Source: a virus. Taken from it: DNA of 64,000 nt. The position numbers were made by a program, and so were the translations under genes. Numbering within the stretch: the first letter of the stretch is position 1; every line of letters starts with the position of its first letter. The stretch covers positions 33,818-97,817 of the IMG/VR virus record IMGVR_UViG_3300050821_003228; one strand, given 5' to 3'. The notes below the pieces were generated by a model, which made no database searches, was not told where the DNA came from, and worked only from the letters and a program-made list of their open reading frames with translations. Positions 1-64,000 of this stretch are shown in pieces.

Positions 1-2
1 TT

Positions 3-3000
3 TATTCGTTCCCCGTTTTTGGCAATAATGCTAATTCTTATCAGCGTGTATTAACTTCATCAAGTTCACAGATTACCGATATTACTGGCGGGGGAAATAA
101 TGTTATTTATAATCGTGCCCAATTAGTACAAACTGGAACGTTAGTTAATATTACAACTTTGAATACTCCAATTTTTGTTTTAGTTGGTAGTATTAATAAT
201 ATGTTTGTCGGACAGAAGTTGAATATTGATGTCGGAGCTAGTGCCGAAGTTGTTACTGTTTTGGGTCTTGAAAATGTGTCCGGTGGGGTTCTTTTCCAAG
301 CTGTATTTACTAAAACTCATGGCGTTGATACATTAGTTGCTGCCCCATATTCAACAAAGGTAACATTTCAAGCAATTGGTGATACAACATTTTTTGCCGA
401 TCAATACAATCCAAGTCAATTATTGAGTTTCATTAGTTCATGGACAGCCAATACTATTTTTCAAATTGGCACTGGAATTACTGACAGTAATGGTAATGTC
501 CAAAAGAATTTGGGCGCTGCCGCCGCTATTACCAGTATTACGATTTCATCGGCTGTCCCTCAATATTCAGTTCAAATAACATATACAGGGACCATTCCTG
601 TTGTTGTTAGTAGTAAAGTTACTTTAGTCAATATCAATTATTATCCATTTACATTTTTAAATGGTACAACGCAAACAGTAACGGCCACTGGTGTAAATAC
701 TTTCACATTTTTAATAAACAATACTGTTCCAATTGGAACCAGTTCATTAACCGGCGCTACTTATGTTTTAGGTACTAATAATGTTGGTTCTACTGGAACA
801 ACACAACCGGCTTGGAGTACATCATATCAGGGGCTAACGTTTGACGGTAATACAATTTGGCAGTATAACGGCCACGCGGTACGTAACATCGGTATTGTAG
901 CTCCTACAACTTCTCCCGTTGTGACTAATACGCCCGCACCGCCAACGGGAAATCCGTGGGCTGCAAGTACTTATTATTTCCCCGGACAGGTGATTTATGA
1001 TTCAACTGGTACGACTGTTCAACAGTTAACAACTGCTGGAACTACAGCGGGGGCACCGCCAGTGTTTGCGACGACAGTTGGTGTAACAACTAATGACGGG
1101 TCCGCTGTGTGGACATGCATTGCTTCAGGAGCAAGTGGAAGTACTTCAGCAACTCGCGCCGTTTCTACTGCTTATGCTGTGGGAGCAATTACATTAATAA
1201 CATGGACGAAAACGTTCATTAGTGGGTATAATACATCACAGAATAGCGATACTCCGGGGCATACAGTAGCTCCTGCAACTCCGATTTATAGCACCGTTAC
1301 ATATTCAGCATTTTTTCAATGTACTATTGCCGGAACTACATCATCAACAGCAACAAATTCAATTTCTTGGCCGTTATCAGGCACCTATGTGGATGGTGGG
1401 GTAACTTGGGCATTTGTTGGTCTTCAAATAAAACGAGGAGCAACCTCATCTTCGCCTTCAGTAACAACTTCAACATTTACGTTTGGTGTTATTGGTAATA
1501 CAACATTAGTATCAATTTTTGGTAGTCTTGCTATTGTTAATTTTGTTTCGGCCCCATTGAATGATGCTGTATCTTCGGGCGGTGGTGCTGGTAATTTTGA
1601 AGTTATCGCGTTGGCCGGTTTAAGTGGTTCTACTCATCCAACATGGCCTTCAGGTGCTGGTTCAAGTGGGGTAACGACGGTTGATGGTGGAGCGAACTGG
1701 ATTAGCGCCGGTTCTGCCGGTTCTGCTGCTAATACTGGATATTGGACTTATGCATATGCATTTTTAAGTTCAAGCACTCCTGATATTTCATCGGCAAGTC
1801 CGCTATCTGTTCCTATTATTCGTGCTCCGGGATCATTCATTTCTATTAGTGGTCAAGGTGATCCTAATAATATGTTCCTTGATGGCGTAGATACAATAAG
1901 AATATACCGCAGTACTCAGCAAGCAACTAACGTTGCATTGCCGGGGGCCGACCTTTTCTGGATTGCTGATATCCCAGCAATGATTAATCCAATTATAGGT
2001 TCAGGATTAGCATGGAATTTTGTTGACACAACTAATGATCCACCTGATCCTAATAGCACGATGAATAATCAGATTATTGCGGATACTATAGGAGTTAATA
2101 CTACTCCACCTTCGGCTATAACGAATTTGGTTTATTATCTTGGCCGACTTTGGGGATCAATCGGTAACACGGTTTATGCAAGTGCTGGACCGGATGTGTT
2201 AAATGGTGGAAACCCGTTTACGGCATTTCCGCCGTCTAATTTTATGGATTTTCCGGCAACAGTTGTACGTATGGTTTCATCGTCTCAAGGATTGATGGTC
2301 TATACGTCTTCTGGTGTACAAGTGGTCACTGGTAACGGTGTCGCCCCTGTCGGTTCATTTTCTGGATTTACTACATTTGTGCCTGTTATCTTTGCTGAGG
2401 GAATTTCTCTCGGTAGTTATGACAATTTGGCAATTGATGGTGGAACAACATATATTTATACAACTGACCGTAATCTTGTAAGTATTTCATCTAGCGGATT
2501 ACGTTGGATGAGCACGGCAATTGCTAATAAACTGATTGCCCCGTTCAATCTTCCAGATGGAACGAATGTTGATTTTAATCCAGCAAACACTTATTTGTCA
2601 TGGTATGTCAACAGTGATGATTATGGTCTATTTCTTTCAGATGGTAAAACCGGCTGGTTTAGAATGATGCCAAGTACATCTCCTGATGCTGGTAATATGG
2701 TTTGGAGTCCATTTGCAGAGATTGCTGGTGGAGTTTCCGCCGTGCAGAATATTGAAGTAACACCGGGCATACATAAGTTGTTAGTAGCTCCGGGCGTTAG
2801 CGGCCCAATCTTACAAAGGGATACAACTGTCAACCTTGATAATAATGCAACATATTCGTGGTTTGCTACGTTTGGAAGTGTCATATTGGCACATCCGGGC
2901 GAAATAGCGATGGTTCAAGCGATTACTGTTGACTCAATTGCTGTCGGTAGTCATCCAACTTTGACTGTCTATTTCGATGAAATTAATAATGTAAACCCGA

Positions 3001-3203
3001 ATGTTTATACTAATTACAAGTATGATCCATATTCGGCAAGTCAATCGAATACAGTCTTCGCTGACAGATTCTTTATGTCAGAAGATACTACTGCTAACGC
3101 TATTTGTCGTCATCTTCAGTTCACTATTGGATTCCCCGCTGAAAACGCGGCTAACACCGTACTATCAGCAACTATCATAGGCGCAACTGAATACGATAAT
3201 TAA
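3..3203 (+). CDS. Virion tail protein (tail tubular/DNA-stabilisation-like) with carbohydrate-binding-like repeats; 5' truncated by the window edge
   Basis: Frame is open from position 3, upstream of the ORF-track start at 159. T/S/G-rich beta-strand protein with repeated W..ST.Y..G...T.AGT...P.W...DG...W modules. Precedes ejection-protein-like genes. Confidence 0.6.
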   Translation, partial: YSFPVFGNNANSYQRVLTSSSSQITDITGGGNNVIYNRAQLVQTGTLVNITTLNTPIFVLVGSINNMFVGQKLNIDVGASAEVVTVLGLENVSGGVLFQAVFTKTHGVDTLVAAPYSTKVTFQAIGDTTFFADQYNPSQLLSFISSWTANTIFQIGTGITDSNGNVQKNLGAAAAITSITISSAVPQYSVQITYTGTIPVVVSSKVTLVNINYYPFTFLNGTTQTVTATGVNTFTFLINNTVPIGTSSLTGATYVLGTNNVGSTGTTQPAWSTSYQGLTFDGNTIWQYNGHAVRNIGIVAPTTSPVVTNTPAPPTGNPWAASTYYFPGQVIYDSTGTTVQQLTTAGTTAGAPPVFATTVGVTTNDGSAVWTCIASGASGSTSATRAVSTAYAVGAITLITWTKTFISGYNTSQNSDTPGHTVAPATPIYSTVTYSAFFQCTIAGTTSSTATNSISWPLSGTYVDGGVTWAFVGLQIKRGATSSSPSVTTSTFTFGVIGNTTLVSIFGSLAIVNFVSAPLNDAVSSGGGAGNFEVIALAGLSGSTHPTWPSGAGSSGVTTVDGGANWISAGSAGSAANTGYWTYAYAFLSSSTPDISSASPLSVPIIRAPGSFISISGQGDPNNMFLDGVDTIRIYRSTQQATNVALPGADLFWIADIPAMINPIIGSGLAWNFVDTTNDPPDPNSTMNNQIIADTIGVNTTPPSAITNLVYYLGRLWGSIGNTVYASAGPDVLNGGNPFTAFPPSNFMDFPATVVRMVSSSQGLMVYTSSGVQVVTGNGVAPVGSFSGFTTFVPVIFAEGISLGSYDNLAIDGGTTYIYTTDRNLVSISSSGLRWMSTAIANKLIAPFNLPDGTNVDFNPANTYLSWYVNSDDYGLFLSDGKTGWFRMMPSTSPDAGNMVWSPFAEIAGGVSAVQNIEVTPGIHKLLVAPGVSGPILQRDTTVNLDNNATYSWFATFGSVILAHPGEIAMVQAITVDSIAVGSHPTLTVYFDEINNVNPNVYTNYKYDPYSASQSNTVFADRFFMSEDTTANAICRHLQFTIGFPAENAANTVLSATIIGATEYDN

Positions 3204-3209
3204 GGAAAT

Positions 3210-3437
3210 ATGGAACGTTTTTTAACGCCCGAACAAGTTGAAAATTTGGGCATGACAGTATCAACTATGAGGCACGGCTCGTTAACCGGGCCGATGCCTA
3301 TAAACCCCGTAATTGCTTTCTATCGTGGGCCATTACCTTCAACAAGTACATTTACTGATAGTGTTGTAAATTTTTATACTGAGAATAATTTTCGTAGTCA
3401 AAGACTATTTCAGCCCCGATTGAATGGAAGTCTTTAA
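3210..3437 (+). CDS. Hypothetical protein (virion module)
   Basis: AAGGA RBS plus ATG, tightly packed with neighbours. Confidence 0.55.
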   Translation: MERFLTPEQVENLGMTVSTMRHGSLTGPMPINPVIAFYRGPLPSTSTFTDSVVNFYTENNFRSQRLFQPRLNGSL

Positions 3438-4179
3438 GGAATGCATGTTTATAACGACTAGAATAACATGGGATTTATCAGGTAAAGTTATTGAACATGA
3501 GGGCTATTTTTATTCCGGGCCGATTTCATCCCTTTGTGGCGCTTCATCGCAGCAAAATCAGATAGAGGCTCAGCAACAAGCCTATTATCAAACTTTGACA
3601 CAACAGGCGCAACAAGAATTCGGCCAAGCATCAAAAGTCTTTGATGATCTTTATGCTGCAATGAGTCCTATAGTTGCTGCTGGAATTAATCAACAAGGAT
3701 TTTCAACTGGTGAATTACAGAACTTGAATTCAATAGCTGAAACTAGTTCTGGTGAAGCTTATAGTGCGGCTGCCCAGAATGTTCGTGAACAAGAGGCCGC
3801 TGCTGGCGGAAGTAATTTCGTTCCATCGGGCGCGAATGAACAGATTAACGCTGAAGTTGCTGCTCGTGGTGCAGGACAAACGGCGGGTGAATTAAATCAG
3901 ATCGAACAGGCTAATTATGCTACTGGACGATCAAATTATCTAGCCGCTGCTGGCGATTTATCTGCTGCAACAGGAACTTATAGTACTTCAATTGGTGCAG
4001 CTAACGCCGCTACTGCGGGCGGAAATGCTGCTGCCAATACTGCCAACCAAATTGCACAAGAGAATAATTCGTGGGTCGGGGCCGTAACTGGCGCTCTTGG
4101 TGGAATCGCGGGATCAGTTGTTTCTGGTGGTATGAGTAATCTTGGTAAAGGTGTTGGATTCTTCGGACAGAACGGATAA
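3424..4179 (+). CDS. DNA ejection/pilot-like internal virion protein
   Basis: A/Q/G/N-rich helical protein with a C-terminal glycine-rich hydrophobic segment; position after the tail gene. Confidence 0.55.
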   Translation: MEVFKECMFITTRITWDLSGKVIEHEGYFYSGPISSLCGASSQQNQIEAQQQAYYQTLTQQAQQEFGQASKVFDDLYAAMSPIVAAGINQQGFSTGELQNLNSIAETSSGEAYSAAAQNVREQEAAAGGSNFVPSGANEQINAEVAARGAGQTAGELNQIEQANYATGRSNYLAAAGDLSAATGTYSTSIGAANAATAGGNAAANTANQIAQENNSWVGAVTGALGGIAGSVVSGGMSNLGKGVGFFGQNG

Positions 4180-4181
4180 AC

Positions 4182-6704
4182 ATGGCAGATACACTAAACA
4201 ACTTTAGCGGGCCAATGATGGGCGATTTTCAGCCAGCTACACTAGATAATGCCCCGTTAAATGATAGAACTGCGCCAATAACACAACAACCAGTTCCGCC
4301 TGTACCAAGTACAAATAATATTCCGGCTGTATCGCCTAAAACGGCGAATACTCCACAGCCGCCCCCTGTACATCCGGCTGTCCAAAAAGCTAGTATGGGC
4401 GCGAACATTGTGAAGGGCATTGCTGATGTATTATCTCCTCCACAATATAAGACTGAAATAAATCCTGACGGTTCTACGAAACAAACGCCAATTCCGCGCA
4501 CTCGTAAAGATGTTGGTATGTCTATTGCGTTAGCTGCATTATCAGGTGCATTTTCTGGATTAGGTCAAGTCGGCCCCGGTCATCTCGGTCGTGCTGCCGC
4601 TGCTGGATTTAATACTACGATGCAACAGAGGCAACAGGCTGATCAACAACAGAGTCAACAGGCACAGGCCGATTTTGCTCGTAAACAGGCTACAGTTTCA
4701 TTTAATATGCAACAAATGAATGCTGCATTAGACCTTGGCACTAAAGATAAGTCGTATCATGAAGATTATGTTCAAAGTTATGATCATCTTGTAAAACAAT
4801 GGTCTGAATTGCCGAATGTTGCAGATATAATTAAATTTGGAAGTCCTGATGCACCATTATCTGAGGATGAAGCCGAAGATATTAAAAAGCATTCAGTTTT
4901 TGAATTGATGCGCGTTCCTGTTAGTACTTATGAACGCCGTGACCCTAAAACTGGTAAACAAGTTTGGGTTAATAATAAGGGGGAAGTAGTTCCAGAGGGT
5001 AGTTATTCTGCTCATCCTGCTTGGGATAACGGTTACATTCTTGTTGATAAAAATGCGCCAGCAAAATTGAGTGATGAAAATGGTCCTACCCAAACGGTGA
5101 AAGATTTAGTTGCTAAATATGATGGTATAATTCCGGGTGTTAATAAATCGTTATTAGCCGGTAAGGGGGTTCAAGAACCAATACCTGCCACATCATACGG
5201 ACAAATGTTGTTTAAGGCCAACACTATTAAGTCAGCGCAAGATACGGTTAATAATTTTGTTAATACATTGAATGAAGGGGAATCTGAGAAAAATCAGATA
5301 AAACCCGTCGATTTGGTCGATGCTATTAAAAATAATAAGATTACGTTGAATGATCTTGATTTATTTCAACGAGCAATTGGCAAGTCTTCACAGGCGAATG
5401 CTACATCATTACAGACAAAACTTGATGCTGTATCAGCAAAAAATCAGGCAGCGGGAGCTAGATTAGTTGGTTTTTTTGATTCATTAACTCCTACAGGGGA
5501 AGGATTAAAAACTTTTGATCAGAAAATTCAGGCCCAAGGTAAAGCATATGTTGCAAAGTTAGAACAAGAATCTAAAGCAATGACTCCTGATGAAGCCGAA
5601 TCTATTCAGGCGAAAGCTGTCGCAGGTCAACATGTTGATCCTCACGATTTAGCTGTTGCAAACGAGTTTACTAGAATTCATACAGCAAATATTGTTAATA
5701 AAGATAAACAAGTTGAACAGGGTAAACAAGATTTAGCTGATCAACAAAATCGAAAAGTTCTTGCATATACTGAAACTCCTCCGGGCTGGGGTTTACAACA
5801 AGCACAAACTGCCGCTAGTATGCGTGATCCTTTTGCAATTGAAGAATATTTAAAGAAGAATAATGTGCCGAATGTGCCTTATCTTCATGATTTAATTTCA
5901 ATTTCACAGTACCGAGATTCATTAGATGAATTTACAAAGAGATTGACGAAAGGTACCGGACAGATGGATGAAGCTACTGCCGCAACATTCATTAATAAGT
6001 TTTTGAATCCGGGGTTCACGAAAGAAAAGTTTAGAGAAGGTAGTGCATGGTTTCAAGAACTTGGTCAAACGAAACCGGGAACTGCTGGCGGTACGATTAT
6101 GGCTGCTGGAACAGCGGCAAGACATCTTGACCATTATGGGCCGTTGTTAGAGGCGGTTAATAATGGCGATGTTCAATTATATAATAAGTTACTTACTAAT
6201 TTAGCTCAACAAACAGGTAGTACACCAATTGTACAGGCGCAGATTGTGGCTAACGCTCTATCTGCTGAAACTGAAAAGGTTATTACCGGATCAACACCTC
6301 TTGAATCAAGAATGAAGGATGCTTCACAAGGATTAAATCCGAAAGCACTTAGTAAGGATCAAGGGTTCGGGGCTATCAAAACTCTTTCAGGATTGATGAA
6401 TGATCGTTTGAATGAGTTGAATGATAAGAATATGGCTCTTTATGGAACGCCATTGAATTTGATTAGCCCACATACAACTCAATTTATGAAGAAACTCGGA
6501 TTTGAGACTTCATGGGATCAAAAGAGCGAACAACAGAGACAACAAGAAACTAATCAACAGAAGCAGCAGAAGCTTCAAGCTATTACACTTCCGGGCGGTG
6601 GTCATCCGGTTGATATAAAGTATAAAGGTAATACCACGATTGTTTCAGATGGTCATCAATGGATAGATTTAGCAACTGGTAAACCTTACGTTGCTCAGAA
6701 ATAG
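4182..6704 (+). CDS. Large internal virion/ejection protein
   Basis: 840-aa Q/A-rich helical ORF in the ejection-protein cluster. Confidence 0.5.
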   Translation: MADTLNNFSGPMMGDFQPATLDNAPLNDRTAPITQQPVPPVPSTNNIPAVSPKTANTPQPPPVHPAVQKASMGANIVKGIADVLSPPQYKTEINPDGSTKQTPIPRTRKDVGMSIALAALSGAFSGLGQVGPGHLGRAAAAGFNTTMQQRQQADQQQSQQAQADFARKQATVSFNMQQMNAALDLGTKDKSYHEDYVQSYDHLVKQWSELPNVADIIKFGSPDAPLSEDEAEDIKKHSVFELMRVPVSTYERRDPKTGKQVWVNNKGEVVPEGSYSAHPAWDNGYILVDKNAPAKLSDENGPTQTVKDLVAKYDGIIPGVNKSLLAGKGVQEPIPATSYGQMLFKANTIKSAQDTVNNFVNTLNEGESEKNQIKPVDLVDAIKNNKITLNDLDLFQRAIGKSSQANATSLQTKLDAVSAKNQAAGARLVGFFDSLTPTGEGLKTFDQKIQAQGKAYVAKLEQESKAMTPDEAESIQAKAVAGQHVDPHDLAVANEFTRIHTANIVNKDKQVEQGKQDLADQQNRKVLAYTETPPGWGLQQAQTAASMRDPFAIEEYLKKNNVPNVPYLHDLISISQYRDSLDEFTKRLTKGTGQMDEATAATFINKFLNPGFTKEKFREGSAWFQELGQTKPGTAGGTIMAAGTAARHLDHYGPLLEAVNNGDVQLYNKLLTNLAQQTGSTPIVQAQIVANALSAETEKVITGSTPLESRMKDASQGLNPKALSKDQGFGAIKTLSGLMNDRLNELNDKNMALYGTPLNLISPHTTQFMKKLGFETSWDQKSEQQRQQETNQQKQQKLQAITLPGGGHPVDIKYKGNTTIVSDGHQWIDLATGKPYVAQK

Positions 6705-6710
6705 GAAAAT

Positions 6711-8513
6711 ATGGAACCAGATGTAACAATCCCTCAACCTGTGAGCAGCGGGGCTGTTGATCACCCAGAAGCAGCACAATCTGGCGTCCCTCAATCGCCC
6801 GCTGTACCAGAAGGTTTTGGGGATACTCAGGGACCGCCCCCACCGGCAGGATTTACTGATACTCCTCCTGAACAGGGTAATACCGAAAAACCGGGTTTTT
6901 TTTCAACTCTTGGTTCTGATGTTTTAAACGCGGGTAAAGGATTGCGCGATTTAAGCTATAATACAGCTAATTTTTTAACATCTACGCCTAATAAAGAAGG
7001 TCTTGAACAAGGTAGACAAATACAAGAAGAACATAAACATAAAGTTTATACTCAAATAAAAGATGATCTGCACAACGGCAATTATGTTCAAGCTTTTAGT
7101 CATTTTGGCGATTTGTTTGATCCTCACTACGATGATCCTAATGATCCTATTTCAAGAGTTATACAGGCTCAATGGGATTCTAGTAAACTTGCCAAAGAGC
7201 GTATGATGGAGGCAGCTAAGAACAAAGATTACGCTTCTGTTGTTCAACATGCAGCAGGAATTCTTCCTGTAGCTAGTCAAGTTGATTCAGCAATGGAAAC
7301 GTATAGAAAAGACCCTACGCGAGAGAATTTGGCCCATGTTATTTCATCAGCTATTCCCGCATTTGTTCCTTCTTTAATGAAAGGGGCAAAATACGTGATG
7401 GAAGGGGCCAGCGAGACTTTAGAGGCGGCAAAGGCCACAGGTAAGGCCACTACTGAAGTTCCTAAACCTAATTTAGTGCGCCCATCAACAGTTAAAATAG
7501 CTGGAGAAGATGTGCCAGTAAGTACGCCGCAATTAAGTACACAATCAAAACTATCAAAAGCCGTTTCATCTGTTGCTACTGAAGAGGGGGCGCAAGGATT
7601 TATTGATAGAGAAGTTCAGCCTGCGGCTATTAATGCTACAGGTAATACGTTTCGTGATGTTGCTCAAAAAGCTGTTTCTGATTTACGAGATCTAAGCGGA
7701 GAATCCGGTTCTATCCCTCGTATGGAAACTATTGATGAAATGGCTAAAGCAATGGAAGCTGAGGCAAAAAAGACCTATTCTCGACTTGATGATGCAGGCC
7801 AAAGTGATATAGAGGCTGTTGTTAAGCGTAACAAAGAGGGGGCAGCAGCAGCAAGAGCGGCGGGCAGAGATTTTACGCCACAAGAATTGCCGAAATCTTT
7901 TACCGAATTGCAAGAAGGTATTAATGATGCTAAAGCTACATTGAAATCTCGTACCGCGAGTACAGTCGATAAAGAGCTTGCAAAAAGTAGTTTAAAAGAT
8001 TATAACAGTCAAATGGGCGAGTTTTTAACTAAACACGGCGATTCTGTAAATTATGGCGAATTGGACGCAGCTAACGGAATTTACCAAAGAGCGCAACGTT
8101 TTAAATACATCGCAAAAAATATACGCTCTGCTGTAAAAGGGGTTGAAGAAAGTGATTCTGAATTAAATTCGGTTCCTAGTTCAATTAATAAAGATGCTCT
8201 TGCCAGCTTACCTGCTAAATTTGATAATCGTTTTGGTGAAGGTGCATTTGAAAAAACCCTTGGTAATGAAGGTTTAAAGAATTTTAATGATATAATAAAA
8301 GTTCTACAGAACCCGTTTTCTAAAGCAGGAAATGAAGGGCTAATTAGTACAACAGCTAAGGCCGGGGCAAAAGCAAGTGATTTTATTACCTCTGTTGCAA
8401 AACTTATAGGTAAACCTGTTTCGTGGACAGCCGATAAATTGTTATTTGATCCTGAATTTGGGCAAAGCATGTTAAAACGTTTCGGCCAGTTAAACAGGCA
8501 ACTAAAGCGTTAG
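6711..8513 (+). CDS. Internal virion/ejection protein
   Basis: 600-aa helical ORF with a Pro-rich N-terminus and an AGGA RBS. Confidence 0.5.
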   Translation: MEPDVTIPQPVSSGAVDHPEAAQSGVPQSPAVPEGFGDTQGPPPPAGFTDTPPEQGNTEKPGFFSTLGSDVLNAGKGLRDLSYNTANFLTSTPNKEGLEQGRQIQEEHKHKVYTQIKDDLHNGNYVQAFSHFGDLFDPHYDDPNDPISRVIQAQWDSSKLAKERMMEAAKNKDYASVVQHAAGILPVASQVDSAMETYRKDPTRENLAHVISSAIPAFVPSLMKGAKYVMEGASETLEAAKATGKATTEVPKPNLVRPSTVKIAGEDVPVSTPQLSTQSKLSKAVSSVATEEGAQGFIDREVQPAAINATGNTFRDVAQKAVSDLRDLSGESGSIPRMETIDEMAKAMEAEAKKTYSRLDDAGQSDIEAVVKRNKEGAAAARAAGRDFTPQELPKSFTELQEGINDAKATLKSRTASTVDKELAKSSLKDYNSQMGEFLTKHGDSVNYGELDAANGIYQRAQRFKYIAKNIRSAVKGVEESDSELNSVPSSINKDALASLPAKFDNRFGEGAFEKTLGNEGLKNFNDIIKVLQNPFSKAGNEGLISTTAKAGAKASDFITSVAKLIGKPVSWTADKLLFDPEFGQSMLKRFGQLNRQLKR

Positions 8514-8566
8514 CCGTTGATGAGACGGCCCGATCGGAGGGATTTATACTTCGTCAAGATGATTTT

Positions 8567-8950
8567 GTGAAGGCCCATTTAGTTACAGTGGGCTATAATT
8601 GCGGGAAAGAATACGGTGCCCATCTAGCAGCATGCATGATTATGTCGTGTATAGCGAACCGCGTGAGGTTGGGGTGGGGCACTTGGCTAGATATAATTAA
8701 TACATTACCGAAATACGCGGCTGAAGAAAATTTACCAACTGGAATACCTTCTCTTTGGGATGTTAATTTTATCAGGTTATTGACCGAAGTTGAGGGTATC
8801 TACGATGGTTCTGCAAAGGATTTATCTTGTGGGGCATTATATTGGTGTGATTCGCGCCGGGTGACTAGGAAGTGGTTTCGTGATGAAATCATTCGTTCAC
8901 CGAATCACATAGTAACCGCAAACATGAACTCTCTCACTTGCTACCGCTAG
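8567..8950 (+). CDS. Cell wall hydrolase (SleB/Hydrolase_2-like)
   Basis: Motifs IANRV and D.S.GALYW resemble the SleB family. Confidence 0.5.
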   Translation: MKAHLVTVGYNCGKEYGAHLAACMIMSCIANRVRLGWGTWLDIINTLPKYAAEENLPTGIPSLWDVNFIRLLTEVEGIYDGSAKDLSCGALYWCDSRRVTRKWFRDEIIRSPNHIVTANMNSLTCYR

Positions 8951-8956
8951 GAAACT

Positions 8957-9274
8957 ATGATACAAGGGCAAAATTTAGAGATTAGCCGACAGTTTTATAC
9001 GGAATTTAAGTTTTGGGGGCCAGTGATCGGCGGTATCTGGTCTGTTTTTAAACTTGTAGATTGGTTTAAAGCTATTAAAACCGATGATTTACAGCAAATT
9101 AAAGATGGTATTAAAAATTTTAATGTTCAACTTGATCAAGGTTTACAGAAGCAGACTGACACTATAGTTAATAGCATGACAGTAAACACGAATGAGTTGA
9201 AAGAATTGCGCGTTGATGTTAAAATGATGACATCAGCCGCGTTAACGAAAGCGGCCCGCGTTAGGAAGAAGTAG
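8957..9274 (+). CDS. Putative holin-like membrane protein
   Basis: One N-terminal hydrophobic helix, coiled coil and basic C-terminus; next to the hydrolase gene. Confidence 0.35.
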   Translation: MIQGQNLEISRQFYTEFKFWGPVIGGIWSVFKLVDWFKAIKTDDLQQIKDGIKNFNVQLDQGLQKQTDTIVNSMTVNTNELKELRVDVKMMTSAALTKAARVRKK

Positions 9275-9310
9275 TTGACTTCTGGTGATAAATCGAGTAT
9301 ACTCATTAAT

Positions 9311-10084
9311 ATGGAGAAAAATAGTCTTGGTCCACGCATACTTGTGCTGGACATAGAAACGCTACCCAACCAAGCCTTTGTCTGGGGCACATATGATCAA
9401 AATGTTATTCGGTTCATTAAACAAAGTTGTATAGCAACATTTTCAGCAAAGTGGTTGGGCGATAAGAAAATGATTTCAAGGGCGTTGATAGATTATTCAG
9501 GGTATGTGCCCGGTTCTTATGATGACCAACATTTAGTTCGTGATTTGTGGGAATTAGTTGATCAAGCTGATATTATTATCGCGCATAATGGTAATGGGTT
9601 TGATTTCAAGGTTTGTAATGCGCGGTTCATATTTCACGATTTGAAGCCGCCTAGCCCGTTTAAGACGATTGATACGAAGAAAATCTTTAAGGAAATCGCC
9701 CGTTTTAATACGAATAAATTAGACGATCTTTGCCAGCTTTTAGGAATTGGCGCGAAGATCAAGACTGATTTCGATCTATGGGAAGGATGTATTAATGGGG
9801 ATAAAAAGTCTTGGAAGTTGATGGTTCAGTATAATGAGCGTGATGTAAAAATGCTTGAAGAATTGTATCTGAAAGCACTTCCGTGGGTGAAAGATCATCC
9901 AAATTTGACTTTATGGACTCAAGGATTGTGTCCGAAGTGCGGCTCACATCAAGTTCAATATCGCGGGTATCAAGTAACAACTACAAGGCTTTATCGAAGA
10001 TTCCAGTGTGTAAATTGCGGCGGTTGGGGTAGAGTAGTAAAGTGTGAAAAAGATGTAAAAGCATTGACAACTAATGCAGTTTAG
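9311..10084 (+). CDS. DnaQ/RNase H-like 3'-5' exonuclease with C-terminal Zn ribbon
   Basis: LDIET, AHNGNGFD and YNERDV (DEDD) motifs plus CPKCGS...CVNC. Start moved to ATG 9311 because the TTG at about 9275 lies in a TTGACT-17-TATACT promoter. Confidence 0.8.
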   Translation: MEKNSLGPRILVLDIETLPNQAFVWGTYDQNVIRFIKQSCIATFSAKWLGDKKMISRALIDYSGYVPGSYDDQHLVRDLWELVDQADIIIAHNGNGFDFKVCNARFIFHDLKPPSPFKTIDTKKIFKEIARFNTNKLDDLCQLLGIGAKIKTDFDLWEGCINGDKKSWKLMVQYNERDVKMLEELYLKALPWVKDHPNLTLWTQGLCPKCGSHQVQYRGYQVTTTRLYRRFQCVNCGGWGRVVKCEKDVKALTTNAV

Positions 10085-10092
10085 GCTATAAT
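10064..10092 (+). promoter_or_regulatory. Sigma70-type promoter
   Basis: TTGACA-17 nt-TATAAT. Confidence 0.75.
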
Positions 10093-10221
10093 TAATTATG
10101 TCAGATTTTACTGCTGCATTAATTGGGGTTGTATTAGCTTTTGTATTGATATATATTTATCAAGAAATAGCTTTTAAATCGGGCGATAAAAAGATTAAAT
10201 AAAAAGATTATTGGAGGATAA

Positions 10222-10614
10222 ATGTTAGCTAGAGAAGTAGTTTATGGTGGATTAACTCGGGAAGATAATTATGCTCAAGGGTGGTCAAAAGGAAAAAAGA
10301 GTTTAGACAATCTTGTACCAGATCATATGGTGTCTAGACGTACCGGACATGCTTTTACAGAAATGGATTGGATTGTATTTGCGGAAAAGTATCTAAATGA
10401 AGCAAAAAGGGCGTATTCAGATTTTTGTCCCGATATTCGTACAGTTCATGTCCGTATGTTGAAGGCGGCATCACTTTTAGTTTCTGGTTTACAGTGTAAT
10501 GCTGAGGAAGTGGAGAGTATTAGTGGTATTTCTAGTAATAAATTTCCCTTACGGCAAGATGGTGGTGGGTTACAATCTTTTTTAAAATCTGATATAAAGC
10601 AGGACGGTGTTTAA
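10222..10614 (+). CDS. Hypothetical protein, possibly all-alpha NTP pyrophosphatase-like
   Basis: GGAGG RBS; DW..F.EKYL.EA...MLK.A.L pattern; translationally coupled to the DUF5664 gene. Confidence 0.4.
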   Translation: MLAREVVYGGLTREDNYAQGWSKGKKSLDNLVPDHMVSRRTGHAFTEMDWIVFAEKYLNEAKRAYSDFCPDIRTVHVRMLKAASLLVSGLQCNAEEVESISGISSNKFPLRQDGGGLQSFLKSDIKQDGV

Positions 10615-11063
10615 TGTCTGCTTATAGACGAAAAGTAAAGTTAAATATTCCCGCTTTGAAGGCAAGTATTTCTGTATTAGATAAACACGTTAATGGTAAA
10701 GAAGTTGATCCAAAAGGACTTGATCCTAAGACACAAGGGGCAAAATTGGATTTAGGAAAGCCGCCCGTTTTTCAAGGCGTGTTAAGTTATTTTCCTAAGG
10801 CATTGAATGCGGTATCTCTCGTTTCTTTAGCGGGCGCTAAGAAGTATCATTGGAAGGGATGGGAGAAGGTAGAAGACGGGTTTAACCGCTACAGTGATGC
10901 GCTTGGTCGCCATCTGCTGAAAGAATCGTATGAATTATATGATGATGTAGACGATAATGGTAATGAAGGAACGCATTTGCTTCACGCAGCGCAAGTTGCG
11001 TGGAACTCACTCAGTCGGTTAGAATTTCTATTACGCGAACACAAAGTCAGCAGTCAAGGATAA
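10614..11063 (+). CDS. dATP/dGTP diphosphohydrolase (DUF5664-like)
   Basis: K.D.GKPP...GAKKY...W..V.DG..RY.DAL.RH...LH...AWN.L..L signature. Confidence 0.8.
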   Translation: MSAYRRKVKLNIPALKASISVLDKHVNGKEVDPKGLDPKTQGAKLDLGKPPVFQGVLSYFPKALNAVSLVSLAGAKKYHWKGWEKVEDGFNRYSDALGRHLLKESYELYDDVDDNGNEGTHLLHAAQVAWNSLSRLEFLLREHKVSSQG

Positions 11064-11065
11064 AA

Positions 11066-11305
11066 ATGTGGCGTTCATTTAAGGTGTTTACTGTAGGCAT
11101 TTCTTGGTTATTGGCGATGTTGTTTTTCGTCATTTCCCTTTACCTTGGTACACACGGCTTTCTCTTTGCTGGTGGATTGATTTTATTCTTTGGTGTTGGA
11201 TTGTGGTGTTTTTCTCGGGCACTTGAACAGGATTTAGTTAGAGAATCGGGCGATAAAGATGATGATGATCAAAATCCTACTACAACGATATATAAATTCG
11301 CTTGA
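11066..11305 (+). CDS. Small membrane protein (two TM helices)
   Basis: Two hydrophobic segments and an acidic tail. Confidence 0.6.
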   Translation: MWRSFKVFTVGISWLLAMLFFVISLYLGTHGFLFAGGLILFFGVGLWCFSRALEQDLVRESGDKDDDDQNPTTTIYKFA

Positions 11306-11330
11306 CAATCGGGCGGTAATGGGGTATAAT
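11302..11330 (+). promoter_or_regulatory. Sigma70-type promoter driving tRNA array 1
   Basis: TTGACA-17 nt-TATAAT, with TCGGGCG in the spacer. Confidence 0.8.
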
Positions 11331-11367
11331 TAATTATGATAGGTACAGAGTGGTTGTAGGTTTATGT

Positions 11368-11444
11368 TGTTTTGTCGTATAATTTGATAGTATGTCGCTC
11401 TGTTAAAGCGAAAGGTGCAGGTTTGAATCCTACCGAAACAGCCA
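11368..11444 (+). tRNA. tRNA-Asn(GTT)
   Basis: Cloverleaf; anticodon arm TCGCT-ctGTTaa-AGCGA; ends GCCA. Confidence 0.85.
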
Positions 11445-11468
11445 AGTTGTTGATTGTAAAATATTTAC

Positions 11469-11551
11469 GGGCCGGACACCGAACGGTTTTGGTAGCAATC
11501 TGTTAAATTGCCGCGTAAGCATAGTTGGTTCGACCCCAACCCGGTTCGCCA
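11469..11551 (+). tRNA. tRNA with GTT (Asn) anticodon and a long variable arm
   Basis: GGGCCGG/CCGGTTC acceptor; GCAAT-ctGTTaa-ATTGC; 12-nt variable region; TTCGA T-loop; GCCA. Confidence 0.8.
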
Positions 11552-11695
11552 TTTTAGTTAGTGTCTTTATCTTAAACAGTAATGTTTACTCCGAATTTAA
11601 AAGCGTGTTAATCGGGCCTTAACCCGAATGATTGTTAAGGTGGTCGGGAGGCTTTTCACTACACCGATGCTCTGAGAAAGCGTCAGTGAAAGCAA

Positions 11696-12037
11696 TTGCC
11701 ATACAAAGATGAAGGGTTACAAAAACTTGCTCAACATGAGCATTATTTAAGAAATAAAAAGTATTTTAAAGAAAGAACAAGATTAAGACGAAAACAGCAA
11801 AGAGCATGGTTTCAGGAATTAAAATCAAAATTGGTTTGTAGTAATTGTCCTGAACCTGATTCAATATGCCTAGATTTTCATCATCTTGATCCTAAAGATA
11901 AGAGCGATACTGTTTCAAAATTGGCAGCAGAATTACGAAATAAAGAAATAATTTTAAAAGAAATTGCTAAATGTATTGTTCTATGCTCTAATTGTCATAG
12001 AAAATTACATAGAGATGAATATCAGCCTGTTGGGTAA
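11696..12037 (+). CDS. HNH endonuclease
   Basis: C..C...LDFHH.DP...EI.KC..LC.NCHR..H. Confidence 0.85.
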   Translation: MPYKDEGLQKLAQHEHYLRNKKYFKERTRLRRKQQRAWFQELKSKLVCSNCPEPDSICLDFHHLDPKDKSDTVSKLAAELRNKEIILKEIAKCIVLCSNCHRKLHRDEYQPVG

Positions 12038-12097
12038 TGGTAACCCCCAATCCTCGGACGATTGTATATGCAGATTCGACTTCTGTCAGGCTGACCA
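12023..12097 (+). tRNA. tRNA-Pro(CGG)
   Basis: CAGCCTG/CAGGCTG acceptor; CAATC-ctCGGac-GATTG; ACCA. Confidence 0.85.
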
Positions 12098-12098
12098 T

Positions 12099-12185
12099 AC
12101 GGGTGTAAAACGGTAGTTGGGAGCCGTCTCGCTTTGGAAGCGAGAGATAAGATCACTAGAGGTCCGAATCCTCTCACCCGTACCA
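12099..12185 (+). tRNA. tRNA-Pro(TGG) with enlarged D and variable regions
   Basis: ACGGGTG/CACCCGT acceptor; CTCGC-ttTGGaa-GCGAG; ACCA. Confidence 0.75.
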
Positions 12186-12372
12186 TTTTCATAATGATCC
12201 TTGAATTGACAAGGTTCTACCGGTTATGATAAACTGGCATTATGTTTGATAAAAGTATACAAACTGAATTAGAAGATTTGTGGAAGAAATTGAATCCATA
12301 TCCAGAAGGAAGTTACAAATGGTATGGATGGAGTTTAGAAGTAGATTGCGAGAATTATCAATTTGATAACAC

Positions 12373-12448
12373 GGACAGTGAGCTAGTTAGGTAATAGCGT
12401 TCGGTTGAAGCCCGAAAGAACGGGGATCGTTACCTCGACTGTCCACCA
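12373..12448 (+). tRNA. tRNA-Phe(GAA)
   Basis: GGACAGT/ACTGTCC acceptor; TTCGG-ttGAAgc-CCGAA; ACCA. Confidence 0.85.
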
Positions 12449-12466
12449 TGTTTAAAAGGAAAAAAA

Positions 12467-12658
12467 TTGCTACAAATTTTAATAGTTTTAATTGTTGTAG
12501 GCGTTTTGTTGTGGTTAGTTAATACATACATCCCGATGGATGGTAAGATTAAGACGATTTTAAATGTTGTAGTAGTCATCTGTGTTGTTCTTTGGTTATT
12601 GAACGTTTTCGGTGTGCTCGGAATGGATGTGCCCGTTCCGCGTGTTCATCGTTATTAA
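12467..12658 (+). CDS. Thivi_2564-like small membrane protein
   Basis: LIVVGVLLWLVNTYIPMD..IK.ILNVVVVI.VVLWLL pattern. Confidence 0.7.
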   Translation: MLQILIVLIVVGVLLWLVNTYIPMDGKIKTILNVVVVICVVLWLLNVFGVLGMDVPVPRVHRY

Positions 12659-12660
12659 GG

Positions 12661-12863
12661 TTTTGATGGGAAGTTGGCTTAGAAGCAGCCATCTTTTAAA
12701 GAGTAGCACTGAACGTGGAACCACTTAAAAAATAGGGCACTCAATTTTAAAACCTATTTGATCCTATACAGGCGGTATAGGTTGAGGACAGTCCCGTATT
12801 GAGCGTTTCTCAGGACGGCCATTTGGCCGATAACACTTTTGGCGTAATAGCACACCATCAAAA
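12661..12863 (+). ncRNA. 23S rRNA GTPase-associated-centre (uL11-binding, H43-H44) mimic RNA with a 137-nt insert
   Basis: GGAAGTTGGCTTAGAAGCAGCCATCTTTTAAAGAG (12669-12703) and GCGTAATAGCACAC (12842-12855) match the conserved 23S 1055-1104 region. Closed by TTTTGATGG/CCATCAAAA. Confidence 0.85.
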
Positions 12864-12870
12864 AGTTTAT

Positions 12871-12958
12871 GCATTGGTTGGGCTAATGGTAGCCTCGCGC
12901 TCTGTAAAAGCGCCTCTCTTAGCGAGAATAGTGAGTTCAATTCTCACCCAATGCACCA
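12871..12958 (+). tRNA. tRNA-Tyr(GTA)
   Basis: GCATTGG/CCAATGC acceptor; GCGCT-ctGTAaa-AGCGC; long variable arm; ACCA. Confidence 0.9.
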
Positions 12959-12973
12959 TTTTAGGAGGAATGA

Positions 12974-13288
12974 TTGAAAGTAAAATTTGAACCGGCACCT
13001 AATAAAGTCCTTGTACGTGTGGCCGATCCTGTAACTATTACGAAAAACGGAATACATGTTCCAGATTCGGCCCAGATGAGGCCAATGGAGGGCGTCATAG
13101 TTAAAATCGGGCCAAATAGTGATACAGTGGATAAACTGACTAAGGGTGTTGTTCATGTCGAACCTCTTTGGAAAGAGAAGGATCACGTTCTATTCGGTAA
13201 GTATGACGGTATTGAAATCAGGATAGATGAAGAGGATTTCCTTCTTTTAAATCATGATCAGATTTTAGGTAAAAGGACAGGCAATTAG
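12974..13288 (+). CDS. groES: Co-chaperonin GroES
   Basis: P..NKVLV...T.NGI.VPDSA....EG.IV.IGP...V.FGKY.G.EI..D.E.FL.L....ILG; GGAGG RBS. Confidence 0.9.
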   Translation: MKVKFEPAPNKVLVRVADPVTITKNGIHVPDSAQMRPMEGVIVKIGPNSDTVDKLTKGVVHVEPLWKEKDHVLFGKYDGIEIRIDEEDFLLLNHDQILGKRTGN

Positions 13289-13352
13289 TTAATTGACATA
13301 ACCTTCGGCCCTGAACCGAAAAAAGAACGTTTGATTCGTTCATTGCCTACCA
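13279..13352 (+). tRNA. tRNA-Gln(CTG), C33 variant
   Basis: AGGCAAT/ATTGCCT acceptor; GTTA/TAAC D-stem; TTCGG-ccCTGaa-CCGAA; GAACG/CGTTC T-stem; ACCA. Confidence 0.7.
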
Positions 13353-13353
13353 C

Positions 13354-13429
13354 GGTGCGGTAGTTTAACTGTTAAAATGCTTTCCTGTCACGAAAGACGA
13401 TGCGGGTTAGAATCCCGTCGGCACCGCCA
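13354..13429 (+). tRNA. tRNA-Asp(GTC)
   Basis: CTTTC-ctGTCac-GAAAG; GCCA end. Confidence 0.9.
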
Positions 13430-13437
13430 TAATTTAG

Positions 13438-13466
13438 TTGACAAAATGGTTTAAAAATAGTAAGAT
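13438..13466 (+). promoter_or_regulatory. Sigma70-type promoter of the Ro60 operon
   Basis: TTGACA-17 nt-TAAGAT; predicted TSS about 13473, the start of Y-like element 1. Confidence 0.7.
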
Positions 13467-13472
13467 TGATCT

Positions 13473-13537
13473 TGACGTGGTGAAGAGTAGAGTTACTTCT
13501 CGATTAGAAAAAACACTCTACTCGTTTGTTCCCGTCA
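13473..13537 (+). ncRNA. Y-RNA-like element 1 (5' leader of the Ro60 gene)
   Basis: TGACG-TGGTG-AA-GAGTAGAG-T-TACTTC-loop-CTCTACTC-GTTTGTTCC-CGTCA; scaffold shared with three downstream copies. Confidence 0.7.
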
Positions 13538-13558
13538 TTTAATTTTCTCGGAGGAGAT

Positions 13559-14947
13559 ATGTCGTCAGTCAATACAGCTACAAAGACAGCAAAATATACG
13601 CATGAAGGCGCGAAGGCGTCTAATATTACGAAGAAACAAGAGCTTCGCCGTAGTGTTACAGCTTGTATGCTTTGGGAGAACACCTTCTATGAAGATGGAA
13701 AGGCGATTGCTGACCGTATCAAGGAATTAGTTCATCAGCTTCCCGGCCAATTTGTTTCAGAATTGGCAATTGAAGCGCGTGAGAAGATGAAACTTCGTCA
13801 CGTTCCGCTGTTCCTAGTTCGTGAATTGGCCCGTCATCCTAAGAAGGCTGAACGACAGTTTGTATCAGATACATTGGCCCGAGTAATTCAACGTCCTGAT
13901 GAATTGACTGAGTATATTGCAATTTATTGGAAAGACGGTAAAGAACCGTTGTCTGCTCAATCCAAACTTGGATTAGCAAAAGCGTTTCTGAAGTTTAACG
14001 AATATAGCTTTGCTAAGTACACCCGTGATGGCGCTGTGAAGCTTCGTGACGCATTGTTCTTATCCCACGCAAAGCCGGGCACGAAGGAACAAGAGAAACT
14101 GTTCAAGAAGATCGTAGATAACACTCTTGTTACTCCTGATACTTGGGAAGTCGCACTTTCAGGTGGGGCCGATAAGAAAGAGACGTTTACTCGATTGCTG
14201 AAAGAGGGCAAGCTTGGTGCATTGGCTCTATTGCGTAATCTACGTAACATGAGTGAAGCCGGGGTATCAACCGAGTTAGTTACAGAGTCATTAGAGAATT
14301 TGGATGTCATTCGCGTACTGCCGTTTAGATTTATTTCTGCCGCGAAGTATGCTCCACAACTTGAATCAGTTCTAGAGAAGACAATGTTTAAAGCGTTGGA
14401 AAGTCATCCTGAATTGCCGGGCAAAACTGTAATGATTGTTGATGTCTCTGGCTCAATGGGCGGCAATGTTTCTGGTAAGTCAGAAATTGGACGAGTTGAT
14501 GCTGCTGCATCTTTAGCAATTCTTCTTCGTGAAATTTGTGAAGATTTTTCAATTTATGCAACAGCGGGTAATGATTATAGTCGTATTCATAAAACGGCAT
14601 TGATTCCTTCACGTCATGGTTTTGCACTGAAAGATTCAATTTTGAAGTCCAAAAATGAATTGGGTGGTGGGGGAATATTTTTGAAACAAGTTATGGATTA
14701 TGTTTATAACTTGGAAAAAAGCAATGATGTCGCTCGTATCATAGTAATTACTGATGAACAAGATTGTGATACTGATCCGGCTAAATCGCCGTCAAAAGCA
14801 AATACGTTTGGTGCTAATAATTATCTGATAAATATAGCTAATGAGAAAAATGGCATTGGCTATGATAAATGGGTTCATATTGATGGTTTTTCTGAAGCAG
14901 TAATAGATTACATTCAAGCCTTTGAAGATCAAGGCGATGAAGATTAA
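13559..14947 (+). CDS. rsr: Ro60/Rsr-like TROVE domain RNA-binding protein with vWA domain
   Basis: L.E..FYE.G, IQRPDELTE, F.EY..AKY, TWE..LS, ALLRNLRN, LPFRF..A, vWA DVSGSM and ITDEQ motifs; GGAGGA RBS before ATG 13559. Confidence 0.92.
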   Translation: MSSVNTATKTAKYTHEGAKASNITKKQELRRSVTACMLWENTFYEDGKAIADRIKELVHQLPGQFVSELAIEAREKMKLRHVPLFLVRELARHPKKAERQFVSDTLARVIQRPDELTEYIAIYWKDGKEPLSAQSKLGLAKAFLKFNEYSFAKYTRDGAVKLRDALFLSHAKPGTKEQEKLFKKIVDNTLVTPDTWEVALSGGADKKETFTRLLKEGKLGALALLRNLRNMSEAGVSTELVTESLENLDVIRVLPFRFISAAKYAPQLESVLEKTMFKALESHPELPGKTVMIVDVSGSMGGNVSGKSEIGRVDAAASLAILLREICEDFSIYATAGNDYSRIHKTALIPSRHGFALKDSILKSKNELGGGGIFLKQVMDYVYNLEKSNDVARIIVITDEQDCDTDPAKSPSKANTFGANNYLINIANEKNGIGYDKWVHIDGFSEAVIDYIQAFEDQGDED

Positions 14948-14996
14948 AACGTATGAAGCGGATTAACCGCTGATTTCAAGTTACCGCTTCGCAAGT

Positions 14997-15086
14997 TTGC
15001 GTGGTGATAGGTTGTAGTTACTTCTTACTGAAAAAAAGGAAGTTGGGTGAAATCCCCGACATACCTGCAATCGCATGTTCCCGCAA
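14997..15086 (+). ncRNA. Y-RNA-like element 2
   Basis: TTGCG-TGGTG-ATA-GGTTGTAG-T-TACTTC...CTGCAATC-GCATGTTCC-CGCAA; internal T-arm-like GTTGGG-TGAAATC-CCCGAC. Confidence 0.75.
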
Positions 15087-15161
15087 TTAATTTAGAGTGT
15101 AGACGCACGATAAAATGTTAAGGTTTTACGGTAGTCCTTGAAATAAACCGTCTAAGTTTAT

Positions 15162-15271
15162 TTGTGATGGCGTAGAATGCAGATACTTCTCTTACTTAAA
15201 GAGACTGTGTGGTTCGATTCCATAAGTAAGGATGGTTCCTAGTCATTTCTGTAATCGCTTGTTCCTCACAA
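15162..15271 (+). ncRNA. Y-RNA-like element 3 (tRNA-mimic domain, YrlA-like)
   Basis: TTGTGA-TGGCG-TAG-AATGCAGA-TACTTC...TCTGTAATC-GCTTGTTCC-TCACAA; contains TGTGG-TTCGATT-CCATA T-arm. Confidence 0.75.
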
Positions 15272-15319
15272 TTATTTGTGTTATAATCACTATAGTAAAT
15301 TCAATTAAAGGATAACAAA

Positions 15320-16120
15320 TTGAGCAAAGTATTGGATGCTGCTACAAAGCTTGTAACTAAAGAGGAAGCTGAAACTGAAAAATTATTGAGTGAAGCGGCA
15401 TTGCGTCGTTTTCGTCTTGAATCGGAGAGAAAGAATGGCCCGAAAGAAGATGAACTGATTCTTGCCCGTCGTCAGGCTGAAGTTGAAAAAATTAAGAATG
15501 AGTCTCAGAAGGCCCACTTTGAAGCGGCCTGTGCGGAATTGATTTTCAATAACGCAAAACGTGAAGAAGATAAGATTCTGACTGGCGACCGTTATAACAA
15601 AGTTTATCGCTTTGTTCATGAAGTTTGTCATGAATCTGTCGCTGACTGTATGATGATTCTTTCTCGTTGGTCGCGTCTTGAGCCGGAATGTGCGATGGAA
15701 ATCGTATTCTGTTCGCCCGGTGGAAGCATTATTGACGGTTTCGCTCTTTTCGATTTTATCCAAGATTTGAAAGCAAAGGGCCATAAGGTCACTACAAAAT
15801 CAATCGGTTATGCTGCAAGTATGGCAGGTGTATTGTTACAGGCCGGAAGTGATCGAGTGATGGGCCGTGAATCGTGGCTTTTGATTCATGAAGCTTCATT
15901 CTTTGCGATGGGTAAAATCGGCGCGGTTGATGATACGGTTGAATGGATCAAAAGGATGTGTGATCGTATTGTAGACATTTTCGCTGAACGTGCATCCGAG
16001 AAAACTGGAAAATCAGTAAAGGCAATTCGGGCAACAATTAAAAAGAATTGGCTTCGTAAAGATTGGTGGCTTTCTGCTGACGAGGCGCTAGAGTACGGTT
16101 TTTGTGATCGTATTAGTTAG
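15320..16120 (+). CDS. ClpP-family serine protease with N-terminal coiled coil
   Basis: SPGGS..DG, GYAASMA (Ser), LIHE (His), DWWLSA.EALEYG.CDRI (Asp). Confidence 0.85.
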   Translation: MSKVLDAATKLVTKEEAETEKLLSEAALRRFRLESERKNGPKEDELILARRQAEVEKIKNESQKAHFEAACAELIFNNAKREEDKILTGDRYNKVYRFVHEVCHESVADCMMILSRWSRLEPECAMEIVFCSPGGSIIDGFALFDFIQDLKAKGHKVTTKSIGYAASMAGVLLQAGSDRVMGRESWLLIHEASFFAMGKIGAVDDTVEWIKRMCDRIVDIFAERASEKTGKSVKAIRATIKKNWLRKDWWLSADEALEYGFCDRIS

Positions 16121-16128
16121 GAGAGAAT

Positions 16129-16338
16129 ATGTCAGTTAATGAAGCAATAATGTTTATACATCCGCTAGATTTTGTAAGAATGCTGAATCATCGTGATGGT
16201 CCGATTGATATTATATTTCGGAAATTACACGGTCTTCAGGTGAATGAAGTTAATGGTGTAATATATTATCAAACGGTTGAAGTGCCAGAAACGCTTCAAG
16301 ATGCAGAACCGGCCAACTGTTGGCCGTATAAATTTTAA
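16129..16338 (+). CDS. Hypothetical protein
   Basis: AGGAG RBS plus ATG. Confidence 0.6.
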   Translation: MSVNEAIMFIHPLDFVRMLNHRDGPIDIIFRKLHGLQVNEVNGVIYYQTVEVPETLQDAEPANCWPYKF

Positions 16339-16341
16339 AGT

Positions 16342-16437
16342 TTGTAGTGGTGATTGATAGAGATACTTCAAGGTGAAAGTTGACTAATACTCAACGTGCT
16401 GTCGAAAGCACAAGCCTCTGTCGCTTGTTCCCTACAA
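16342..16437 (+). ncRNA. Y-RNA-like element 4
   Basis: TTGTAG-TGGTG-ATT-GATAGAG-A-TACTTC...CTCTGTC-GCTTGTTCC-CTACAA; two internal hairpins. Confidence 0.75.
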
Positions 16438-16446
16438 TTAAGTTTT

Positions 16447-16521
16447 GCCCGTATCGTCTAAAGATAAGGCCCACGCCCGATTAGCGTGAGATGATCGGTT
16501 TAATTCCGACTACGGGTACCA
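16447..16521 (+). tRNA. tRNA-Ile(GAT), C33 variant
   Basis: GCCCGTA/TACGGGT acceptor; CACGC-ccGATta-GCGTG; ACCA. Confidence 0.8.
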
Positions 16522-16523
16522 AT

Positions 16524-16598
16524 GCTCGGCTAGTAGAGTGGCTATAACACTTCTCCTACAAAGAAGAGAGCAAGGTTCGATTCCTTGGCTGAGTACCA
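16524..16598 (+). tRNA. tRNA-Val(TAC), C33 variant
   Basis: GCTCGGC/GCTGAGT acceptor; CTTCT-ccTACaa-AGAAG; TTCGA T-loop; ACCA. Confidence 0.85.
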
Positions 16599-16606
16599 TT
16601 TTTATT

Positions 16607-16926
16607 GAGGCAATAACTCGGCACCTGACTGAATAAGGATTGCCAGTCCTCAAAGTATGGGATAGCTAACCGAGAGGTTACTATTCTAGTTGTTGCGTAA
16701 TCGCTACATAAAGGTCTAAATAGTGGCTCTAGATCGAGAGCCATGACGTAAGGACACGACAAATCGTCTATTATACATAGAGATGGCTGTATCGTGCTGT
16801 GAGTAACCATACTCACCAGACATTAACTGTTAGAGTAATTACCTAACAGGTCTGTGACCGAATAATGAGGCGTTTACTGCGAACTTATGGGTATTCTCAA
16901 ATCCCATGATGCTGAGTTATTGCCTC
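16607..16926 (+). ncRNA. Large (about 320 nt) structured ncRNA of unknown class
   Basis: 17-bp closing helix GAGGCAATAACTCGGCA/TGCTGAGTTATTGCCTC and at least 7 internal hairpins; lies between two tRNAs with no credible sense ORF. Confidence 0.7.
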
Positions 16927-16929
16927 TAT

Positions 16930-17005
16930 ACCGGGATCGTTCAACATCCGAGGACGGTTGCCTTTGAAGCAATTTATCTAGGTTGGAATCCTAGTTCCGG
17001 TGCCA
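16930..17005 (+). tRNA. tRNA-Gln(TTG)
   Basis: ACCGGGA/TTCCGGT acceptor; GTTGC-ctTTGaa-GCAAT; GCCA. Confidence 0.85.
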
Positions 17006-17042
17006 TTTTTCACAAGGCATTGTTTAAAAGTGCGACGGGAGC

Positions 17043-17072
17043 GCGGCTCGGATTAATTTCCGGGCCGTTTTT
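17043..17072 (+). terminator. Rho-independent terminator ending array 1
   Basis: GCGGCTCGGA/TCCGGGCCGT hairpin followed by a T-run. Confidence 0.75.
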
Positions 17073-17084
17073 ATTGGAGTAATT

Positions 17085-17363
17085 ATGAAGTGTGGAAACT
17101 GTTATCAAGAACAGCCGTGTAAATGTATTGTGAACACTCCAATTCATGAGCACCAAAAAATTAAATCTAGAACGAATGGACAAGAATATGAAATTATGTT
17201 TGGTCCTCAACCTGGAAATTTAGTTCCGGCTAACCCATTTGCCTCAAAACTTCAAAGTCGATTTGCTCATGCTAATCCTGATAAGTTTGGTGGCAAAAAG
17301 GGATTAGAACATTGGGATAAGGTTACTAACTACTCTAGTTTACCTGAAAAGAAGGAAGGGTAA
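17085..17363 (+). CDS. Hypothetical protein
   Basis: GGAG RBS; Cys-rich N-terminus. Confidence 0.55.
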   Translation: MKCGNCYQEQPCKCIVNTPIHEHQKIKSRTNGQEYEIMFGPQPGNLVPANPFASKLQSRFAHANPDKFGGKKGLEHWDKVTNYSSLPEKKEG

Positions 17364-17367
17364 TTCT

Positions 17368-17817
17368 TTGGCGTTTGACTACATTTGCGAAGGCCCTCCA
17401 ACATTTCCAGTAACAATGAATCCGGCTTTACTATTAGATATAGTAAATAACAATCTCTATGTTTCTTCGCCATACAGCACGAACTGGATTCTAATTGGTA
17501 ATTCGGGCGGAACTAATGATTCTGTCCAGAATGCAAATATATCACAGACAATTAGTTTCCTTGGCGCAACTAATACATTTTTAAAAGCTACTGCTGGAGT
17601 GCCCGGAATTACATTAACTCTGCCCGATTCAGTTGGTAATTCGGGACAAAGAGTAACAGTTATCATGGTTGATACTGGTGCCGGTGGAGTTACGATCAAT
17701 ACAACAAATTCTGAAACTATTAATGGAAATTTATCTTATGAACTTACGAATCAATATCAAGCAGTTACTTTTGAGTCCGATAACGCTAATTGGTTTGTCG
17801 TTGCTACTTCTAACTAG
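17368..17817 (+). CDS. Tail fibre-associated beta-domain protein
   Basis: ITLTLP...GQ.V.V.....VTI....ETING...L..QY..V.F.SD..NW phage fibre domain pattern. Confidence 0.6.
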   Translation: MAFDYICEGPPTFPVTMNPALLLDIVNNNLYVSSPYSTNWILIGNSGGTNDSVQNANISQTISFLGATNTFLKATAGVPGITLTLPDSVGNSGQRVTVIMVDTGAGGVTINTTNSETINGNLSYELTNQYQAVTFESDNANWFVVATSN

Positions 17818-18478
17818 TTGTGCATCGGCCCGAATACCAATAGTTATACCGACTGCTCCCCCATTACAGGTTGCAACGGCTACACGATCTGTTTCTTCGT
17901 TACCAGCAACGTGTAAGGGCGGCAGTCCTTTTATGCCCACTGACATTGTTGTAGTTATATCGGGCGGTAATGGAACGTTAAATTGGTGTAATTCAACGAA
18001 TCATTGGACTTCTGGAACAGGAACCTCGCCGGGCGGTTCTCCTAATCAAATTCAATATAATTTATCAGGAGCATTTGCTGGATTTACAATGACTGGCGAT
18101 TGTACTGCTGTTGTTAGTACGGGCGTAATAACTTGCACAAAAAGTAGTGGCACTCCATTTGGAACGGGCGCGTTCTTAAATAATGTCACCCAAACGATAG
18201 CAAACGGATCGGCTGCACTTGGTACATCAGCGATTTCTTCAGGTTCTTGTGCAAGTCCGGTCACCGTATCAACTTCGGGCGTAGCAACATCTGATGTCAT
18301 ACAAGCAACTTTTAATAGTGATCCAACATCGACTGTAGGATATATTCCGTCAACATCGGGCGGGTTAACGATCTTCGTTTATCCAACCGCAAATAACGTC
18401 AATTTCAAAGTGTGTAATTCAACGACTTCGAGTATAACTCCGGGGGCTGTAACAGTTAATTTTCGTGTAACAAGGTAA
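17738..18478 (+). CDS. Putative exported/lipoprotein fibre-like protein
   Basis: Hydrophobic segment ending LLTSC (lipobox-like); PGG...QIQYN..G.F.G fibre motif. Confidence 0.5.
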   Translation: MNLRINIKQLLLSPITLIGLSLLLLTSCASARIPIVIPTAPPLQVATATRSVSSLPATCKGGSPFMPTDIVVVISGGNGTLNWCNSTNHWTSGTGTSPGGSPNQIQYNLSGAFAGFTMTGDCTAVVSTGVITCTKSSGTPFGTGAFLNNVTQTIANGSAALGTSAISSGSCASPVTVSTSGVATSDVIQATFNSDPTSTVGYIPSTSGGLTIFVYPTANNVNFKVCNSTTSSITPGAVTVNFRVTR

Positions 18479-18480
18479 TA

Positions 18481-21400
18481 ATGAAGAAGTTTTTATTTAT
18501 CATTCTATTATTAGCATTGCCCGCATTTGCTCAAAGTGTAACAAATAACACTTCAGCGTGCGGCCCTGCAAATGGATTTCCAACGGCGGGCTGTAATTTA
18601 ACGACAGGAATGCCGTTTCTTGGTAATCCGGCTAATACGGGTTTAGAAACTGCAACGCCCGATCCATTACCGGTTAACACTTCAACCTTGAGTGTTCATA
18701 ATTATCTTTATGCCGGATCGACAACAAGACATATCGGTGAATATCAGCCGTGGTTCTGTAATACATCAAATCCATGTAACGGGCACAAAGTCAATGGAAT
18801 GGAAGAGTCTAATGCGGCCCAAGTTCTAGTTCAGGCGCAATGGATGTTCACTGTCGGAATGGATGCAACAGTAGTAGATTGGTATGGTTGTTCTGATTAT
18901 TGCTCTACTCCACAAAGTTCTGCTCAACATTATAATAATTCGGTTACCCTTGCTTTAGCTTCAGCTATTAATAGTAATCCTTCGACAACGCCGAAGTTCA
19001 TGATCATGCTCGACATTGGAGCAATTGATGGTTCTGGTACAGGACAATGTGCTCCTGCTGGTGGGGATCAATCAGCGTGTGTAATTGCCGCGATTAATCT
19101 TCAAATGGACTATGTAGCAGCAACTTGGCTAGGCCATAGTTATTATGAGACAGATCGTAACGGTCGGCCAATGGTTCTTATATTTGGTATTAATACGGGA
19201 CCGTATCCGGGCACTAATTTTACTACAGTTTGGAATGCAGTTTCAGCACATGTAACTTCTGGTAATTCATGCGGTACAGGATGTACTTATCCAGCAACAA
19301 TAGATTTTATAGATGAGAACGCTGGCGCATTTAGCGAATCAGGTATTGCGGGCGGATATGCTTGGCCTCAACCGAATTCTTGGAGTAGTACTAATCAATT
19401 TTGTTATCTAGGCAACCCTTGCTCATTCAATTATATTGCTGATTTCTATTCACACGCCCGCTCCAACCCAAGTAAGATTGCAATCGGTGTAGGGTATAAA
19501 GGGTTTGATGATTTCAATGCAAGTTGGGGATCAAATCGTGTTATAGCGCAGGAATGCGGCCAATTGCCCGGACTATTAGGAACTGCTGTATCAACGGCGG
19601 GCTATAGTTCTTCTAGTCAGTTAGATTATTTTCAATGGGCAACATTGAATGATTATGAAGAAGGAACTGAAGTAGAATCGGGCATTGACAATTGTATGAC
19701 TGTAAGTACTCCTGTAATTTCTGGTAGTACGATGTCATGGTCATTATTGAACACTGATGCTACTTATGCCAGCACGAATACTATCAATAGTTTCAGTATT
19801 TATACGGGGACGGGTTCACCAACAACATTATTTGCTTCAGGCATTTCTGCGACCTCGACTAGCCATGCTGCACCCACTTTGACGGCAGGGCAATCTGCGT
19901 GGGTGTACATGGTTGGTCAACCGCTGATTCATAATCAATTATCTGGCCCGAGTGTGAATAATAATCCGGCAGGATATGTTGCTTATACGGGAACAGATAT
20001 TGTTATACCTTCGACAACTCCTCCAAATTTAGGTACATACACGAAGAATAATGCGATTGTTTATGACAATTCTTATGTATCTCATGGATTTAGTTCAGCT
20101 AATTTAAGTCCGCACGCCCGCTGTACGGATCAAAACTTTACGCCTACAAACGGATTGAAGGGGTTTTCAGCGGGACAGGGCGGCGGCGGTGGAGCTATAA
20201 TGTGGAATGCCGGATCACCACCGACATTAATTCACGTTGTAACTAATGGCGGCGGTTCTGCTATTTCACTATTTAATGCAACAACGATGTCTTGTCTTGG
20301 GGCGATTACTGCGGATAAGAATTTATCTCATCCCGGCTCATCTTCTAATATAGCTTCTTTTGGAGACGGACAATTTGATCGTCAAAATTCTAGCAAATGG
20401 TGGGCATTTGGTGTAGTAGGCAATGATATTTTAAGCAATACTTTTGTAACACCACTTACAATTAATACTACTACTGGAACATTTACTGAGGGGGCGACAG
20501 CCGTTGATTTTAAATCAGGGCTACCGCTAGGAACTAATGCTCCTGAATGGTTACCGAATCATGCGTATATTAAGGGCGCTTATGTTTCGCATACAATGGT
20601 ACCGGGTGAATTTTTTACTTATCAATCTAACTATAGCGGATTTCATCTTGGAGATATTATTTGGCCCCTTTATCCTTCTGGATGTGGATTTACTTTAAGG
20701 GTTGCAGGAACAACGGGAGCAACTCCCCCTAATTGGTCAACTTCGGCCAATTGTGGAGTTAATCCTACAGTTGTTAAAGATGGAACTGCAACATGGCATA
20801 GTTTAGTAGGTCCAGCAAAATTTGTATTTCAATTGATCAGTTCTAGTGGTACTTCAGGCAGTCCTACACCAGCATTTGTTCCTGTAGCTACAAAACACCC
20901 TGATGTATTAAGCCAAGTATCAGATAATGGCTTGACTTGGGAAAATGTAGGTGTTAACTCGTCTAATCCAATATGGGGAAGCTTAACTAGTGTTTCATTT
21001 GATGGAACAAAATTTGCAAAAGGGTGGAGTACAAATATTTATGGAGCCGATCCTAGTTCACTCGGCGGCGCGTTTAATCTTTGTGTGTACTCAGGTTGTG
21101 GTGGAGGTCAAGGTACAGGGTTTTATATTGTAACTTACGATTCTGTTGCTAATGTATATCACTTATTGAATACTGTAACAGCAATGCAAACAGATATAAC
21201 ATGTAGTGGCGGAATAGGTTATAATTGTGCCGGTGGAACGCAAGTATTTACAACTGCCGGAACTGCAACCGGAATTGCGTGTCCGTTCTTTATTCATGAT
21301 AATTCTGGTTATGCTAATTCTAATCCAATTCAAATGCAACCACAGGCTGGATATATCGGCGTTGGATGCCCGTCTGGTATAAACAATTTATTATGGTCAC

Positions 21401-22350
21401 CATATCAACCGTTTAATGCGACAACACAAGTACAAGTGTTTCGTACACCGCTGAACCATCCGGCCAGCGGGGTTAGTCATGTTTCATTTACTGGACAAAA
21501 TGCTAGTAATTATGGGTTTGAAACGGGCGCATATGCGGTAGAATATCCTATTAATGATATCGCTGATGTTCCACCTATTACATGGCAAGCCGTTCCGTGT
21601 GACACTATAGTTCCTTCGGTTTGGTTTCCGGGCGATCCTAATCAGCCATGTTTCTTACAATGGGATAACCATCTTTCTTGGGCGTATAACCCCAATCAAG
21701 ATGATACTACCCCCGTTTGTGGAACTTATTTTGGTAACGTTGTAGCAAACGCCGGTCAAGTTCCTGTAGCAGCCTATGAAGGTGAAGTTGTTTGTTATTC
21801 AACTGTTCCATCATGGACTGATACATCAACTCCAAATTCAGGACAAACACAGTGGAGATTCGGGCATACATTTAATTTTCAGGCTAATGTAAATTTTAAC
21901 ATCTGGTTTAACATCGGTCAATGGTCGTTAGATGGCCTTTATTTCGCATACGGCACAGATTGGTACGGGCAATTTGGATCAACTACAGGTGTAGCCCCTG
22001 TATTGCCGATACCTAACGCTTCAGTTCTATGCCTTGGTGGATTTCCTTGGCAAGCAAGCCATACTTATACTTTAGGGTCAGTCATTAATCCGGTGGCTAA
22101 TTTAAGTGGGGGCGGCTCACCATATGATGTGTTTCAAGCGATTGCTGTAACCGGGCCGAGTGGCAGCACTGCTCCGGCTTGGGGAACTGCATCAATTGGT
22201 TCAAATTTGACTGATAATGGAATTATATGGCAAAATGTTGGTGTAGGCAATTGTCGTGGGGATGTTGTCATCGTTAAAATGACTCCATTTTCAACCCCAC
22301 CACCATCAGGAACATTAACAAATATTTCGCCAATTATAATAACATTTTAG
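18481..22350 (+). CDS. Secreted glycoside hydrolase-like protein (GH71/GH99-like barrel) with carbohydrate-binding-like repeats
   Basis: Signal peptide MKKFLFIILLLALPAFAQ; VVDWYG, GFDD..ASW and ATLNDYEEGTEVE motifs; W.A...Y..G...DNG..W repeats. Confidence 0.65.
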   Translation: MKKFLFIILLLALPAFAQSVTNNTSACGPANGFPTAGCNLTTGMPFLGNPANTGLETATPDPLPVNTSTLSVHNYLYAGSTTRHIGEYQPWFCNTSNPCNGHKVNGMEESNAAQVLVQAQWMFTVGMDATVVDWYGCSDYCSTPQSSAQHYNNSVTLALASAINSNPSTTPKFMIMLDIGAIDGSGTGQCAPAGGDQSACVIAAINLQMDYVAATWLGHSYYETDRNGRPMVLIFGINTGPYPGTNFTTVWNAVSAHVTSGNSCGTGCTYPATIDFIDENAGAFSESGIAGGYAWPQPNSWSSTNQFCYLGNPCSFNYIADFYSHARSNPSKIAIGVGYKGFDDFNASWGSNRVIAQECGQLPGLLGTAVSTAGYSSSSQLDYFQWATLNDYEEGTEVESGIDNCMTVSTPVISGSTMSWSLLNTDATYASTNTINSFSIYTGTGSPTTLFASGISATSTSHAAPTLTAGQSAWVYMVGQPLIHNQLSGPSVNNNPAGYVAYTGTDIVIPSTTPPNLGTYTKNNAIVYDNSYVSHGFSSANLSPHARCTDQNFTPTNGLKGFSAGQGGGGGAIMWNAGSPPTLIHVVTNGGGSAISLFNATTMSCLGAITADKNLSHPGSSSNIASFGDGQFDRQNSSKWWAFGVVGNDILSNTFVTPLTINTTTGTFTEGATAVDFKSGLPLGTNAPEWLPNHAYIKGAYVSHTMVPGEFFTYQSNYSGFHLGDIIWPLYPSGCGFTLRVAGTTGATPPNWSTSANCGVNPTVVKDGTATWHSLVGPAKFVFQLISSSGTSGSPTPAFVPVATKHPDVLSQVSDNGLTWENVGVNSSNPIWGSLTSVSFDGTKFAKGWSTNIYGADPSSLGGAFNLCVYSGCGGGQGTGFYIVTYDSVANVYHLLNTVTAMQTDITCSGGIGYNCAGGTQVFTTAGTATGIACPFFIHDNSGYANSNPIQMQPQAGYIGVGCPSGINNLLWSPYQPFNATTQVQVFRTPLNHPASGVSHVSFTGQNASNYGFETGAYAVEYPINDIADVPPITWQAVPCDTIVPSVWFPGDPNQPCFLQWDNHLSWAYNPNQDDTTPVCGTYFGNVVANAGQVPVAAYEGEVVCYSTVPSWTDTSTPNSGQTQWRFGHTFNFQANVNFNIWFNIGQWSLDGLYFAYGTDWYGQFGSTTGVAPVLPIPNASVLCLGGFPWQASHTYTLGSVINPVANLSGGGSPYDVFQAIAVTGPSGSTAPAWGTASIGSNLTDNGIIWQNVGVGNCRGDVVIVKMTPFSTPPPSGTLTNISPIIITF

Positions 22351-22352
22351 AC

Positions 22353-22381
22353 TTGACAATCGCCCGAATTTCTGATATATT
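22353..22381 (+). promoter_or_regulatory. Sigma70-type promoter
   Basis: TTGACA-17 nt-TATATT, with CGCCCGA in the spacer. Confidence 0.65.
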
Positions 22382-22396
22382 CATAATAGGAGAAAA

Positions 22397-22804
22397 ATGA
22401 AATTTAAACAAGTATTAATGGCTTTAATATTGTGCCCGCTATTGACAGTTGGTGTAATAAGTACAACGGGGTGTATGAATCGTCCCGCTGCTCCGGTGCC
22501 CGGATCGTTAAATCAGTTCGATTCTGATACGTACCTCGCGCTAATAACGGCGAAAGGTGTGATTGATCAGACTAAAACTGATTTAATAAATGATATATTT
22601 CCGCCTAATCAGGTTGCAATTGTGAAAAAGTCGGTCAACGATCTTATAACGTATTATAATGTATCAGATACAGCATACACGGCTTATCATGCGGCTTCAT
22701 TAGCAGGAACGGCCACACTTGAGCAACAACAGGCTGTACAAGCGACTGTCGATAATTTGAATAAAGCGGTCGTAGCAGTCAGTACTGCAAAGGCAGGAAA
22801 TTAA
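22397..22804 (+). CDS. Putative lipoprotein
   Basis: Basic N-terminus, hydrophobic stretch, TTGC lipobox-like motif, helical body. Confidence 0.6.
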   Translation: MKFKQVLMALILCPLLTVGVISTTGCMNRPAAPVPGSLNQFDSDTYLALITAKGVIDQTKTDLINDIFPPNQVAIVKKSVNDLITYYNVSDTAYTAYHAASLAGTATLEQQQAVQATVDNLNKAVVAVSTAKAGN

Positions 22805-23007
22805 TGGCAAACTTATCGTTAACAAGTATATTGCAGATCATACAAATTGCACTGACAGCGCTACAAGCAATTCCGGCAACCGGTGCAGTTGATCGTGAAG
22901 TGAGTGCATTAGTCGGGCTATTACAAGCAGGATTGAATGCTTATCATCAAGCTTCTGGTTCGCCACTTGATCTAACTCGAATACCTTTAGAAACGCCGAT
23001 ACCGTAA
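22804..23007 (+). CDS. Hypothetical protein
   Basis: TAATG coupling with the upstream gene. Confidence 0.6.
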   Translation: MANLSLTSILQIIQIALTALQAIPATGAVDREVSALVGLLQAGLNAYHQASGSPLDLTRIPLETPIP

Positions 23008-23036
23008 TTGACAAGTCGGGCGGTTTGTAGTATATT
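23008..23036 (+). promoter_or_regulatory. Sigma70-type promoter upstream of tRNA array 2
   Basis: TTGACA-17 nt-TATATT, with TCGGGCG in the spacer. Confidence 0.65.
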
Positions 23037-23208
23037 AATAATATGTCACATAGAGAATATGGAACTACAAACGGAAAACATTTGAAAATTCATCCAAAGC
23101 AGTTTATATCCGTAATCCGTCACATCCACGAATTCTGGCCTAAAGGCTGTCTTTGTGTAGCGTGTAAAGCAGTTGACAACCGTGAGGATATTGTGGTAAG
23201 ATAGCATT

Positions 23209-23433
23209 ATGATGACTCGCGGCAAGTTTCAATGTTATAGTGATAAGAGAGTTTACTGGAATAAGGACGTTCATGTCTACACGTTTCAGGCAGTTTGTAA
23301 TGATGGAACACCTGAAAACGAGCGGTTTCATAAGTATACGCCATCAGGATCAATTGAAATAACAGTTGATAATCCTAATGTCGTTCTTGAACCGGGCAAG
23401 TTTTATTATGTAGATTTTACTGAAGTAAGTTAA
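23209..23433 (+). CDS. Conserved phage hypothetical protein
   Basis: R.KF.C...F.AV....EN..F.KYTPSG.I...VDNP.....GK.YYVDF pattern. Confidence 0.7.
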   Translation: MMTRGKFQCYSDKRVYWNKDVHVYTFQAVCNDGTPENERFHKYTPSGSIEITVDNPNVVLEPGKFYYVDFTEVS

Positions 23434-23437
23434 AGTT

Positions 23438-23513
23438 GGGCTTATAGCTCATTCAGGAGAGCGCCTGTCTTGCAAACAGGAGGCGACCGGGGCGGAACCG
23501 GTTAAGTCCACCA
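23438..23513 (+). tRNA. tRNA-Ala(TGC)
   Basis: G3:U70 pair; CCTGT-ctTGCaa-ACAGG; ACCA. Confidence 0.9.
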
Positions 23514-23518
23514 TTTTT

Positions 23519-23593
23519 GAGGCTAGGGTATGACTGGCGGTGCCACAGGTTTCCACCCTGTAGAGTCCGATTCGATTTCGGATAGCCTCTCCA
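23519..23593 (+). tRNA. tRNA-Gly(TCC)
   Basis: GAGGCTA/TAGCCTC acceptor; ACAGG-ttTCCac-CCTGT; TCCA. Confidence 0.8.
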
Positions 23594-23597
23594 TTTT

Positions 23598-23672
23598 GGG
23601 CGCGCACCTTCTGGTGAAGGCTCAAGTTTGTGAAGCTTGTAGAAATACATTCGATTTGTAGCGTGCCCTCCA
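23598..23672 (+). tRNA. tRNA-His(GTG), atypical
   Basis: GGGCGCG/CGTGCCC acceptor; CAAGT-ttGTGaa-GCTTG; TCCA; no encoded G-1:C73. Confidence 0.7.
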
Positions 23673-23677
23673 TTTTT

Positions 23678-23753
23678 GGATATGTCGTATAAAGATAAAT
23701 ACTCTGTTTTCGTAAAACAGCTAATGTCGGCTCAATCCCGGCCATATCCTCCA
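23678..23753 (+). tRNA. tRNA-Thr(CGT)
   Basis: GGATATG/CATATCC acceptor; CTGTT-ttCGTaa-AACAG; TCCA. Confidence 0.8.
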
Positions 23754-23828
23754 GTAGATATAATATAATGGCTATTATAATTTCTTGGTAAGAAATTTAT
23801 ATGCGTTCGATTCGCATTATCGGCTCCA
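23754..23828 (+). tRNA. tRNA-Thr(GGT)
   Basis: ATTTC-ttGGTaa-GAAAT; TTCGA T-loop; one acceptor mismatch; TCCA. Confidence 0.75.
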
Positions 23829-23829
23829 T

Positions 23830-23903
23830 GCACTTGTAGCATAATGAAATGCCCCATACTTGTAATATGGCTTATGTCGGCCCATTGCCGATCAAGTGCT
23901 CCA
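23830..23903 (+). tRNA. tRNA-Thr(TGT) with divergent T-loop
   Basis: GCACTTG/CAAGTGC acceptor; CCATA-ctTGTaa-TATGG; T-loop CCCATTG; TCCA. Confidence 0.75.
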
Positions 23904-23911
23904 TTTTTATT

Positions 23912-23986
23912 GCGGGAATAGCTCAGAGGCAGAGCACAACATTGCCAATGTTGAGGTCGCGGTTTCAACATCCGTTTCCCGCTCCA
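23912..23986 (+). tRNA. tRNA-Gly(GCC)
   Basis: GCGGGAA/TTCCCGC acceptor; CAACA-ttGCCaa-TGTTG; TCCA. Confidence 0.9.
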
Positions 23987-23987
23987 T

Positions 23988-24064
23988 ATGCCGTTGGCGA
24001 AGAGGTCAAACGCGGAAAGCTACAACCTTTCTAATCAGGGGTTCGACTCCCTTACGGCATTCCA
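23988..24064 (+). tRNA. tRNA-Cys(ACA), rare A34 anticodon
   Basis: ATGCCGT/ACGGCAT acceptor; GAAAG-ctACAac-CTTTC; TTCGA T-loop; U73 discriminator plus CCA. Confidence 0.8.
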
Positions 24065-24151
24065 TTTTTATGTTTGAATTTATATTAATGATTTTAGCTA
24101 ATTTGGCCCATAGAATCGGGCCGGAATATCCTAATTATAAACAAGATTAAT

Positions 24152-24225
24152 AGGTGATTGATGTAATGGAAGCATGACAGTCTCCAAAACTGTTCGTAAG
24201 GGTTCAAGTCCTTTATCATCTGCCA
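24152..24225 (+). tRNA. tRNA-Trp(CCA)
   Basis: ACAGT-ctCCAaa-ACTGT; GCCA. Confidence 0.9.
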
Positions 24226-24228
24226 TTT

Positions 24229-24369
24229 ATGGGCAAAGCTAATAAAATGCCTTATGTACCGACAGAATGGGCTAAACATCTTCGCCCGTTTCTGAAACGG
24301 CTGTTCTGGAAGAAAGTTCGCCGTAAAACGAAAGAATTGACAAATCGAGTAAAGGATGATATAAGTTAA
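24229..24369 (+). CDS. Small basic protein (46 aa), below the ORF-track cutoff
   Basis: MGKANKMPYVPTEWAKHLRPFLKRLFWKKVRRKTKELTNRVKDDIS fills the gap between tRNA-Trp and the HNH gene. Confidence 0.45.
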   Translation: MGKANKMPYVPTEWAKHLRPFLKRLFWKKVRRKTKELTNRVKDDIS

Positions 24370-24371
24370 AT

Positions 24372-24878
24372 ATGCAAGACTGTTTAGTGGTGGATTCAAC
24401 ACATCGGCCCATCGCTTACTGCTCTTGGATGGAAGCGGTCAAACTTTATTATGAAGGTGTAGCGGACATTATTAAAGAGGATGCTGAGAAAGAAATACAC
24501 TCGCCCTCTGTAACAATGAAGGTTCCAAGAGTTATAGCAATTAGGAATTACGTCTCGAAGAGATTCGGGCGCGATACTATAACACTTACAAGACGTAATA
24601 TTGCTATCCGTGATGAACGAAAATGTCAGTACTGCGGGCTGGAATTAAGTAATGATGAACAAACGCTTGATCACGTTATTCCCCGTTCTCGCGGCGGCAA
24701 GAGTTCATGGGATAACCTTATATTATGTTGCAAGCCATGTAACCGCTTAAAGGCAGATTTAACTGTTGAAGAAGCAGGAATGAAATTGTTAAGCATTCCA
24801 AAGAAACCCAAACCGGGAGTGCAGTACCGAGGAATCGGGCACGTTAGACCGGAATGGGCCGATTACGAGAGGAATTAG
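24372..24878 (+). CDS. HNH endonuclease (McrA/HNH_5-like)
   Basis: RRNI..RD...CQYCG.....TLDHVIPRSRGG...WDNL..CC..CN..K. Confidence 0.9.
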   Translation: MQDCLVVDSTHRPIAYCSWMEAVKLYYEGVADIIKEDAEKEIHSPSVTMKVPRVIAIRNYVSKRFGRDTITLTRRNIAIRDERKCQYCGLELSNDEQTLDHVIPRSRGGKSSWDNLILCCKPCNRLKADLTVEEAGMKLLSIPKKPKPGVQYRGIGHVRPEWADYERN

Positions 24879-24952
24879 GCTGTTTAGCTCAAAGATGGAG
24901 CAAGCGTCTCATTAACGCAAGGCTATTGGTTTAAATCCAATAACAGCCACCA
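24878..24952 (+). tRNA. tRNA-CAT (Met or Ile2)
   Basis: GGCTGTT/AACAGCC acceptor; GCGT-ctCATta-ACGC; ACCA. Confidence 0.8.
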
Positions 24953-25124
24953 AGTCGGGCCGGGGAGAGAGGTTAAATGGGAACTATGCCTATTCTCACA
25001 AGTGATTCCCACAACGGTCCATCAATTTTTGAGTAGCCCACATTGCTGAGGCAAGGCCAGCCCAAAGATAAACGGAAGAGAAAGCACCACAGCCTAGCGC
25101 CGTTTCTCAAAAACCAATTTTTAT

Positions 25125-25201
25125 GGCGAGTTAGTAGCGTAGGACAATACGAGAGGCTCATAACCTCTAAACGGTGCGTGCAAATCCACCACTCGCAACC
25201 A
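25125..25201 (+). tRNA. tRNA-CAT, initiator-like (1:72 mismatch)
   Basis: GGCGAGT/ACTCGCA acceptor; AGAGG-ctCATaa-CCTCT; ACCA. Confidence 0.7.
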
Positions 25202-25258
25202 ATTTAGTTGTACAATAGTTACTAGGGAGAGAAACAGCTTCCTAGTAACAGCGCGTTT

Positions 25259-25336
25259 GTGGAATTAGTTTAAATGGCTTAGAACCCTTGACTTTCAATC
25301 AGGAAGATGCGAGTTCGACTCTCGTATTCCACACCA
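25259..25336 (+). tRNA. tRNA-Glu(TTC)
   Basis: GTGGAAT/ATTCCAC acceptor; CTTGA-ctTTCaa-TCAGG; ACCA. Confidence 0.85.
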
Positions 25337-25344
25337 AAATTTAT

Positions 25345-25434
25345 GGATAACGGGCAGGACGGGTAATGCAATGTCCTGCTAAGTCATGATAACCGAAAGG
25401 TTATAACCGAGTTCGACTCTCGGGTTATCCGCCA
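25345..25434 (+). tRNA. tRNA-Ser(GCT)
   Basis: Long variable arm ATAACC-GAAA-GGTTAT; ctGCTaa loop; GCCA. Confidence 0.9.
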
Positions 25435-25435
25435 C

Positions 25436-25528
25436 GGAAGGTACCGCTGAGAGGTCAGCAATTGGCTTTGAACACCAAGGAAACCGTATGCACTACGGTT
25501 TAGCGTTCGACTCGTTTATCTTCCGCCA
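25436..25528 (+). tRNA. tRNA-Ser(TGA)
   Basis: Long variable arm; ttTGAac loop; GCCA. Confidence 0.85.
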
Positions 25529-25529
25529 C

Positions 25530-25603
25530 GAAGCTGTCATCTAATGATAGGATAGAACTTTCTCAAGGTTTTAATACGGGTTTGACTCCCGTCAGCTTCA
25601 CCA
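25530..25603 (+). tRNA. tRNA-Glu(CTC)
   Basis: GAAGCTG/CAGCTTC acceptor; ttCTCaa loop; ACCA. Confidence 0.8.
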
Positions 25604-25634
25604 AATTTAATGGGATCATTGATCCCGCCAAATC

Positions 25635-25660
25635 AGACTCACTTCGGTGGGTCTTTTTTA
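25635..25660 (+). terminator. Rho-independent terminator ending array 2
   Basis: AGACTCAC-TTCG-GTGGGTCT followed by a T-run. Confidence 0.85.
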
Positions 25661-25673
25661 TTTTAAGGAACTA

Positions 25674-27182
25674 ATGCCAGTTACTATTGATGAAATCTAT
25701 GGCGGAAAATTTTCTAATCCTGACGGATCACCGTTAAACGGTGGAAAAATTCTTTTCCAGTTATCAACAAATGCAATGGTCACTGGCGGGGATGAACAAA
25801 TAGCTCAAGGCCATATCATTGCTTACACATTAGATTCTAACGGCAGTGTGCCCGGTCCTGATACTAGTCATGTACTTTGGGGCAATGATCAATTAACGCC
25901 TACTAATACTTATTATATTGTACGCCTTTATAATGCAAATGGTCAACTCGTTGCTGGCCCGATGAACGGGGTAATTCAAGGGACATCACCGATTGATTTA
26001 GGTTCTGTCAATTTTTCAAGTGGCGCGGGTTCGGGCGGTATTGGCTCTAGTCTTCTATTACAAACGAATGATGTTAACAATACAAATCAAGCTTTATTAG
26101 ATTTGAAACAAGGCTCTAATATCAGCCTTGCAAACGTCAACGGTGTAACAACTATTACAGGCACGGCTGTTCCTATTACACTACAAACAAACGGAACGCC
26201 CAATTCTAACCAAAGTCTATTAAATATTGCTCAAGGCAGCAATATGACAATTAGTAACTCAGCCGGGACAACGACTATTACCGGGCCAACTCCCCCTCTA
26301 TTACAGACTAATGGTAGCACAAATTCAAGCCAAACGCAACTAAATCTTGCTGCTGGAACGGGTATCAGTCTTGCTAACGTTACTGGTACTACAATGGTGA
26401 CTAACAGTGCTCCCGCCTTGCCATCGGCCCAAATTGGAGATGTCGCTCGCTTTAATGTTAACGGTGATTCATTGTGGGATAGTGTCAATTTTGCCACTAA
26501 AGCAGTAACAATCTTCGCTAATTATGCTCAAGGTGATTTAGAAGCATATGGAGCAACTAAAAATAACCCTACCGTTAATTCACCAAGTCACGGCACAGTC
26601 GCACCAACTGCGACAGATAGTGGAGCATACAACCAATCCGCCCCTGCTACCGCATCTACTAGCACTGTCTTAGGGTTTACTGAAGGCGCAAATCCGAACT
26701 TTGGTGGTTATGGATTTGGAGCATTCTATCGTTGGTCACTTCGTTATGCTCTTGGCGTTACAACTAATGCCCGATTTTGGTTAGGAATTACTGCGTATAA
26801 TACAAGTGGTGGTGGTACAGAAGGACAAGACCCGAAAGCTTCTGCTAGTTTTGCTACTAATACTCCAAACCGTTCTACAATAGCGTTTCGTTATTCGGCG
26901 GGCACCGATACGACATGGAAAGCTACGACACAGGTGACGGGCGGTTCTCAAACTGTTGTTGATACAACTGTTGCAGTTGATACTAATCCACATAATTTTG
27001 AATTCACTTATGATGGAACAACAGTACGATTTTATATTGATACAGTGTTACGGGCATCAATAACAACGAATATACCGGCAGCTAATGCTAACCCGTTTAT
27101 GCAAATTGCTGTAGTTGATAATCAAAATACAAATAATGCAGTATCAGCCACGATTTATCATGGCTTTCTTTCTTTGAAATAA
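25674..27182 (+). CDS. Tail fibre protein
   Basis: N-terminal fibre-anchor-like domain, three LQTN...N..Q..LN...G repeats, lectin-like C-terminus; AAGGA RBS before ATG 25674. Confidence 0.65.
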   Translation: MPVTIDEIYGGKFSNPDGSPLNGGKILFQLSTNAMVTGGDEQIAQGHIIAYTLDSNGSVPGPDTSHVLWGNDQLTPTNTYYIVRLYNANGQLVAGPMNGVIQGTSPIDLGSVNFSSGAGSGGIGSSLLLQTNDVNNTNQALLDLKQGSNISLANVNGVTTITGTAVPITLQTNGTPNSNQSLLNIAQGSNMTISNSAGTTTITGPTPPLLQTNGSTNSSQTQLNLAAGTGISLANVTGTTMVTNSAPALPSAQIGDVARFNVNGDSLWDSVNFATKAVTIFANYAQGDLEAYGATKNNPTVNSPSHGTVAPTATDSGAYNQSAPATASTSTVLGFTEGANPNFGGYGFGAFYRWSLRYALGVTTNARFWLGITAYNTSGGGTEGQDPKASASFATNTPNRSTIAFRYSAGTDTTWKATTQVTGGSQTVVDTTVAVDTNPHNFEFTYDGTTVRFYIDTVLRASITTNIPAANANPFMQIAVVDNQNTNNAVSATIYHGFLSLK

Positions 27183-27184
27183 TT

Positions 27185-27403
27185 ATGACGACGACGATTT
27201 CACAAGTCAAGTTTCCAAAAATGTATATTAAAGGCGGGCAAGGTAATATTGCCGATGTCAATAATAGTTCCCAATTATTAACCAACACTGGTGGAGTAGG
27301 AATTTCAATTTTAAGTATGGGTTCGCAATCAATGATTGCCGGGCCAAGCGGTTATATAGCCAACGTTTCATCAACCGGCGATTTACAAACAACGAACGGA
27401 TAA
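27185..27403 (+). CDS. Small fibre-associated protein, paralogous to the N-terminus of 27974
   Basis: TI.Q..FPK and GPSGYIA.V.S.G.LQT shared with ORF 27974. Confidence 0.55.
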   Translation: MTTTISQVKFPKMYIKGGQGNIADVNNSSQLLTNTGGVGISILSMGSQSMIAGPSGYIANVSSTGDLQTTNG

Positions 27404-27404
27404 C

Positions 27405-27968
27405 ATGAAAGTTTATTACACCTATTTATGGTTGCGCGAAGACGGAACGCCTTACTATGTGGGTAAAGGGACTGGCATTAGAGCGTTTACTAATAGTTCA
27501 CATAATGTTCATAAACCTTTAGATGAATCTTTAATTTTAACACAAGAATTTCCTGATGAACAATCCGCTTTTGCTGCTGAAAAATTTCTGATTGCCTATT
27601 ACGGACGTAAAGATTTAGGTACAGGATGCCTTCGCAATTTAACCGACGGTGGGGAAAATCCTCCAACACATAGAAGAGGCAATCCGGGTCATATACCTTG
27701 GAACAAGGGTAAACCGTGGTCTGAAGAAATTAAATTAAAATTTAGTAACGCGAAAAAAGGAAAACCTTCAAACTGGTCGGGGATGAAAGCATCTGATGAA
27801 TTAAGACGAAAATTAAGTCGAGCACACTCTAAGTTTACGCAAGAACAAATAAATGAAATAAAAGAATTAAGAAAACAAGGTATTAAATATCAAGTTATAG
27901 GAAAACAATTTGATATAAGTGCTAGTTATGTTGGTGAAATTTGTTCTGGAAAGAAGTGTAATTTCTAA
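27405..27968 (+). CDS. GIY-YIG/NUMOD3-type homing endonuclease
   Basis: YYTY...REDG.PYYVGKG...R, E..LI..YGR.D.G.G.L.NLTDGG, PWNKGK and a C-terminal HTH. Confidence 0.85.
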   Translation: MKVYYTYLWLREDGTPYYVGKGTGIRAFTNSSHNVHKPLDESLILTQEFPDEQSAFAAEKFLIAYYGRKDLGTGCLRNLTDGGENPPTHRRGNPGHIPWNKGKPWSEEIKLKFSNAKKGKPSNWSGMKASDELRRKLSRAHSKFTQEQINEIKELRKQGIKYQVIGKQFDISASYVGEICSGKKCNF

Positions 27969-27973
27969 AAAAT

Positions 27974-28675
27974 ATGGCTAATACTATAAATCAAATAAAT
28001 TTTCCAAAAGTTTTCGTGGTTGGTCCGAGCGGTTATATTGCCGATGTGACGAGCGCGGGGCAGCTTCAAACTACTGGAAGTGGAGCAAGCGGTAGCGTCA
28101 CTAGTGTAGGAACTGCCGGTATTGCTACAGGTGGGCCGATTACTACAACCGGAACTGTAACAGTTCTAGGTTCTGGTAATACGACAACTGCTGTTACAGC
28201 CGGAGCTAGTGTCGCTGGCGCTGCTAATAACGACGTTCTAGTTGCTGACGGTTCAGGTAATGCTAAAGATAGTGGCGTATTGATTGGTAGTCTCGCCCCA
28301 TTAGCATCGCCCGCATTCACTGGTAATGCATCTGCTATCAATATTACAATTTCAGGCGCACAGGTTAACACACCGACAATAATTGCGTTCTCTGCTACAC
28401 CCACTTTTAACGCGGCTACAGCTAACAACTTTAAAATTACATTGACCGGTAACGTTACTAGCTCAACACTCTCAGGAGCAACAGCGGGCCAAAGAATAAT
28501 AATGGAAATTATACAAGATGGGTCCGGGGGACACACTTTTGTATGGCCTAGTAATATGAAAAATACAATGAATATCGCTGATCAAGCGGCAGGAGCAAAC
28601 GAAGTCTCATTACAAGAATTTTACTATGATGGTACGAACGCCTATGCGCTTACGACCGGAATGATATACCCATAA
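27974..28675 (+). CDS. Tail fibre/spike-like protein
   Basis: GSVTSVG, LAPLASPAFTG and I.QD..GGHT..WP fibre motifs. Confidence 0.65.
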   Translation: MANTINQINFPKVFVVGPSGYIADVTSAGQLQTTGSGASGSVTSVGTAGIATGGPITTTGTVTVLGSGNTTTAVTAGASVAGAANNDVLVADGSGNAKDSGVLIGSLAPLASPAFTGNASAINITISGAQVNTPTIIAFSATPTFNAATANNFKITLTGNVTSSTLSGATAGQRIIMEIIQDGSGGHTFVWPSNMKNTMNIADQAAGANEVSLQEFYYDGTNAYALTTGMIYP

Positions 28676-28682
28676 GGATTTA

Positions 28683-31538
28683 ATGAAAAAGATAATCACA
28701 GTTTTATTAACTATTATAGCGTGTCTCGGCGTTTCTGTAGCCCAAAACTCGTCTGTCAACAGTTTAACATTTGGGCCGCGCTATACAGTAAGTACGTTAC
28801 CCGCCGCTGCATCAAATAATAAAAGAATTTTTGAAATTACAGACGGTACTACAGGGGCAGATTGTACAGTCGGGGGCGGTAGCTCAGTTAATCTTTGCCA
28901 ATCAAACGGCAGTGTATATGCTTCTTTGAATACTAATAGCATTACTTCAATAGTGACAGCAAACCAAATAGCTGCTGCCGCAAAATGTAATGATATATCT
29001 GTCTCAGCTAATACTATTACCTGTAACCCTACGAATGCTTTGACTGCTTATGTCGATGGAACATTGTTGGAAGTAAAAGTAGCTAATACTGACACCGGAG
29101 CTACAACAATTAACGTTTCATCTATTGGTAGTAAAAATGTAAAGTCTAGTCTTGGCAATCCAACCGCATTAAGTGGCGGTGAATTGGCCGCTGGATCAAC
29201 TTATTTATTATATTACGATGGAACACAATTCGTAATGATGAACGATTTTGCTTGGGTAGATGCAGCAACATTCCCTGGAGCAACGGCTGATGTTCAAATT
29301 GCTAATGCAATTACTGCCGGATGTACAAGCCGTTCGGCTGTTGTTGAAGCACGAAACCTTGTTTCTCCAGTTTTTGTTGCTAACCCATTTCAGGCATTAA
29401 TTGGGGCCGGATATAAGCCTTCTTGTACTGGAATATTGTTACTTCCGTCAGGTGTTGTAACAGTTAATGTGCCGTTAATTATTCCGGGCGGTTGGAGAGT
29501 TCTTGGCGTAGGCGCTAATGATACGTTGAATAATGCTAATTCTACTGAAATTTTAGCTTCTGCTACCAATTTTAAAGGGCCATATTCAGCCGGAACAGCG
29601 GCTAATGCGGTCTGTTCTGGAACACCGCTGACTTGCGCTATCACAGGTACAACAACATCATGGACAACAGCTAATATATCTCTTGGTATGCGTTTTACAA
29701 TGTGTACAGCCGCGATTACAGGAACAGCTTGTGGCGGAACCCCCGCAGCTAACGCTGTCACCGGATTAATTACAACGATTACAGATAGTACACACATTAC
29801 GATTACAACGAATCAGGCGTATTCATCTAATACAGCGTCTAGTTATGTCATAGTGCCTTCTGTAGTTGAAATGGGTGATGAATCTGGTGTAGCTTCTCAG
29901 CCGGGCAACTTTGATGTCGGCATTGGTGGGTTTGTAATTCAAACTAATAATATAACAGGTGTAAATGGTCTAGCTAATTATAGCTGCCAAAACTTATGTC
30001 ATTTTATTGATAGTATTTTTATTCATCCTGCACCTAGCGCAATCGGGTTCGATATGGAAAGTCCACAAGCACAAAATTCTGGACCTTTTTATCCATTATG
30101 GGTTGTAGGACAAACTGGCGGTTGTAATACAAGTACAATTGGAATTGTTGTTCGTGCTTCAACTTCTATGCCGTTCGCTCTTGATAATGCCAGCGTATTT
30201 TTAAACCAATGTGGCGCGGTCGGTACCGGCATTGCTGTTGAAGGGCCGATGACATTGAATAACGCTCACGTTGGCGTTAGTAGCACTGCTGGAACTGGTG
30301 TAGCTGTAGATGTCGGAGATGCAGTAACTTGTCCACAGATTTGTGAAGGTGGAGCACTTGCGGCTAACGGTGCAGCTATTAACAATTTGAATATCACGGC
30401 CAATGGATTGACTGGCTTAAAATTTGGTAGCACTGCTAGAAATTTCATCGCTAGTAAGATTGTAGACGCTAGTTCTGGCGGATATACTAATCTATTCGCT
30501 GAGGGTGCGCGTGGCTGTACAATTCCTATCAGTACAGTAAGATTAGAAACATATATCGTTGGAGATTCAGCAAGTACGTACTATTCTAGTTCTGAAGCGA
30601 CAAGCACAGGAACAGGATCATGTACTGGAATGGGCACTTTAGGCATAATTACTGGAGTTATTGGTACAGCTTCAACTACACCTAATTTCTGTGCAACTGA
30701 TACAGGAAGCGCAAACGCGTATGCAATCGCTCCCTCTCCCGCTGCTACATTGACTACTAATACTTGGGTTTGTTTCCAAGTTGCCAACGCTAATACAACG
30801 GCCTCAACCCTTGCGGTCAATGGTTTGGCTGCTAAAAACTTAACAAAGAATGGTAACACCGCTTTGGCAAACGGCGATTTATTTACAGGAACTTATTACA
30901 TTGCTATTTATGACGGAACAGAATGGCAGTTAGTAACTAACATTCCCGGTTCATTATCAGCATCAAGTACAACCTTATCAAATAACGTAATACCAAAGGG
31001 TGCAGGAGCACATAAACTTACTAACGGTGGTATAACTGATAACGTAAATATTACTTCCTCAGAAATTTTCTCGGGCGGCAACACTGTTCGATTAACTGCC
31101 GATAGTAGTGGCATTACAGCTACAACTCCGGGCACAACGTTCCTAACTCTTGGCACCTTGATTGCAAACACTAATTACTCATTTACTTGTGAAATATTGT
31201 ATAGTCAGGCAACTGCTGCCGTGCTAGACGGGTTTTCTGTGCAAGCAGCCACGAACGCGGCGACCGATTGGGATGCGTGGGGAACGATGTATACAGCCGA
31301 TCCTTTAACTGGAACCGTGGTAGGATCACAAAGTTCGGCTTTACGAGTAACTACAACGACAGCAACACCGATTGTTACAGCTACTCCTGCCGCAACTGCA
31401 ACTGTATATCAGGCAAGAATAGCGGGTAATATTCAAGTTGGTGCAAGTGTTCCAACAATTAATATTCTTGCATTCACTGGAAACGCCTCAGATGCAGTAA
31501 CAATTAAAGCAGGGTCGTTCTGTTCGGTACACATTTAA
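28683..31538 (+). CDS. Tailspike/fibre-like protein with N-terminal signal peptide
   Basis: MKKIITVLLTIIACLGVSVAQ; two copies of a D.GSAN.Y...ANT...TL.VN..G.K...G.L......YDGT domain around a beta-helix-like core. Confidence 0.6.
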   Translation: MKKIITVLLTIIACLGVSVAQNSSVNSLTFGPRYTVSTLPAAASNNKRIFEITDGTTGADCTVGGGSSVNLCQSNGSVYASLNTNSITSIVTANQIAAAAKCNDISVSANTITCNPTNALTAYVDGTLLEVKVANTDTGATTINVSSIGSKNVKSSLGNPTALSGGELAAGSTYLLYYDGTQFVMMNDFAWVDAATFPGATADVQIANAITAGCTSRSAVVEARNLVSPVFVANPFQALIGAGYKPSCTGILLLPSGVVTVNVPLIIPGGWRVLGVGANDTLNNANSTEILASATNFKGPYSAGTAANAVCSGTPLTCAITGTTTSWTTANISLGMRFTMCTAAITGTACGGTPAANAVTGLITTITDSTHITITTNQAYSSNTASSYVIVPSVVEMGDESGVASQPGNFDVGIGGFVIQTNNITGVNGLANYSCQNLCHFIDSIFIHPAPSAIGFDMESPQAQNSGPFYPLWVVGQTGGCNTSTIGIVVRASTSMPFALDNASVFLNQCGAVGTGIAVEGPMTLNNAHVGVSSTAGTGVAVDVGDAVTCPQICEGGALAANGAAINNLNITANGLTGLKFGSTARNFIASKIVDASSGGYTNLFAEGARGCTIPISTVRLETYIVGDSASTYYSSSEATSTGTGSCTGMGTLGIITGVIGTASTTPNFCATDTGSANAYAIAPSPAATLTTNTWVCFQVANANTTASTLAVNGLAAKNLTKNGNTALANGDLFTGTYYIAIYDGTEWQLVTNIPGSLSASSTTLSNNVIPKGAGAHKLTNGGITDNVNITSSEIFSGGNTVRLTADSSGITATTPGTTFLTLGTLIANTNYSFTCEILYSQATAAVLDGFSVQAATNAATDWDAWGTMYTADPLTGTVVGSQSSALRVTTTTATPIVTATPAATATVYQARIAGNIQVGASVPTINILAFTGNASDAVTIKAGSFCSVHI

Positions 31539-31567
31539 TTGACAAAGCTGTAAAAATATAGTATTAT
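31539..31567 (+). promoter_or_regulatory. Sigma70-type promoter of nrdJ
   Basis: TTGACA-17 nt-TATTAT. Confidence 0.7.
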
Positions 31568-31633
31568 TATAAATACGATAGGTGTGGGGTATCTCAATGA
31601 GAGATACCCCTCATTTTTCATTTAGAAAGGTTT

Positions 31634-33538
31634 ATGAAAGAGTTATCGCAATATCAAACGTATATTGCCAAATCGCGCTATGCGAAGTGGATACCAGAAT
31701 TAAGCAGGCGAGAGAATTGGGACGAAACAGTTAACCGTTACATCACATTTTTTAAAGATAGAATACCAAAATCAGATCGAGAAGAAGTAACTAAAGAATT
31801 ACAAAAGGCCATTTTAGAAATGGATGTAATGCCTTCAATGCGGGCTATGATGTTTGCGGGGCCGGGATTAGAGAGGGATAACTGTGCGGGCTATAATTGC
31901 TCGTATTTAGTAATAGATGATCCCAGAGCATTTGATGAAACTTTATACATATTAATGTGTGGTACAGGAGTAGGCTATTCAGTCGAACGCCAATTTATAT
32001 GTAAAATGCCGTATATTGCTGAGGTCTTTTATGAGACTGAAACTACGATTAAAGTGCCCGATTCTAAGATTGGATGGGCAACATCATTTAGACAATTGAT
32101 CGGACTTTTATATGGTGGACTAGTTCCTAAATGGGATATGTCGTTAGTTCGTCCTGCCGGAACGATATTAAAAACAGGGGGCGGGCGTGCCTCTGGTCCT
32201 GAACAACTAGAAAAGCTATTTAAATTTACAATCAATCTGTTTAAAAATGCTGCCGGAAGGAAATTGAATTCTGTTGAATGCCATGATTTGATGTGTGCAA
32301 TTGCAGATATTGTTGAAGTTGGTGGGGTACGTCGCGCTGCAATGATTAGTCTTAGTAATTTTAGTGATGATAGAATGCGGAATGCAAAAAACGGGCAATG
32401 GTGGTTAGAACATAATTATCGCCGTCTTGCTAATAATTCTGTCGCATATACTGAAATGCCAGATGTTGAATCGTTTCTGAAAGAATGGGCAACGTTAGTG
32501 GAGAGTAAATCAGGAGAGAGGGGCATATTTAATCGTGAGGGAGCTAGAAAGCACATTTTGAAAAATGGCCGTAGAGCCATCAAGGTAAACGATGAATTTA
32601 TAGAGTTTGGAACCAACCCTTGCGGCGAAATCCTTCTTCGTCCGAATGGATTTTGTAATCTTTCAGAAGTTATTATCCGTCCAGATGATGACAAGAAAAG
32701 CTTGAAGAAGAAGATAAGATTAGCCACTATTATCGGGTGCCTTCAATCAACATTGACTGACTTCCGTTATCTTCGTAAAATTTGGACTAAGAATGCCGAA
32801 GAAGAAAGGTTATTAGGAGTTAGTTTAACCGGCATAATGGACAACCCGCTGATGTATACGAACGGGACAGAATTAGAAAAGTTATTGACTGAATTGCGAG
32901 AATATGCTGTCACAGTAGCTATGGAATGGGCCGAAAAGTTAAAAATTAACGTTCCGGCGGCGATCACTTGTGTTAAACCGTCTGGAACTGTCAGTCAACT
33001 AGTCAATTGTTCGCCGGGCATACATACTCGTTGGAGTCCTTACTACATTCGGGCCGTTCGAGAAGATAATAAAAGTCCTATTACCCCCTTTTTACGCGAT
33101 ACAGGCGTTTACAGCGAGGTTGAAAATTCAAGGCCGAACGACTCAACCGTGTTCTTTTGGCCGCTAGAATCGCCCCTAATGAGCCGCTGTAAGGATGATT
33201 TTACAGCTATCGAGCAACTAGAACTGTATCTAACATATAAGAAATGTTGGACCGAGCATAATCCATCATGTACTGTATATGTTAAACAAAATGAATGGAT
33301 TGAAGTTTGTGCGTGGGTATATCGTAATTTTGCTGACATAGGCGGGGTTTCATTCTTACCTAGTTCGGACCATATTTACCAACAAGCCCCCTATCAACAA
33401 GTTACAAAGGAAAAATACGGAGAGTTTAAAAAGAAAGTGCCAGCGATTGATTGGAATAAATTGACTGACTATGAGAAAGAAGACATGACCGATGTTAAGC
33501 ATGAACCGGCCTGTAGTTCAGGAGTGTGCGAACTGTGA
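31634..33538 (+). CDS. nrdJ: Class II (adenosylcobalamin-dependent) ribonucleotide reductase
   Basis: MPSMR, YNCSY, GTGVG, GGRASGP, VRRAA, TNPCGEI, CNLSE, TCVKPSGT, EHNPS and C-terminal CSSGVC. Confidence 0.92.
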   Translation: MKELSQYQTYIAKSRYAKWIPELSRRENWDETVNRYITFFKDRIPKSDREEVTKELQKAILEMDVMPSMRAMMFAGPGLERDNCAGYNCSYLVIDDPRAFDETLYILMCGTGVGYSVERQFICKMPYIAEVFYETETTIKVPDSKIGWATSFRQLIGLLYGGLVPKWDMSLVRPAGTILKTGGGRASGPEQLEKLFKFTINLFKNAAGRKLNSVECHDLMCAIADIVEVGGVRRAAMISLSNFSDDRMRNAKNGQWWLEHNYRRLANNSVAYTEMPDVESFLKEWATLVESKSGERGIFNREGARKHILKNGRRAIKVNDEFIEFGTNPCGEILLRPNGFCNLSEVIIRPDDDKKSLKKKIRLATIIGCLQSTLTDFRYLRKIWTKNAEEERLLGVSLTGIMDNPLMYTNGTELEKLLTELREYAVTVAMEWAEKLKINVPAAITCVKPSGTVSQLVNCSPGIHTRWSPYYIRAVREDNKSPITPFLRDTGVYSEVENSRPNDSTVFFWPLESPLMSRCKDDFTAIEQLELYLTYKKCWTEHNPSCTVYVKQNEWIEVCAWVYRNFADIGGVSFLPSSDHIYQQAPYQQVTKEKYGEFKKKVPAIDWNKLTDYEKEDMTDVKHEPACSSGVCEL

Positions 33539-34038
33539 GTTTAAACAAAGATAACGCTTTATCAAAGGAAACCGAATACCGCAAGAAATACGGTCCGCGA
33601 TATACGTATTTATTTAAATGTTCTGAACCAGAATGCACTAAAATAATAAGAGTTAGAAGTGATTATCTTAACCGATCATCGGGTCAATGTAATATTCATT
33701 CTCATCAAAAACGTCCATTTGAAAGTTTATATAACTCATTATATAACGATTGGCGCGGTACTGAAGTAACCTTAACTTATGAAGAGTTTTTAGAATTTAC
33801 AAAAATTAAAAAATGTCATTATTGCAGTTATGGTATTTTGTGGATTCCATTTGGAACGGTAGCGGGAGAGTACAAATCAAGAGCATATTACTTAGATAGA
33901 AAAAATCATAATGAAGGGTACACTAAAGAAAATTGTGTTGTTTGTTGTTCTAAATGCAACATCATTAGGCGGGACCACTTTACATATGAACAATTTTTAG
34001 AAATTGGTAAATTAATAAATAAATGGCGTATTGAATAA
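33526..34038 (+). CDS. HNH-type homing endonuclease
   Basis: LTYEEF...CHYC...LDRK....GYTKENCV.CC..CN; paralog of 38411-38950. Confidence 0.8.
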   Translation: MRTVSLNKDNALSKETEYRKKYGPRYTYLFKCSEPECTKIIRVRSDYLNRSSGQCNIHSHQKRPFESLYNSLYNDWRGTEVTLTYEEFLEFTKIKKCHYCSYGILWIPFGTVAGEYKSRAYYLDRKNHNEGYTKENCVVCCSKCNIIRRDHFTYEQFLEIGKLINKWRIE

Positions 34039-34280
34039 GCAGATATTTGTGAGATTAGTAAGGGCGGTAGTTGCGGATCATAAAATGGGGCCGTTTTATA
34101 CGGTCCCATATTCTTTAGGATAAATTGTTACTATACATCCATTTACAACCATATTAAATATGTCATGGGCGGTTAAAATATCTTTCAATTTTGGCGATTG
34201 TGGTTGATAACCAATTATTTCTTCTATAGTGAAAGATGTACAATAATAACTTGGGTTAGTCATTCTAATTCTAAACTCTG

Positions 34281-34622
34281 TCATCTATTATCTCCTTCAC
34301 TTTTAATTACCCCGCGTTTACGTCGGTCCTGTAATTTTTCAATATTAATGTGGGCTATAGTTTCTAACGATATCCCCAATTCTGACGCTAAAGCCGCGCA
34401 ATACCATGTCACGTCACCAAGCTCCCTAATTAATTCAGACCGTTGTTCATCATTTAATTGCTTGCCCGAAGTAATACCAAAATTGCGCCAATACTTTTTA
34501 ATCTTGTCCGCTGTTTCCCCGGCCTCGCCAGTCAAACCTAAAGCTGGATATAGCAAATTTCGGCCTTTATATGGATAATCCGCTGTTTGTAAAGCGGCAT
34601 GTTGATATTCGTTAAAATTCAT
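34281..34622 (-). CDS. MazG-like nucleotide pyrophosphohydrolase
   Basis: FNEYQ..A..TA...LGL.GEAGE.ADK.KK...ELGDV.WY...N..KL..R. Confidence 0.9.
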   Translation of the reverse strand: MNFNEYQHAALQTADYPYKGRNLLYPALGLTGEAGETADKIKKYWRNFGITSGKQLNDEQRSELIRELGDVTWYCAALASELGISLETIAHINIEKLQDRRKRGVIKSEGDNR

Positions 34623-34776
34623 TCTTCTCCTGTTTTTACTGCACAATAAAACGTTACACTAGTATAGATTAAAAATAACACCATACTTTTATAAAAAGGT
34701 AATGTTATTAGTAATACAAACAGTCCTCCAACAAATGAAACAAGTATTAATAAAATAAATCCGTAAATAGCTTGCT

Positions 34777-35784
34777 TCATTTAGTTTTATGTCCGTAGAC
34801 ATATCCCCTATTTTTATAGTCTAACACGATTTCATCCTCTTGTCCAGCGATACCTGAAGCTATAATACGGGCCAACGGAATTTCAAGTCTCTGCTCTATG
34901 ACTCTTCTGATATTCCGACCATTATACTTTGGATCATAACCCTCATCTATTAACGCCCGTCTTGCCTCTTTTGTAACGTTTAGAAATATGATATTCTTAC
35001 TCTTCGATAGAATATTCTGTTGAATAATATTAATTTCTAGATCACAGACCTTCTCAATTTGCTCTTTTGTCAATGTGTGGAAGGCAATAATCCTGTCAAG
35101 ACGGTTGATAAACTCGGGCGTGAACTTCTTCTTAGCTGAAGAGATACCAATTTCAGCAATTCCGGCCTCATCAACCCCTGCTAACTTATTAAAGCCAATA
35201 CCGCCACCATGAATCAACTTATCCATTTCTGCTGAACCGGCGTTAGATGTCATCAGTATCACAGTGTCTTTAAAATCTGTCGTACTATTATCGCCAAGAG
35301 TAATTGTTGCCTTATCCATTATAGTTAAGAGAAGGTGCCATAATGAGTCTGAAGCCTTCTCTATCTCATCAAAGAAAATGATAGACAGTTTATAATGTTC
35401 AGTATGTAGCGCGTTCAATGTCTTCTGTGTAAATCGGGCCGGGGTTTCTTTATGACCGAGGTAGCCCGGAGGAGAACCGATCAACTTAGCAATTTCATGA
35501 GAATGCTGGAATTCGCCACAATCAATCTTAACACAATGATGTGTATCATTACCAATAGCTTCGCAGAATGATTCAATCAATCTAGTTTTACCTACACCGG
35601 TCGGCCCTAAAAATAACGCTGTACCAATCGGGCGATTTTTATCATGTAAATTAGCGTGATATTTTTCAATAATATCAATGATTGCATCAATTCCTTCTTG
35701 TTGGCCGATCACTTTCGATCTTAGTGTTTCTCTAATCGCCTTTGCCCGATCACTTTCAATTTGTGTTAAATCTAGGATGTTCAC
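34777..35784 (-). CDS. ClpA/ClpB-like AAA+ ATPase (D2 domain only)
   Basis: VIGQ, FLGPTGVGKT, LIGSPPGY.G, FDEIEKA, MTSN, PEFINRLD. Confidence 0.9.
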   Translation of the reverse strand: MNILDLTQIESDRAKAIRETLRSKVIGQQEGIDAIIDIIEKYHANLHDKNRPIGTALFLGPTGVGKTRLIESFCEAIGNDTHHCVKIDCGEFQHSHEIAKLIGSPPGYLGHKETPARFTQKTLNALHTEHYKLSIIFFDEIEKASDSLWHLLLTIMDKATITLGDNSTTDFKDTVILMTSNAGSAEMDKLIHGGGIGFNKLAGVDEAGIAEIGISSAKKKFTPEFINRLDRIIAFHTLTKEQIEKVCDLEINIIQQNILSKSKNIIFLNVTKEARRALIDEGYDPKYNGRNIRRVIEQRLEIPLARIIASGIAGQEDEIVLDYKNRGYVYGHKTK

Positions 35785-35941
35785 ACTTTTTCCCAGAACC
35801 CACCAGATTTACCATCTTCTTCTAAGATATAGCTGATCCAACGCTGTTTCGGTCGGCCAATCCGCTTATTTTTCATCCATTCTTGAAAGGCTTGATAATT
35901 CTTTTTCTGGTTCATTTTCTTACCACGTCTTGTGTTTTCAC

Positions 35942-36400
35942 TCATTGATTTGCCCGCTTCAACCATCCGGTAAGGAATTTACCTAATTTTGGATTCTTTT
36001 GTACTAACTCTTGGTAATAGATACAAAGTGATTCTCGATAGTGAATTAACAACATGCCCGGATCATACTGATTTATAGCCTTCTCTGTCATTGGACCATA
36101 TTGACCGTCCTGTGTAACGTTAACGAGCCTCTGCATCAATCTAATCGCTGCCGCGCCCATGTTTACGAAGGCATCAAATAGCTTAGTCGCTATATCTTGA
36201 TCATTGATACCATCGAATTTCCAGAAGTCTCGGTGATAAATCTCAGTCGCTCCCTCAACTGTCAGGTTTCTTATATCAATATTGGGGTAACTTCTTTGGC
36301 TAATGCCAAAATTCGTAAGACCTCCGGGGTCTGAATAATCATCAACCAGACCACCTTCGTTAGCTAATACAGTTTTAATTGCTATTGAAAAATCAGCCAT
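35942..36400 (-). CDS. Endolysin, glycoside hydrolase family 108
   Basis: EGG.VD...DPGG.TNFGI, DG..GP.T and F..GW..R motifs. Confidence 0.9.
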   Translation of the reverse strand: MADFSIAIKTVLANEGGLVDDYSDPGGLTNFGISQRSYPNIDIRNLTVEGATEIYHRDFWKFDGINDQDIATKLFDAFVNMGAAAIRLMQRLVNVTQDGQYGPMTEKAINQYDPGMLLIHYRESLCIYYQELVQKNPKLGKFLTGWLKRANQ

Positions 36401-36753
36401 TAGTGCCCCGGTTGTAAAGGTAGTCCAACGTCTTTAACGTGGTTATTGATCTTCTGGGCCAATTCAAATGCTCGATGGACAGCCGCTTGTGGTGTAAATT
36501 CTCCACTAGAATAGATGACAGCCGCCGCCTGTAACAATTCCTGTCTTGTAAAATATTCTAACATGTTAATCCTTTACAACGAGATAGGTATTATCAACAC
36601 GAATAGCGTGTACTAAATTACGCGATTTTACTCCCCCAAAAAATCCTTTTACATGCTCATAAAATCGAGCTAATGTCAATCCAATATCAAAACTATCGGC
36701 CACAACAGTCATTATCTCGGTCTTAATGCCTAAATCCATTAACCTTATAAATT

Positions 36754-37476
36754 TTATAACGATTCATCTTTTCCTCCAAATTGGACTACAACAGCGGTGA
36801 CATTATCAAATGAATTCTTATATTTCTCAATCAACTCTTCAGCCGTTGTATGCTTCGTCAATAGAAATGGCGCGGTTTGGTGGGCCGGGTCTGTCAATCC
36901 GTCCGAAGCTACTAGGAGTGAAGTCACATTCTCTCTCATAAATAAAACGACTTCCGGTTCCTGTGAAGTTACTCCACGCAATTCGACATCGCCTAACACC
37001 CGAGACATCTGAATGCCTTTGTTATAATCACCATACGTTTTAAAAAGATAACCGTTAACGATTACCCCGCCCCGAGACTGTACTTCTAACGCTTCACAAT
37101 AATTGCTGCGAACGTTATGCTCTGGTAATACGACTTCTTCCCCACCTTTATAAAGTATCTGGATGGGCGAATCACCGAGGACACCAGTAACAACGACTTC
37201 AGGCGTGATCAATACGAGTGATGCTGTGCTTCCGCCTTTAAAATCTTTTGTTTCGGTATCGAGAACACTGAAGATCGTATTGACAAGATCAATCGGTTTT
37301 CTGTTTATATAACGAAGAAATGTTGCTGCTAGAATATTATAGCATTTCTCTGAGACTTCTGCGCCCGAATGCCCATCAAAAACGCCGATCAACGTTAGTT
37401 CGCCCTGTTTCACTACGAGATAACGATCTTCTTGATAAGGTCTTTGGCCTATCGCTGTTCCATGCGTTATTTTCAA
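36754..37476 (-). CDS. PP2C-family Ser/Thr phosphatase
   Basis: RPYQEDR, VFDGH.G, GSTA, GDS, SR.LGD, ASDGL, DNVT. Confidence 0.9.
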   Translation of the reverse strand: MKITHGTAIGQRPYQEDRYLVVKQGELTLIGVFDGHSGAEVSEKCYNILAATFLRYINRKPIDLVNTIFSVLDTETKDFKGGSTASLVLITPEVVVTGVLGDSPIQILYKGGEEVVLPEHNVRSNYCEALEVQSRGGVIVNGYLFKTYGDYNKGIQMSRVLGDVELRGVTSQEPEVVLFMRENVTSLLVASDGLTDPAHQTAPFLLTKHTTAEELIEKYKNSFDNVTAVVVQFGGKDESL

Positions 37477-37796
37477 TTTTTCTCTCCTAAAAAACTAGTA
37501 ACTAATGCGGTCAATTTTCTATCGCAACTTGAACAAAGGTAATAATAAGTATTAGGAAGAAACCATCCCCTATTAATAGAAACTTTTGTAGACGGATAAG
37601 GCGGGGTTTCATTTCCACAACGATCACAATAATGTTTAGTCATTTTTAACCACCCTTACCTTACATCCTTTTCCGCACGTCATACAGTGCCATTTCCCGA
37701 GAGTGCTTTGACTAAATTTTCGTTCCTTTCGATCTGATTGAGAACGAGTACATGCATTTTTCTTGGCCTGAGTATTGCAGCAAATTGAAATATAAA

Positions 37797-38414
37797 TCAT
37801 TTCCGCCCTTTTGTCAACTCAAAATGTCGATCTAAATATCTTTCTCTTGCTTCTTCCGGTGCCCAAGGTATGATCTTTTCTTTAAACGGTTGCCCGAAAT
37901 CGTCAGACCATTCACACTTTTGTTGAAATAAGTCCCTTGCTTCAGTGACTAACATTCTAGAATCGGCTAACTTGACACTCTCAGGTTCGGGCCGAAGATT
38001 GAATTTCTTTTCAATCGCTTTCATCGTTAATCTTTCATACATTCGATAGACTTCCATTCCCGGCGCACGTTTCAACGGCCTTGGTATATCAACACAGCCT
38101 AATCCTTCAGAATCGTCATGATGTAACCCTTCTAACGCATCATTAGGATCACAATATTGACTCACAAGGACGGCGTGTTGAGCAATTGAATAAAAAGTCC
38201 TTATCTGGCCCCCGAAACGACAAAGTAACGATAATCCTCTCGCAATATCGTTCAAATCAACGTCTTCTGAAAGCGGCCACATATGGCGGAACTTCTTCCC
38301 AGAGAAAGTTTGAATGTAAGGAATTGATTCACGATCAACGCCTTTCAGCGTTTGCTGAAGTGTTTTATTAGCTAAATCGAACATCAATTCACTTTGCTGC
38401 TTAGTATAATTCAT
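37797..38414 (-). CDS. HD-domain phosphohydrolase (YfbR/5'-deoxynucleotidase-like)
   Basis: DIA..LS..CRFGG....YS.AQH, LHHD..E...DIP.PLK, VK.AD. Confidence 0.85.
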   Translation of the reverse strand: MNYTKQQSELMFDLANKTLQQTLKGVDRESIPYIQTFSGKKFRHMWPLSEDVDLNDIARGLSLLCRFGGQIRTFYSIAQHAVLVSQYCDPNDALEGLHHDDSEGLGCVDIPRPLKRAPGMEVYRMYERLTMKAIEKKFNLRPEPESVKLADSRMLVTEARDLFQQKCEWSDDFGQPFKEKIIPWAPEEARERYLDRHFELTKGRK

Positions 38415-38950
38415 TTCATTCGTGATTCTTGTATTTTTCTTAATCCTTCCGAAAGCATCATAAACTCATTATACGTGAACTTATTACTTTTTGTCAAATT
38501 ACATTGTGTGCAACAAATAACGCAATTTTCTTTAGTATATCCTAAGTTATTATCTTTTCTATCAATATTATAAGAATGCGTAACATTATCTTTTAAATAT
38601 TTGTTTATAATCACTTTATCGCCACAATAATGACATTCCGGCGTTTTAATTAATTCTAAATATTCTTCAAATGTTAAAGATGAAAATTCTTTACGTTTAC
38701 TGGCGTTTAACATTAATCTATTATAACGGGATTCATAGGGCCGTCTCTTACATAAACAACCACAACTTTTAGTGTGAGCACTGACTAATCCCCTCGCCTG
38801 AATTAATTTACTTGTTCCACAATCACAAAGACATTTTAATATAGCAGATCGTCCTTTACCTATTATATTCTCAATCTCTTTTGTTCTGGGAATCCGCTCA
38901 ATTACTAAAAGTTTTCCAAAACGTTGTCCAATAAGTTTATGTTCGAGCAT
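38411..38950 (-). CDS. HNH-type homing endonuclease
   Basis: L.GQRFGKL.V, C.CDCG, SCGC, CHYCG, IDR.DN..GY..EN. Confidence 0.85.
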   Translation of the reverse strand: MLEHKLIGQRFGKLLVIERIPRTKEIENIIGKGRSAILKCLCDCGTSKLIQARGLVSAHTKSCGCLCKRRPYESRYNRLMLNASKRKEFSSLTFEEYLELIKTPECHYCGDKVIINKYLKDNVTHSYNIDRKDNNLGYTKENCVICCTQCNLTKSNKFTYNEFMMLSEGLRKIQESRMK

Positions 38951-39992
38951 TTAATAGCTCTTTTATTTTATCAAAGGGCACGTCATCCTTTCGGTATGAT
39001 TCACCGTTTAGTTTAAACCAGCCGCCCACCTTTTCAATGACTCCTAAGGAAGCGGCATAATCAACTAAATCGGCATGTTTATCAAACCCTTTGCCATAAT
39101 ATAAATTTAACAATGTTTCCCTAAAGGGGTTAGCAACTTTATTTTTTATACCTTTAATACGTATTACATGTCCAACAACTACATTTTCTTCTTTAATTAG
39201 CTCAGTTTTACGAATATCTAGCCGTAAGCTTGCATAAAACTTTAAAGCACGGCCCCCCGTCGTTGTTTCATTTGATCCATATGTCACGCCAATTTTTTCT
39301 CGTATTTGATTAATAAAAATTAAAGTAACTTGATTAAGATTACATTTACCTCGTAATTTTCGCATTGATTGGCTGAGAAGTCGCGCCTGCAGCCCCATGT
39401 GGCTTTCTCCGAAATCTCCCTCTAACTCAGCCCTCGGGACTAAAGCAGCAACTGAATCAATAACAATTAAACTAACGGCCCCTGAATCCACTAATGCTTC
39501 AACAATACTTAACGCTTCTTCACCACTATTCGGTTGTGAAACAACAAGATTATCAATGTCAACGCCCAATTGTTGGGCATAATTAATATCGACCGCATGT
39601 TCTGCATCTATGAACGCGCAAATATTTTTTCTTTTCTGTTCTTCTGCAATTACATGCAATGTAAAGGTTGTCTTTCCTGAAGATTCCGGCCCTATTACCT
39701 CAATTATTCGTCCTTTTGGTATACCACCTATACCGGCAACATTATAATCAAAACTATATAATCCTGTAGAAATTGAAGGCATTACAATGCCAACTTTATC
39801 ACCTAATCTCATCATAGATGCTTCATTATCAAACTGCTTATTAAATTGCTTTTCAATAGATTTAAGTGTTTTCCACTTTTCTTCTAATGTCTTAGGTAAC
39901 TGTTTCGTTGTTTCCACTATTGGCGCTTGCCATTTCCCCACTGATGTCGTCTGTTCCTGTACTACTTCCTTCAACTGCTCTAATACCTTCAT
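38937..39992 (-). CDS. recA: RecA recombinase
   Basis: GPESSGKTT, FIDAEHA, IDSVAALVP.AE, GLQARL.SQ, FINQIR, TTGG.ALKFYAS.R. Confidence 0.97.
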   Translation of the reverse strand: MKVLEQLKEVVQEQTTSVGKWQAPIVETTKQLPKTLEEKWKTLKSIEKQFNKQFDNEASMMRLGDKVGIVMPSISTGLYSFDYNVAGIGGIPKGRIIEVIGPESSGKTTFTLHVIAEEQKRKNICAFIDAEHAVDINYAQQLGVDIDNLVVSQPNSGEEALSIVEALVDSGAVSLIVIDSVAALVPRAELEGDFGESHMGLQARLLSQSMRKLRGKCNLNQVTLIFINQIREKIGVTYGSNETTTGGRALKFYASLRLDIRKTELIKEENVVVGHVIRIKGIKNKVANPFRETLLNLYYGKGFDKHADLVDYAASLGVIEKVGGWFKLNGESYRKDDVPFDKIKELLNART

Positions 39993-40311
39993 TCTCCCTC
40001 AATCGTTTTTGTATCTCGTTCATGAAGCGAAGATACCACTTCGTAAATCTCTTGCCTTTCACTTTAATCAGTACTTCTACACCCTCTTTTTGGAATACTT
40101 CATCAGCTATAGCCGCAATCTGTCCCTGAGTAAAAAAGAATGCTGCCCAACAATGCCCGCACCCTGTTCGTGGTTCATCAGTCGGATGAAATTTATGACC
40201 ACATGCGCTTACTTGATCATGTCTCTGAGTAAAGAAAGTGCCCATCGCCCTCTTATATTCGGCCCGAGACATCGGCTTTTGCGGTTCCGTCAATGCTTTA
40301 GTTACTTTCAT
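39892..40311 (-). CDS. Hypothetical Zn-finger protein
   Basis: CGH...C.HC motif; in operon. Confidence 0.5.
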   Translation of the reverse strand: MKVTKALTEPQKPMSRAEYKRAMGTFFTQRHDQVSACGHKFHPTDEPRTGCGHCWAAFFFTQGQIAAIADEVFQKEGVEVLIKVKGKRFTKWYLRFMNEIQKRLRENEGIRAVEGSSTGTDDISGEMASANSGNNETVT

Positions 40312-40465
40312 TTTTAATTAAATAACGCTCCGATGGGGTTAGTTGGGCCGCACTCAGGCCGTATTTCATTCTCAGCATGTGCTTTTCTTTCGCTGGTATA
40401 GGATGTTCTATTAAATCGCCTACTTCTTCATTAAATTGCGCTGTAACTGCTTCGACCAATTCCAT

Positions 40466-40843
40466 TTATTTCTTTCTCATTACTCTGAAATATTTGTTGA
40501 CAGGTACTATATTCCGTCGCCTCAATTCAAATCCTATTTCATTTTCTAGATGTGACTGCTGCTCTCTATTCAATTCCTCTATACCTAGTATATAATGATT
40601 GAAGAACTTTTGCAAGAGCGCCCGATCCATAAACTGTTTCAGTATATTATCTACATCACAACAGAAATCGGCCCGACATGGCGTAGCCGGATTTCTTGTA
40701 GGACTTGTGCCGCCCGTATAAACTGTTACATTCCGAAGATTATTACTTTTAAACCGTACATACGCCCCCGGATCATTTACATCACCAAATACTTCTAAAA
40801 ACGCCAACTTGTTAAAGTGGGTTTTCAACGACCAACGTTTCAC
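40466..40843 (-). CDS. Hypothetical protein
   Basis: Overlapping start/stop coupling with neighbours. Confidence 0.5.
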   Translation of the reverse strand: MKRWSLKTHFNKLAFLEVFGDVNDPGAYVRFKSNNLRNVTVYTGGTSPTRNPATPCRADFCCDVDNILKQFMDRALLQKFFNHYILGIEELNREQQSHLENEIGFELRRRNIVPVNKYFRVMRKK

Positions 40844-41202
40844 TTTTTCCTTTTTACAGGTGCCATCAATACTCCTCTAGTTTTTAGAATAGCTGCCCAT
40901 TTGTTCATATACGCGGCAAGCTTATTGGGATCAATTCCTTGTTTTTCCATATAACCAACCACGAATTTATTACATAAATAACATAACACGCCGCGAGTAC
41001 AGCGGCCACAGAATGTTGTTTTCTTGTCTTTACCTTTTGTTGGACAACAACCATGAAAATGATCTTGAAATGCCCGAAACTGTGGAAATTTCCGGCCACA
41101 GATTGCACACCCGCCGCCCTGTTCTTTCACTTGAAAATCAAACACTACTTTTGTTGTCTTATAAATTTTGCGTAATCTTAAATCTTGTGCTTTCGTACTC
41201 AA
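40840..41202 (-). CDS. Endonuclease VII-like Holliday junction resolvase
   Basis: Q.G.CAIC, DH.H, RG.LC..CN. Confidence 0.8.
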   Translation of the reverse strand: MSTKAQDLRLRKIYKTTKVVFDFQVKEQGGGCAICGRKFPQFRAFQDHFHGCCPTKGKDKKTTFCGRCTRGVLCYLCNKFVVGYMEKQGIDPNKLAAYMNKWAAILKTRGVLMAPVKRKK

Positions 41203-41669
41203 ATTAGTCCTAAATCTATTATAACATACTCACCATCTGCGTTACAAGCTACATTTGAACTATGCATATCGCCCGAATCGCCATTTATATCAAATAACAT
41301 GTTTCCTATAAAATCGGATACTATCCGGCCTTCGTTGTATTTCAACATTCTATATTTAGGCATCAAAATTATACCTTGTTTGTTAGCATAATAAACCTCT
41401 GGAAGATAGCGCCGAAGTAATTTGTATTTCTTATCTTTTTTTATTTTGTTAATTTTAGCTATTTCGATCAATGAATGCTCGACATTTTCATCCCAACTTA
41501 TAGACATTGGAATTTTAACAATTAAAGGTAATTTATTAATTTGATAAGTATTACGGAACACGCCTGAACCGATAGGATGAAGCGATAAACCAATATCAAG
41601 AATTTCATCAAGATTGGCCGGTTTGTGTTCTTTAAATAAAGCAATGACCTGATCTACATCAAGCTTCAT
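41199..41669 (-). CDS. Minimal protein-kinase-fold protein
   Basis: IGSG.FR..Y Gly loop, IVKIP, catalytic GDMH..NV, IIDLG (DFG-like). Confidence 0.7.
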   Translation of the reverse strand: MKLDVDQVIALFKEHKPANLDEILDIGLSLHPIGSGVFRNTYQINKLPLIVKIPMSISWDENVEHSLIEIAKINKIKKDKKYKLLRRYLPEVYYANKQGIILMPKYRMLKYNEGRIVSDFIGNMLFDINGDSGDMHSSNVACNADGEYVIIDLGLI

Positions 41670-43567
41670 ACAGTAATATTACCAATAACCCTTTCTGCTT
41701 CTTTAATAACATTCAACTCTCTTAGCGTGCTCGTTGCTCCATCGAACTCTAGTTTGACGCTGCCCCCGCCCGAATAACGAGTCAGCCCGATGTTAAAGTG
41801 TGTAATAGGATCAAAAGATTCGGCCCGTTCAGCGTAATCAGCAATATCTTTTTCCTTCAAATCGGCATCAAATGACTTTCGATGAATAGCAATCATAACA
41901 TCGCAATCCTTTGCTATTTGGCTTGCCCCATCTACATTATTCGTAGTAACGACCTTACCATCATAAAGACGGTGCGGCTGAAGAATACGAATCATTTTAA
42001 TCCCGTAGTCCTTCGCTATCTGACTCAAAACCTTACTGATCTGAGAAAGATGAATCGTTCGATTTTGATTAACTAAAGTTGTATCACATAATCTCTGAAT
42101 GTTGTCTATCATTACCCATTTTACACCATAACGACGAATACAATCTTTAATCAACTTATAAATATCATCAACTGTTTTATAGTGTGGATAACAGAAATAA
42201 AGCGTGCCGGGACGGTTTGCAGCTAATTGCCGTGCCCTTGGTATCGCTTTCTTAAACTGTTCTAACTGGAAACGATCAGATTTATCATCAGTCGGTATTA
42301 AATCTGGTACTCCAGTGACATGACTAACCCATTTCTTACTAAAGCGAAGAACTGTCATTTCAAGACAAATGATGACCGCGCTTTCTTCATATTTATTAAC
42401 GGCATATTCCAGCATGTTCATGCCAATTGTCGATTTGCCTATCTTCTCTGGCGCGACTAAATCTATAATATCTCCGTCTTCAAAGCCGACATACTTATTA
42501 ACAGATTCCCATGGTGTTCCGTACTTTGGACGCACCGAAGTCTTGCCTTTAAACATATCTTCTAATTCATCTAACGCGCCTTCTGTACTTGATACACCTT
42601 GGACATCAAATAATTGAGCATCTTGTTTTAGCTGCTCAAAATTTTCAAGATTTCCGTTTCCACTGACAAACCATTCGTTAAGGTCTTTACCCGGCTTTGT
42701 ACTTCCGTCAGAACTGCCGGATACGGGCACGGTAAAATTAGGCAATACGATCTTATAGCATTTTTCGATGCCAATCTTTGATGCAAGCGTTTGCGCCGAT
42801 TTTTGGCCGACTTTATCTGTGTCATAGCAAATATATATTTTCTCTGGCGCGATTCTATCAATTAATTCGATCCATAAAGACTTCTGAACATTCGCGCCCG
42901 GTACACCAACGATGTTATAAATACCATGATCCATCGCAGCTATGCAGTTAGCTTCACCCTCGACCATAATCAACTCGGTCAGCCCTTCATGCAATATTTC
43001 TCCGTTATAAAGCGGAGCATCCCAACCCTTCGGGCTACTAAACGCCTTTTCTGCCGGGGGTAATGTCCTGTAATGAACATAAATCGGCTTACCTTGTACT
43101 AAGTACGGATAAACTAGTGCTCTGACTTCATTCGTTTCTTTGAAGTACCTTCGAGTCAGCCCGAGTTTTTGTTTCTCTATAATCTCTCTACTGAACCCGC
43201 GCTCGTTAATCAAATAATCAAGAACATCAATATCTTCTAATAAAGCCTGATGTAATACGTCTATATCAGGCAATTGTTCTTGTTCACGTTCGCCCGGCCT
43301 GCTCCAATTTGAGGGAGACATAACTCCCGGTACTTCTAGTCCAAGATGTTCTCTAAGTCTTCGCCCATTGCCTGAAACCCCGCATTTATGACAAATAAAT
43401 AGATTATCACGATTAGTTCCATCAGCAATGACGTAAAAATGCCCGTAGCCCGATTTCTTACAAAAAGGGCAGGTTTCTAATTCTAATTTATCGCCGTTTT
43501 CCTTATAATTCCATCCTTGTGACTTAACTAACTGTAATGCTTTACTATTCTCGGCAATCTCTAACAT
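41666..43567 (-). CDS. Primase-helicase (T7 gp4/Twinkle-like)
   Basis: Zn finger CPFC..CHKC, TOPRIM VEGE..D.D..G, KDLNE, SF4 helicase APEKIGKS and IDN. Confidence 0.9.
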   Translation of the reverse strand: MLEIAENSKALQLVKSQGWNYKENGDKLELETCPFCKKSGYGHFYVIADGTNRDNLFICHKCGVSGNGRRLREHLGLEVPGVMSPSNWSRPGEREQEQLPDIDVLHQALLEDIDVLDYLINERGFSREIIEKQKLGLTRRYFKETNEVRALVYPYLVQGKPIYVHYRTLPPAEKAFSSPKGWDAPLYNGEILHEGLTELIMVEGEANCIAAMDHGIYNIVGVPGANVQKSLWIELIDRIAPEKIYICYDTDKVGQKSAQTLASKIGIEKCYKIVLPNFTVPVSGSSDGSTKPGKDLNEWFVSGNGNLENFEQLKQDAQLFDVQGVSSTEGALDELEDMFKGKTSVRPKYGTPWESVNKYVGFEDGDIIDLVAPEKIGKSTIGMNMLEYAVNKYEESAVIICLEMTVLRFSKKWVSHVTGVPDLIPTDDKSDRFQLEQFKKAIPRARQLAANRPGTLYFCYPHYKTVDDIYKLIKDCIRRYGVKWVMIDNIQRLCDTTLVNQNRTIHLSQISKVLSQIAKDYGIKMIRILQPHRLYDGKVVTTNNVDGASQIAKDCDVMIAIHRKSFDADLKEKDIADYAERAESFDPITHFNIGLTRYSGGGSVKLEFDGATSTLRELNVIKEAERVIGNITV

Positions 43568-43578
43568 ACTTAATTATA

Positions 43579-43933
43579 TCATTCTCGATAGATGAAGTCA
43601 AAAGCTTCTTGTGTTAGATAGCCTAAATGATATGCCACAACTTCGTCATCAAACTCAGCACCTACCCGGTCACATATTTTACGGGCACAGTGCCAACATT
43701 CATGGGCTATAGTACCAACCTTACATTTTATCAGGGAATACTAAATAGGATATGCCAACAGCACCGATCCAAATGTGCATTGCCTCACATTCATCAGCTT
43801 TATGTGGTATATCGTATAATTTAAAAATCTTTTTGATTGACCGTTGCAGATCGTTACTAACTATAATTCTTACTGAATAATCAGCAAAAACAGGGAATTT
43901 TATTACTTTTGAGCGTTCTTTAAATTTTTTCAT
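43579..43933 (-). pseudogene. HExxH metalloprotease-like gene, frameshifted near 43727
   Basis: ORF 43721-43933 continues in the next frame as KCKVGTIAHECWH...DEVVAY.LGYL to a stop at 43579; one extra A in an AAAA run. Confidence 0.6.
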
Positions 43934-44289
43934 GTTTGCGGCGTAATGATGACATAATCAACGCCAACTTTCTTTAATCCGATCAATTCTGCGGCCCGCT
44001 CTGATAAGTCAATTGTTCGGCCCTTGATCCACGGACCACGATCATTAACTCTAACAGTTACAGATAACCTTGTTCGTGGATAATATACAGTCAATATAGT
44101 GTTTTTAGGATAAAATTGGGATGCACAGGTCAATTCTTTAGGATTAAATGCTTCTCCGTAGGCCGTTTTCTTACCAGCAAATCTAATTCCGTAAAATGAT
44201 GCTAACCCGCGAGTTATTGGCAATTTAGTTAACATAGCGCCCATAGTTAATGTTAACATCATTATTATAACAATTGTTAACTTAATCAT
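43930..44289 (-). CDS. RlpA-like DPBB lytic transglycosylase
   Basis: G.ASFYG..F.G.KTA.GE.F....LT.A, V.VRVNDRGP...R.IDLS..AA..IG. Confidence 0.9.
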   Translation of the reverse strand: MIKLTIVIIMMLTLTMGAMLTKLPITRGLASFYGIRFAGKKTAYGEAFNPKELTCASQFYPKNTILTVYYPRTRLSVTVRVNDRGPWIKGRTIDLSERAAELIGLKKVGVDYVIITPQT

Positions 44290-44642
44290 CAGGCATTATT
44301 CCTTGAAATTCATTCAATACAGTTCCGCAGCGGACTTTACTCCACAATTCTTTCCTGTTAATCCAAAGAAGACGATCTAATACTTTGAAGGCCGTTTCTA
44401 TGTCGGGCCGGGTTCCCTTATAATTCTTCTCATTCAATCGAGCACCTAATGCCCAATTGCCCGATTCTGGCTTCAATTCTAGGAAATCGCCGTCTGGGAG
44501 GAGCACTTGGAATCCGGCCCCCATTCGTTCCCAAGTATACCCATCCCGAACTTCGGGCCGCCCTTTTTTTGGTACTGCTACGGCCTTACCCTCGATAATA
44601 TTGTTGTTCCAAGCATTGTGCTTTTAATTTTTGCGTTCTCGA

Positions 44643-45278
44643 TCATATTGTAACCTCAAATGGATTATATACCACTTTATAAGATTCATCAACAACGGTT
44701 GAATTATAGAATTTAGTACCATTCAACTCATATTCACCGCGCCCACCATGTAAATGTCCAAATGTATGAATCTTAGGTTTAACTTCTAACACTCTAGTCA
44801 GAAGATCATCACACCCGGCTGAAATACCATCTTGAATTCGATCTAAAATCTTATGGGGCGGGCCGTGCGTAATAAGTACATCAGTATCGCCCGGTATGGC
44901 ATCCCAAAAACGCTTAATTTTCAGTCCACGGTCAACGTTAAACGCCCAATCAGAAAACCACGGAGTCATTGGTGAACCGTAGAATTTTAGTCCTTGTATC
45001 GTTACAGCACTATTCTGAAGATAATAAACACCGGCCTCAAGCATCATGTCTCTTGCTTTCTTCTGGCGATGATCTTCAAAGCAAAAATCATGGTTTCCGG
45101 CGATAGTCACGATTTGCTGATAACGATCAGTTTGTTTCTTGAACCAATCGGCCACTTTAGCCAATTCATCTAATGAACCAGACATAGTAAGGTCGCCACT
45201 ATGAATCAAAATATCACCTTCCGGCAGGTTGACCTTATCGTGTTGTCCGTGCGTGTCTGAAATTAGTATTAGTCGCAT
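44643..45278 (-). CDS. Calcineurin-like metallophosphoesterase
   Basis: SDTH, GD, GNHD, THGPP, FGHLH. Confidence 0.9.
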   Translation of the reverse strand: MRLILISDTHGQHDKVNLPEGDILIHSGDLTMSGSLDELAKVADWFKKQTDRYQQIVTIAGNHDFCFEDHRQKKARDMMLEAGVYYLQNSAVTIQGLKFYGSPMTPWFSDWAFNVDRGLKIKRFWDAIPGDTDVLITHGPPHKILDRIQDGISAGCDDLLTRVLEVKPKIHTFGHLHGGRGEYELNGTKFYNSTVVDESYKVVYNPFEVTI

Positions 45279-45709
45279 AGATATTTACCAATTTATTGTG
45301 TAGAATGCAGTATAAGTAGTACATTCATATTCACTTCCGTTAGTTTCCGAATATGAATAATGCTCTTGTGGATTAACGCTCTCCTCAATAATATAACCGG
45401 ACCTTCTATATTCATCAAGAATTTTAGTAACTTCTTTAATGTAAGGATGAAATTTAAAGGCTTTTTCTGCCTCTGTTCGATAATCATAGCCGGGTTGTAA
45501 ATCTTTAGTACAATAGGTCTTTCCGGCTTTAACTGCATCTGCTATCTCAGAGTCTAAGTATGATTTAAACCAAAATAAGTAATCTTTTTTATCTTTCTTT
45601 GCTTTTTCGATAGCTTCTAAAGCTTTATTTTTCTCTCTTTCTTCTCTTGCCTTATTTCTATCGTCTACAACTTTCTGGGCCGTTAATCGCGCCGCTTTAG
45701 CGTTCATAA

Positions 45710-45970
45710 TCATGGCTTCCAACTCCCTCTTGGAACGAACTTCACATCAACATTACGATTATACACCTTTATAACAATTAAATCAAGGTCTTTGTGATGA
45801 ACCGCATTATGGCAGGTGATACAAAGGCATAAAAGATTGTTCAAAACGTCTTTACCGCCCCGGCCCTTAAACTTTATGTGGTGGGGCGTTAATCCGGCCC
45901 GATTATGACAATAACGACATTTCCAGTCATCACGAATATAAACTTTTAAAGCGAGACTTTTAGAAATCAC
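45710..45970 (-). CDS. Small HNH endonuclease
   Basis: RD.W.CRYC.....HHI...GG.D..NNL..LC..CH..H. Confidence 0.8.
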   Translation of the reverse strand: MISKSLALKVYIRDDWKCRYCHNRAGLTPHHIKFKGRGGKDVLNNLLCLCITCHNAVHHKDLDLIVIKVYNRNVDVKFVPRGSWKP

Positions 45971-46424
45971 CGGGCGGCTCTAATTCATCTTCTAAATCTT
46001 CTGCTCTCCTATGCTCTAAAATTAGAGCTTCTCGCAGTATAGTAATTACTTCATCTTTCTCAGCAATAATCTCTTGCATCGTAGTTCCTGTATTCGGTTG
46101 TAGCTGGACTGCACGGTCGTCCCATAGTTCGTACATGTGAAAGTCTTTTTCTGCTGTAATTGGTAGAATCTGGCCGATATACTTCAGACACCACTCTTGT
46201 ATCAATCCTTGTTGTAATTTATGCTGATCAGGAAATTCATTCGCGCCGTTTTTATAAACTCGGGCAGTCATGATCTTAACATTCTTTCCTTCTTTTAACC
46301 ATTGCTTCACACGATTGACCATCTTCGGTATCGGCGCACCAATTGAACCATCATTTCGCCAACCATCGTAGATAGCGAGCGAACCGTCTAAATCAACTCC
46401 AATCCAACCTTTATCATGGGACAT
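45960..46424 (-). CDS. HAD-superfamily phosphatase (polynucleotide phosphatase-like)
   Basis: IGVDLDG.LA, I.TAR, K..., DDRA. Confidence 0.75.
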   Translation of the reverse strand: MSHDKGWIGVDLDGSLAIYDGWRNDGSIGAPIPKMVNRVKQWLKEGKNVKIMTARVYKNGANEFPDQHKLQQGLIQEWCLKYIGQILPITAEKDFHMYELWDDRAVQLQPNTGTTMQEIIAEKDEVITILREALILEHRRAEDLEDELEPPGDF

Positions 46425-46726
46425 AAACTGCTACCTCCGGTAATCTCTCAGTTCCTTCTGTATACGTTAACTTTCTCTCAACCGTGTAATAATAAGTCTT
46501 TTCAGTTTCGGGCGGATTATCAACAAATTTGGCATCTTGAAGATGTTCGGTTTATGACTTCATAATACCCGCCCCTCGTAGTTGATCTTAATACTGTGTC
46601 ATAAGAATTACTATCCCATTCAAGATAGACTTGATGATTGCTGACGTTCGCCCGAATTGAAGAGGCAAACGCGGTTAGAACGGCCAAGACTGTTATAAAA
46701 CTGTAAAGTGTTACAAAAAATTTCAC
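46414..46726 (-). pseudogene. Secreted fibronectin-III-like protein, frameshifted near 46552
   Basis: Signal peptide plus V.L.W...V.RST..GG.Y; continues in the next frame as EHLQDAKFVDNPPETEKTYYYTV to a stop at 46414. Confidence 0.55.
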
Positions 46727-46903
46727 AAATAGGACGGTCCCTTACCGTTGTAACCTTCTTGAACTGTGCTATAAGTTGTAGGCATAACTTTCTCAATCAC
46801 TGCCCGAACTTCCTCATTTTCCCAAGCAATCGGCCAATTATGGCCCTGTGCCTTCTGGATTAAAGTTCTAAGAATTCTTAATTCATGATCATCAAATTGA
46901 ACA

Positions 46904-47638
46904 TTAAACGACATATTCACCTTCTAACGTTTCAGACTTTAATTCGCCAGCTAAGAATTGATTGGCCGGATTCAAAAGATACTCAACACTAATCATTTCT
47001 AACGCTTTACCGTCACTATAATCCTGTGCCATACCTTCTGAGTCTTTAGATGCAGTTCCGAGATTCTTTTTACAAAGCTGGAAGGCAGGTGTAACGGTCT
47101 GTTCAAATGCTTGTTTGTTAAGGCAAATATTAACCCAAACAGTGTCGTTATCACCGACAAATCCTTTAAGCGTTCGCACATAACTCTTCAATTCACCAAT
47201 AGTCATATCGGGCGCTTTTGTTACTAATCCGCGCACGATGTCACTCATCAACTCAGTACTTCCATCCTCTTTCTCGTATGTGATCGCCCGACCTTCATTA
47301 TCTGTTACATCAAGGCTAGAAATCTCCCTCAGCTTCCCGATACCAACAGGTTCATAGACCTCTCTCGGTATTTCTACTTCACCCATTACGTCTACCATAC
47401 GAACTAGATAATGGGCCTTACTCGTTTTCAATTCTAGCCCTTCGATATACTCAGCAAAACTGCCGAAGCCATAATTCTTATAAAATCCATTCCTTTTCAC
47501 TTGGTACAAAAGTTCTGCCAAATCAAACGTTGACCTATTTATCGAGTAAATCAACTTCTCAAGTTTCTTACGTGTCTCTTCAGCTTCCCCTGCAACCGTT
47601 TCCCCTACTATCGCATAGGGAACCATCATTTCATTCAT
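46904..47638 (-). CDS. Hypothetical protein (possible DNA-binding protein)
   Basis: L..VK..G.Y...GF.SF.EY helical motif. Confidence 0.5.
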   Translation of the reverse strand: MNEMMVPYAIVGETVAGEAEETRKKLEKLIYSINRSTFDLAELLYQVKRNGFYKNYGFGSFAEYIEGLELKTSKAHYLVRMVDVMGEVEIPREVYEPVGIGKLREISSLDVTDNEGRAITYEKEDGSTELMSDIVRGLVTKAPDMTIGELKSYVRTLKGFVGDNDTVWVNICLNKQAFEQTVTPAFQLCKKNLGTASKDSEGMAQDYSDGKALEMISVEYLLNPANQFLAGELKSETLEGEYVV

Positions 47639-47911
47639 AATTTTCCTAATTTTACATCAGACAGATTGTAAGGTAAGCGGGCGGTTTCCATATATACCCA
47701 ATGTGTAGTATATGGAATGTCTAAAATATCTAACATATCATCGGCTTCATAAGAGTGATTTTCTCTTACTAATTTGCCGTTAATATAGATACCAACCCAA
47801 TCGCCCGAATTGTCATTAACAAATACAATATCTTGTTTTTTCATTTAAACCTTTTTAAAGGGGCGGCACAAACTTATACCATGTACCGCCTCCACCAACT
47901 AGTCAACTAGA

Positions 47912-48751
47912 CTAGATTTCAATGTATTCCTGCTCTCCCGGCTCACTCAACTCTGAGACGACTTCAATTTCAGCTACTCCCGCTGCTTCAGCCTTCGCCT
48001 GTTGTTTCTGAGTAGCTAACTTACTGTTAGTATACTGGATGAAAACCGGCCCGAATGTCGCCTTTTCTTCCTCGGCTAATCGACGGAATTCAGTCATTTT
48101 AAGGACAAAATTCTTTTGATTTCCGGGCACAACCGTGATCTTAAAGCGAACATCGAAAATATTAGGATTACCGCCCGATGCCTTAATCGTTAACAATTGG
48201 CGCATGATATTCTTCATGCCCTTCTCAAATTCAGCCTGAGACGCGCCACGGATGTACATCTGAAGTGGAAGCTTCGTTGCTGTGTCAATAAAGACTGCAT
48301 AATACGTAGTTTCACACTTCGGAATTAGATTACGCTTCTGGAGATTGGGCAACTGTGACTCGCGCCACGGCCCCCAAGCATCATTATTATCGGTATTATG
48401 ACGACAATTCGCGCAGAGGATTGATTGAGGATCAACGGCCCGATCATCCGGGCGAATATTATCACGGCTGAAGCACATCAATGTGTCTGGACTCTTATTC
48501 TCTCCAACGTGATAGTTCTTAATTTCCTTAGGCATCGCCAGAAGCGCAACTGTCAACTCAGTGAATACTTCGCCCGTTTCTTTCACATAAAGTGATCCCG
48601 GCTTGACATTCTCTTTCAGAAAGGCATCGGACATATTCTGTACGATACTCAGCGTAGCAGGAGATAATTCAGCAAACTTACCTGAATAATCAATCCCCTG
48701 ACCGCCCTCTTGTAATTGGTTCTGTCCCACGATAGCTAAAGCTGTACTCAT
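47912..48751 (-). CDS. Putative ssDNA-binding/recombination protein
   Basis: C.S.D...P....C.NC..N motif, acidic C-terminal tail, replication module context. Confidence 0.5.
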   Translation of the reverse strand: MSTALAIVGQNQLQEGGQGIDYSGKFAELSPATLSIVQNMSDAFLKENVKPGSLYVKETGEVFTELTVALLAMPKEIKNYHVGENKSPDTLMCFSRDNIRPDDRAVDPQSILCANCRHNTDNNDAWGPWRESQLPNLQKRNLIPKCETTYYAVFIDTATKLPLQMYIRGASQAEFEKGMKNIMRQLLTIKASGGNPNIFDVRFKITVVPGNQKNFVLKMTEFRRLAEEEKATFGPVFIQYTNSKLATQKQQAKAEAAGVAEIEVVSELSEPGEQEYIEI

Positions 48752-49291
48752 TTATTCTCCTGTCTCAATAAAATGTTCAATTCGAGCAACTGTTACTTTC
48801 GCATAAGCCTTAGTTCCCGGCTTAATCGCTTCGAGTCGTTTTGCAAATTCATCCGGCCAACCAATATATTCCCCGGTTTCATCATTATATTCGGCTTCCC
48901 AATATTTCAAAAAGAAAAGTTTTGCCGCTTCAAGATAAGACAAACCTAACGCTTCAGCAGCCTGTTTAGGCGTATTCCGCGAAAATTCATAAACTTCAAT
49001 ATCAGAATCAAAATTTTTAATAATCTGTTTTGGTTTAATTATTCCAGAAAGAATGCAAAGATTTCCAGCAATACAGCCTACAGCGCCACAGGGCGGCTTT
49101 TGTTCAACCACAGTAGCTTCATAATAACTGCTGTTTTCTAATTCTCGTAGTTGTTCTTTATCTTTAAATATCTTTGGATCAACGATTTCTCCCCAAAGTG
49201 TGAGATTAAATCGTTTTGGTTCTTCAAGAATGTAAGCTTCAAGTTTACGCAGTAGATCAACCGTTTTCTTACTCAGTTTCGTTTTTGTCAT
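48752..49291 (-). CDS. Hypothetical protein
   Basis: CG.VGCIAG and A...LGL...EA..LF phage family pattern. Confidence 0.55.
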   Translation of the reverse strand: MTKTKLSKKTVDLLRKLEAYILEEPKRFNLTLWGEIVDPKIFKDKEQLRELENSSYYEATVVEQKPPCGAVGCIAGNLCILSGIIKPKQIIKNFDSDIEVYEFSRNTPKQAAEALGLSYLEAAKLFFLKYWEAEYNDETGEYIGWPDEFAKRLEAIKPGTKAYAKVTVARIEHFIETGE

Positions 49292-50009
49292 GTGAATCTC
49301 CTCTATTTAATTTAATCAATTTCTTGATATACGCCCGATGCCGTTCCTCAGCCTGTTCATAGTTAATGATACAAATTGAGACATCAGCAATACGATCAAT
49401 CTCAATTACATCGTCCCGATGGACACTTGGAAATGTTAAATCTAACATTATCCCCTACTTACGCCCTTAATTCGGCCTGTTCCTTCACAGTGAGGACAAT
49501 AACTCTTTTGTTCAGTTAAAGCTTCTAATTGATCGTCAAGATCATAAAAATGATTCCAAGCCATAGACAATTTTAAATCAAGCTTATCGGCAATTTTATT
49601 GGCTTTATCATACGCCTTTTGAAGCGCATTGACATTAATTTTCTGCTCTTTAAGCAATTTCTTTAACTCTTCTTTAGTTTTAGCCATTATCTTTGAACCT
49701 CAGCAAGATCGGCCACAAATGTAAACGGTTTTACCTTCTCACCACTATCAAATTTTTGAACAAAGATATCGTTTTTAGCTGGCCCGTAATACGTAGTAGT
49801 AAACCCGCCCAATGTACCTGTTACATCACTGCCGCCGACATCTAAATCCTTAAAACCCAAATCACGCATAGCATAAGCAATCGGGCAATATTCTGGATTA
49901 TGCGGCTTACCTTTATCAATATGTTTCTGTGTCACTGATACTTTCAACTTTGTAGGAATACATTCAAGCTTCTTTGACATTTATTTTCTCCTCATTAGAT
50001 TATGACTGA

Positions 50010-50429
50010 TTATACCAAACCCACCGGATGATTGTCAAGATATAACTTCAAGCAATATTCACAGGGATTGCCATTATTACATCTTGGCCGATTTTTGCCT
50101 TTATAACGCGCCCAATTCTTACACTTCACTTTCAATTCAGCTTCCTTTGCCATCTTCACACGATCTTTTATCGCCCGTTTTATGAAATCTTTCTTAACTT
50201 TCATTCGGGCTTCAACAACTTCGATTGCCCGAGTCAAGTCTAAACAGGCTAAAAATGCATCCAAATCTTCTTCAAATGTTTCCGGCCCTAATCGCCAAGG
50301 TTCAAATTTACCGCTAGTTTTATCAAGACGTAAAACCCACCGATCAATTTTATTATTTTTTTGTAGTGCAAAGGCTTCTTTTATCTCCAAGAACTCCTCC
50401 GCAAAATACACCCAATCGTTGAATGACAA
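50010..50429 (-). CDS. C-terminal part of the split PD-(D/E)XK exonuclease
   Basis: IDRWVLRLDK..G.FE.......D..AFL.CL.L reads as the expected continuation of the 50847-51548 protein; start uncertain. Confidence 0.6.
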   Translation of the reverse strand: MSFNDWVYFAEEFLEIKEAFALQKNNKIDRWVLRLDKTSGKFEPWRLGPETFEEDLDAFLACLDLTRAIEVVEARMKVKKDFIKRAIKDRVKMAKEAELKVKCKNWARYKGKNRPRCNNGNPCEYCLKLYLDNHPVGLV

Positions 50430-50860
50430 ACATTATATTTTTTTGCTAAGGCTCTGTGAGTAATTTTATGTTCAATGTATTCATTGCGTATTAAATCAAC
50501 CTGTTGTTGAGTTAATTTTGCTTTAGCTGCAAATTCTCCCTTTGGATTAATTAGTAATCCACGCCTTACAGCGTCTTGCATGTTTTGTTTATGTGTTCCT
50601 TGTTTAAGATGCGAAAATCTAATACACGGAGGATTATCGCATTCGTGTAAAACATCTTGAACCGGCCATTCTTTTGTTTCTAAATATATTGCAACATGGC
50701 TGGCTCTAACTACTTTATTTCCATCCCATATAAGACCATAACCTAACGGATGATGGCCCCCAATCCAAAGCCAACAAGGACCAAGATCAGTGTATATAGT
50801 GGGGCCGTTTTTATCTACTTTTTGCCAAAAACGGGCCTCTAATGTTTTAAGATATGCCAT
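50381..50860 (-). CDS. HNH homing endonuclease inserted in the exonuclease gene
   Basis: RFW.KVDK, CW.W.G, GYG, H.CDNPPC...HL..GT...NM.D, C-terminal HTH. Confidence 0.9.
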   Translation of the reverse strand: MAYLKTLEARFWQKVDKNGPTIYTDLGPCWLWIGGHHPLGYGLIWDGNKVVRASHVAIYLETKEWPVQDVLHECDNPPCIRFSHLKQGTHKQNMQDAVRRGLLINPKGEFAAKAKLTQQQVDLIRNEYIEHKITHRALAKKYNVCHSTIGCILRRSSWR

Positions 50861-51548
50861 ATTCCTCAATTAATGCCAATAGATAGGCCGCCGTTTGATA
50901 GCAATAGTCAGGATATAATGCGTTTGAAGTTTTCCAATCAACCACACTTAACCGTCCTTTAAATTCTTCAGAACAACACAAAGGATCATTACAAGAATCA
51001 ATTAGAGCTAAACCGTCAGTAGTTCCGGCGAATTTATGCTCTTTAGAATATACTTTTTGTTCTGTACAAACCCATTTAACATTGTGCTTTTTTTCCCAAT
51101 CGAGAGCAGCATTAATACAACTAATGGCCCGTTCATCTTCTGGTAAAGGATTATCTAAAATACAAAACTGATTTAATTGATTTTCAATATGCTTTTCCAA
51201 CCAACTATGCGCTAAATGGCCAATATTACCGGCTTCTTCAAGTTTTTCAGTGTGGGCCGACTTAGCCTCTAGAACTAATTTTTCAAACTCGGCCCTTGTA
51301 CTTGGTAAATCTACCGAAGCCAATAACTTTTGACTCATCATTTTACAGCCCCACGCTATTAAAGCATTTGACTTATCAATAATATGAACAATCTGGGTAA
51401 CTGATGGGATATTAACTAATTGATCACCATCTACGAGAAGATACTGGTGCTCGTCCTTATCGAATCTTAACTCGATTGTATCATTATAAAAGCGATAAGA
51501 CTCTGAAATTCCACCCCATCGAGCGGCTGCTGCATCTAAATCTAACAA
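50847..51548 (-). CDS. PD-(D/E)XK exonuclease (RecB/Cas4-like), N-terminal part
   Basis: PSVT.I, G...H, E..V, AGT.D, DWKTS, Q.AAY. Confidence 0.85.
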   Translation of the reverse strand: MLDLDAAAARWGGISESYRFYNDTIELRFDKDEHQYLLVDGDQLVNIPSVTQIVHIIDKSNALIAWGCKMMSQKLLASVDLPSTRAEFEKLVLEAKSAHTEKLEEAGNIGHLAHSWLEKHIENQLNQFCILDNPLPEDERAISCINAALDWEKKHNVKWVCTEQKVYSKEHKFAGTTDGLALIDSCNDPLCCSEEFKGRLSVVDWKTSNALYPDYCYQTAAYLLALIEEYGIS

Positions 51549-52410
51549 CTAATCCTTTCTAACAATTACGCTGATACAAATCATAGCCGTCTTGTTTGAA
51601 TAAGTGCCGTAAACGGCGGTACATAAACGAAACTGTGTCTTTTAGTTTCTCCTGATCGCCCGATTTACATAATTCCATGTAATACCAACGAGTACGTTCC
51701 ATATCGTGTTCATTCGCGCCCGTTGTAGCTCTTGCCCACGCTAAAAGAAGTCCTTGATCCGGCTCAATCTTCAAGATAGCATCCTGTCATGCCGTATTTA
51801 TTCAAAACAACTGCCCGAGCACCAAAGACGTTCGTCACAAAAGCGCCACCTAACCAATAAAAGAAATGCCCGTCGTTATAAGGGTTATAATAAATCGGCA
51901 TTGCTAATCGACCAAAACGATCAGTACCAAATGCGCTGCCTGTATCAGTTTCATCGCTTGATTTCGGCCCATTTATCTTCACTTTAATGTTTACATATCC
52001 AACCAAAACCGTATATTATCGTAAAAACCCAAATGATAGACAATAACCAAAAAGTTTTTTTATAACCGCGTTCAAAGGCCAATAATGTTCCGACAACTGA
52101 GGCAATAAATGCACCAGCAATTAATAATACTGTTCCTACTAATATAAATCCGCACCATAAAGTTGATAAAAATTCAATCATTTTTTCTCCTCAATTCTTT
52201 CTATGTCTTTCATTGGTATTTCAACCGTGTGTGGCTTCTTTCCCTTATAGCCCGCTATTGGCTGTACTGTCCCCGTTTTATCGGTCGCCCGAGTTAGGTA
52301 TCCAATTCTCCACCCCTCGTTGTAGTACCTAACTAACGTGTTATCAACAACTCGGACAATATCAAATACTCGGGCCTTCGCTCTACGATTCTTCTTTTCA
52401 GCCATGTATT

Positions 52411-52439
52411 ATTATATCAAATACAGTAAGAGAAGTCAA
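52411..52439 (-). promoter_or_regulatory. Sigma70-type promoter
   Basis: TTGACT-17 nt-TATAAT on the minus strand. Confidence 0.7.
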
Positions 52440-52949
52440 TTATAATCCAACCGCCTTAGCGAATGCTTTACTAGCCTGATCGTCGTTTACCTTCAAATAT
52501 TGCCCTGTCGATGAGAGTGACTTATGCCCGAGATAGGCTTGTACTTCGTTTAATTTCATTCCGCCCTCTAATGCAAGCATGGCTGTTGTATGTTTTAATT
52601 TATGAGGGGAACACTTATGATAAGGAATACCGGCTAATTTTCCATACCGATGCATCAACTTCTGGAACCAGCGAGTAGAAAAAGGGAAAAGTCGGCCTGT
52701 TAACCCGACCGAAGCCGCTAACTTTTCAACTGCTTCCCTTTCTACTAATAACGGTTGTACTGTCTTCAGACTACCCTTCAATCGCTCGACAGTCAAATAG
52801 CCGTCTTTCACTTGACTTCCACGCATCTGAGTAACTTCACTCGCTCGAAGTCCGTGGCTATAAGCGATTAGGATAGCGAGATAATGTACTTTGTTAACTT
52901 TCGCGGCCTCTAATAGCCGTATTAACTCGTTCTTATCAAGACTTTTCAT
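52440..52949 (-). CDS. Tyrosine recombinase, catalytic domain only
   Basis: HGLRASE (R), RLKG (K), PHKLKH, LGH...ST..Y. Confidence 0.85.
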   Translation of the reverse strand: MKSLDKNELIRLLEAAKVNKVHYLAILIAYSHGLRASEVTQMRGSQVKDGYLTVERLKGSLKTVQPLLVEREAVEKLAASVGLTGRLFPFSTRWFQKLMHRYGKLAGIPYHKCSPHKLKHTTAMLALEGGMKLNEVQAYLGHKSLSSTGQYLKVNDDQASKAFAKAVGL

Positions 52950-53677
52950 ATTTCATAAACCTGTACAACATCTTCGACTTTATTGGCCTTTAAACTATTG
53001 ACCTGATCAATCCAGTCAGCAGTAAATTGATACTTGAACTTCTTGATAATCTTTTCCTTCGCCTCACTCTCATTCCGGGCGAACGTTGTGTAATGATAAA
53101 CTTGTCGATCTAACCGAAGAATTAAATGATACATAGACAACTCTTTTTCATTCACTACGGGCGGGACTTCAATCAATTTAGGTACTTCCAACTTAAAAGG
53201 GTTAGTTACCGGCCATGAAACTGTCAATTCTGGGTTAATTTTCTTTCCATTATCCTCAACTAACTTATACGCCCCGGCCTTTATAAAATAATCATCATGT
53301 TTAAAACATGAAGCAAAATAAACAGTTTCATCCTTGGGATAAACTTTATGATATTCAAACACCTTGCCCGATAATTCGCCCGGTTTTCCACATTGCGGGC
53401 AATAACCATCATAACTAAGTTTATAATAACTACTTGTATGCTTAGCCTGAAACACGCCGTATTTCATTGCCTCTTCGGGCGACACCTTCGTCCAAGATGA
53501 ATAGAAATGCTCATGGGCCGTACACGGCATAAATGGAGCGTCCGGCACGATATTACTTACTAAATAAAGATTATTTGACGGCACGCCCGAATGTTTACCT
53601 TGAAAGTGACCTTCAGCACAAGGACAAGGATCATAGTGTAAATATATCGGCCCGGATTTAACGATATAACCTTCCAT
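52946..53677 (-). CDS. Hypothetical Cys/His-rich protein
   Basis: 243-aa ORF coupled to the recombinase gene. Confidence 0.5.
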   Translation of the reverse strand: MEGYIVKSGPIYLHYDPCPCAEGHFQGKHSGVPSNNLYLVSNIVPDAPFMPCTAHEHFYSSWTKVSPEEAMKYGVFQAKHTSSYYKLSYDGYCPQCGKPGELSGKVFEYHKVYPKDETVYFASCFKHDDYFIKAGAYKLVEDNGKKINPELTVSWPVTNPFKLEVPKLIEVPPVVNEKELSMYHLILRLDRQVYHYTTFARNESEAKEKIIKKFKYQFTADWIDQVNSLKANKVEDVVQVYEI

Positions 53678-54412
53678 ACAGTATTCAGTCTAATTCAAAA
53701 GAAAAAAATTGATCTGTTAAAACAGTCGTATATTCATTTTGACATCCAACCCAATAGCATTTTGTATTAGAATTTAACATCAGTATCTCCAAAAATTTGA
53801 ACCCCGTCTTTCGTCTCTAGATATGAAAGATCATAAGTTGGAATATCTACTCGAACACGGACAGGCAATAACGCCCGTTTCATCATAAACTTTCCATCCC
53901 TGACATACTCTCTCGCCGTTTTCTTCTTCAGATTGACTAGGTAAGCATCCTTTGGCCCGGTCCAAGCGAGACAAACTCCGTGTGGTAGTTGTCCATTCAT
54001 AAAAGCGGCCCGGACTGTTACCCGTCTCGGCTCAGGACGATCTTGATTGATAATCGTCTGACAAAGCTTACGCCTCTTTTGATTAACTTCTTGTTTCATA
54101 GTCCTAATCGGGCCAATTCTTTCCTTGCTTCTATAATTTCTTTATCTGTGGCTGTAATTGGATATAATCTATGGCCTAACTCACCACTATCGGGCATTTC
54201 AAGATCATTAATTATTCCTATAGATGGGAACTTATTAAGCAATTTTACAATTGCTGAACGTTCTCGCCGTTTTTTATTCATTCTATTAGTTTCATTCATA
54301 AATTTGCCCTTCGGTTAGGACGATTACACCATTAGTCATGACTATGCAGGATTCTACTGCCCCTGAAGGTCTTTTGAGCTAAACGCTCTAGAATCGGGCC
54401 GATATACAGCCC

Positions 54413-54482
54413 TCATCCACAACATTTATCTATAATATAATAATATAATTGCTTTCTAATCAAGGCCGTTCTATGTGGATAA
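54413..54482. other. Candidate replication origin: inverted DnaA boxes flanking an AT-rich tract
   Basis: TCATCCACA (54413-54421) and TGTGGATAA (54474-54482) around TATAATATAATAATATAATT in a non-coding gap. Confidence 0.4.
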
Positions 54483-54541
54483 TTGTTAACGTGGCACCCA
54501 CTGACCACAAATCCTTAACTAGTTTTCGAGTGTGCTCTTGG

Positions 54542-54874
54542 TTAATTGTTAACTATTCCATACGTCTTAACATCGCCGTTCAGATAATAAACCTTAACTG
54601 CTGGTATATCCTTATCGGCCCAAGATGATGTATATTTTTCAGCCGGTTTACCATAAACTTCAGGCTTTTCAGTGCCATCTTCCCAAGTAGGATACCACCG
54701 GTCACCACAACATTCGCAATCATGGCCTTTGTCAACGCCGTCGAAATAGACATCAAAATCATGCGCCCTTTCGTTAGCATGTTCTGTACTATTAGCTTCA
54801 ACGATCACGTTTAACGCAGGACCACCAAATACCCCGCCTGAGTTATTTTGGTGAAATGTATAAAACTTTGTCAT
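54542..54874 (-). CDS. Conserved phage hypothetical protein
   Basis: FY.F.QNNSGG.F, VEA....AN, DC.CCGDRW pattern. Confidence 0.65.
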   Translation of the reverse strand: MTKFYTFHQNNSGGVFGGPALNVIVEANSTEHANERAHDFDVYFDGVDKGHDCECCGDRWYPTWEDGTEKPEVYGKPAEKYTSSWADKDIPAVKVYYLNGDVKTYGIVNN

Positions 54875-55081
54875 ACTTCCTCTTTTCTTAGTCTTCATAA
54901 GATAAGACATCTAGCATCATATCTATTTCATCACGCAGTACTTCCAAATTTTCTTTTGTCTTCCCGCGTGGTACAGTCGTATCGCTAAACATCTTCGTAA
55001 TCCCGTCTAGCGCATCTTCGTACAGTTCATCATTCGTGTCCATACTCTCCCCTTTATATCAAATTTGTTAAGACTTGTCAA

Positions 55082-56173
55082 TTACTCTTTTCCAGCTACA
55101 GCGGCTTCAGCTAACGGTACTTTAGCCATCTGTTCAATATAAAACTCTTGCATCGTTGTTTCAATTGCTTCATCACAATAATTCTTACGAACCCATTCAA
55201 TCGCCTGTTTCGGCGTATAATTCAATACCATAGTCATCATTACAGCTAATGCTGTACCTGTCCGACCATGACCGCCTGTACAAAAGACTAACATGCGAAG
55301 CTTATTATCTTCAAGATATTTCAGTAGTTTGGCCCAAAATTCTCTTGGCATCCTAATAACACTATAATCCGGCCAATCTAATTGAATTTCTTTGAACTGA
55401 CAATTCATTTCCTCGAACTCTTCTAATTCAGGGATAGGTATGATATGCGGCTCTTTAATACTAGTGAATGTCAGATTTAAGACAACATCATAATCATTTG
55501 CATAGCTTTGGCAGTCAATCTTTTTCCCGGCCCATACTCCCCACCCCTCGCCCGCGATAATATGTTGTGGCCGATGCGTACAGGAATTATTAGTCCCGTA
55601 ACTTCCTGTATATGTATTCGTCCCGCCCTTCGGTTCATACGCCTTCAACTGTCTGCGGATAGCTCCAAGCTTACAGGTAGAAAAATGACATCCATTCCGG
55701 CCATCACATTCCTTACAAGTGCCTTTAAAGTCGTCATTACCGCCAACGATACGGTCGGCCATTTGACTCACTGTTGCAGGATCATCTGAGACTAAATCGT
55801 TCAAACTCTCACGATTCATTTCTTTCAACTCTTCAGACAAAGCCTCAGCGTCACTTATCAAGACTCCATCCATATCAGCGACATCAAATTCTTGATCACA
55901 CTGGCAGCAATAACATGTCTTTTCATCGTCATAGATATAAACGAAGTTATCACTCGTACAGTGTGGGCATATGACAGTGACTTCCCGCCATTCTCCCGGT
56001 AACTGTGTCGTATCTTTGATATGTTCTTTATTCGTCTCTGTCAATTCGTCTCCCCACGCCTGTTTATCCCAACGATTTTGTAAATCTTCTCTCGTATTGA
56101 CGCCCGGCAAGTGTTCCCAATGGTCCTTAGAAGGGATTCTTAAATTCTTATTAATTTGATCGGCCAGTGTCAA
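55082..56173 (-). CDS. Cys-based (PTP/dual-specificity) phosphatase with N-terminal Zn ribbon
   Basis: WPD loop, VFC.GGHGRTGT (CX5R), AI..VR......ET..Q. Confidence 0.85.
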   Translation of the reverse strand: MTLADQINKNLRIPSKDHWEHLPGVNTREDLQNRWDKQAWGDELTETNKEHIKDTTQLPGEWREVTVICPHCTSDNFVYIYDDEKTCYCCQCDQEFDVADMDGVLISDAEALSEELKEMNRESLNDLVSDDPATVSQMADRIVGGNDDFKGTCKECDGRNGCHFSTCKLGAIRRQLKAYEPKGGTNTYTGSYGTNNSCTHRPQHIIAGEGWGVWAGKKIDCQSYANDYDVVLNLTFTSIKEPHIIPIPELEEFEEMNCQFKEIQLDWPDYSVIRMPREFWAKLLKYLEDNKLRMLVFCTGGHGRTGTALAVMMTMVLNYTPKQAIEWVRKNYCDEAIETTMQEFYIEQMAKVPLAEAAVAGKE

Positions 56174-56335
56174 AACTTAATCTCCTGATCGACTAGACCG
56201 AATGCCTTCGGCTTTGTCAAAATATTCTCTGGCAATTTGAATGCATAGTAACCCTTATCAGTCCAAGAACTCATTGTGTTCATTCGTAGATACCAATGTT
56301 TACCAAAAATACCTTGGACTAGCGGAATTGAAGAT

Positions 56336-58291
56336 TCATTTGCATTTAATTTTCCATGATTCTGCAATCTTCTTAATATGGTCCATTTCTTCAGCCGGAA
56401 ATAGATAATTAGAACAGGCCGTAACTAACTCACCGTTAAGTTTATATTTCACCGTGAAGCTTCCATCACTAAATAACTTAAACTTTGCCTCAGTAGCATT
56501 ACCTATTGTCGGCCATAAATCTCCAATCTTGTCAGTTTTTGGAAGAGGAACTTCAATCTTATCTTCTTTATGATACTTATGAAGATGATTCGGTTCAGTT
56601 CCTTTATCCCGCTCTCTCATTTCATCCCGCTTCGCGCCCTCTTCATCAATTTCTTCTAACTCGATATGATGCTTCCCCTTGAACCAATCGCAAACTTCCT
56701 TATCGCTTTCAGCCTTCAGGATGACATCATATAACATCGGCGCGATTCCTAACAACGTGATGCTCGGGTTTTTCGCTGTGATATTCATCACGTCCTGAGA
56801 AATGAATTTGTCAAACGCCCATCCATTGTTATGAACGGCGTTCACGCATTTATTCAAATTCTCTAATGCTTTCACGATGTTACCATCAAGTAATTCATTG
56901 AACATCGCACTTGCGAAAGCACCGAATGTATACCATTTCTTACCTCCGAATGATCCCGGCCATTCAGGATTATTAGCAAATGAAGCTAACGCTTTTAAAT
57001 ATCGTGTCCGTGTTGAACTGTTCAAGACTTTATTCCATACACCCTTATACACGATATTACGGGCCGGTTTACGCTTCCTGCCCGGTTCGTGACGGAATTC
57101 ACCTAACGCGGCTGTAACAGTCAGTCGGTAAGCACAGCCCATTGCGAAACCAAGAAGAACGTCTTGACGGCCTAACCAAACTGATGTACTATGACAACCT
57201 GTGACCATTGCATAAGCAGCATCTTGAAAAGTAGTGTCATGAGTCGCACCGAGGACAAAACCCTTCCTGATGTCATCTAACTTTGGCTCATAAACCTCAG
57301 TATTCGGGCGAAGAGTCTCACCAATGACGGGTTTCCGAGAAATTAGAACAGGAAGCTTCGCTAGAACAGCATGAACTGCATAATGCGAAGCAAGGCTTCC
57401 TTCAGGATGATAAATACACGTCCCTCTTGGGAATTCCTTCGCTTTCGTTTCCCACTCTAATAGGTCACCTTCTGCAAGAACGATATTCTTAACTTCAACT
57501 TCTTCAGGAATGTAATCCACAGTATTAGGAAGTGCCGGGCCATTCCGCAATTGAACGAAGTAGTTAATTAATGAAGTATCATATTCATACTTCTTAGCCC
57601 ATAACAATTCGACATAAGGTGTCTCTGTAATCCGGGCCGCACTCAAAGCTTGTGACCATCCCCAACTATCTCCCGGCATTCCTAATGCTGGAATACAACG
57701 TGAAGAGTGCCCTGCTGTAGCTCCATCATTGCCTTTTCCAATGACTAGCTTTCCTGTCGTCCAAATGCCCGAATATTCAGCTTTGATAAACGGCATCACA
57801 ATAAACTCGGCCCGATCTTCAGCTTTCAACGTCTCTTCAAATAGCTTCTCAGCCTCTTCAACTGTATTGACCGGGCGGGAATCTACGAAGCCGTGGCGCG
57901 GAACCATAGGACAAGGACGAACGAACTTATTAACCATTCGACTGAAATCTCGCGCCTGAAACAGACCTAACTGTTTCTGAGTGATTAACTTCTCTTCTCT
58001 AGTAATTTCAGCCTGAAGATCATTCATTGCTGCTTCAAGATAAATCTTTTGATGATACTTGTCAATTGAAGCTTTTAGAATTGTCTTCAACTGTTCCAAT
58101 CTTTCTTTCTTCTCTGATAATTCAACCGTCAAAATCGGGCGGTCATAAGGCGATTCAAAATTGAAATGTTCAACTCCATAGACATCAAATGCAGGAGTCA
58201 GGAACCCGTTTGTTTTCAATGCCTTCAATCCTGCCGCCTTCTGTGTTCGGTACTCAGGATTGACTGCCGTTGCTTGTCCTACTTGTGCCAT
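56336..58291 (-). CDS. PEP-utilising/dikinase-like protein with a His swivel domain
   Basis: GSLASHYAVHA resembles the GGxxSHAAI phospho-His motif; YFVQLR.GP resembles the end of the ATP-grasp domain. Confidence 0.55.
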   Translation of the reverse strand: MAQVGQATAVNPEYRTQKAAGLKALKTNGFLTPAFDVYGVEHFNFESPYDRPILTVELSEKKERLEQLKTILKASIDKYHQKIYLEAAMNDLQAEITREEKLITQKQLGLFQARDFSRMVNKFVRPCPMVPRHGFVDSRPVNTVEEAEKLFEETLKAEDRAEFIVMPFIKAEYSGIWTTGKLVIGKGNDGATAGHSSRCIPALGMPGDSWGWSQALSAARITETPYVELLWAKKYEYDTSLINYFVQLRNGPALPNTVDYIPEEVEVKNIVLAEGDLLEWETKAKEFPRGTCIYHPEGSLASHYAVHAVLAKLPVLISRKPVIGETLRPNTEVYEPKLDDIRKGFVLGATHDTTFQDAAYAMVTGCHSTSVWLGRQDVLLGFAMGCAYRLTVTAALGEFRHEPGRKRKPARNIVYKGVWNKVLNSSTRTRYLKALASFANNPEWPGSFGGKKWYTFGAFASAMFNELLDGNIVKALENLNKCVNAVHNNGWAFDKFISQDVMNITAKNPSITLLGIAPMLYDVILKAESDKEVCDWFKGKHHIELEEIDEEGAKRDEMRERDKGTEPNHLHKYHKEDKIEVPLPKTDKIGDLWPTIGNATEAKFKLFSDGSFTVKYKLNGELVTACSNYLFPAEEMDHIKKIAESWKIKCK

Positions 58292-59885
58292 TTTTTATTC
58301 CTCAAAAATTGAATGTATCAGATACAGAATTACTTGTCAAGCTTTTTTAAACGTGGATTATATTTTGTTAATTCTAGCTGTGCCAGATAGTTGCCCGCGT
58401 CTTCAAGAAATTCTTCGCCGTGATATTTAGAAATGTTAAACACTTTTTTAAAAAAGATTCGTGCTTCTTTAGTGTTTTTCAAATCATTGTCTTCTAAAAA
58501 CCGCTCGTAATATCCTTCAGGAAAATAATATTCTCTTCTTTTAACTGTTCCGCCCATAAATATACTGAACCAGAATACTATAAGTGGAATTAGAGCAATA
58601 GCGCCGATAATGAATTTCAATGTCTTACCTCCGTCAAATGTCCGTTTTTACAACTGATGACTTTCGGGCCGGGCATATCAATTGTTACATGCGCGGATTC
58701 TTCGGGCCGTCCCATCACAGGTTCACAGGAAGTACAATAAACTCGGTAAGAAATGCCCGGTTTCGTATTAGTCCTCGAACCGTTTGACAACGTTTTCTTT
58801 CTCGTTGCCAAACCTCTGATTTTATAAAGTCTTTGATCACCGTGTTTTGCACTCATTTATTTAACCTTTCGATGAAGATGTAGATTTTACCATTCCGCCC
58901 ATGAACATACTGAACCAAAACGCTTTCCAATATGTCAATGCCCCACCGAATACGAATGTTAGAAAAGTGGACGAAAATAGGTAATTGGTAACCCACATGA
59001 CTAACAACACGATTACGCCGAATACCGTAACAGCGCCAACTACTGTTAAAACTGTTTTCATTTTTTCTCCCTTACGAGTGATTGGATGCTACTGTTCAAA
59101 ATTAGATTCAAAAAAGCGTTCTTTCCTTCTCTAAATTACAAACGACACAATAGCGCCGTTGAAAGCAGAACGATGATTTACTCCATACCGACCATGTATG
59201 GAACCAATGCCAGCTTTGTAGCAATTTCTTAAATTTATTCAAAATGTTATCTCCTAGTCTGGAATCCTGAAACGCACCGAAGCCAGAAAAACTTGACTAA
59301 CGGAATCGTAAAAAGCACCGAAGCCCAAATATCTCACGATAGCCCGACAATTGTCAAGCGAAAAAGTTAACCGTTACAAAAAAAGATTAAACTAATTTAT
59401 TAGTTTCTTAAGAACGTAACATCCACCTAAGATGTTGAAATTGTAGGGCCATAGAAGCAATCCATTCGACAAAGGTTAATCCCTGCCGTGGCCCATCAAA
59501 ACAAACGTGATCCCGCGATACATAACTACCGCACGCACAAGTACGCTCCCTGTACTGCTGTCTTAGCTCTCGCTCCAAATAAGCGATTCCGTTTAGTTTT
59601 CTGTTCCATAGCAATTAGATGGCCTAACGCCGTGGAAGATTCAAAATTTTTTAGGGATAAACTAGGGTATCAGTCGAGGGGATGTGCTGTACCATCACAG
59701 CTTCTTGAGAATTAAGCTTGCCTATCGCGTCTGCAATGGCCGTTATTTCGTCTACGGGCCGATCTGAGAGGTCAATTACTAGGGATTGCTCTTTGACTCC
59801 ATGCCAAACGCCAATAGCAGAAAAAGCCGTACAATCGCCGCAAAGCGAAAGTACGGCATCGAAGTTTTTATTCTCTGTCAGAATT

Positions 59886-60368
59886 CTATACATCGTAATC
59901 CTGAGACACGAACGCGGCAGGATTCCGCATTGTAAATGTTAAAGGTTTAACCGCTTTGACGTAATCAGCCGGAATCGGACACTGGCAGGTTAGCCCGTCG
60001 AACATATCCGCCTGTACGTCCGTTTCTAGCTGAATATCCTCGGGAATGTCTAATTCGACAATAGCCGGATTAGCTTTCCTCTGTGTCCTTCCAAGCTTGA
60101 TTAGTTTTAATCCGCCCCATGGAAGTGCTTCGCCCGGTTTAGCCCGTTCATACTGTGCGCGGAATTGAGCAAACATCTCCGCTACATCTTTCCTCCGAGT
60201 GACATAAACCCTTGGTTCATTTTCCATCGGAGTATTGCCGCTTTCATCACGCAATTTCCATCCATTGTCAGATCGCATCGTATTAAAGGCTGTTTCTCTG
60301 TGCGGAATCAGCCCGATTTTACGAATTTGTCTAGCCGCCGATAAGGTAGTGCCGTGGTAAACAATCAT
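59886..60368 (-). CDS. ADP-ribosyltransferase/Tpt1-like fold protein
   Basis: YHGT....A..I...GL, VY.T....A..FA, IP...V. Confidence 0.6.
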   Translation of the reverse strand: MIVYHGTTLSAARQIRKIGLIPHRETAFNTMRSDNGWKLRDESGNTPMENEPRVYVTRRKDVAEMFAQFRAQYERAKPGEALPWGGLKLIKLGRTQRKANPAIVELDIPEDIQLETDVQADMFDGLTCQCPIPADYVKAVKPLTFTMRNPAAFVSQDYDV

Positions 60369-60787
60369 CGGCCTAACCCTCGGAATAAGGATTCGATTGT
60401 CATTCCCTTCGTTTGATCTTGATAAGTGCTAAGGGAACGACGTTCATTATCTTTGTCGAGGTCAGGAACCATCAAGTTTGCTAATTCCCAAGCCTTTTTT
60501 TCAGCAGGAACCTGAGAACGGACGTTACCAGTTAACGCAATTTCCATTACGTTAATATTCCTGTGCGTTTGATCTTGTGAAACGATTGAAACAAAATGAC
60601 CTAACTCATGAGCCAATGTCGTTTGAAAGTCTTTTTGTGTCTTGACTCTGAAATCACCATATTTCTTATCCACACTCCCACCGTTTACGGTAATTTCAAA
60701 GAGGTTAAAAGATTTTTGTTGAGTAACACTCGAATCGGGCGAATCGGGGTCAACGTATAGATCGAGAGTAGCAATTTTACGTCTCAA
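60365..60787 (-). CDS. HExxH zincin-like metallopeptidase
   Basis: TLAHELGH...E..AW..A. Confidence 0.65.
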   Translation of the reverse strand: MRRKIATLDLYVDPDSPDSSVTQQKSFNLFEITVNGGSVDKKYGDFRVKTQKDFQTTLAHELGHFVSIVSQDQTHRNINVMEIALTGNVRSQVPAEKKAWELANLMVPDLDKDNERRSLSTYQDQTKGMTIESLFRGLGR

Positions 60788-60801
60788 TTATTTTCCTCTA
60801 G

Positions 60802-60851
60802 GGTAGTTACCCTAATAGCCCGTCTCCGAACGGGCTAATGTGAGAACTACC
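60802..60851 (-). repeat. Intergenic hairpin repeat, copy 4
   Basis: Minus strand GGTAGTT.TCACATTAGCCCGT-TCGGAG-ACGGGCTATTAGGG.AACTACC. Confidence 0.7.
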
Positions 60852-61434
60852 GAACTACTCATGAAAAAAACCTTTTCCGATTGAACGGTCAGCCCACAAT
60901 TCCCCGCCCAGATGGATTAGGCGAACAATGAATCCAGCGAAAGAGAACTTTGCTAAACCGTGTTCTCCGACAATCGTAAGCGTAATTGCGATAAACAGGA
61001 ACACGCCGGCATGTTTAAGCTTAGGGTGTTTCTGTCCTACAACGTGCGTGAGTATTACGATTTTTCTTAGTCTCTTCATCTACCAAATGCCTGTAGGGTC
61101 GGAATTGCGTCTCGAATCCTTTTCCCGTTGAATGCAATCTAATACAGTGTCAGCCCCTTCAGTATGGCAGACATGAAAATCGGAATCATCCGGGCGTACA
61201 TTCGCACCGATAGGGGAAACTACCGGAGTAATAGACGCGCCTTGATGATTGAAAATGTAAGAAGCGTATTCCTCGGGCCAAGTACCAGACGGAAGATGAT
61301 TAGCCTTATGGAATTGTTCAGCCGCTTTCAGCGTTTCAGCTAGATCAGCAACAGAGTAGAACGTTACAACCTGTCTAATCTGTCGATTAATAGGGGCGAT
61401 TGCAGATTGTCTCTTCATTCGTCTATCCTAGAGG

Positions 61435-61490
61435 GTAGTTCCCTCAATCGCCCGATTCTAATAAACTAATCGGGCCAATGTGAGCACTAC
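61435..61490 (-). repeat. Intergenic hairpin repeat, copy 3
   Basis: Minus strand GTAGT..TCACATTGGCCCGATT-loop-AATCGGGCGATTGAGGG.ACTAC. Confidence 0.75.
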
Positions 61491-61677
61491 AATTTAGGTA
61501 AATAAGCCTCTGATTCTTCTGATAATTCCCCGCCGTCTTCATGATCGAGGAGAATCATATCGTGCTTTACTAATATATTAGTCACTGGTGAAATCATAGT
61601 TTCTTCCAGATAATTAGCAAAGCACACTGTTACATCAGCGCCGTTTAGCAATTTTTGGGCTAATGTATGGGCCGTCA

Positions 61678-61959
61678 TTAGTCATCCCCTACAATTTTTT
61701 CATCAAACGATTTAAATTCTTCGGGCGAATAATCATCCAATTCGTCTGAAAAATCATCTTCGTCATCTGACTCGGGCGATTCGGTATGATCCATGATTGT
61801 AGTCAAGAGATGGTTATAGTCTCCTGACTTAGCTTCGTCTAATACGACCTTAATTTCCGCAGCCGTCCAACCTTCCCGTTGTGCCTGTCTCTGGAAAGCG
61901 CCCATGATAGAAAACGCATTCCCATCTAGCCCGACTAATTCAAGTTTTACTTTTTTCAT
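61678..61959 (-). CDS. Conserved phage hypothetical protein with acidic tail
   Basis: L.LVG.DGNAF.IMG......R.GW...EI.....EA.SGDY..LL. Confidence 0.7.
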   Translation of the reverse strand: MKKVKLELVGLDGNAFSIMGAFQRQAQREGWTAAEIKVVLDEAKSGDYNHLLTTIMDHTESPESDDEDDFSDELDDYSPEEFKSFDEKIVGDD

Positions 61960-62727
61960 TCATTTTACCTCTTTGATTAGATTTTGACTACATTACGGCA
62001 CCCCTACAAAGTAGGATGCCGGATGAGGTCAAAATACTTGCGCTATCGCGTCTCCAATGACTAACGCGATTAGCGCGGCAATCGAGAGAATCAAGTAATA
62101 GTCTAGATTACGCATCAGGATAAATCCTCTCTCCAACCTGTTCACCGTAGATCGGTAGATAGGGCGAGACATCAAATCCGCCGTCATGAATGGGTACCTG
62201 ATAGACTAATTGACTCATTCCAGTTTGATTAGCAAGCTTTACTCCCTTGTCTACCGCTTGCTCAAAACTGAGAGGAGATGGTTGTGGGAATCTCATCGAA
62301 TGCCCCACAGGAACGTTATCAGGCATCCTAATAGCCCACAAATGCCTGAAACGAAGATCATACCGAAGAAAAATACAATCATCGTTTCCCCCTCTTCACT
62401 GACTCAATTTTGACAGTCTCGCCGTTAACGAATTCAGAGAACAGAAAACCCTTTGCGCTTTTCTTGTCTGTGGCGTCGATGACGGCGCGATATTTGAATC
62501 CGCCATTAACCCGGTAGTCAATCGAGTACGGATTAGTCTTCCTCGGTACGAGAGAATCATGCGCGATTTGGGCAATGTGATTAATCGCGGAATCGGCATT
62601 CATTCTTTGACCGTTAATCATGAACGTTTGTGCGAGGTCATTATCCGTATCGTAATTCCGAGTACGGACGATAGCGGCAATCTTTTCTAATGCTGTCCTC
62701 TCCTGCATAAGCTTTTATCTCCCGGAG

Positions 62728-62774
62728 CTAATTAGCTCAATCGCCCGTCTGCGAACGGGCCAATGTGTTAATTA
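62728..62774 (-). repeat. Intergenic hairpin repeat, copy 2
   Basis: Minus strand TAATTAACACATTGGCCCGT-TCGCAG-ACGGGCGATTGAGCTAATTA. Confidence 0.75.
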
Positions 62775-63060
62775 ATAAAGCGAGATACCTAACTCATGTA
62801 ATACTTGTGGAGACTCGCTCTCTAACTCCTGATAGAACCGGGACTCTTGAATCGGATGGTTTTGCACGTAATGGCGAACTGTCGATTCGCCTAAAACATC
62901 TTCCATTGTCGTTGTATCTGGTACAGTAGCTACTTCGGGCAGGGAATCAACGTATTCCTTCGGATGACCGTTAATCAACGGGCAGGTTTGGTAATGCCCG
63001 ATAACCCTTACATACTCGCTCGAATTTTCGTTATCGCTTGCCATCGGTAAGCTCCTAATT

Positions 63061-63110
63061 TTAGTCACTCAATCGCCCGATTCTAAAAAATCGGGCCAAT
63101 GTGTTACTAA
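63061..63110 (-). repeat. Intergenic hairpin repeat, copy 1
   Basis: Minus strand TTAGTAACACATTGGCCCGATT-TTTTAG-AATCGGGCGATTGAGTGACTAA. Confidence 0.75.
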
Positions 63111-63688
63111 AACTTAATCCTCTTTTCCTTAAACAACCGCATCATTAGGGAATAGGGAGTGTGGAATTTACCTTTTCCCCACAGTGTTTTATCCTCTCGG
63201 AAATTACACGCACGTTGTACGTGTACGCCTGAATACGGGCAGGGTCCGCCATTTGCCCAAATGTCGAATGCTTTTCTATTCGGGTGACAAGATGCATCAT
63301 ACATCATTAAATCGGCGCACAATTCGGGCGATACTCTTCCCCACGAAGCGAGTAATACCATTGTTGGTGAGGGTAGGTCAGCCCAACGGAGGTCAGCCGA
63401 ACTGAGGTTAGCCCAACTGAGGTCAGCCGAACTGAGGTTAGCCCAACTGAGGTCAGCCGAACTGAGGTTAGCCCAACGGAGGTTAGCCCAACTGAGGTCA
63501 GCCGAACTGAGGTTAGCCCAACTGAGGTCAGCCGAACTGAGGTTAGCCGAACTGAGGTTAGCCCAACGGAGGTTAGCCCAACGGAGGTCAGCCGAACTGA
63601 GGTTAGCCCAACTGAGGTCAGCCGAACTGAGGTTAGCCGCGTCTATTTCCTTGATTAACACGCCTGTGTAACGATTAATTATTTTCAT
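63107..63688 (-). CDS. Pentapeptide repeat protein
   Basis: About 17 tandem A(D/N)L(S/R)(S/W) repeats encoded by 15-bp DNA repeats at about 63375-63638. Confidence 0.92.
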
Positions 63689-63742
63689 TTTCTCCCCTTT
63701 AGCCGATTGGCCGATTTTTGAATCGCACCGAATACCAGAAAC

Positions 63743-63771
63743 ATCTAATCATGATACCAAAAAATTGTCAA
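63743..63771 (-). promoter_or_regulatory. Sigma70-type early promoter
   Basis: TTGACA at 63766-63771 on the minus strand with a -10-like hexamer; heads the early gene run. Confidence 0.55.
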
Positions 63772-64000
63772 GAAAATAATGCCTGTGGAAAACTGCCCGA
63801 ATCTGTATTTCCATAATCTCAAAATGAGATTACAGAGAGTCGAATCCAGTTTTTCATTGTCACTCATTAGAGACTGTCCTACATGCCCGAATTTCAGATG
63901 ACCTAGAGCCTACCTGATACAGAGATAGGCTCTAGGATTGGCTGCTATTGCAATTGTGAATCATCGCATAGCAGGGCGGAACCCACAATTACGTCATAGT

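What the first reader, a model, noticed from the sequence alone, without database searches (positions are those of the whole stretch)
11302..17072. Locus-level hypothesis: a translation-protection island of tRNAs, rRNA mimic, Ro60-Y RNPs, large ncRNA, GroES and ClpP
Seen: one co-oriented unit from promoter 11302 to terminator 17043 holds 11 tRNAs, the GAC mimic, Ro60 with four Y-like RNAs, the 320-nt RNA, GroES and a ClpP-like protease. Inference: an RNA-decoy counter-defence module that mimics both tRNA and rRNA targets and supplies RNA and protein quality control. Ro60 might also bind the GAC mimic, since eukaryotic Ro60 binds misfolded 5S rRNA.
Basis: inference. Interest (0 to 1): 0.7.

Follow-up and report, generated by a model that had tools for sequence, protein, structure and literature searches.

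The report
Phage tRNA array packed with RNA mimics

Summary
The inventory is confirmed. Window 11302-17072 (+) holds 11 tRNA or tRNA-like genes, a split copy of the 23S rRNA GTPase-associated centre (GAC), Ro60 with exactly four Y-like RNAs, a strongly folded 320-nt RNA, GroES and a ClpP-like protein.

It is not one transcription unit. Three consensus promoters of the phage's own type lie inside it.

Only some links recur across phages:
- Ro60 with Y-handle RNAs is near universal: 169 model hits in related loci, all on the Ro60 strand.
- Ro60 with tRNA arrays: 18/40 loci, against 2/33 control loci.
- GAC RNA with tRNAs: 71/119 within 1 kb, all co-oriented.
- GAC with Ro60 is rare: 3/50 and 0/17 contigs.
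- GroES sits beside Ro60 only in the two nearest relatives.
- The ClpP-like gene is never linked to the other parts.
- The 320-nt RNA has no homologue, but stands at 126x in a soil metatranscriptome against 2-5x for neighbouring genes.

One unrelated phage (L114) assembled a parallel RNA island: tRNAs, GAC mimic, Ro60 with Y RNAs, tmRNA and GOLLD.

Best reading: a modular structured-RNA cluster on a tRNA array, with passenger protein genes. This scan had already noted the GAC mimic and Ro60-handle RNAs on other DNA.

The parts
11302..11330 (+). Promoter P1 (TTGACA-17-TATAAT)
   Evidence: 12/12 consensus match. One of 14 TTGACAA-type sites in the window against 2.8 expected.
11368..11444 (+). 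tRNA-Asn (GTT)
   Evidence: ARAGORN; Rfam 49.9 bits.
11469..11551 (+). tRNA-like gene with GTT anticodon loop, long variable arm and CCA end
   Evidence: Rfam tRNA-Sec model 28.2 bits, below cut-off. Folds as a cloverleaf. The L192 orthologue scores 40.4 bits as tRNA.
11696..12037 (+). HNH homing endonuclease (mobile passenger)
   Evidence: PHROG HNH families at E 6e-22. Absent from the syntenic relative L192.
12023..12097 (+). tRNA-Pro (CGG)
12100..12188 (+). tRNA-Pro(TGG)-like gene with long variable region
   Evidence: Rfam 26.4 bits. Folds as a cloverleaf. ARAGORN calls the L192 orthologue tRNA-Pro(tgg), 88 nt.
12206..12235 (+). Internal promoter P2
   Evidence: 10/12 match with a TG extension.
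12242..12394 (+). 50-aa ORF of unknown function
   Evidence: Conserved in L192 (64% over 28 aa). No family match.
12373..12448 (+). tRNA-Phe (GAA)
12467..12658 (+). 63-aa hydrophobic ORF (two apolar stretches)
   Evidence: Translation. Absent from L192. No family match.
12661..12863 (+). GAC-mimic RNA: 23S 1051-1089 and 1090-1108 equivalents around a 137-nt insert
   Evidence: Rfam LSU hit. Fold z = -3.1. A family of at least 69 distinct viral sequences with a covarying closing stem. Ends 8 nt before tRNA-Tyr.
12871..12958 (+). tRNA-Tyr (GTA)
12974..13288 (+). GroES (Cpn10) co-chaperonin
   Evidence: Pfam 9e-17 over the full length; PHROG 3188. The phage has no GroEL.
13279..13352 (+). tRNA-Gln (CTG)
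13354..13429 (+). tRNA-Asp (GTC)
13438..13466 (+). Internal promoter P3, directly before Y1 and Ro60
   Evidence: 10/12 match. The same type of site sits at the same place in L192, 1564-1592.
13470..13543 (+). Y1: minimal Y-like handle RNA, also the Ro60 leader
   Evidence: Model R1, 77.5 bits. Fold z = -2.9.
13559..14947 (+). Ro60 (TROVE + vWA, DVSGS MIDAS motif)
   Evidence: Pfam; PHROG 850 at 3e-44; PDB 9KOP/9L5Y at E 5e-25 over the full length.
14994..15092 (+). Y2: handle plus T-arm-like hairpin
   Evidence: R1, 76.5 bits; fold.
15160..15276 (+). Y3: handle plus tRNA-like cargo (GGTTCGATTCC T-arm)
   Evidence: R1, 73.3 bits. The L141 orthologue gives a sub-threshold Rfam YrlA hit, 32.9 bits.
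15320..16120 (+). ClpP-like serine peptidase with a 110-aa N-terminal extension
   Evidence: Pfam 8e-22. PDB ClpP matches start at ClpP residue ~51. Best isolated-phage homologues are annotated 'ClpP-like protease'.
16129..16338 (+). 69-aa ORF of unknown function
   Evidence: ORF list. No family match.
16340..16442 (+). Y4: handle plus non-tRNA hairpins
   Evidence: R1, 58.4 bits. Fold z = -2.4.
16447..16518 (+). tRNA-like gene with an atypical CCGATTA anticodon loop (GAT)
   Evidence: Rfam tRNA 34.4 bits, above the cut-off of 29. Not called by ARAGORN. Fold.
16524..16598 (+). tRNA-Val (TAC)
16607..16926 (+). Orphan 320-nt multibranched RNA closed by a 17-bp helix
   Evidence: MFE z = -8.2. 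No Rfam match and no sequence homologue. Exact RNA-library contigs at depth 126 and 8 against 2-5 for neighbouring genes.
16930..17005 (+). tRNA-Gln (TTG)
17043..17068 (+). Intrinsic terminator
   Evidence: 10-bp stem with 7 GC pairs, then a T run.

Best explanation
The stretch is the middle one of three tRNA gene clusters of a complete 97.8-kb soil phage. It serves as an expression and processing platform for structured RNAs.

At least three host-type promoters (11302, 12206, 13438) drive co-oriented transcripts. Host tRNA-maturation enzymes cutting at the tRNA borders would release the embedded non-tRNA RNAs. These are the GAC-mimic RNA (8 nt from tRNA-Tyr), Y4 (4 nt from a tRNA-like gene) and the 320-nt RNA (8 and 3 nt from its flanking tRNAs).

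Two modules are evolutionarily real:
1. Ro60 with an array of Y-like 'handle' RNAs. By analogy with Rsr-YrlA and phiLo Ro60-Yrl, these form RNPs that can recruit host PNPase.
2. A free-standing copy of the uL11/translation-factor site of 23S rRNA.

Both have repeatedly settled in phage tRNA arrays but do not depend on each other.

The tRNAs, together with the other two clusters, give a near-complete phage-owned set covering 18 amino acids. That set buffers translation against codon mismatch or host tRNA depletion or cleavage.

GroES (acting with host GroEL), the ClpP-like peptidase, the HNH endonuclease and the small ORFs are lineage-specific passengers, not parts of an RNA-decoy machine.

Shown: the anatomy, the conservation and co-occurrence patterns, and accumulation of the 320-nt RNA. 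Inferred: processing by RNase P/Z, Ro60-handle binding, and any protective role.
For: - Parts and borders.
- Several promoters of the phage's own type lie inside the stretch. P3 is conserved in L192.
- The handle model R1 has 17 pairs, 13 with compensatory changes. It hits only the four window copies in this genome. It gives 48 + 121 hits in other Ro60 loci, every one on the Ro60 strand and mostly within about 1.5 kb of the gene (a few up to about 8 kb away).
- Ro60 loci: 18/40 have a tRNA within 2 kb, and 150/151 tRNAs are co-oriented. ClpP-like loci: 2/33. Fisher p = 2e-4, indicative only.
- GAC RNA: 71/119 sites lie within 1 kb of a tRNA, 71/71 on the same strand. The closing helix shows four or more pair types at three positions.
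- L192 (Ro60 85% identical) keeps the order tRNAs, ORF50, tRNA-Phe, GAC, tRNA-Tyr, GroES, tRNA-Gln, Y1, Ro60. It lacks the HNH gene and the 63-aa ORF.
- L114 shows an independent RNA island.
- RNA-library contigs identical to the phage cover the 320-nt RNA at depth 126 (X2) and 8 (X3, another study), against 2-5 for Ro60 and ClpP pieces.
- Literature: YrlA-like RNAs beside Ro60 in 22 phages (PMC4201824). Phage Ro60 binds phage Yrl RNAs and host PNPase (PMC12135203). Phage tRNAs with RNA-repair genes and TROVE have been proposed as counter-measures to attacks on translation (PMC7824862).
Against: - No transcript ends, processing sites or binding data exist for this phage. Contig depth is a poor measure of expression, and the tRNAs, Y1-Y3 and the GAC insert were not covered in the RNA runs.
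- Co-location in tRNA arrays could reflect recombination hot spots, since HNH genes are present, rather than shared processing or function.
- The Y-like RNAs do not match Rfam YrlA in the window. Their 5' motif (GGYGWWG) differs from the published GNCGAA(N)G.
- Co-occurrence counts come from related, non-independent metagenomic contigs, many of them incomplete.
- GroES-Ro60 adjacency does persist down to 64% Ro60 identity (L141), so a local functional link in this clade is not excluded.
Confidence: 0.62

Rival explanations
1. The whole stretch is one dedicated counter-defence island. tRNAs, tRNA-like and rRNA-like decoys absorb host nucleases or toxins aimed at the translation apparatus, and Ro60-Y RNPs, GroES and ClpP clear damaged RNA and protein. 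The parts cooperate and are selected together.
For: - All parts touch translation or quality control and are co-oriented within 5.8 kb.
- Three tRNA-like genes have odd long arms or an atypical anticodon loop, as decoys or nuclease-resistant variants might.
- The 5' half keeps its order in L192 and L141.
- L114 repeats the RNA guild, and the phage also carries a tmRNA.
- In Salmonella, rsr-yrlBA sits in the rtcBA RNA-repair operon, which is induced by damaged tRNAs (PMC7790460).
- The counter-defence idea for phage tRNAs with TROVE is already in print (PMC7824862).
Against: - GroES is beside Ro60 in only 2/86 loci and the ClpP-like gene in 0/86.
- None of 38 ClpP-like loci has Ro60, GroES or GAC.
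- In five complete GAC phages, ClpP and Cpn10 are present in 2/5 and lie 18-235 kb from the GAC RNA. In five complete Ro60 phages the figures are ClpP 1/5, Cpn10 2/5 and GAC 0/5.
- The closest complete relative by Ro60 (L016 genome, 109 kb) has no GAC core and no ClpP.
- Three internal promoters.
- Two thirds of the phage's tRNAs and its tmRNA lie outside the stretch.
- No RNA ligase in the genome.
- The classical role of phage GroES-type proteins, from textbook knowledge of T4 gp31, is capsid folding with host GroEL.
Confidence: 0.13
2. An accretion zone without shared logic. tRNA clusters are recombination and homing-endonuclease hot spots where unrelated accessory genes and RNAs pile up. 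Co-orientation only reflects the long one-directional gene block of this genome.
For: - HNH endonucleases occur here and in the next tRNA cluster, and in L114, L001 and L016.
- The HNH gene and the 63-aa ORF are indels relative to L192.
- Genes on both sides of the stretch (about window 159-34038) share its strand.
- The content of Ro60 and GAC neighbourhoods varies widely.
Against: - 71/71 GAC RNAs and 150/151 tRNAs beside Ro60 share the strand of their neighbour.
- The non-tRNA RNAs abut tRNAs within 3-9 nt.
- The same kinds of RNA recur in unrelated phages.
Together these point to a shared expression and processing logic, not pure accident.
Confidence: 0.2

Closest known systems
Ro60 (Rsr)-Y RNA particles of bacteria and phages: Salmonella and mycobacteriophage YrlA/YrlB (PMC4201824); Thermus phage phiLo Ro60 with Yrl1/Yrl2 and host PNPase (PMC12135203; PDB 9KOP, 9L5Y)
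   Same: - A TROVE + vWA ring protein that aligns over its full length to phiLo Ro60.
- Several small RNAs on the same strand right beside the gene, whose 5' and 3' ends pair into a conserved stem.
- One RNA carries a tRNA-like T-arm, as YrlA does.
   Different: - The window RNAs do not reach Rfam YrlA.
- The handle motif is GGYGWWG ... UACUUC ... CGNWUGUUCC, not GNCGAA(N)G.
- There are four copies with different cargo. One is the leader of the Ro60 mRNA.
- No rtcBA genes accompany them.
Phage tRNA gene clusters seen as supply or counter-defence against tRNA-targeting host systems (jumbo-phage survey PMC7824862; T4/T5-type examples from my own knowledge)
   Same: - A co-oriented tRNA array with encoded CCA ends.
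- Interspersed HNH endonucleases.
- A near-complete phage tRNA set across three clusters.
   Different: Here the array also carries rRNA-mimic, Y-like and large orphan RNAs. Three tRNA-like genes have long variable arms or an atypical anticodon loop. No RNA ligase or kinase repair genes were found.
GTPase-associated centre of bacterial 23S rRNA (top of H42, H43, H44; E. coli 1051-1108, the uL11- and thiostrepton-binding domain)
   Same: - 12665-12703 and 12841-12859 reproduce both halves, including the two conserved loops.
- The Rfam LSU model aligns there.
- The closing helix and the base of H43 covary across 69 phage sequences.
   Different: - It stands alone, closed on itself.
- It is split by a 137-nt insert (0-331 nt across the family).
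- It is encoded by phages next to tRNAs.
- It matches no dedicated Rfam 15 family (only the LSU rRNA model), and four literature searches found no paper describing it.
GOLLD and ROOL large ornate RNAs of phages, often beside tRNA genes (Rfam RF02032; association with tRNAs from my own knowledge)
   Same: The 320-nt RNA is a large, multibranched, end-closed RNA wedged between two tRNAs and abundant as RNA. L114 carries a GOLLD-like RNA in the equivalent setting.
   Different: It matches neither GOLLD, ROOL nor any other Rfam family, is smaller, and has no detectable relatives.
Phage co-chaperonins (T4 gp31, phage GroES homologues) and accessory ClpP-like proteases of cluster E mycobacteriophages
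   Same: GroES is a full-length Cpn10 with no phage GroEL. The ClpP-like protein is 40% identical to proteins annotated 'ClpP-like protease' near 60 kb of 75-kb mycobacteriophage genomes.
   Different: There is no evidence that either acts on the RNA modules. The ClpP-like protein lacks the first ~50 ClpP residues and has a 110-aa extension.

Membership tests
Ro60 / TROVE family | TROVE (HEAT-repeat ring) domain followed by a vWA domain with a MIDAS motif | tested here: met
   PF05731 at E 1.5e-14. VWA_2 scores 23.8 bits, just under Pfam's cut-off of 27. Alignment over residues 9-456 to phiLo Ro60 9KOP/9L5Y, E 5e-25. A DVSGS motif is visible in the sequence.
Y RNA (Ro60 partner RNAs) | Encoded beside Ro60 on the same strand, with 5' and 3' ends paired into a conserved stem | tested here: met
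   Four copies flank Ro60. 13 of 17 handle pairs show compensatory changes. 169 hits in other Ro60 loci, all on the Ro60 strand.
Y RNA (Ro60 partner RNAs) | Physical binding to Ro60 | not testable with these tools
   Needs pull-down, CLIP or EMSA.
YrlA (Rfam RF02553) | Match to the YrlA covariance model (tRNA-like T, AS and D arms plus the GNCGAA(N)G motif) | tested here: not met
   No YrlA hit in the window even in a 381-nt search at E up to 10. Only the L141 orthologue of Y3 scores, at 32.9 bits against a cut-off of 69.
Phage GAC-mimic RNA family | Both halves of 23S 1051-1108 with the two conserved loops, closed by their own covarying helix | tested here: met
   1051:1108 pairs in 67/69 sequences using UA, AU, GC, CG and GU.
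Phage GAC-mimic RNA family | Binds uL11, translation GTPases or a GAC-directed toxin | not testable with these tools
ClpP (MEROPS S14) protease | ClpP fold with a Ser-His-Asp triad | tested here: inconclusive
   PF00574 at 8e-22. S167, H190 and D248 are invariant among 13 homologues, in ClpP-like motif contexts. I made no explicit alignment to a characterised ClpP.
ClpP (MEROPS S14) protease | N-terminal axial loops and head region used for gating and ATPase docking | tested here: not met
   All PDB ClpP matches begin at ClpP residue ~33-60. The first 100-125 residues of the query are an unrelated extension.
GroES / Cpn10 | Full-length Cpn10 domain | tested here: met
   Residues 4-100 against profile positions 1-92 of 93, E 9e-17.
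Single operon (promoter 11302 to terminator 17043) | One promoter and no internal start or stop signals | tested here: not met
   Internal promoters at 12206 and 13438 of the phage's own consensus type, and terminator-like hairpins at 11612 and 16310. This is a sequence prediction only.
Conserved multi-gene island (counter-defence module) | The components co-occur across unrelated genomes more than by chance | tested here: not met
   Met only for three pairs: Ro60 with Y RNAs, Ro60 with tRNAs, and GAC with tRNAs. Not met for GroES, ClpP-like, Ro60 with GAC, or the 320-nt RNA.

The most novel reading that the evidence does not exclude
Phage tRNA arrays may host a recurrent, modular guild of translation-related structured RNAs. 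The members would be tRNAs, long-armed tRNA look-alikes, Ro60-bound handle RNAs, a free-standing copy of the ribosome's GTPase-associated centre, tmRNA, and large ornate RNAs, including this orphan 320-nt RNA that accumulates strongly in soil metatranscriptomes. Members would be drawn in different combinations but act together to keep, or take over, translation when the host attacks its own translation apparatus. The window and L114 would be two convergent full sets.
Probability: 0.2. Interest if true: 0.75.

Novelty: new variant of a known kind. Interest (0 to 1): 0.45.

Why it matters
Phage tRNA clusters are usually annotated as tRNAs plus 'hypothetical' gaps. This locus shows how much else such a cluster can hold:
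- a Ro60 particle with four partner RNAs;
- an apparently undescribed imitation of a ribosomal functional centre;
- an abundant orphan 320-nt RNA.

The comparison across about 250 loci separates the links that evolution keeps from those that are accidents of one lineage. The kept links are Ro60 with handle RNAs, and both RNA modules with tRNA arrays. The lineage-specific ones are GroES and ClpP.

This narrows experiments to the RNA guild. It also argues against treating the whole stretch as one defence-type island.

Tried and rejected
The 96-101-kb contigs that hold the closest ClpP-like homologues (P0005, P0011) could not be fetched. Synteny of the 3' half (ClpP-like, orf69, Y4, 320-nt RNA) in near relatives is therefore untested.
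- Close-relative scans of IMG/VR with the ClpP-like and GroES proteins found nothing useful.
- The 320-nt RNA gave no hit by nhmmer in about 250 fetched loci, by blastn in 50,697 phage records, or in five complete Ro60 phages. It has no internal repeats, is not RNase P RNA and matches no Rfam family.
- RNA runs X2 and X3 gave no contigs over the tRNAs, Y1-Y3 or the GAC insert. The huge depth at 12669-12704 comes from other organisms' real 23S rRNA. Neither says anything about expression of those parts.
- I considered the ClpP-like protein as a head-maturation protease. PHROG_94 matches at 1e-49, and no protease was recognised among three of the ORFs between the portal and major head genes. Its nearest isolated-phage homologues are annotated 'ClpP-like protease' far from the left end of the genome, and two homologous loci showed no capsid neighbours. 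The question is unresolved.
- Four literature searches for a described phage GAC mimic found none.
- I did not run complex prediction for ClpP-like with the AAA+ protein, because that pairing is not part of the claim.

Full report
**What the DNA is.** The window is part of a complete 97.8-kb virus record with direct terminal repeats, 40.6% G+C. It encodes a large terminase, a portal and a major head protein at genome 19.5-27 kb. It occurs in soil metagenomes and metatranscriptomes. ARAGORN finds 27 tRNAs in three clusters, at genome 5.7-7.0 kb, 45.2-50.8 kb (this finding) and 57.3-59.4 kb. Together they cover 18 amino acids without overlap between clusters. A permuted tmRNA lies beside the first cluster (Rfam RF04321, 65 bits against a cut-off of 47).

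**Checking the inventory.**
- tRNAs: eight are called by ARAGORN. Rfam adds 16447-16518 (34.4 bits) and two sub-threshold tRNA-like genes at 11469 and 12102.
- All three extra genes fold as cloverleaves with CCA ends. The first two have long variable arms. The third has an atypical CCGAUUA anticodon loop. The orthologues of the first two in relative L192 pass tRNA thresholds.
- Pfam gives TROVE (plus a sub-threshold vWA match) for 13559-14947, Cpn10 for 12974-13288 and CLP_protease for 15320-16120.
- Ro60 aligns end to end with the solved Ro60 of Thermus phage phiLo (E 5e-25).
- The Rfam LSU model matches 12669-12709.
- A sibling note (e1-6050734) pointed to a second half at 12841-12859. I confirmed it in the sequence, in the fold and across the family.
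- The 320-nt RNA folds at -116.6 kcal/mol, z = -8.2.

**Is it one unit?** It is co-oriented, but so are the genes on both sides of it (about window 159-34038). The phage uses a clear TTGACAA-N16-17-TAnnnT promoter type, with 14 sites in the window against 2.8 expected. Three of them lie in the stretch, at 11302, 12206 and 13438. The third sits directly before Y1 and Ro60, and the same type of site is present at the same place in the nearest relative. Terminator-like hairpins lie at 11612 and 16310. The stretch is therefore most likely several transcription units.

**The Ro60-Y module is real and conserved.**
- The four Y-like RNAs share a handle: 5' GUGGYG..., UACUUC, ...CGNWUGUUCC 3'. The two ends of the handle pair.
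- In an alignment with three copies from other phages, 13 of 17 pairs show compensatory changes.
- A covariance model of the handle finds exactly these four in the window and none elsewhere in the genome.
- It finds 48 hits in 19 viral Ro60 loci and 121 hits in 45 of 59 metagenome Ro60 loci. Every hit is on the Ro60 strand, and most lie within about 1.5 kb of the gene.
- Y3 carries a GGUUCGAUUCC T-arm, and its L141 orthologue gives a sub-threshold Rfam YrlA hit. The window copies themselves do not reach YrlA.

This fits the published picture. YrlA-like RNAs lie beside Ro60 in 22 phages (PMC4201824). Phage Ro60 binds two phage Yrl RNAs and host PNPase (PMC12135203).

**The GAC mimic is a member of a large phage RNA family.**
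- 72 of 109 unique sites also have the 3' half, YUUUGGCGUAAYAGCACAC, at 60-344 nt.
- The closing helix pairs in 58-67 of 69 sequences, with four or more pair types at three positions. Shifted controls pair in 9-25 of 69 at those three positions (50 of 69 at a fourth).
- The RNA is unannotated in isolated phages such as XacN1, GAP32, CBB, RSP15 and Aeromonas phage 4_4572.
- It matches no Rfam family other than the LSU rRNA model, and four literature searches found no paper describing it.

Earlier reports of this scan reached the same view on other genomes.

- Ro60 loci with at least 6 kb of flank: 18 of 40 have a tRNA within 2 kb, and 150 of 151 tRNAs are on the Ro60 strand. For ClpP-like loci, used as a control set, the figure is 2 of 33.
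- GAC sites: 71 of 119 lie within 1 kb of a tRNA, all 71 on the same strand.
- GAC with Ro60: within loci, only L114 and L192. On whole contigs, TROVE is in 3 of 50 GAC contigs (1 of 20 complete) and the related DUF2828 in 8 of 50. The GAC core is in 0 of 17 Ro60 contigs.
- GroES: next to Ro60 only in L192 (Ro60 85% identical) and L141 (64%), and in none of the other 84 Ro60 loci.
- ClpP-like: in no Ro60 locus. None of 38 ClpP-like loci has Ro60, GroES or a true GAC core.
- Five complete GAC phages and five complete Ro60 phages have ClpP or Cpn10 only sporadically and far away.
- The 320-nt RNA has no relative anywhere I could search.

**Near relatives.** L192 keeps the order tRNA-Asn, Asn-like, Pro, long Pro, ORF50, Phe, GAC RNA, Tyr, GroES, Gln, Y1, Ro60. 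It lacks the HNH gene and the 63-aa hydrophobic ORF. This is ordinary synteny between close relatives, with mobile insertions.

**A convergent case.** L114 comes from an unrelated phage (Ro60 53% identical). On one strand within 12 kb it carries 22 tRNAs, a GOLLD-like RNA (138 bits), a GAC mimic, a tmRNA (113 bits), three handle RNAs, Ro60 and HNH genes. The protein side (GroES, ClpP) has none.

**Expression.** Two soil metatranscriptomes from different studies hold contigs identical to the phage. The contigs over the 320-nt RNA stand at depth 126 and 8. Those over Ro60, ClpP-like, orf69 and Y4/tRNA stand at 2-5. Contig depth is a crude measure, but DNA carry-over cannot explain a 25- to 50-fold step within one genome. 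I read this as accumulation of a stable RNA.

**The proteins.**
- GroES has no phage GroEL and must use the host's. From textbook knowledge of T4 gp31, the established use is capsid folding.
- The ClpP-like protein lacks the ClpP N-terminal region and carries a 110-aa extension. PHROGs labels its family 'head maturation protease'. Its nearest isolated-phage homologues are annotated 'ClpP-like protease'.
- A Clp/Hsp100-type AAA+ protein with a GGGIGF loop lies 19 kb away on the other strand.
- The genome has no RtcB, Rnl2-type ligase, SmpB or CCA-adding enzyme.

**Verdict.** The stretch is best seen as a modular structured-RNA cluster built on a tRNA array, with conserved sub-modules and lineage-specific protein passengers. 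The counter-defence framing is already in the literature for phage tRNAs, RNA-repair genes and TROVE (PMC7824862), and it remains untested here.

Noticed in passing
L137:7493-7769 (- strand; genome coordinates, outside the window): The phage encodes a permuted (two-piece type) tmRNA beside its first tRNA cluster: Rfam RF04321 at 65 bits against a cut-off of 47. ARAGORN also calls it. The genome has no SmpB. Permuted tmRNAs, and the nearest isolated-phage Ro60 relatives (Brevundimonas and Caulobacter phages), hint at an alphaproteobacterial host.
   Followed up: partly
window 34777-35784 (- strand): A 335-aa single-ring Clp/Hsp100 D2-like AAA+ ATPase (AAA_2 + ClpB_D2-small) with a GGGIGF loop. 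It is a possible unfoldase partner for the ClpP-like peptidase at 15320-16120.
   Followed up: partly
L114:2891-14685 (- strand): An unrelated IMG/VR phage carries on one strand 22 tRNAs, a GOLLD-like RNA (13244-13747), a GAC mimic (core 11352-11367), a tmRNA (5489-5882), three Y-handle RNAs (4768-5247), Ro60 (3282-4586) and HNH genes. This is a convergent RNA island.
   Followed up: partly
window 11469-11551 and 12100-12188; L192:310-396 and 493-580; L114:12993-13090: tRNA genes for Asn and Pro with long variable arms (83-98 nt) recur next to ordinary isoacceptors in different phages. Long arms are normally limited to Leu, Ser and Tyr tRNAs.
   Followed up: partly
window 23438-25603: A second tRNA cluster in the window holds 12 genes, including one that ARAGORN reads as Cys with an ACA anticodon. 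It has its own TTGACAA-type promoters (22353, 23008, 23173) and an HNH endonuclease (24372-24878).
   Followed up: no
L247:2333-3055 (Xanthomonas phage XacN1): In XacN1 the GAC mimic lies just downstream of a gene annotated as 2'-5' RNA ligase (a 2H phosphoesterase). No tRNA is annotated within 3 kb.
   Followed up: no
L192:1669-1853: The nearest relative has about 185 extra bases between its Y1 copy and the Ro60 start that the window lacks. Their content was not examined.
   Followed up: no
window 36754-37476 (- strand) and 10614-11063 (+ strand): The phage encodes a PP2C-type protein phosphatase and a protein with a dATP/dGTP diphosphohydrolase N-terminal domain. The latter ends just upstream of the tRNA region.
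   Followed up: no

Follow-up and report, generated by a model that had tools for sequence, protein, structure and literature searches.

A phage RNA family resembling the GTPase-associated centre of 23S rRNA, with a predicted member in the tRNA gene cluster of a soil phage

An RNA gene that resembles the GTPase-associated centre (GAC) of 23S rRNA lies inside the tRNA gene cluster of a 98-kb soil phage, and we find that this GAC-mimic RNA is one of an extensive family of phage RNAs for which we found no database entry or literature description. The gene, about 200 nt long, occupies positions 12661–12863 of the window, by which we mean the whole 64,000-nt stretch analysed here (positions 33,818 to 97,817 of IMG/VR record IMGVR_UViG_3300050821_003228); coordinates below are those of the window unless another locus is named. 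The carrier record, complete at 97.8 kb, has terminal repeats and contains the GAC element once. On our best reading, the locus is predicted to be the gene for a stable non-coding RNA produced from the phage tRNA operon. There is, in our estimate, about an even chance that this RNA serves as a free-standing decoy of the ribosomal stalk base, binding host uL11, ligands aimed at the GAC, or both.

Two segments of the element, 12665–12703 (39 nt) and 12841–12859 (19 nt), match the 58-nt GAC (H43/H44) of 23S rRNA without gaps. GAC positions are given here in the conventional E. coli scheme (1051–1108), from which the fetched annotated rrl copies are offset, with a variant near 1054. Relative to the fetched E. 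coli rrl copy used for comparison, which has G at 1054, the two halves are identical at 47 of 58 positions; relative to the canonical E. coli 23S copy the identity is presumably 46 of 58. An ungapped match in two halves had been proposed by an earlier, sequence-only reading of the window, and both direct reading and the rrl comparison bear it out. When the 5′ half was used as a BLAST query, 23S rRNA was matched in every one of the complete E. coli genomes (5426/5426, E ~4e-6), so the resemblance of this half to 23S is not a matter of chance. The best BLAST matches are biased towards variants that resemble the query, as seen with the two E. coli rrl copies ranked highest against the phage 5′ half (L122 and L327): these carry variants of the 1054 region, GCCGTGGGATG and GCCGGGATG, the canonical sequence being GCCAGGATG.

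The element, read on the plus strand, is closed by a 9-bp helix (P1) in which UUUUGAUGG at 12661–12669 pairs with its complement CCAUCAAAA at 12855–12863 around a GAUGG/CCAUC core. Within the 5′ strand, 12665–12669 corresponds to 23S 1051–1055, and the 3′ strand comprises 1104–1108 plus an extension. UUUU at 12661–12664, an extension absent from rRNA, and AAAA at 12860–12863 lengthen the closing helix to 9 bp. The H43 mimic (1057–1081, with the A1067 loop) spans 12671–12695 and is the same as in E. coli except for a compensatory swap at 1058:1080, which is A-U in the window and U-A in E. coli. It is followed at 12696–12703 by the junction 1082–1086, with its U1082:A1086 pair, and the 5′ strand of H44 (G1087, A1088, G1089), then at 12704–12840 by a variable insert of 137 nt, of predicted structure, placed at the 1089/1090 junction, and at 12841–12853 by the 3′ part of the H44 mimic (1090–1102, with the A1095 loop).

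All H43 pairs (1057–1059/1079–1081 and 1062–1065/1073–1076) and the 1082:1086 pair are present in the window, and so are U1060, A1088, G1071, C1072, G1091:C1100 and C1092:G1099 of the tertiary core. The equivalents of A1067 (12681) and A1095 (12846) are intact, as the sequence-only reading had held. It had also described the differences from E. coli as compensatory, and pairing is indeed kept at each paired position that differs (1052/1053 with 1106/1107, 1105, 1108 and 1058:1080). The other three differences, G1089, G1090 and A1101, all flank the junction of the 137-nt insert. The entire element folds with z = −2.99 relative to shuffled sequences.

The same layout of two halves plus an insert was recovered by BLAST from about 20 named phages among 50,697 phage records. 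Enterobacterial and Xanthomonas carriers include Serratia phage BF, related Erwinia and Xanthomonas jumbo phages, XacN1, Cronobacter phage GAP32 and Pectobacterium phage CBB; Pseudomonas carriers are Astolliot, Milchi, pf16 and UNO-G1W1; and the layout is also found in Aeromonas phage 4_4572, Ralstonia phage RSP15, Acinetobacter phage ME3, one Vibrio phage and one Paenibacillus phage. Scanning IMG/VR with a 17-nt motif from the 3′ half gave at least 117 loci, and among the matches listed 107 had the 5′ half within 600 nt upstream. A second, independent IMG/VR scan was anchored on the 5′ half alone, and its counts are likewise lower bounds. In total, we collected at least 177 elements with both halves, at least 139 of them unique and nearly all on phage contigs; the homologues on which the sequence-only reading depended are thus abundant. 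In 596 Gb of bacterial and archaeal genomes, the 3′-half 17-mer had 120 matches, about 7 of which came with a real 5′ half and the rest of which fit chance. Since only these ~7 true elements occur in so much cellular sequence, we conclude that the family is essentially phage-borne.

Rfam covariance models returned no LSU or other family over the element, either at the gathering score across the window or at E ≤ 10 across 12400–13000. The split, partial LSU match that had been expected from the sequence alone did not appear at either threshold. At 14 other loci the Rfam scan gave tRNAs and one SRP-like match away from the element, and nothing else. Rfam 15 has no family for a GAC-mimic RNA and no description was found in full-text literature searches, which agrees with the earlier, sequence-only reading, whose author knew of no such system. 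The definition of the family was drawn up in the present analysis; the window element has both halves, G1089/G1090/A1101, an insert at 1089/1090, an extended P1 and a tRNA-array setting, and the helix that closes its insert has only 2 bp in the register that covaries across the family.

Comparison among members shows that selection acts on the secondary and tertiary fold of the GAC and on the exposed A1067 and A1095. Among the matches listed, 89 unique elements had the following states at 1058:1080: U-A in 35, A-U in 24, G-C in 22 and C-G in 5. In the same 89 elements, the 1057:1081 pair was A-U in 77, C-G in 11 and G-C in 1, and the tertiary pair 1082:1086 covaried as well (U-A 41, C-G 28, A-U 14). 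All four Watson-Crick types were seen at 1051:1108 and 1052:1107, and outward to about 1047:1112. U1060, A1077, A1084, A1085, G1087, A1088 and the G1059:C1079 pair were invariant, A1067 was present in 82/89, and G1089, an A in E. coli, in 88/89, all again among the matches listed. G1071 and C1072, both of which lie inside the 5′ search motif, were invariant or nearly so. Together, G1089, G1090 and A1101, where E. coli has A, A and U, form a signature of the family.

The 3′ half was fixed by design in this first sample and was therefore re-measured in the 5′-half-anchored sample of 84 unique elements. Here, among the matches listed, A1095 was conserved in 82, U1094 in 83 and A1101 (U in E. coli) in 82; G1091, G1093, A1098 and C1100 were each present in all 84, and C1092 and G1099 in 83 each. 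Positions 1096 and 1097 varied, and 1104–1108 covaried with the 5′ strand of the closing helix. Conservation within each search motif is biased by the way the sample was gathered, and several tertiary-core positions lay inside motifs. In alignment A1 (MAFFT, 36 members, specified structure), 89.9% of paired cells could pair, versus 68.9% in shuffles, and the covariation score was 0.522, versus 0.131 in shuffles and 0.09–0.18 when partners were slid. Helices 2–4 of this alignment were 91.7–99.1% paired, with changes on both sides of the pairs.

These data bear on whether the element could be non-functional, having arisen by capture of an rRNA fragment, as what remains of an intron with its exon flanks, or through chimeric assembly. 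Contiguous rRNA identity breaks the assembly graph at 12669–12698, and HNH endonuclease genes are common nearby, both of which speak for such an origin. However, compensatory changes and a closing stem that is absent from rRNA are kept across at least 139 unique members, and no intron or other Rfam family falls on the element in the window or at the 14 loci. A decaying rRNA fragment is ruled out because the GAC pairs covary and the family signature is kept; the sequence-only reading had likewise favoured selection on the fold over decay, and family-wide covariation, rRNA-free flanks and placement next to a tRNA all agree with it. A chimeric assembly with host rRNA is excluded because finished isolate phage genomes share the layout and because the contigs that flank the rRNA-like words are matched in depth, at 23.1 and 22.2 in the likely source DNA run. 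The one RNA run that shares words with the element, a soil metatranscriptome, covers only 12669–12704, and its contigs continue into the genuine 23S of other organisms, so that this match does not bear on the phage RNA. We give a non-functional origin next to no probability, and regard the covariation data as having in effect refuted it.

The element lacks the features that define rRNA genes, ribosomal-protein leaders, group I introns and Y RNAs. The nearest object is the rRNA domain itself, to which uL11 and thiostrepton bind. The bacterial 23S GAC has the same helices, tertiary core, 1082:1086 pair and A1067/A1095 loops; the phage element, in contrast, is a free-standing gene in a tRNA array and no part of rRNA, an extended stem of its own closes it where rRNA continues into H42, and it has G1089/G1090/A1101 and an obligatory, helix-closed insert at 1089/1090. 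It does not qualify as a bacterial LSU rRNA gene or fragment, given the absence of an LSU_rRNA_bacteria match even at E ≤ 10 and flanks that consist of a small ORF on one side and tRNA-Tyr on the other, with no other rRNA, as had been noted from the sequence. A group I intron with rRNA exons was also rejected: no intron family was found in the window or the 14 loci, inserts go down to 29 nt, and the stem outruns the rRNA homology.

The closest concepts are ribosomal-protein leaders, "ribosome-in-pieces" oligonucleotides and modular Y RNAs. Cis-regulatory leaders of ribosomal-protein mRNAs are likewise RNAs outside the ribosome that copy a ribosomal-protein site of rRNA. They sit upstream of the regulated ribosomal-protein gene and usually mimic shape with little sequence identity, whereas the phage RNA is a near letter-for-letter rRNA copy with no ribosomal-protein gene downstream. 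The leader assignment was rejected, with tRNA-Tyr and GroES downstream and a uL11 domain in 0/40 carrier genomes. "Ribosome-in-pieces" oligonucleotides, according to PMC3496166, are isolated GAC and SRL (sarcin-ricin loop) RNAs that, away from the ribosome, fold and are able to bind EF-G or IF2; they are laboratory constructs, whereas the phage RNA is a natural conserved gene, in three lineages of which GAC and SRL are joined. Y RNAs (YrlA), which associate with Ro60/Rsr, are modular phage and bacterial non-coding RNAs with a closing stem and a tRNA-mimic module, often near tRNA genes (PMC4201824); the phage element mimics rRNA, not tRNA. A Y RNA with a Ro60 partner was also set aside, with no Rfam Y RNA match and TROVE in just 5/40 carriers despite a Ro60 gene 0.66 kb downstream in the window.

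In the window, the element is part of a co-directional run that comprises a promoter-like site, a small ORF, tRNA-Phe, a small membrane ORF, the GAC element, tRNA-Tyr, GroES, two tRNAs and Ro60/TROVE. The nearest upstream promoter-like site, identified by consensus scan only, is TTGACA-18-TAAACT with TG at 12206–12235 (+). Between this site and the element, the scan for terminator-like sites returned none save H43 itself. The promoter-like site could drive a co-transcript that runs through the GAC RNA to GroES. The small membrane ORF just upstream of the element encodes 63 aa, is hydrophobic and ends at 12658. ARAGORN places tRNA-Tyr (GTA, long variable arm) at 12871–12958 (+), 7 nt downstream of P1, in keeping with the adjacent tRNA-Tyr described from the sequence alone; its Rfam tRNA score is 27.2 bits, under the gathering score of 29, and its reverse strand gives a spurious Plastid-ycf2 match. 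The GroES (Cpn10) homologue at 12974–13288 (+) directly follows this tRNA in the co-directional unit of the GAC RNA, and the ORF with TROVE (Ro60) and vWA domains lies at 13526–14947 (+), 0.66 kb downstream of the element. TROVE and the GAC RNA are not tightly linked, as the domain occurs in only five of the 40 carrier genomes. Elsewhere in the window, an ORF at 10614–11063 (+) matches the dATP/dGTP diphosphohydrolase N-terminal domain (PF18909, E = 1.6e-13); phages with modified DNA bases are known to carry this family.

The tRNA setting recurs across the family. At 67 of 108 loci tRNA genes were found; a same-strand tRNA lies within 60 nt downstream of the element at 19 and within 60 nt upstream at 28, and none of the tRNAs adjoining the element at this distance is on the opposite strand. 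In XacN1 the element has a promoter-like site (TTGACT-17-TAATAT) on one side and a GC-rich hairpin with an ensuing U-run on the other, and since it is bounded in this way it looks like a discrete gene. For the window, we propose that processing of the tRNA transcript sets the RNA free: RNase P, acting at the 5′ end of tRNA-Tyr, would cut 7 nt past P1 and probably set the 3′ end of the RNA. The 5′ and 3′ parts would then assemble into a self-closed copy of the GAC (H42 tip, H43 and H44), with the 137-nt extra domain branching off the 5′ strand of H44.

This extra domain is the variable part of the family. Every member has an insert at 1089/1090, of 29–332 nt, with a U and one strand of a stem at its start and the partner strand and UUU at its end. 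The first three pairs of the insert-closing helix covary, the first pair being G-C in 19, A-U in 12, U-A in 3 and C-G in 1. Insert subfamilies are mutually unrelated, some have conserved modules, and minimal members carry a bare hairpin of 29–45 nt. A second expansion site, after A1077 on the 3′ strand of H43, holds a hairpin of 20–47 nt in 13 unique members (L097, L099, L016, L078 and L028 among them). The window insert had no relatives in a blastn-short search against all collected elements or in an IMG/VR scan with a 19-nt insert motif; folded alone, it has z = −1.36 relative to shuffles. The hairpins and pseudoknot proposed for it by the sequence-only reading are a thermodynamic prediction only.

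One module at the 3′ end of the insert, CACCCCGGARACGGUAAGGCYGAAUCCC, is shared by about 20 members (L001:3120–3160, L040, L064 and L105 among them). It forms a 3-bp stem with a mostly GNRA-type tetraloop, the third pair of which covaries, followed by a UAA bulge; the window insert is without it. Inspection by eye suggested a kink-turn in the conserved insert module, but the idea was dropped because the G.A/A.G positions vary.

The insert also matters for what the RNA may do. A pure decoy does not need an obligatory insert, nor modules that are conserved in some subfamilies, and because the insert is both obligatory and variable there is room for a reading in which the RNA is a scaffold with cargo. 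By analogy with the tRNA-like module of Y RNAs, the variable insert would be the working part and the GAC a compact, nuclease-resistant handle, maybe capped by uL11. The obligatory nature of the insert, its range of lengths, the modules conserved within subfamilies and the two fixed insert sites, 1089/1090 and after A1077, are consistent with this idea. However, members with a bare 29–45-nt hairpin exist, and the GAC with its exposed loops is the sole element conserved across all members, so that we hold a scaffold role to be highly doubtful.

In three lineages (L077, L245/L246 and L264), the insert contains an SRL hairpin, AGUAC-GNRA-GGAA with the bulged-G motif, located 75–85 nt before the 3′ half and ~225–242 nt into the element. 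The stems flanking this hairpin differ among the lineages, and shuffling gives an expectation of 0.16 matches. SRL-bearing elements make up ~2% of unique members; in them, both halves of the ribosomal factor-binding site, GAC and SRL, are found in one RNA. When inserts were compared by blastn-short with E. coli 23S, 16S and 5S rRNA, other rRNA-like pieces amounted to chance words, with two exceptions, the SRL 13-mer in L077 and a 1095-loop-like word in L015. The L015 word, TAATAGCTCAC, is a second 1095-loop-like word in that element and is closer to true 23S than the element's own 3′ half. In the genome of the window phage, the search for a second SRL-like site gave merely a 12-mer with 1 mismatch. 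On the L245 contig, from an uncultured phage, a hairpin at 7587–7630 (−) reaches the Rfam gathering score for the bacterial small SRP RNA (RF00169, 40.7 bits versus a cut-off of 40). It covers model positions 24–66, the Ffh-binding domain IV, and lies ~0.8 kb downstream of the GAC-plus-SRL RNA, within one tRNA array; possibly this, too, is a part of the translation machinery that has been copied.

We then asked which protein might recognise the GAC copy. All-against-all clustering of 1930 neighbouring ORFs revealed no conserved protein partner; the largest cluster was found at 10 of 89 unique loci, with HNH, YunG-like, TerD, P-type ATPase and CCA-adding enzyme as the leading clusters. Domains of uL11, GTP_EFTU and RelA_SpoT were detected in none of 40 carrier genomes, 20 of which are at least 90% complete; in the control searches they were recovered from 14/14, 14/14 and 11/14 reference genomes, respectively. 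With no such domain in the carriers and no conserved neighbour, any GAC-recognising protein must be either the host's or an unrecognised, unlinked phage protein. Because the phages encode no uL11 of their own, the folded RNA would most likely assemble with host uL11 into an RNP. The isolated 58-nt GAC domain is known to fold unaided and to bind uL11 tightly.

The lead idea of the sequence-only reading was that the RNA captures free or exchanging uL11, leaving uL11-short ribosomes that fail to activate RelA and so blunting the stringent response. uL11 is needed for RelA activation, the isolated domain binds it, the fold-critical nucleotides are all conserved, and no carrier has its own uL11. 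A1067 and A1095, however, are dispensable for uL11-CTD binding and folding, and their conservation exceeds what that binding needs. Moreover, the free pool would be far smaller than ribosome-bound uL11 in a short infection, and capture of uL11 gives no role to the SRL add-on of some members. We consider it quite unlikely that depletion of uL11 is the whole function. That A1067 and A1095 are kept, and that some members add an SRL, argues for selection on more than uL11 capture.

EF-G, the tRNA elbow and thiopeptides meet the ribosome at a surface made up of A1067, A1095 and the N-terminal domain of uL11. In our preferred reading, a decoy of the stalk base, the RNA would show its A1067/A1095 face to a ligand that usually docks there, so that this ligand is diverted from ribosomes during infection. 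Candidate ligands are uL11 itself (with lost RelA activation), factor or tRNA complexes, and GAC- or SRL-directed toxins. The variable pairs depart from host rRNA, as with A1082:U1086 in Serratia BF and G1058:C1080 in Astolliot, so that the ligand has to recognise shape and not a host-specific sequence; this does not tell the candidate ligands apart. Any such decoy must compete with the tens of thousands of ribosomes in a cell, which counts against it.

Among the candidate ligands are the translational GTPases and tRNA complexes. The RNA with uL11, and with the SRL in some members, could act as a miniature docking site that binds, sequesters or re-tunes these GTPases or the tRNA elbow/acceptor, in A/T- or A/R-type complexes (EF-G, IF2, EF-Tu-tRNA, RelA-tRNA). 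The presence of GAC and SRL in one molecule in three lineages fits this proposal. Free SRL RNA binds EF-G (Kd ~4 µM) and IF2 (0.67 µM) (PMC3496166), an oligonucleotide of the thiostrepton domain is another ligand of EF-G (Munishkin and Wool 1997, as cited in PMC3496166), and in the RelA complex the A/R tRNA is contacted by A1067 as well as by the SRL (PMC5829649). Yet the SRL is limited to ~2% of unique members, affinities are micromolar for factors that are very abundant, and sequestration of general factors would also hurt phage translation, which makes action through these factors alone very unlikely.

Alternatively, the RNA could serve strictly as bait or pseudo-substrate, sparing ribosomes from enzymes directed at the GAC and, in SRL-bearing members, at the SRL. 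Such enzymes would be RNA ADP-ribosyltransferases, nucleases or N-glycosidases of the host or of competitors, in parallel with phage tRNAs that replace or outcompete nuclease-hit tRNAs. The exposed target loops are kept, the element sits in tRNA arrays, and three lineages have SRL hairpins, the SRL being a classic toxin target. Free SRL oligonucleotides retain sarcin/ricin specificity (reference 31 in PMC3496166), and the interbacterial toxin Tre23 ADP-ribosylates H44 at 1095–1098 and cripples the GTPase of EF-G (PMC8661411). On the other hand, stoichiometric decoys block catalytic toxins poorly, and 1096 and 1097, within the Tre23 footprint, vary freely in the family. In addition, we know of no anti-phage defence system that targets the GAC. 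A role confined to toxin baiting thus seems unlikely to us.

Tentatively, and with a probability well short of even, these RNAs may be off-ribosome mini-replicas of the factor-docking site, made of the GAC, host uL11 and, in some lineages, the SRL, that capture GTPases, RelA-tRNA or rRNA-aimed defence enzymes. The question is directly testable, as the family is large, its sequence variants run into the hundreds and it occurs in phages that can be cultured. If this proposal is true, the RNAs would give studies of uL11, thiopeptides, GTPase docking and RelA activation a minimal GAC (and GAC plus SRL) construct that is natural and has been tested by evolution, and they would hint at undiscovered host defences or toxins aimed at the stalk base. 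They would represent a new class of viral counter-measure that copies a functional centre of the ribosome. Phages would then copy, besides tRNAs, such a centre and use it in trans, which would open a new chapter in the conflict between viruses and hosts over translation.

What the first reader, a model, noticed from the sequence alone, without database searches (positions are those of the whole stretch)
13473..16437. Ro60/TROVE gene with a family of four modular Y-RNA-like RNAs: conserved scaffold, different cargo domains
Seen: four elements (13473-13537, 14997-15086, 15162-15271, 16342-16437) share the architecture stem1-TGGYG-N2-3-stem2-TACTTC-[variable]-stem2'-GYWTGTTCC-stem1'. Stem1 differs in each copy yet always pairs (TGACG/CGTCA, TTGCG/CGCAA, TTGTGA/TCACAA, TTGTAG/CTACAA), and stem2 also covaries, while the internal-loop motifs stay nearly invariant. 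That pattern is typical of a protein-binding RNA helix. The cargo differs: a short A-rich loop (1), a T-arm-like hairpin (2), a TTCGA T-arm tRNA-mimic (3) and two hairpins (4). Established: bacterial Rsr binds Y RNAs through a terminal helix with a GNCGA-like 5' motif, and YrlA RNAs mimic tRNA and tether Rsr to effectors such as PNPase. Inference: one phage Ro60 ring is loaded with alternative adaptor RNAs that route it to different partners or substrates. No RtcB is present in this window, unlike typical bacterial rsr-yrl-rtcB loci.
Basis: partly seen in the sequence, partly recalled or inferred. Interest (0 to 1): 0.85.

Follow-up and report, generated by a model that had tools for sequence, protein, structure and literature searches.

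The report
Phage Ro60 with four Y RNAs
A 98-kb soil phage encodes a Ro60 ring protein flanked by four small RNA genes that share one conserved Ro60-type "handle" but carry different inner parts; this is a real, widespread but unannotated branch of the known Ro60/Y-RNA system, not a new kind of system.

Summary
Exactly four elements in the complete 97.8-kb phage genome share the architecture stem1 / UGGYG-N-AG / stem2 / UACUUC / variable part / stem2' / G-YUUGUUCC / stem1'. All four lie on the strand of a TROVE+vWA gene whose predicted fold matches every solved Ro60 structure.

- **Spread:** a covariance model built from 18 short relatives finds the three untrained window copies. It finds about 150 elements beside TROVE genes in about 59 phage, metagenome and MAG loci, always on the TROVE strand.
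- **Specificity:** it finds nothing convincing in 833 kb of other viral DNA.
- **Structure:** both helices covary strongly (92-93% paired against 61-62% in shuffles).
- **Relation to known Y RNAs:** the handle is a variant of the published Rsr-binding motif GNCGAAN0-1G, and UAC matches YrlA's conserved YUAY. Tests of Rfam's YrlA model on the window, on its whole genome and on 27 related loci reached the gathering score nowhere.
- **The four RNAs:** Y3 is a cut-down YrlA (T arm only). Y1 belongs to a common short class. Y2's inner hairpin is identical in a relative whose Ro60 is 64% identical. Y4 has no orthologue found.

Arrays of 2-6 such RNAs are common, so four is not exceptional. That different inner parts recruit different partners is untested. 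The genome has no RtcB. This scan has reported similar Ro60/RNA arrays on other DNA.

The parts
13438..13466 (+). Sigma-70-like promoter (TTGACA, 17-nt spacer, TAAGAT). It would start transcription about at the first base of Y1.
   Evidence: Consensus scan, 10 of 12 matches. This is a consensus match only; no transcript start was mapped.
13473..13537 (+). Y1: 65-nt short-form Y-like RNA. It consists of the handle plus a small hairpin and an A-rich loop, and ends 21 nt before the Ro60 start codon.
   Evidence: R1 score 77.6 bits. Fold z-score -2.9. Orthologue at L183:1597-1663 has an identical 21-nt loop. 76 of 151 family members are short forms, and 41 of those carry a GAAAAUAC-like loop motif.
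13559..14947 (+). Ro60 orthologue (TROVE HEAT-repeat ring plus vWA domain with MIDAS motif DVSGSM), 462 aa from the ATG that follows the GGAGGAG ribosome-binding site.
   Evidence: Pfam TROVE E 1.4e-14. phmmer against PDB 9KOP/9L5Y: E 5e-25 over residues 9-456. AF2 model pLDDT 83; Foldseek TM 0.65-0.71 to phiLo, human, Xenopus and Deinococcus Ro60.
14997..15086 (+). Y2: 90-nt Y-like RNA. Its cargo is a pyrimidine/purine hairpin plus a 6-bp hairpin with loop UGAAAUC (15042-15060).
   Evidence: R1 45.4 bits, not in the training set. Orthologue L148:2152-2238 shares 30 identical cargo bases while stem2 differs by compensatory changes. L169:2507 has a related hairpin.
15162..15271 (+). Y3: 110-nt reduced YrlA-type RNA. 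It has a T arm (15208-15224, loop UUCGAUU) and a mini-hairpin GGA-UGGU-UCC, but no D arm and no acceptor-like hairpin.
   Evidence: R1 49.2 bits. The positional orthologue L148:2255-2392 has the same stem1 and a full T arm, acceptor-like hairpin and D arm. L001:1529-1629 shares the reduced form, with compensatory changes in the T stem and the mini-hairpin.
16342..16437 (+). Y4: 96-nt Y-like RNA. Its cargo is two hairpins: 16379-16395 (loop CUAAUAC) and 16396-16411.
   Evidence: R1 40.9 bits. Fold z-score -2.1. Metatranscriptome contigs from two studies cover 16361-16613 and 16380-16580 at 100% identity. No orthologue was found; the loop CUAAUAC recurs in L001:5327.
13279..13429 (+). tRNA-Gln and tRNA-Asp directly upstream of the Y1 promoter. 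The locus lies inside the phage's tRNA gene cluster.
   Evidence: ARAGORN and Rfam.
16447..16598 (+). Two tRNAs beginning 9 nt after Y4. The first (16447-16518) was found by Rfam only; the second is tRNA-Val.
   Evidence: Rfam tRNA 34.4 and 48.1 bits; ARAGORN.

Best explanation
The four elements are paralogous Y RNAs, the small noncoding partners of the phage's own Ro60 protein.

Shown here:
- They share a two-helix handle: stem1, a GG:CC pair, an internal loop UGGYG-N-AG opposite G-YUUGUUCC, then stem2.
- This handle is the phage-clade version of the published Ro60/Rsr-binding module.
- It is conserved by structure and found essentially only in genomes that encode this Ro60 clade, nearly always within a few kb of the gene and on its strand.

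Inferred from established Ro60 biology (Stein 2005 as cited in PMC4201824; bioRxiv 10.1101/312249; PMC12135203):
- The handle docks on the outer surface of the Ro60 ring.
- The inner part projects away from the ring as an effector or gating module.

Inferred from gene order: the RNAs are made from the same + strand transcription as the surrounding tRNAs and the Ro60 mRNA, and are cut out by host tRNA/RNA-processing enzymes.

The genome has no RtcB, Rnl2-type ligase, CCA-adding enzyme or RNase P RNA, so any effector must come from the host. The best precedent is PNPase, which forms Ro60-Y RNA-PNPase complexes in Deinococcus and Salmonella and with Thermus phage phiLo Ro60.

Y3 presents a pared-down tRNA elbow. 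Y1, Y2 and Y4 present other small hairpins. Whether these select different partners is open.
For: - **Protein:** it is a Ro60 orthologue.
- **Copy number:** exactly four copies, all on the Ro60 strand, within 2.9 kb.
- **TROVE-first route:** the motif was found beside TROVE genes in IMG/VR relatives and in Caulobacter, Brevundimonas and Xanthomonas phages without being selected for.
- **Motif-first route:** among 122 raw pattern matches in IMG/VR, 10 of the 13 with a flanking stem lie under 700 nt from a TROVE gene on the same strand, against 3 of 109 without a stem.
- **Model hits near TROVE:** R1 gives 63 hits in 28 sources (the window plus 27 TROVE-bearing loci) and 88 hits in 42 metagenome TROVE loci, all on the TROVE strand.
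- **Negative control:** in 833 kb of unrelated viral DNA, the only strong hits (L119) lie in a complete genome with a TROVE gene 4 kb away.
- **Whole bacterial genomes:** in four 3-5 Mb MAGs, all hits are at the TROVE locus except two orphan loci in one genome that also has TROVE.
- **Covariation:** 93.4% of cells paired against 60.9% in shuffles and about 45-55% when slid, with 14 of 16 pairs showing compensatory change. With 70 sequences the figures are 91.8% against 62.1%. The first G of GG changes to A together with C to U in 5 sequences.
- **Homology to published motifs:** GGYG(A/U)AG matches GNCGAAN0-1G, and UAC matches the conserved YUAY/UA of YrlA.
- **Link to YrlA:** tRNA-like members of the same family give sub-threshold YrlA hits of 30-42 bits.
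- **Cargo under constraint:** Y2's 30-nt cargo is identical in a relative with 64% Ro60 identity.
Against: - No binding data exist for this Ro60 or these RNAs.
- Rfam's YrlA and Y_RNA models give no hit in the window even at E<=10. YrlA gives none in the genome.
- None of the four copies has the exact CGAA core that matters in phiLo Yrl2 (3- to 4-fold loss on mutation, PMC12135203). Y1 has UGAA and the other three depart at one more position.
- Y1, at 65 nt, is shorter than characterised Y RNAs (80-130 nt, PMC4201824).
- Part of the invariance of the motifs is circular, because many homologues were collected with a pattern or a model that contains them. The TROVE-first set is the unbiased part.
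Confidence: 0.8

Rival explanations
1. The four RNAs are redundant isoforms. All serve one role, such as gating the Ro60 cavity or tethering one host nuclease like PNPase, and the differences in the inner parts are tolerated drift rather than partner codes.
For: - Copy number and cargo type vary freely between related loci: 1-6 copies, any type next to the gene.
- The Y3 lineage has lost its D arm and acceptor-like hairpin relative to its orthologue in L148.
- In phiLo, both Yrl1 and Yrl2 bind the same host PNPase (PMC12135203).
Against: - Y2's cargo is 100% identical over 30 nt while the surrounding stem2 and the Ro60 gene have diverged.
- The short class keeps a GAAAAUAC-like loop motif across distant loci.
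- T and D arms are conserved in 29 members.

Together these show that distinct cargo classes are each under selection.
Confidence: 0.3
2. Y1 acts mainly in cis, as the 5' leader of the Ro60 mRNA. Free Ro60 would bind its own leader and set its own level, so Y1 would not be a separate stable Y RNA.
For: - A promoter-like site would place the transcript start at the first base of Y1.
- Y1 ends 21 nt before the start codon, with no terminator called in between.
- In many loci a family member lies 20-80 nt upstream of the TROVE start.
Against: - The element immediately upstream of the gene can be of any class, including full tRNA-like forms.
- In the close relative L183, about 185 nt are inserted between the Y1 orthologue and the gene.
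- In Salmonella, Y RNAs are cut out of an operon transcript (10.1101/312249), so adjacency is expected for ordinary Y RNAs.

This rival is not exclusive of the main explanation.
Confidence: 0.2
3. The shared handle is not a Ro60 site. It would be a processing or termination signal of phage tRNA operons, or the site of another protein, that merely travels with TROVE genes.
For: - The elements sit inside tRNA clusters.
- One Terriglobales MAG has two orphan arrays far from its TROVE gene.
Against: - The window has 19 or more tRNAs but only four handles, all within 1.5 kb of the Ro60 gene.
- Other tRNA-rich viral loci without TROVE lack the handle.
- The handle resembles the experimentally defined Ro60-binding motif.
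- The genome with the orphan arrays still encodes the Ro60.
Confidence: 0.05

Closest known systems
Bacterial YrlA / YrlB Y RNAs bound by Rsr (Salmonella, Mycobacterium smegmatis; Rfam RF02553; Chen et al. 2014, PMC4201824; structure 10.1101/312249)
   Same: - Encoded next to Ro60 on the same strand.
- The terminal stem carries a GNCGAA-like 5' motif opposite a CUUG-containing 3' strand, followed by a second helix and a conserved (Y)UA(Y) before the inner domain.
- Two-module design.
- One tRNA-like member (Y3, like YrlA) alongside non-tRNA members (Y1, Y2, Y4, like YrlB).
   Different: - The handle consensus is UGGYG-N-AG / G-YUUGUUCC with an extra closing stem, so the GGCGA/UCGCC helix is reduced to GG:CC plus mismatches.
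- The full motif UACUUC is nearly invariant.
- No window copy reaches, or even registers against, the Rfam YrlA model.
- Y3 lacks the D arm and the acceptor-like hairpin.
- There is no rtcB neighbour.
Thermus phage phiLo Ro60 with Yrl1 and Yrl2 (PMC12135203; PDB 9KOP, 9L5Y)
   Same: - A phage-encoded Ro60, and the closest solved structure by both sequence and fold.
- Several Y-like RNAs lie just beside the gene.
- The phage has no effector gene of its own; the host PNPase is the demonstrated partner in vitro.
   Different: - Only about 24% protein identity.
- phiLo has two RNAs, defined by a CGAA motif.
- Here there are four, embedded in a tRNA cluster, with a different handle consensus. One of them has a T arm.
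Metazoan Y RNAs (for example human Y1, Y3, Y4, Y5) - from general knowledge and the introduction of PMC4201824
   Same: - Up to four paralogous RNAs per genome.
- They share a conserved Ro60-binding bulged helix formed by the 5' and 3' ends (GGUCCGA opposite a UUGAC-type strand).
- They differ in the inner loop that binds other proteins.
   Different: - Transcribed by polymerase III with a U tail that binds La.
- No tRNA-like domain.
- Different handle letters.
Deinococcus radiodurans Yrn1 in the Rsr-Y RNA-PNPase (RYPER) machine (cited in PMC4201824 and 10.1101/312249)
   Same: The Y RNA's inner module, including a T-like stem-loop, tethers Ro60 to an exoribonuclease. This is the best mechanistic precedent for Y3.
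   Different: - Cellular and stress-induced.
- A single major RNA.
- The partner is known, whereas none is known here.

Membership tests
Ro60 / Rsr (TROVE) protein | TROVE HEAT-repeat domain detectable by profile | tested here: met
   Pfam PF05731, E 1.4e-14, 54.5 bits against a cut-off of 23. More than 8000 homologue clusters, many named 60 kDa SS-A/Ro ribonucleoprotein.
Ro60 / Rsr (TROVE) protein | C-terminal vWA domain with MIDAS motif (DxSxS) | tested here: met
   DVSGSM at residues 295-300 is aligned to the same motif in phiLo Ro60 and invariant in 32 homologues. The Pfam VWA_2 score of 23.8 bits is just under its cut-off of 27. Fold hits to vWA domains.
Ro60 / Rsr (TROVE) protein | Overall Ro60 fold | tested here: met
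   AF2 model pLDDT 83.4. The top 13 Foldseek hits are all Ro60 structures (9KOP, 9L5Y, 9NEP, 2I91, 9NEN, 1YVP, 9NFA, 9NF8, 2NVO, 1YVR), TM 0.65-0.71.
Y RNA (Ro60-associated ncRNA, broad sense) | Encoded close to Ro60 on the same strand | tested here: met
   All four lie within 1.5 kb of the gene on the + strand. The same holds for about 150 relatives.
Y RNA (Ro60-associated ncRNA, broad sense) | 5' and 3' ends form a long stem carrying a conserved Ro60-binding motif (GNCGAAN0-1G / GGUCCGA type) | tested here: met
   The stem is supported by covariation. The consensus GGYG(A/U)AG fits the published motif with one or two departures per copy.
Y RNA (Ro60-associated ncRNA, broad sense) | Length 80-130 nt | tested here: inconclusive
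   Y2, Y3 and Y4 are 90, 110 and 96 nt between the stem ends. Y1 is 65 nt. True ends were not mapped.
Y RNA (Ro60-associated ncRNA, broad sense) | Physically bound by Ro60 | not testable with these tools
   This needs RIP or EMSA. No RNA-protein docking tool is offered.
Y RNA (Ro60-associated ncRNA, broad sense) | Expressed as a discrete small RNA | tested here: inconclusive
   Contigs from two soil metatranscriptome studies cover the 3' three-quarters of Y4 together with the tRNAs, and parts of the Ro60 gene. Contigs cannot show ends or exclude DNA carry-over.
YrlA (Rfam RF02553) | Score at or above the family's gathering threshold (69 bits) | tested here: not met
   No YrlA hit in the window at E<=10 or in the genome at E<=0.001. 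tRNA-like relatives in other phages score 30-42 bits.
YrlA (Rfam RF02553) | tRNA-like domain with T arm, acceptor-like hairpin and D arm | tested here: not met
   Only Y3 has a T arm, and none of the four has a D arm. Y3's orthologue in L148 has all three parts, so Y3 is a reduced descendant.
YrlA (Rfam RF02553) | Conserved YUAY at the start of the inner domain | tested here: met
   UUAC or AUAC in all four copies. U-A-C is invariant or nearly so in 70 aligned members. The feature is described in PMC4201824 and 10.1101/312249.

The most novel reading that the evidence does not exclude
Phage Ro60 acts as one hub protein programmed by a natural library of interchangeable adaptor RNAs. Each cargo class (short GAAAAUAC loop, UGAAA hairpin, tRNA elbow, anticodon-loop-like hairpins) would dock a different host RNA enzyme or tRNA-targeting defence nuclease. 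The four-RNA set of this phage would then redirect or block several host RNA-decay and tRNA-cleavage activities at once while its own tRNAs are expressed.
Probability: 0.15. Interest if true: 0.75.

Novelty: new variant of a known kind. Interest (0 to 1): 0.45.

Why it matters
Ro60 and Y RNAs are conserved from bacteria to humans, yet what the variable half of a Y RNA does is known for only a few cases.

This locus belongs to a large family that Rfam's models did not detect at threshold in the loci tested. I found about 150 members in about 59 loci, spanning phages of Caulobacter, Brevundimonas, Xanthomonas, crAss-like phages and soil bacteria. In this family one conserved Ro60 handle carries many different small modules, often several per genome.

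That gives a ready-made comparative panel for asking which module binds what, and cultured phages such as CcrColossus and Xanthomonas MET23-P3 are available to test it in.

It also has a practical use. Some of these RNAs are currently annotated as tRNAs or left blank, and gene callers start the Ro60 ORF inside Y1.

For this particular window the result is an expected extension of published work (Chen 2014; phiLo 2025) rather than a surprise.

Tried and rejected
- **Rfam:** gathering-score searches of the window and of related loci found only tRNAs, tmRNAs and one RNase P RNA. An E<=10 search of 13200-17100 gave no Y RNA or YrlA hit.
- **Nucleotide search:** megablast of the locus against 50,697 phage records gave no match.
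- **Raw pattern scan:** the IMG/VR scan is dominated by chance matches (109 of 122 lack the flanking stem), so it is useful only after filtering.
- **Likely false positive:** a 27.6-bit R1 hit in L050 lies inside a portal gene.
- **Laid RNA-library contigs:** no contig covers Y1, Y2 or Y3. This says nothing either way, because depth is only 2-5.
- **Y3 fold:** RNAalifold on Y3 and L001:1529 could not decide between a small hairpin after UAC and a longer acceptor-like pairing (CUUACUU with AAGUAAG; CUUGC with GCAAG in L001).
- No orthologue of Y4 was found in what I could fetch.
- **Papers not held:** the Sim and Wolin reviews and Burroughs and Aravind 2016. The supplements of Chen 2014 that list the phage YrlA coordinates are also not held.
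- **Readings rejected:**
  - Degenerate tRNA pseudogenes: the handle is not tRNA-like and it covaries.
  - Generic dispersed repeats: the elements are conserved across distant phages and only occur with TROVE.
Full report
**What is there.** The window is bases 33818-97817 of a complete 97,817-bp virus record with direct terminal repeats.

Between 13.2 and 16.6 kb the + strand carries, in order:
- tRNA-Gln and tRNA-Asp
- a promoter-like site
- Y1
- a 462-aa gene
- Y2 and Y3
- a ClpP-like gene
- a 69-aa ORF
- Y4
- two tRNAs

The four elements align over their ends and differ in the middle. The joint motif occurs four times on the forward strand of the whole genome and nowhere else, and the reversed-pattern control gives zero. 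Each folds with its two ends paired, with z-scores from -1.5 to -2.9.

**The protein.**
- Pfam finds TROVE (E 1.4e-14) and a borderline vWA domain.
- phmmer aligns residues 9-456 to Thermus phage phiLo Ro60 (PDB 9KOP/9L5Y, E 5e-25), including the MIDAS motif DVSGSM.
- An AlphaFold model built from 32 homologues (pLDDT 83) has all solved Ro60 structures as its 13 best Foldseek hits: phage, human, Xenopus and Deinococcus, TM 0.65-0.71.
- More than 8000 homologue clusters exist, and several sources name them Ro ribonucleoprotein.

It is a Ro60 orthologue.

**Is the RNA motif linked to Ro60?** I tested this from two directions.

*Starting from the protein.* Relatives in IMG/VR and in GenBank phages (Caulobacter CcrColossus, Brevundimonas, Xanthomonas, a crAss-like phage, Microcystis) were fetched with their flanks. 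The same handle, with a flanking stem, lies beside the gene on its strand in most of them.

*Starting from the RNA.* A pattern scan of IMG/VR returned 118 loci, mostly chance matches. Of the 13 matches with a flanking stem of 5 bp or more, 10 lie under 700 nt from a TROVE gene on the same strand, against 3 of 109 without such a stem.

I then built a covariance model, R1, from Y1 and 17 short relatives. Its results:

| Search set | Result |
|---|---|
| Window and whole genome | The untrained Y3, Y2 and Y4 at 49, 45 and 41 bits; nothing else |
| The window plus 27 TROVE-bearing loci (28 sources) | 63 hits, all on the TROVE strand |
| 42 metagenome TROVE loci | 88 hits, all on the TROVE strand |
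| 833 kb of viral DNA pre-selected to contain the three motifs by chance | Only L119 scores well |

L119's complete 56-kb genome has a TROVE gene 4 kb downstream, with two more elements directly upstream of it.

In four whole MAGs of 3-5 Mb, the hits are at the TROVE locus. The exception is two orphan arrays in one Terriglobales genome that also encodes the protein.

**Structure.**
- On the MAFFT alignment of 18 short forms, 93.4% of cells pair, against 60.9% in shuffles and 43-56% when the partner is slid. 14 of 16 pairs show compensatory change.
- Stem1 was a selection criterion, but stem2 was not, and all nine of its pairs covary.
- On 70 model-aligned members, 52 of them untrained, 91.8% pair against 62.1%. 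The first G of the GG:CC pair switches to A together with C to U in five sequences.
- The consensus handle is: stem1, U, GG, Y, G, A/U, A, G, stem2, then U/A-UACUUC on the 5' side; and stem2', G, Y, U, U, G, U, U, CC, stem1' on the 3' side.

**Relation to known Y RNAs.** Chen et al. 2014 defined GNCGAAN0-1G as the likely Rsr-binding motif of YrlA and YrlB, and a conserved YUAY at the start of the inner domain. They reported YrlA near Ro60 in 254 bacteria and 22 phages. CcrColossus is named among those phages in PMC12135203.

The handle here reads GGYG(A/U)AG, and the inner domain begins with (U/A)UAC. The conserved UA is the kink-forming pair in the YrlA crystal structure.

The Rfam YrlA consensus ends with ACUUGUCGCC, and here the 3' strand is G-YUUGUUCC. 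The architecture is therefore the same, with the GGCGA/UCGCC helix reduced to GG:CC and an extra closing stem.

Rfam's YrlA model nevertheless finds nothing in the window. It scores only 30-42 bits (threshold 69) on the tRNA-like members in Xanthomonas and Caulobacter phages. None of the 27 related loci searched at gathering score gave a YrlA hit either.

**The four cargoes.** Among 151 collected members, 76 are short, 29 have T and D arms in the YrlA order, 11 have a T loop only, and 35 are other long forms. Loci carry 1-6 members each, and CcrColossus has about eight when sub-threshold YrlA hits are counted.

- **Y1** is a typical short form. Its orthologue in L183 keeps the loop unchanged.
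- **Y2** has an orthologue at the same position in L148. Its 30-nt cargo is identical although stem2 has changed by compensation and Ro60 is only 64% identical. A related UGAAA-loop hairpin occurs in L169.
- **Y3** shares its stem1 letters with L148:2255, which has a full T arm, acceptor-like hairpin and D arm. Y3 and L001:1529 have lost the last two and keep a 3-bp hairpin with loop UGGU, so Y3 is a reduced YrlA.
- **Y4** has no orthologue in the data I could reach. Its first hairpin loop, CUAAUAC, recurs in L001:5327.

**How it probably works.** By homology, the handle binds the Ro60 ring and the cargo projects outward as the effector or gating module. Both points are established for other Y RNAs and are inferred here.

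The genome lacks RtcB, an Rnl2-type ligase, a CCA-adding enzyme and RNase P RNA, so partners and processing enzymes must be host ones. PNPase is the precedent.

The promoter-like site at 13438-13466 would start transcription at Y1. Y4 is followed after 9 nt by a tRNA, which fits release of the RNAs by tRNA-processing enzymes.

Metatranscriptome contigs from two studies cover parts of the Ro60 gene, and Y4 from base 16361 onward together with the tRNAs. The neighbouring RNA at 16606 onward is deep (depth about 91), so the phage is active in that sample. Contigs cannot show ends, however.

**Novelty.** Already published:
- phage Ro60 with Y-like RNAs (PMC4201824; PMC12135203)
- the two-module concept (10.1101/312249)
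- several paralogous Y RNAs per genome (vertebrates; YrlA/YrlB)

I did not find in Rfam, or in the papers I could read, this handle consensus, the non-tRNA cargo classes, or the commonness of arrays beside this Ro60 clade.

Earlier notes of this same scan report similar Ro60/RNA arrays on other phage DNA, so the scan has seen this kind before. I rate it a new variant of a known kind, of moderate interest.

Noticed in passing
window 16447-16518: A tRNA-like gene found by Rfam (34.4 bits, above the threshold of 29) but not called by ARAGORN. It lies 9 nt after Y4 and 5 nt before tRNA-Val.
   Followed up: no
window 13526-13558: The public gene call for the Ro60 protein (473 aa, P0001) starts at a TTG inside Y1. 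The ATG at 13559, behind GGAGGAG, is the more plausible start and leaves Y1 intact.
   Followed up: partly
L001:1093-1368: The closest IMG/VR relative (Ro60 61% identical) carries a bacterial type A RNase P RNA (126.8 bits) inside its tRNA array, next to its Y RNAs. The window's own genome has none.
   Followed up: partly
L019:3173-3240 (Caulobacter phage CcrColossus, NC_019406.1 109217-109284): The annotated 'tRNA-Gln' lies inside a 175-nt Y-like element (handle plus T arm, hairpin and D arm), so it is probably a misannotated YrlA-type RNA. About eight Y-like elements fill the 1.3 kb upstream of this phage's Ro60 gene.
   Followed up: partly
G007:C44:1041-1700 (L192) and G007:C24:111867-111934 (L193): A Terriglobales MAG has, besides its TROVE locus, two orphan sets of the same handle-bearing RNAs in ordinary chromosomal surroundings (ChrB-like and malectin-domain genes). 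The handle is therefore not phage-specific, and Y genes can be unlinked from Ro60.
   Followed up: partly
family-wide (alignments A3 and A4): In 134 of 149 members a hairpin follows UAC directly. 63 of these have 7-nt loops with consensus C-U-N-N-N-A-A (for example CUGUUAA, CUGCUAA), which looks like an anticodon loop. The published model treats this arm as a long variable arm. The window's own copies have loops of 5, 9, 5 and 8 nt there.
   Followed up: partly
window 15281-15290: An extended -10-like TGTTATAAT lies just after Y3 and 30 nt before the ClpP-like gene (15320-16120). That gene scores below the cut-offs of both the ClpP and the head-maturation-protease models.
   Followed up: no
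L024:7793-8048 and L021:1365-1669: A permuted tmRNA in a Brevundimonas jumbo phage and a standard tmRNA in crAss-like phage cr106_1. Both lie within a few kb of their Ro60 genes, among tRNAs.
   Followed up: no
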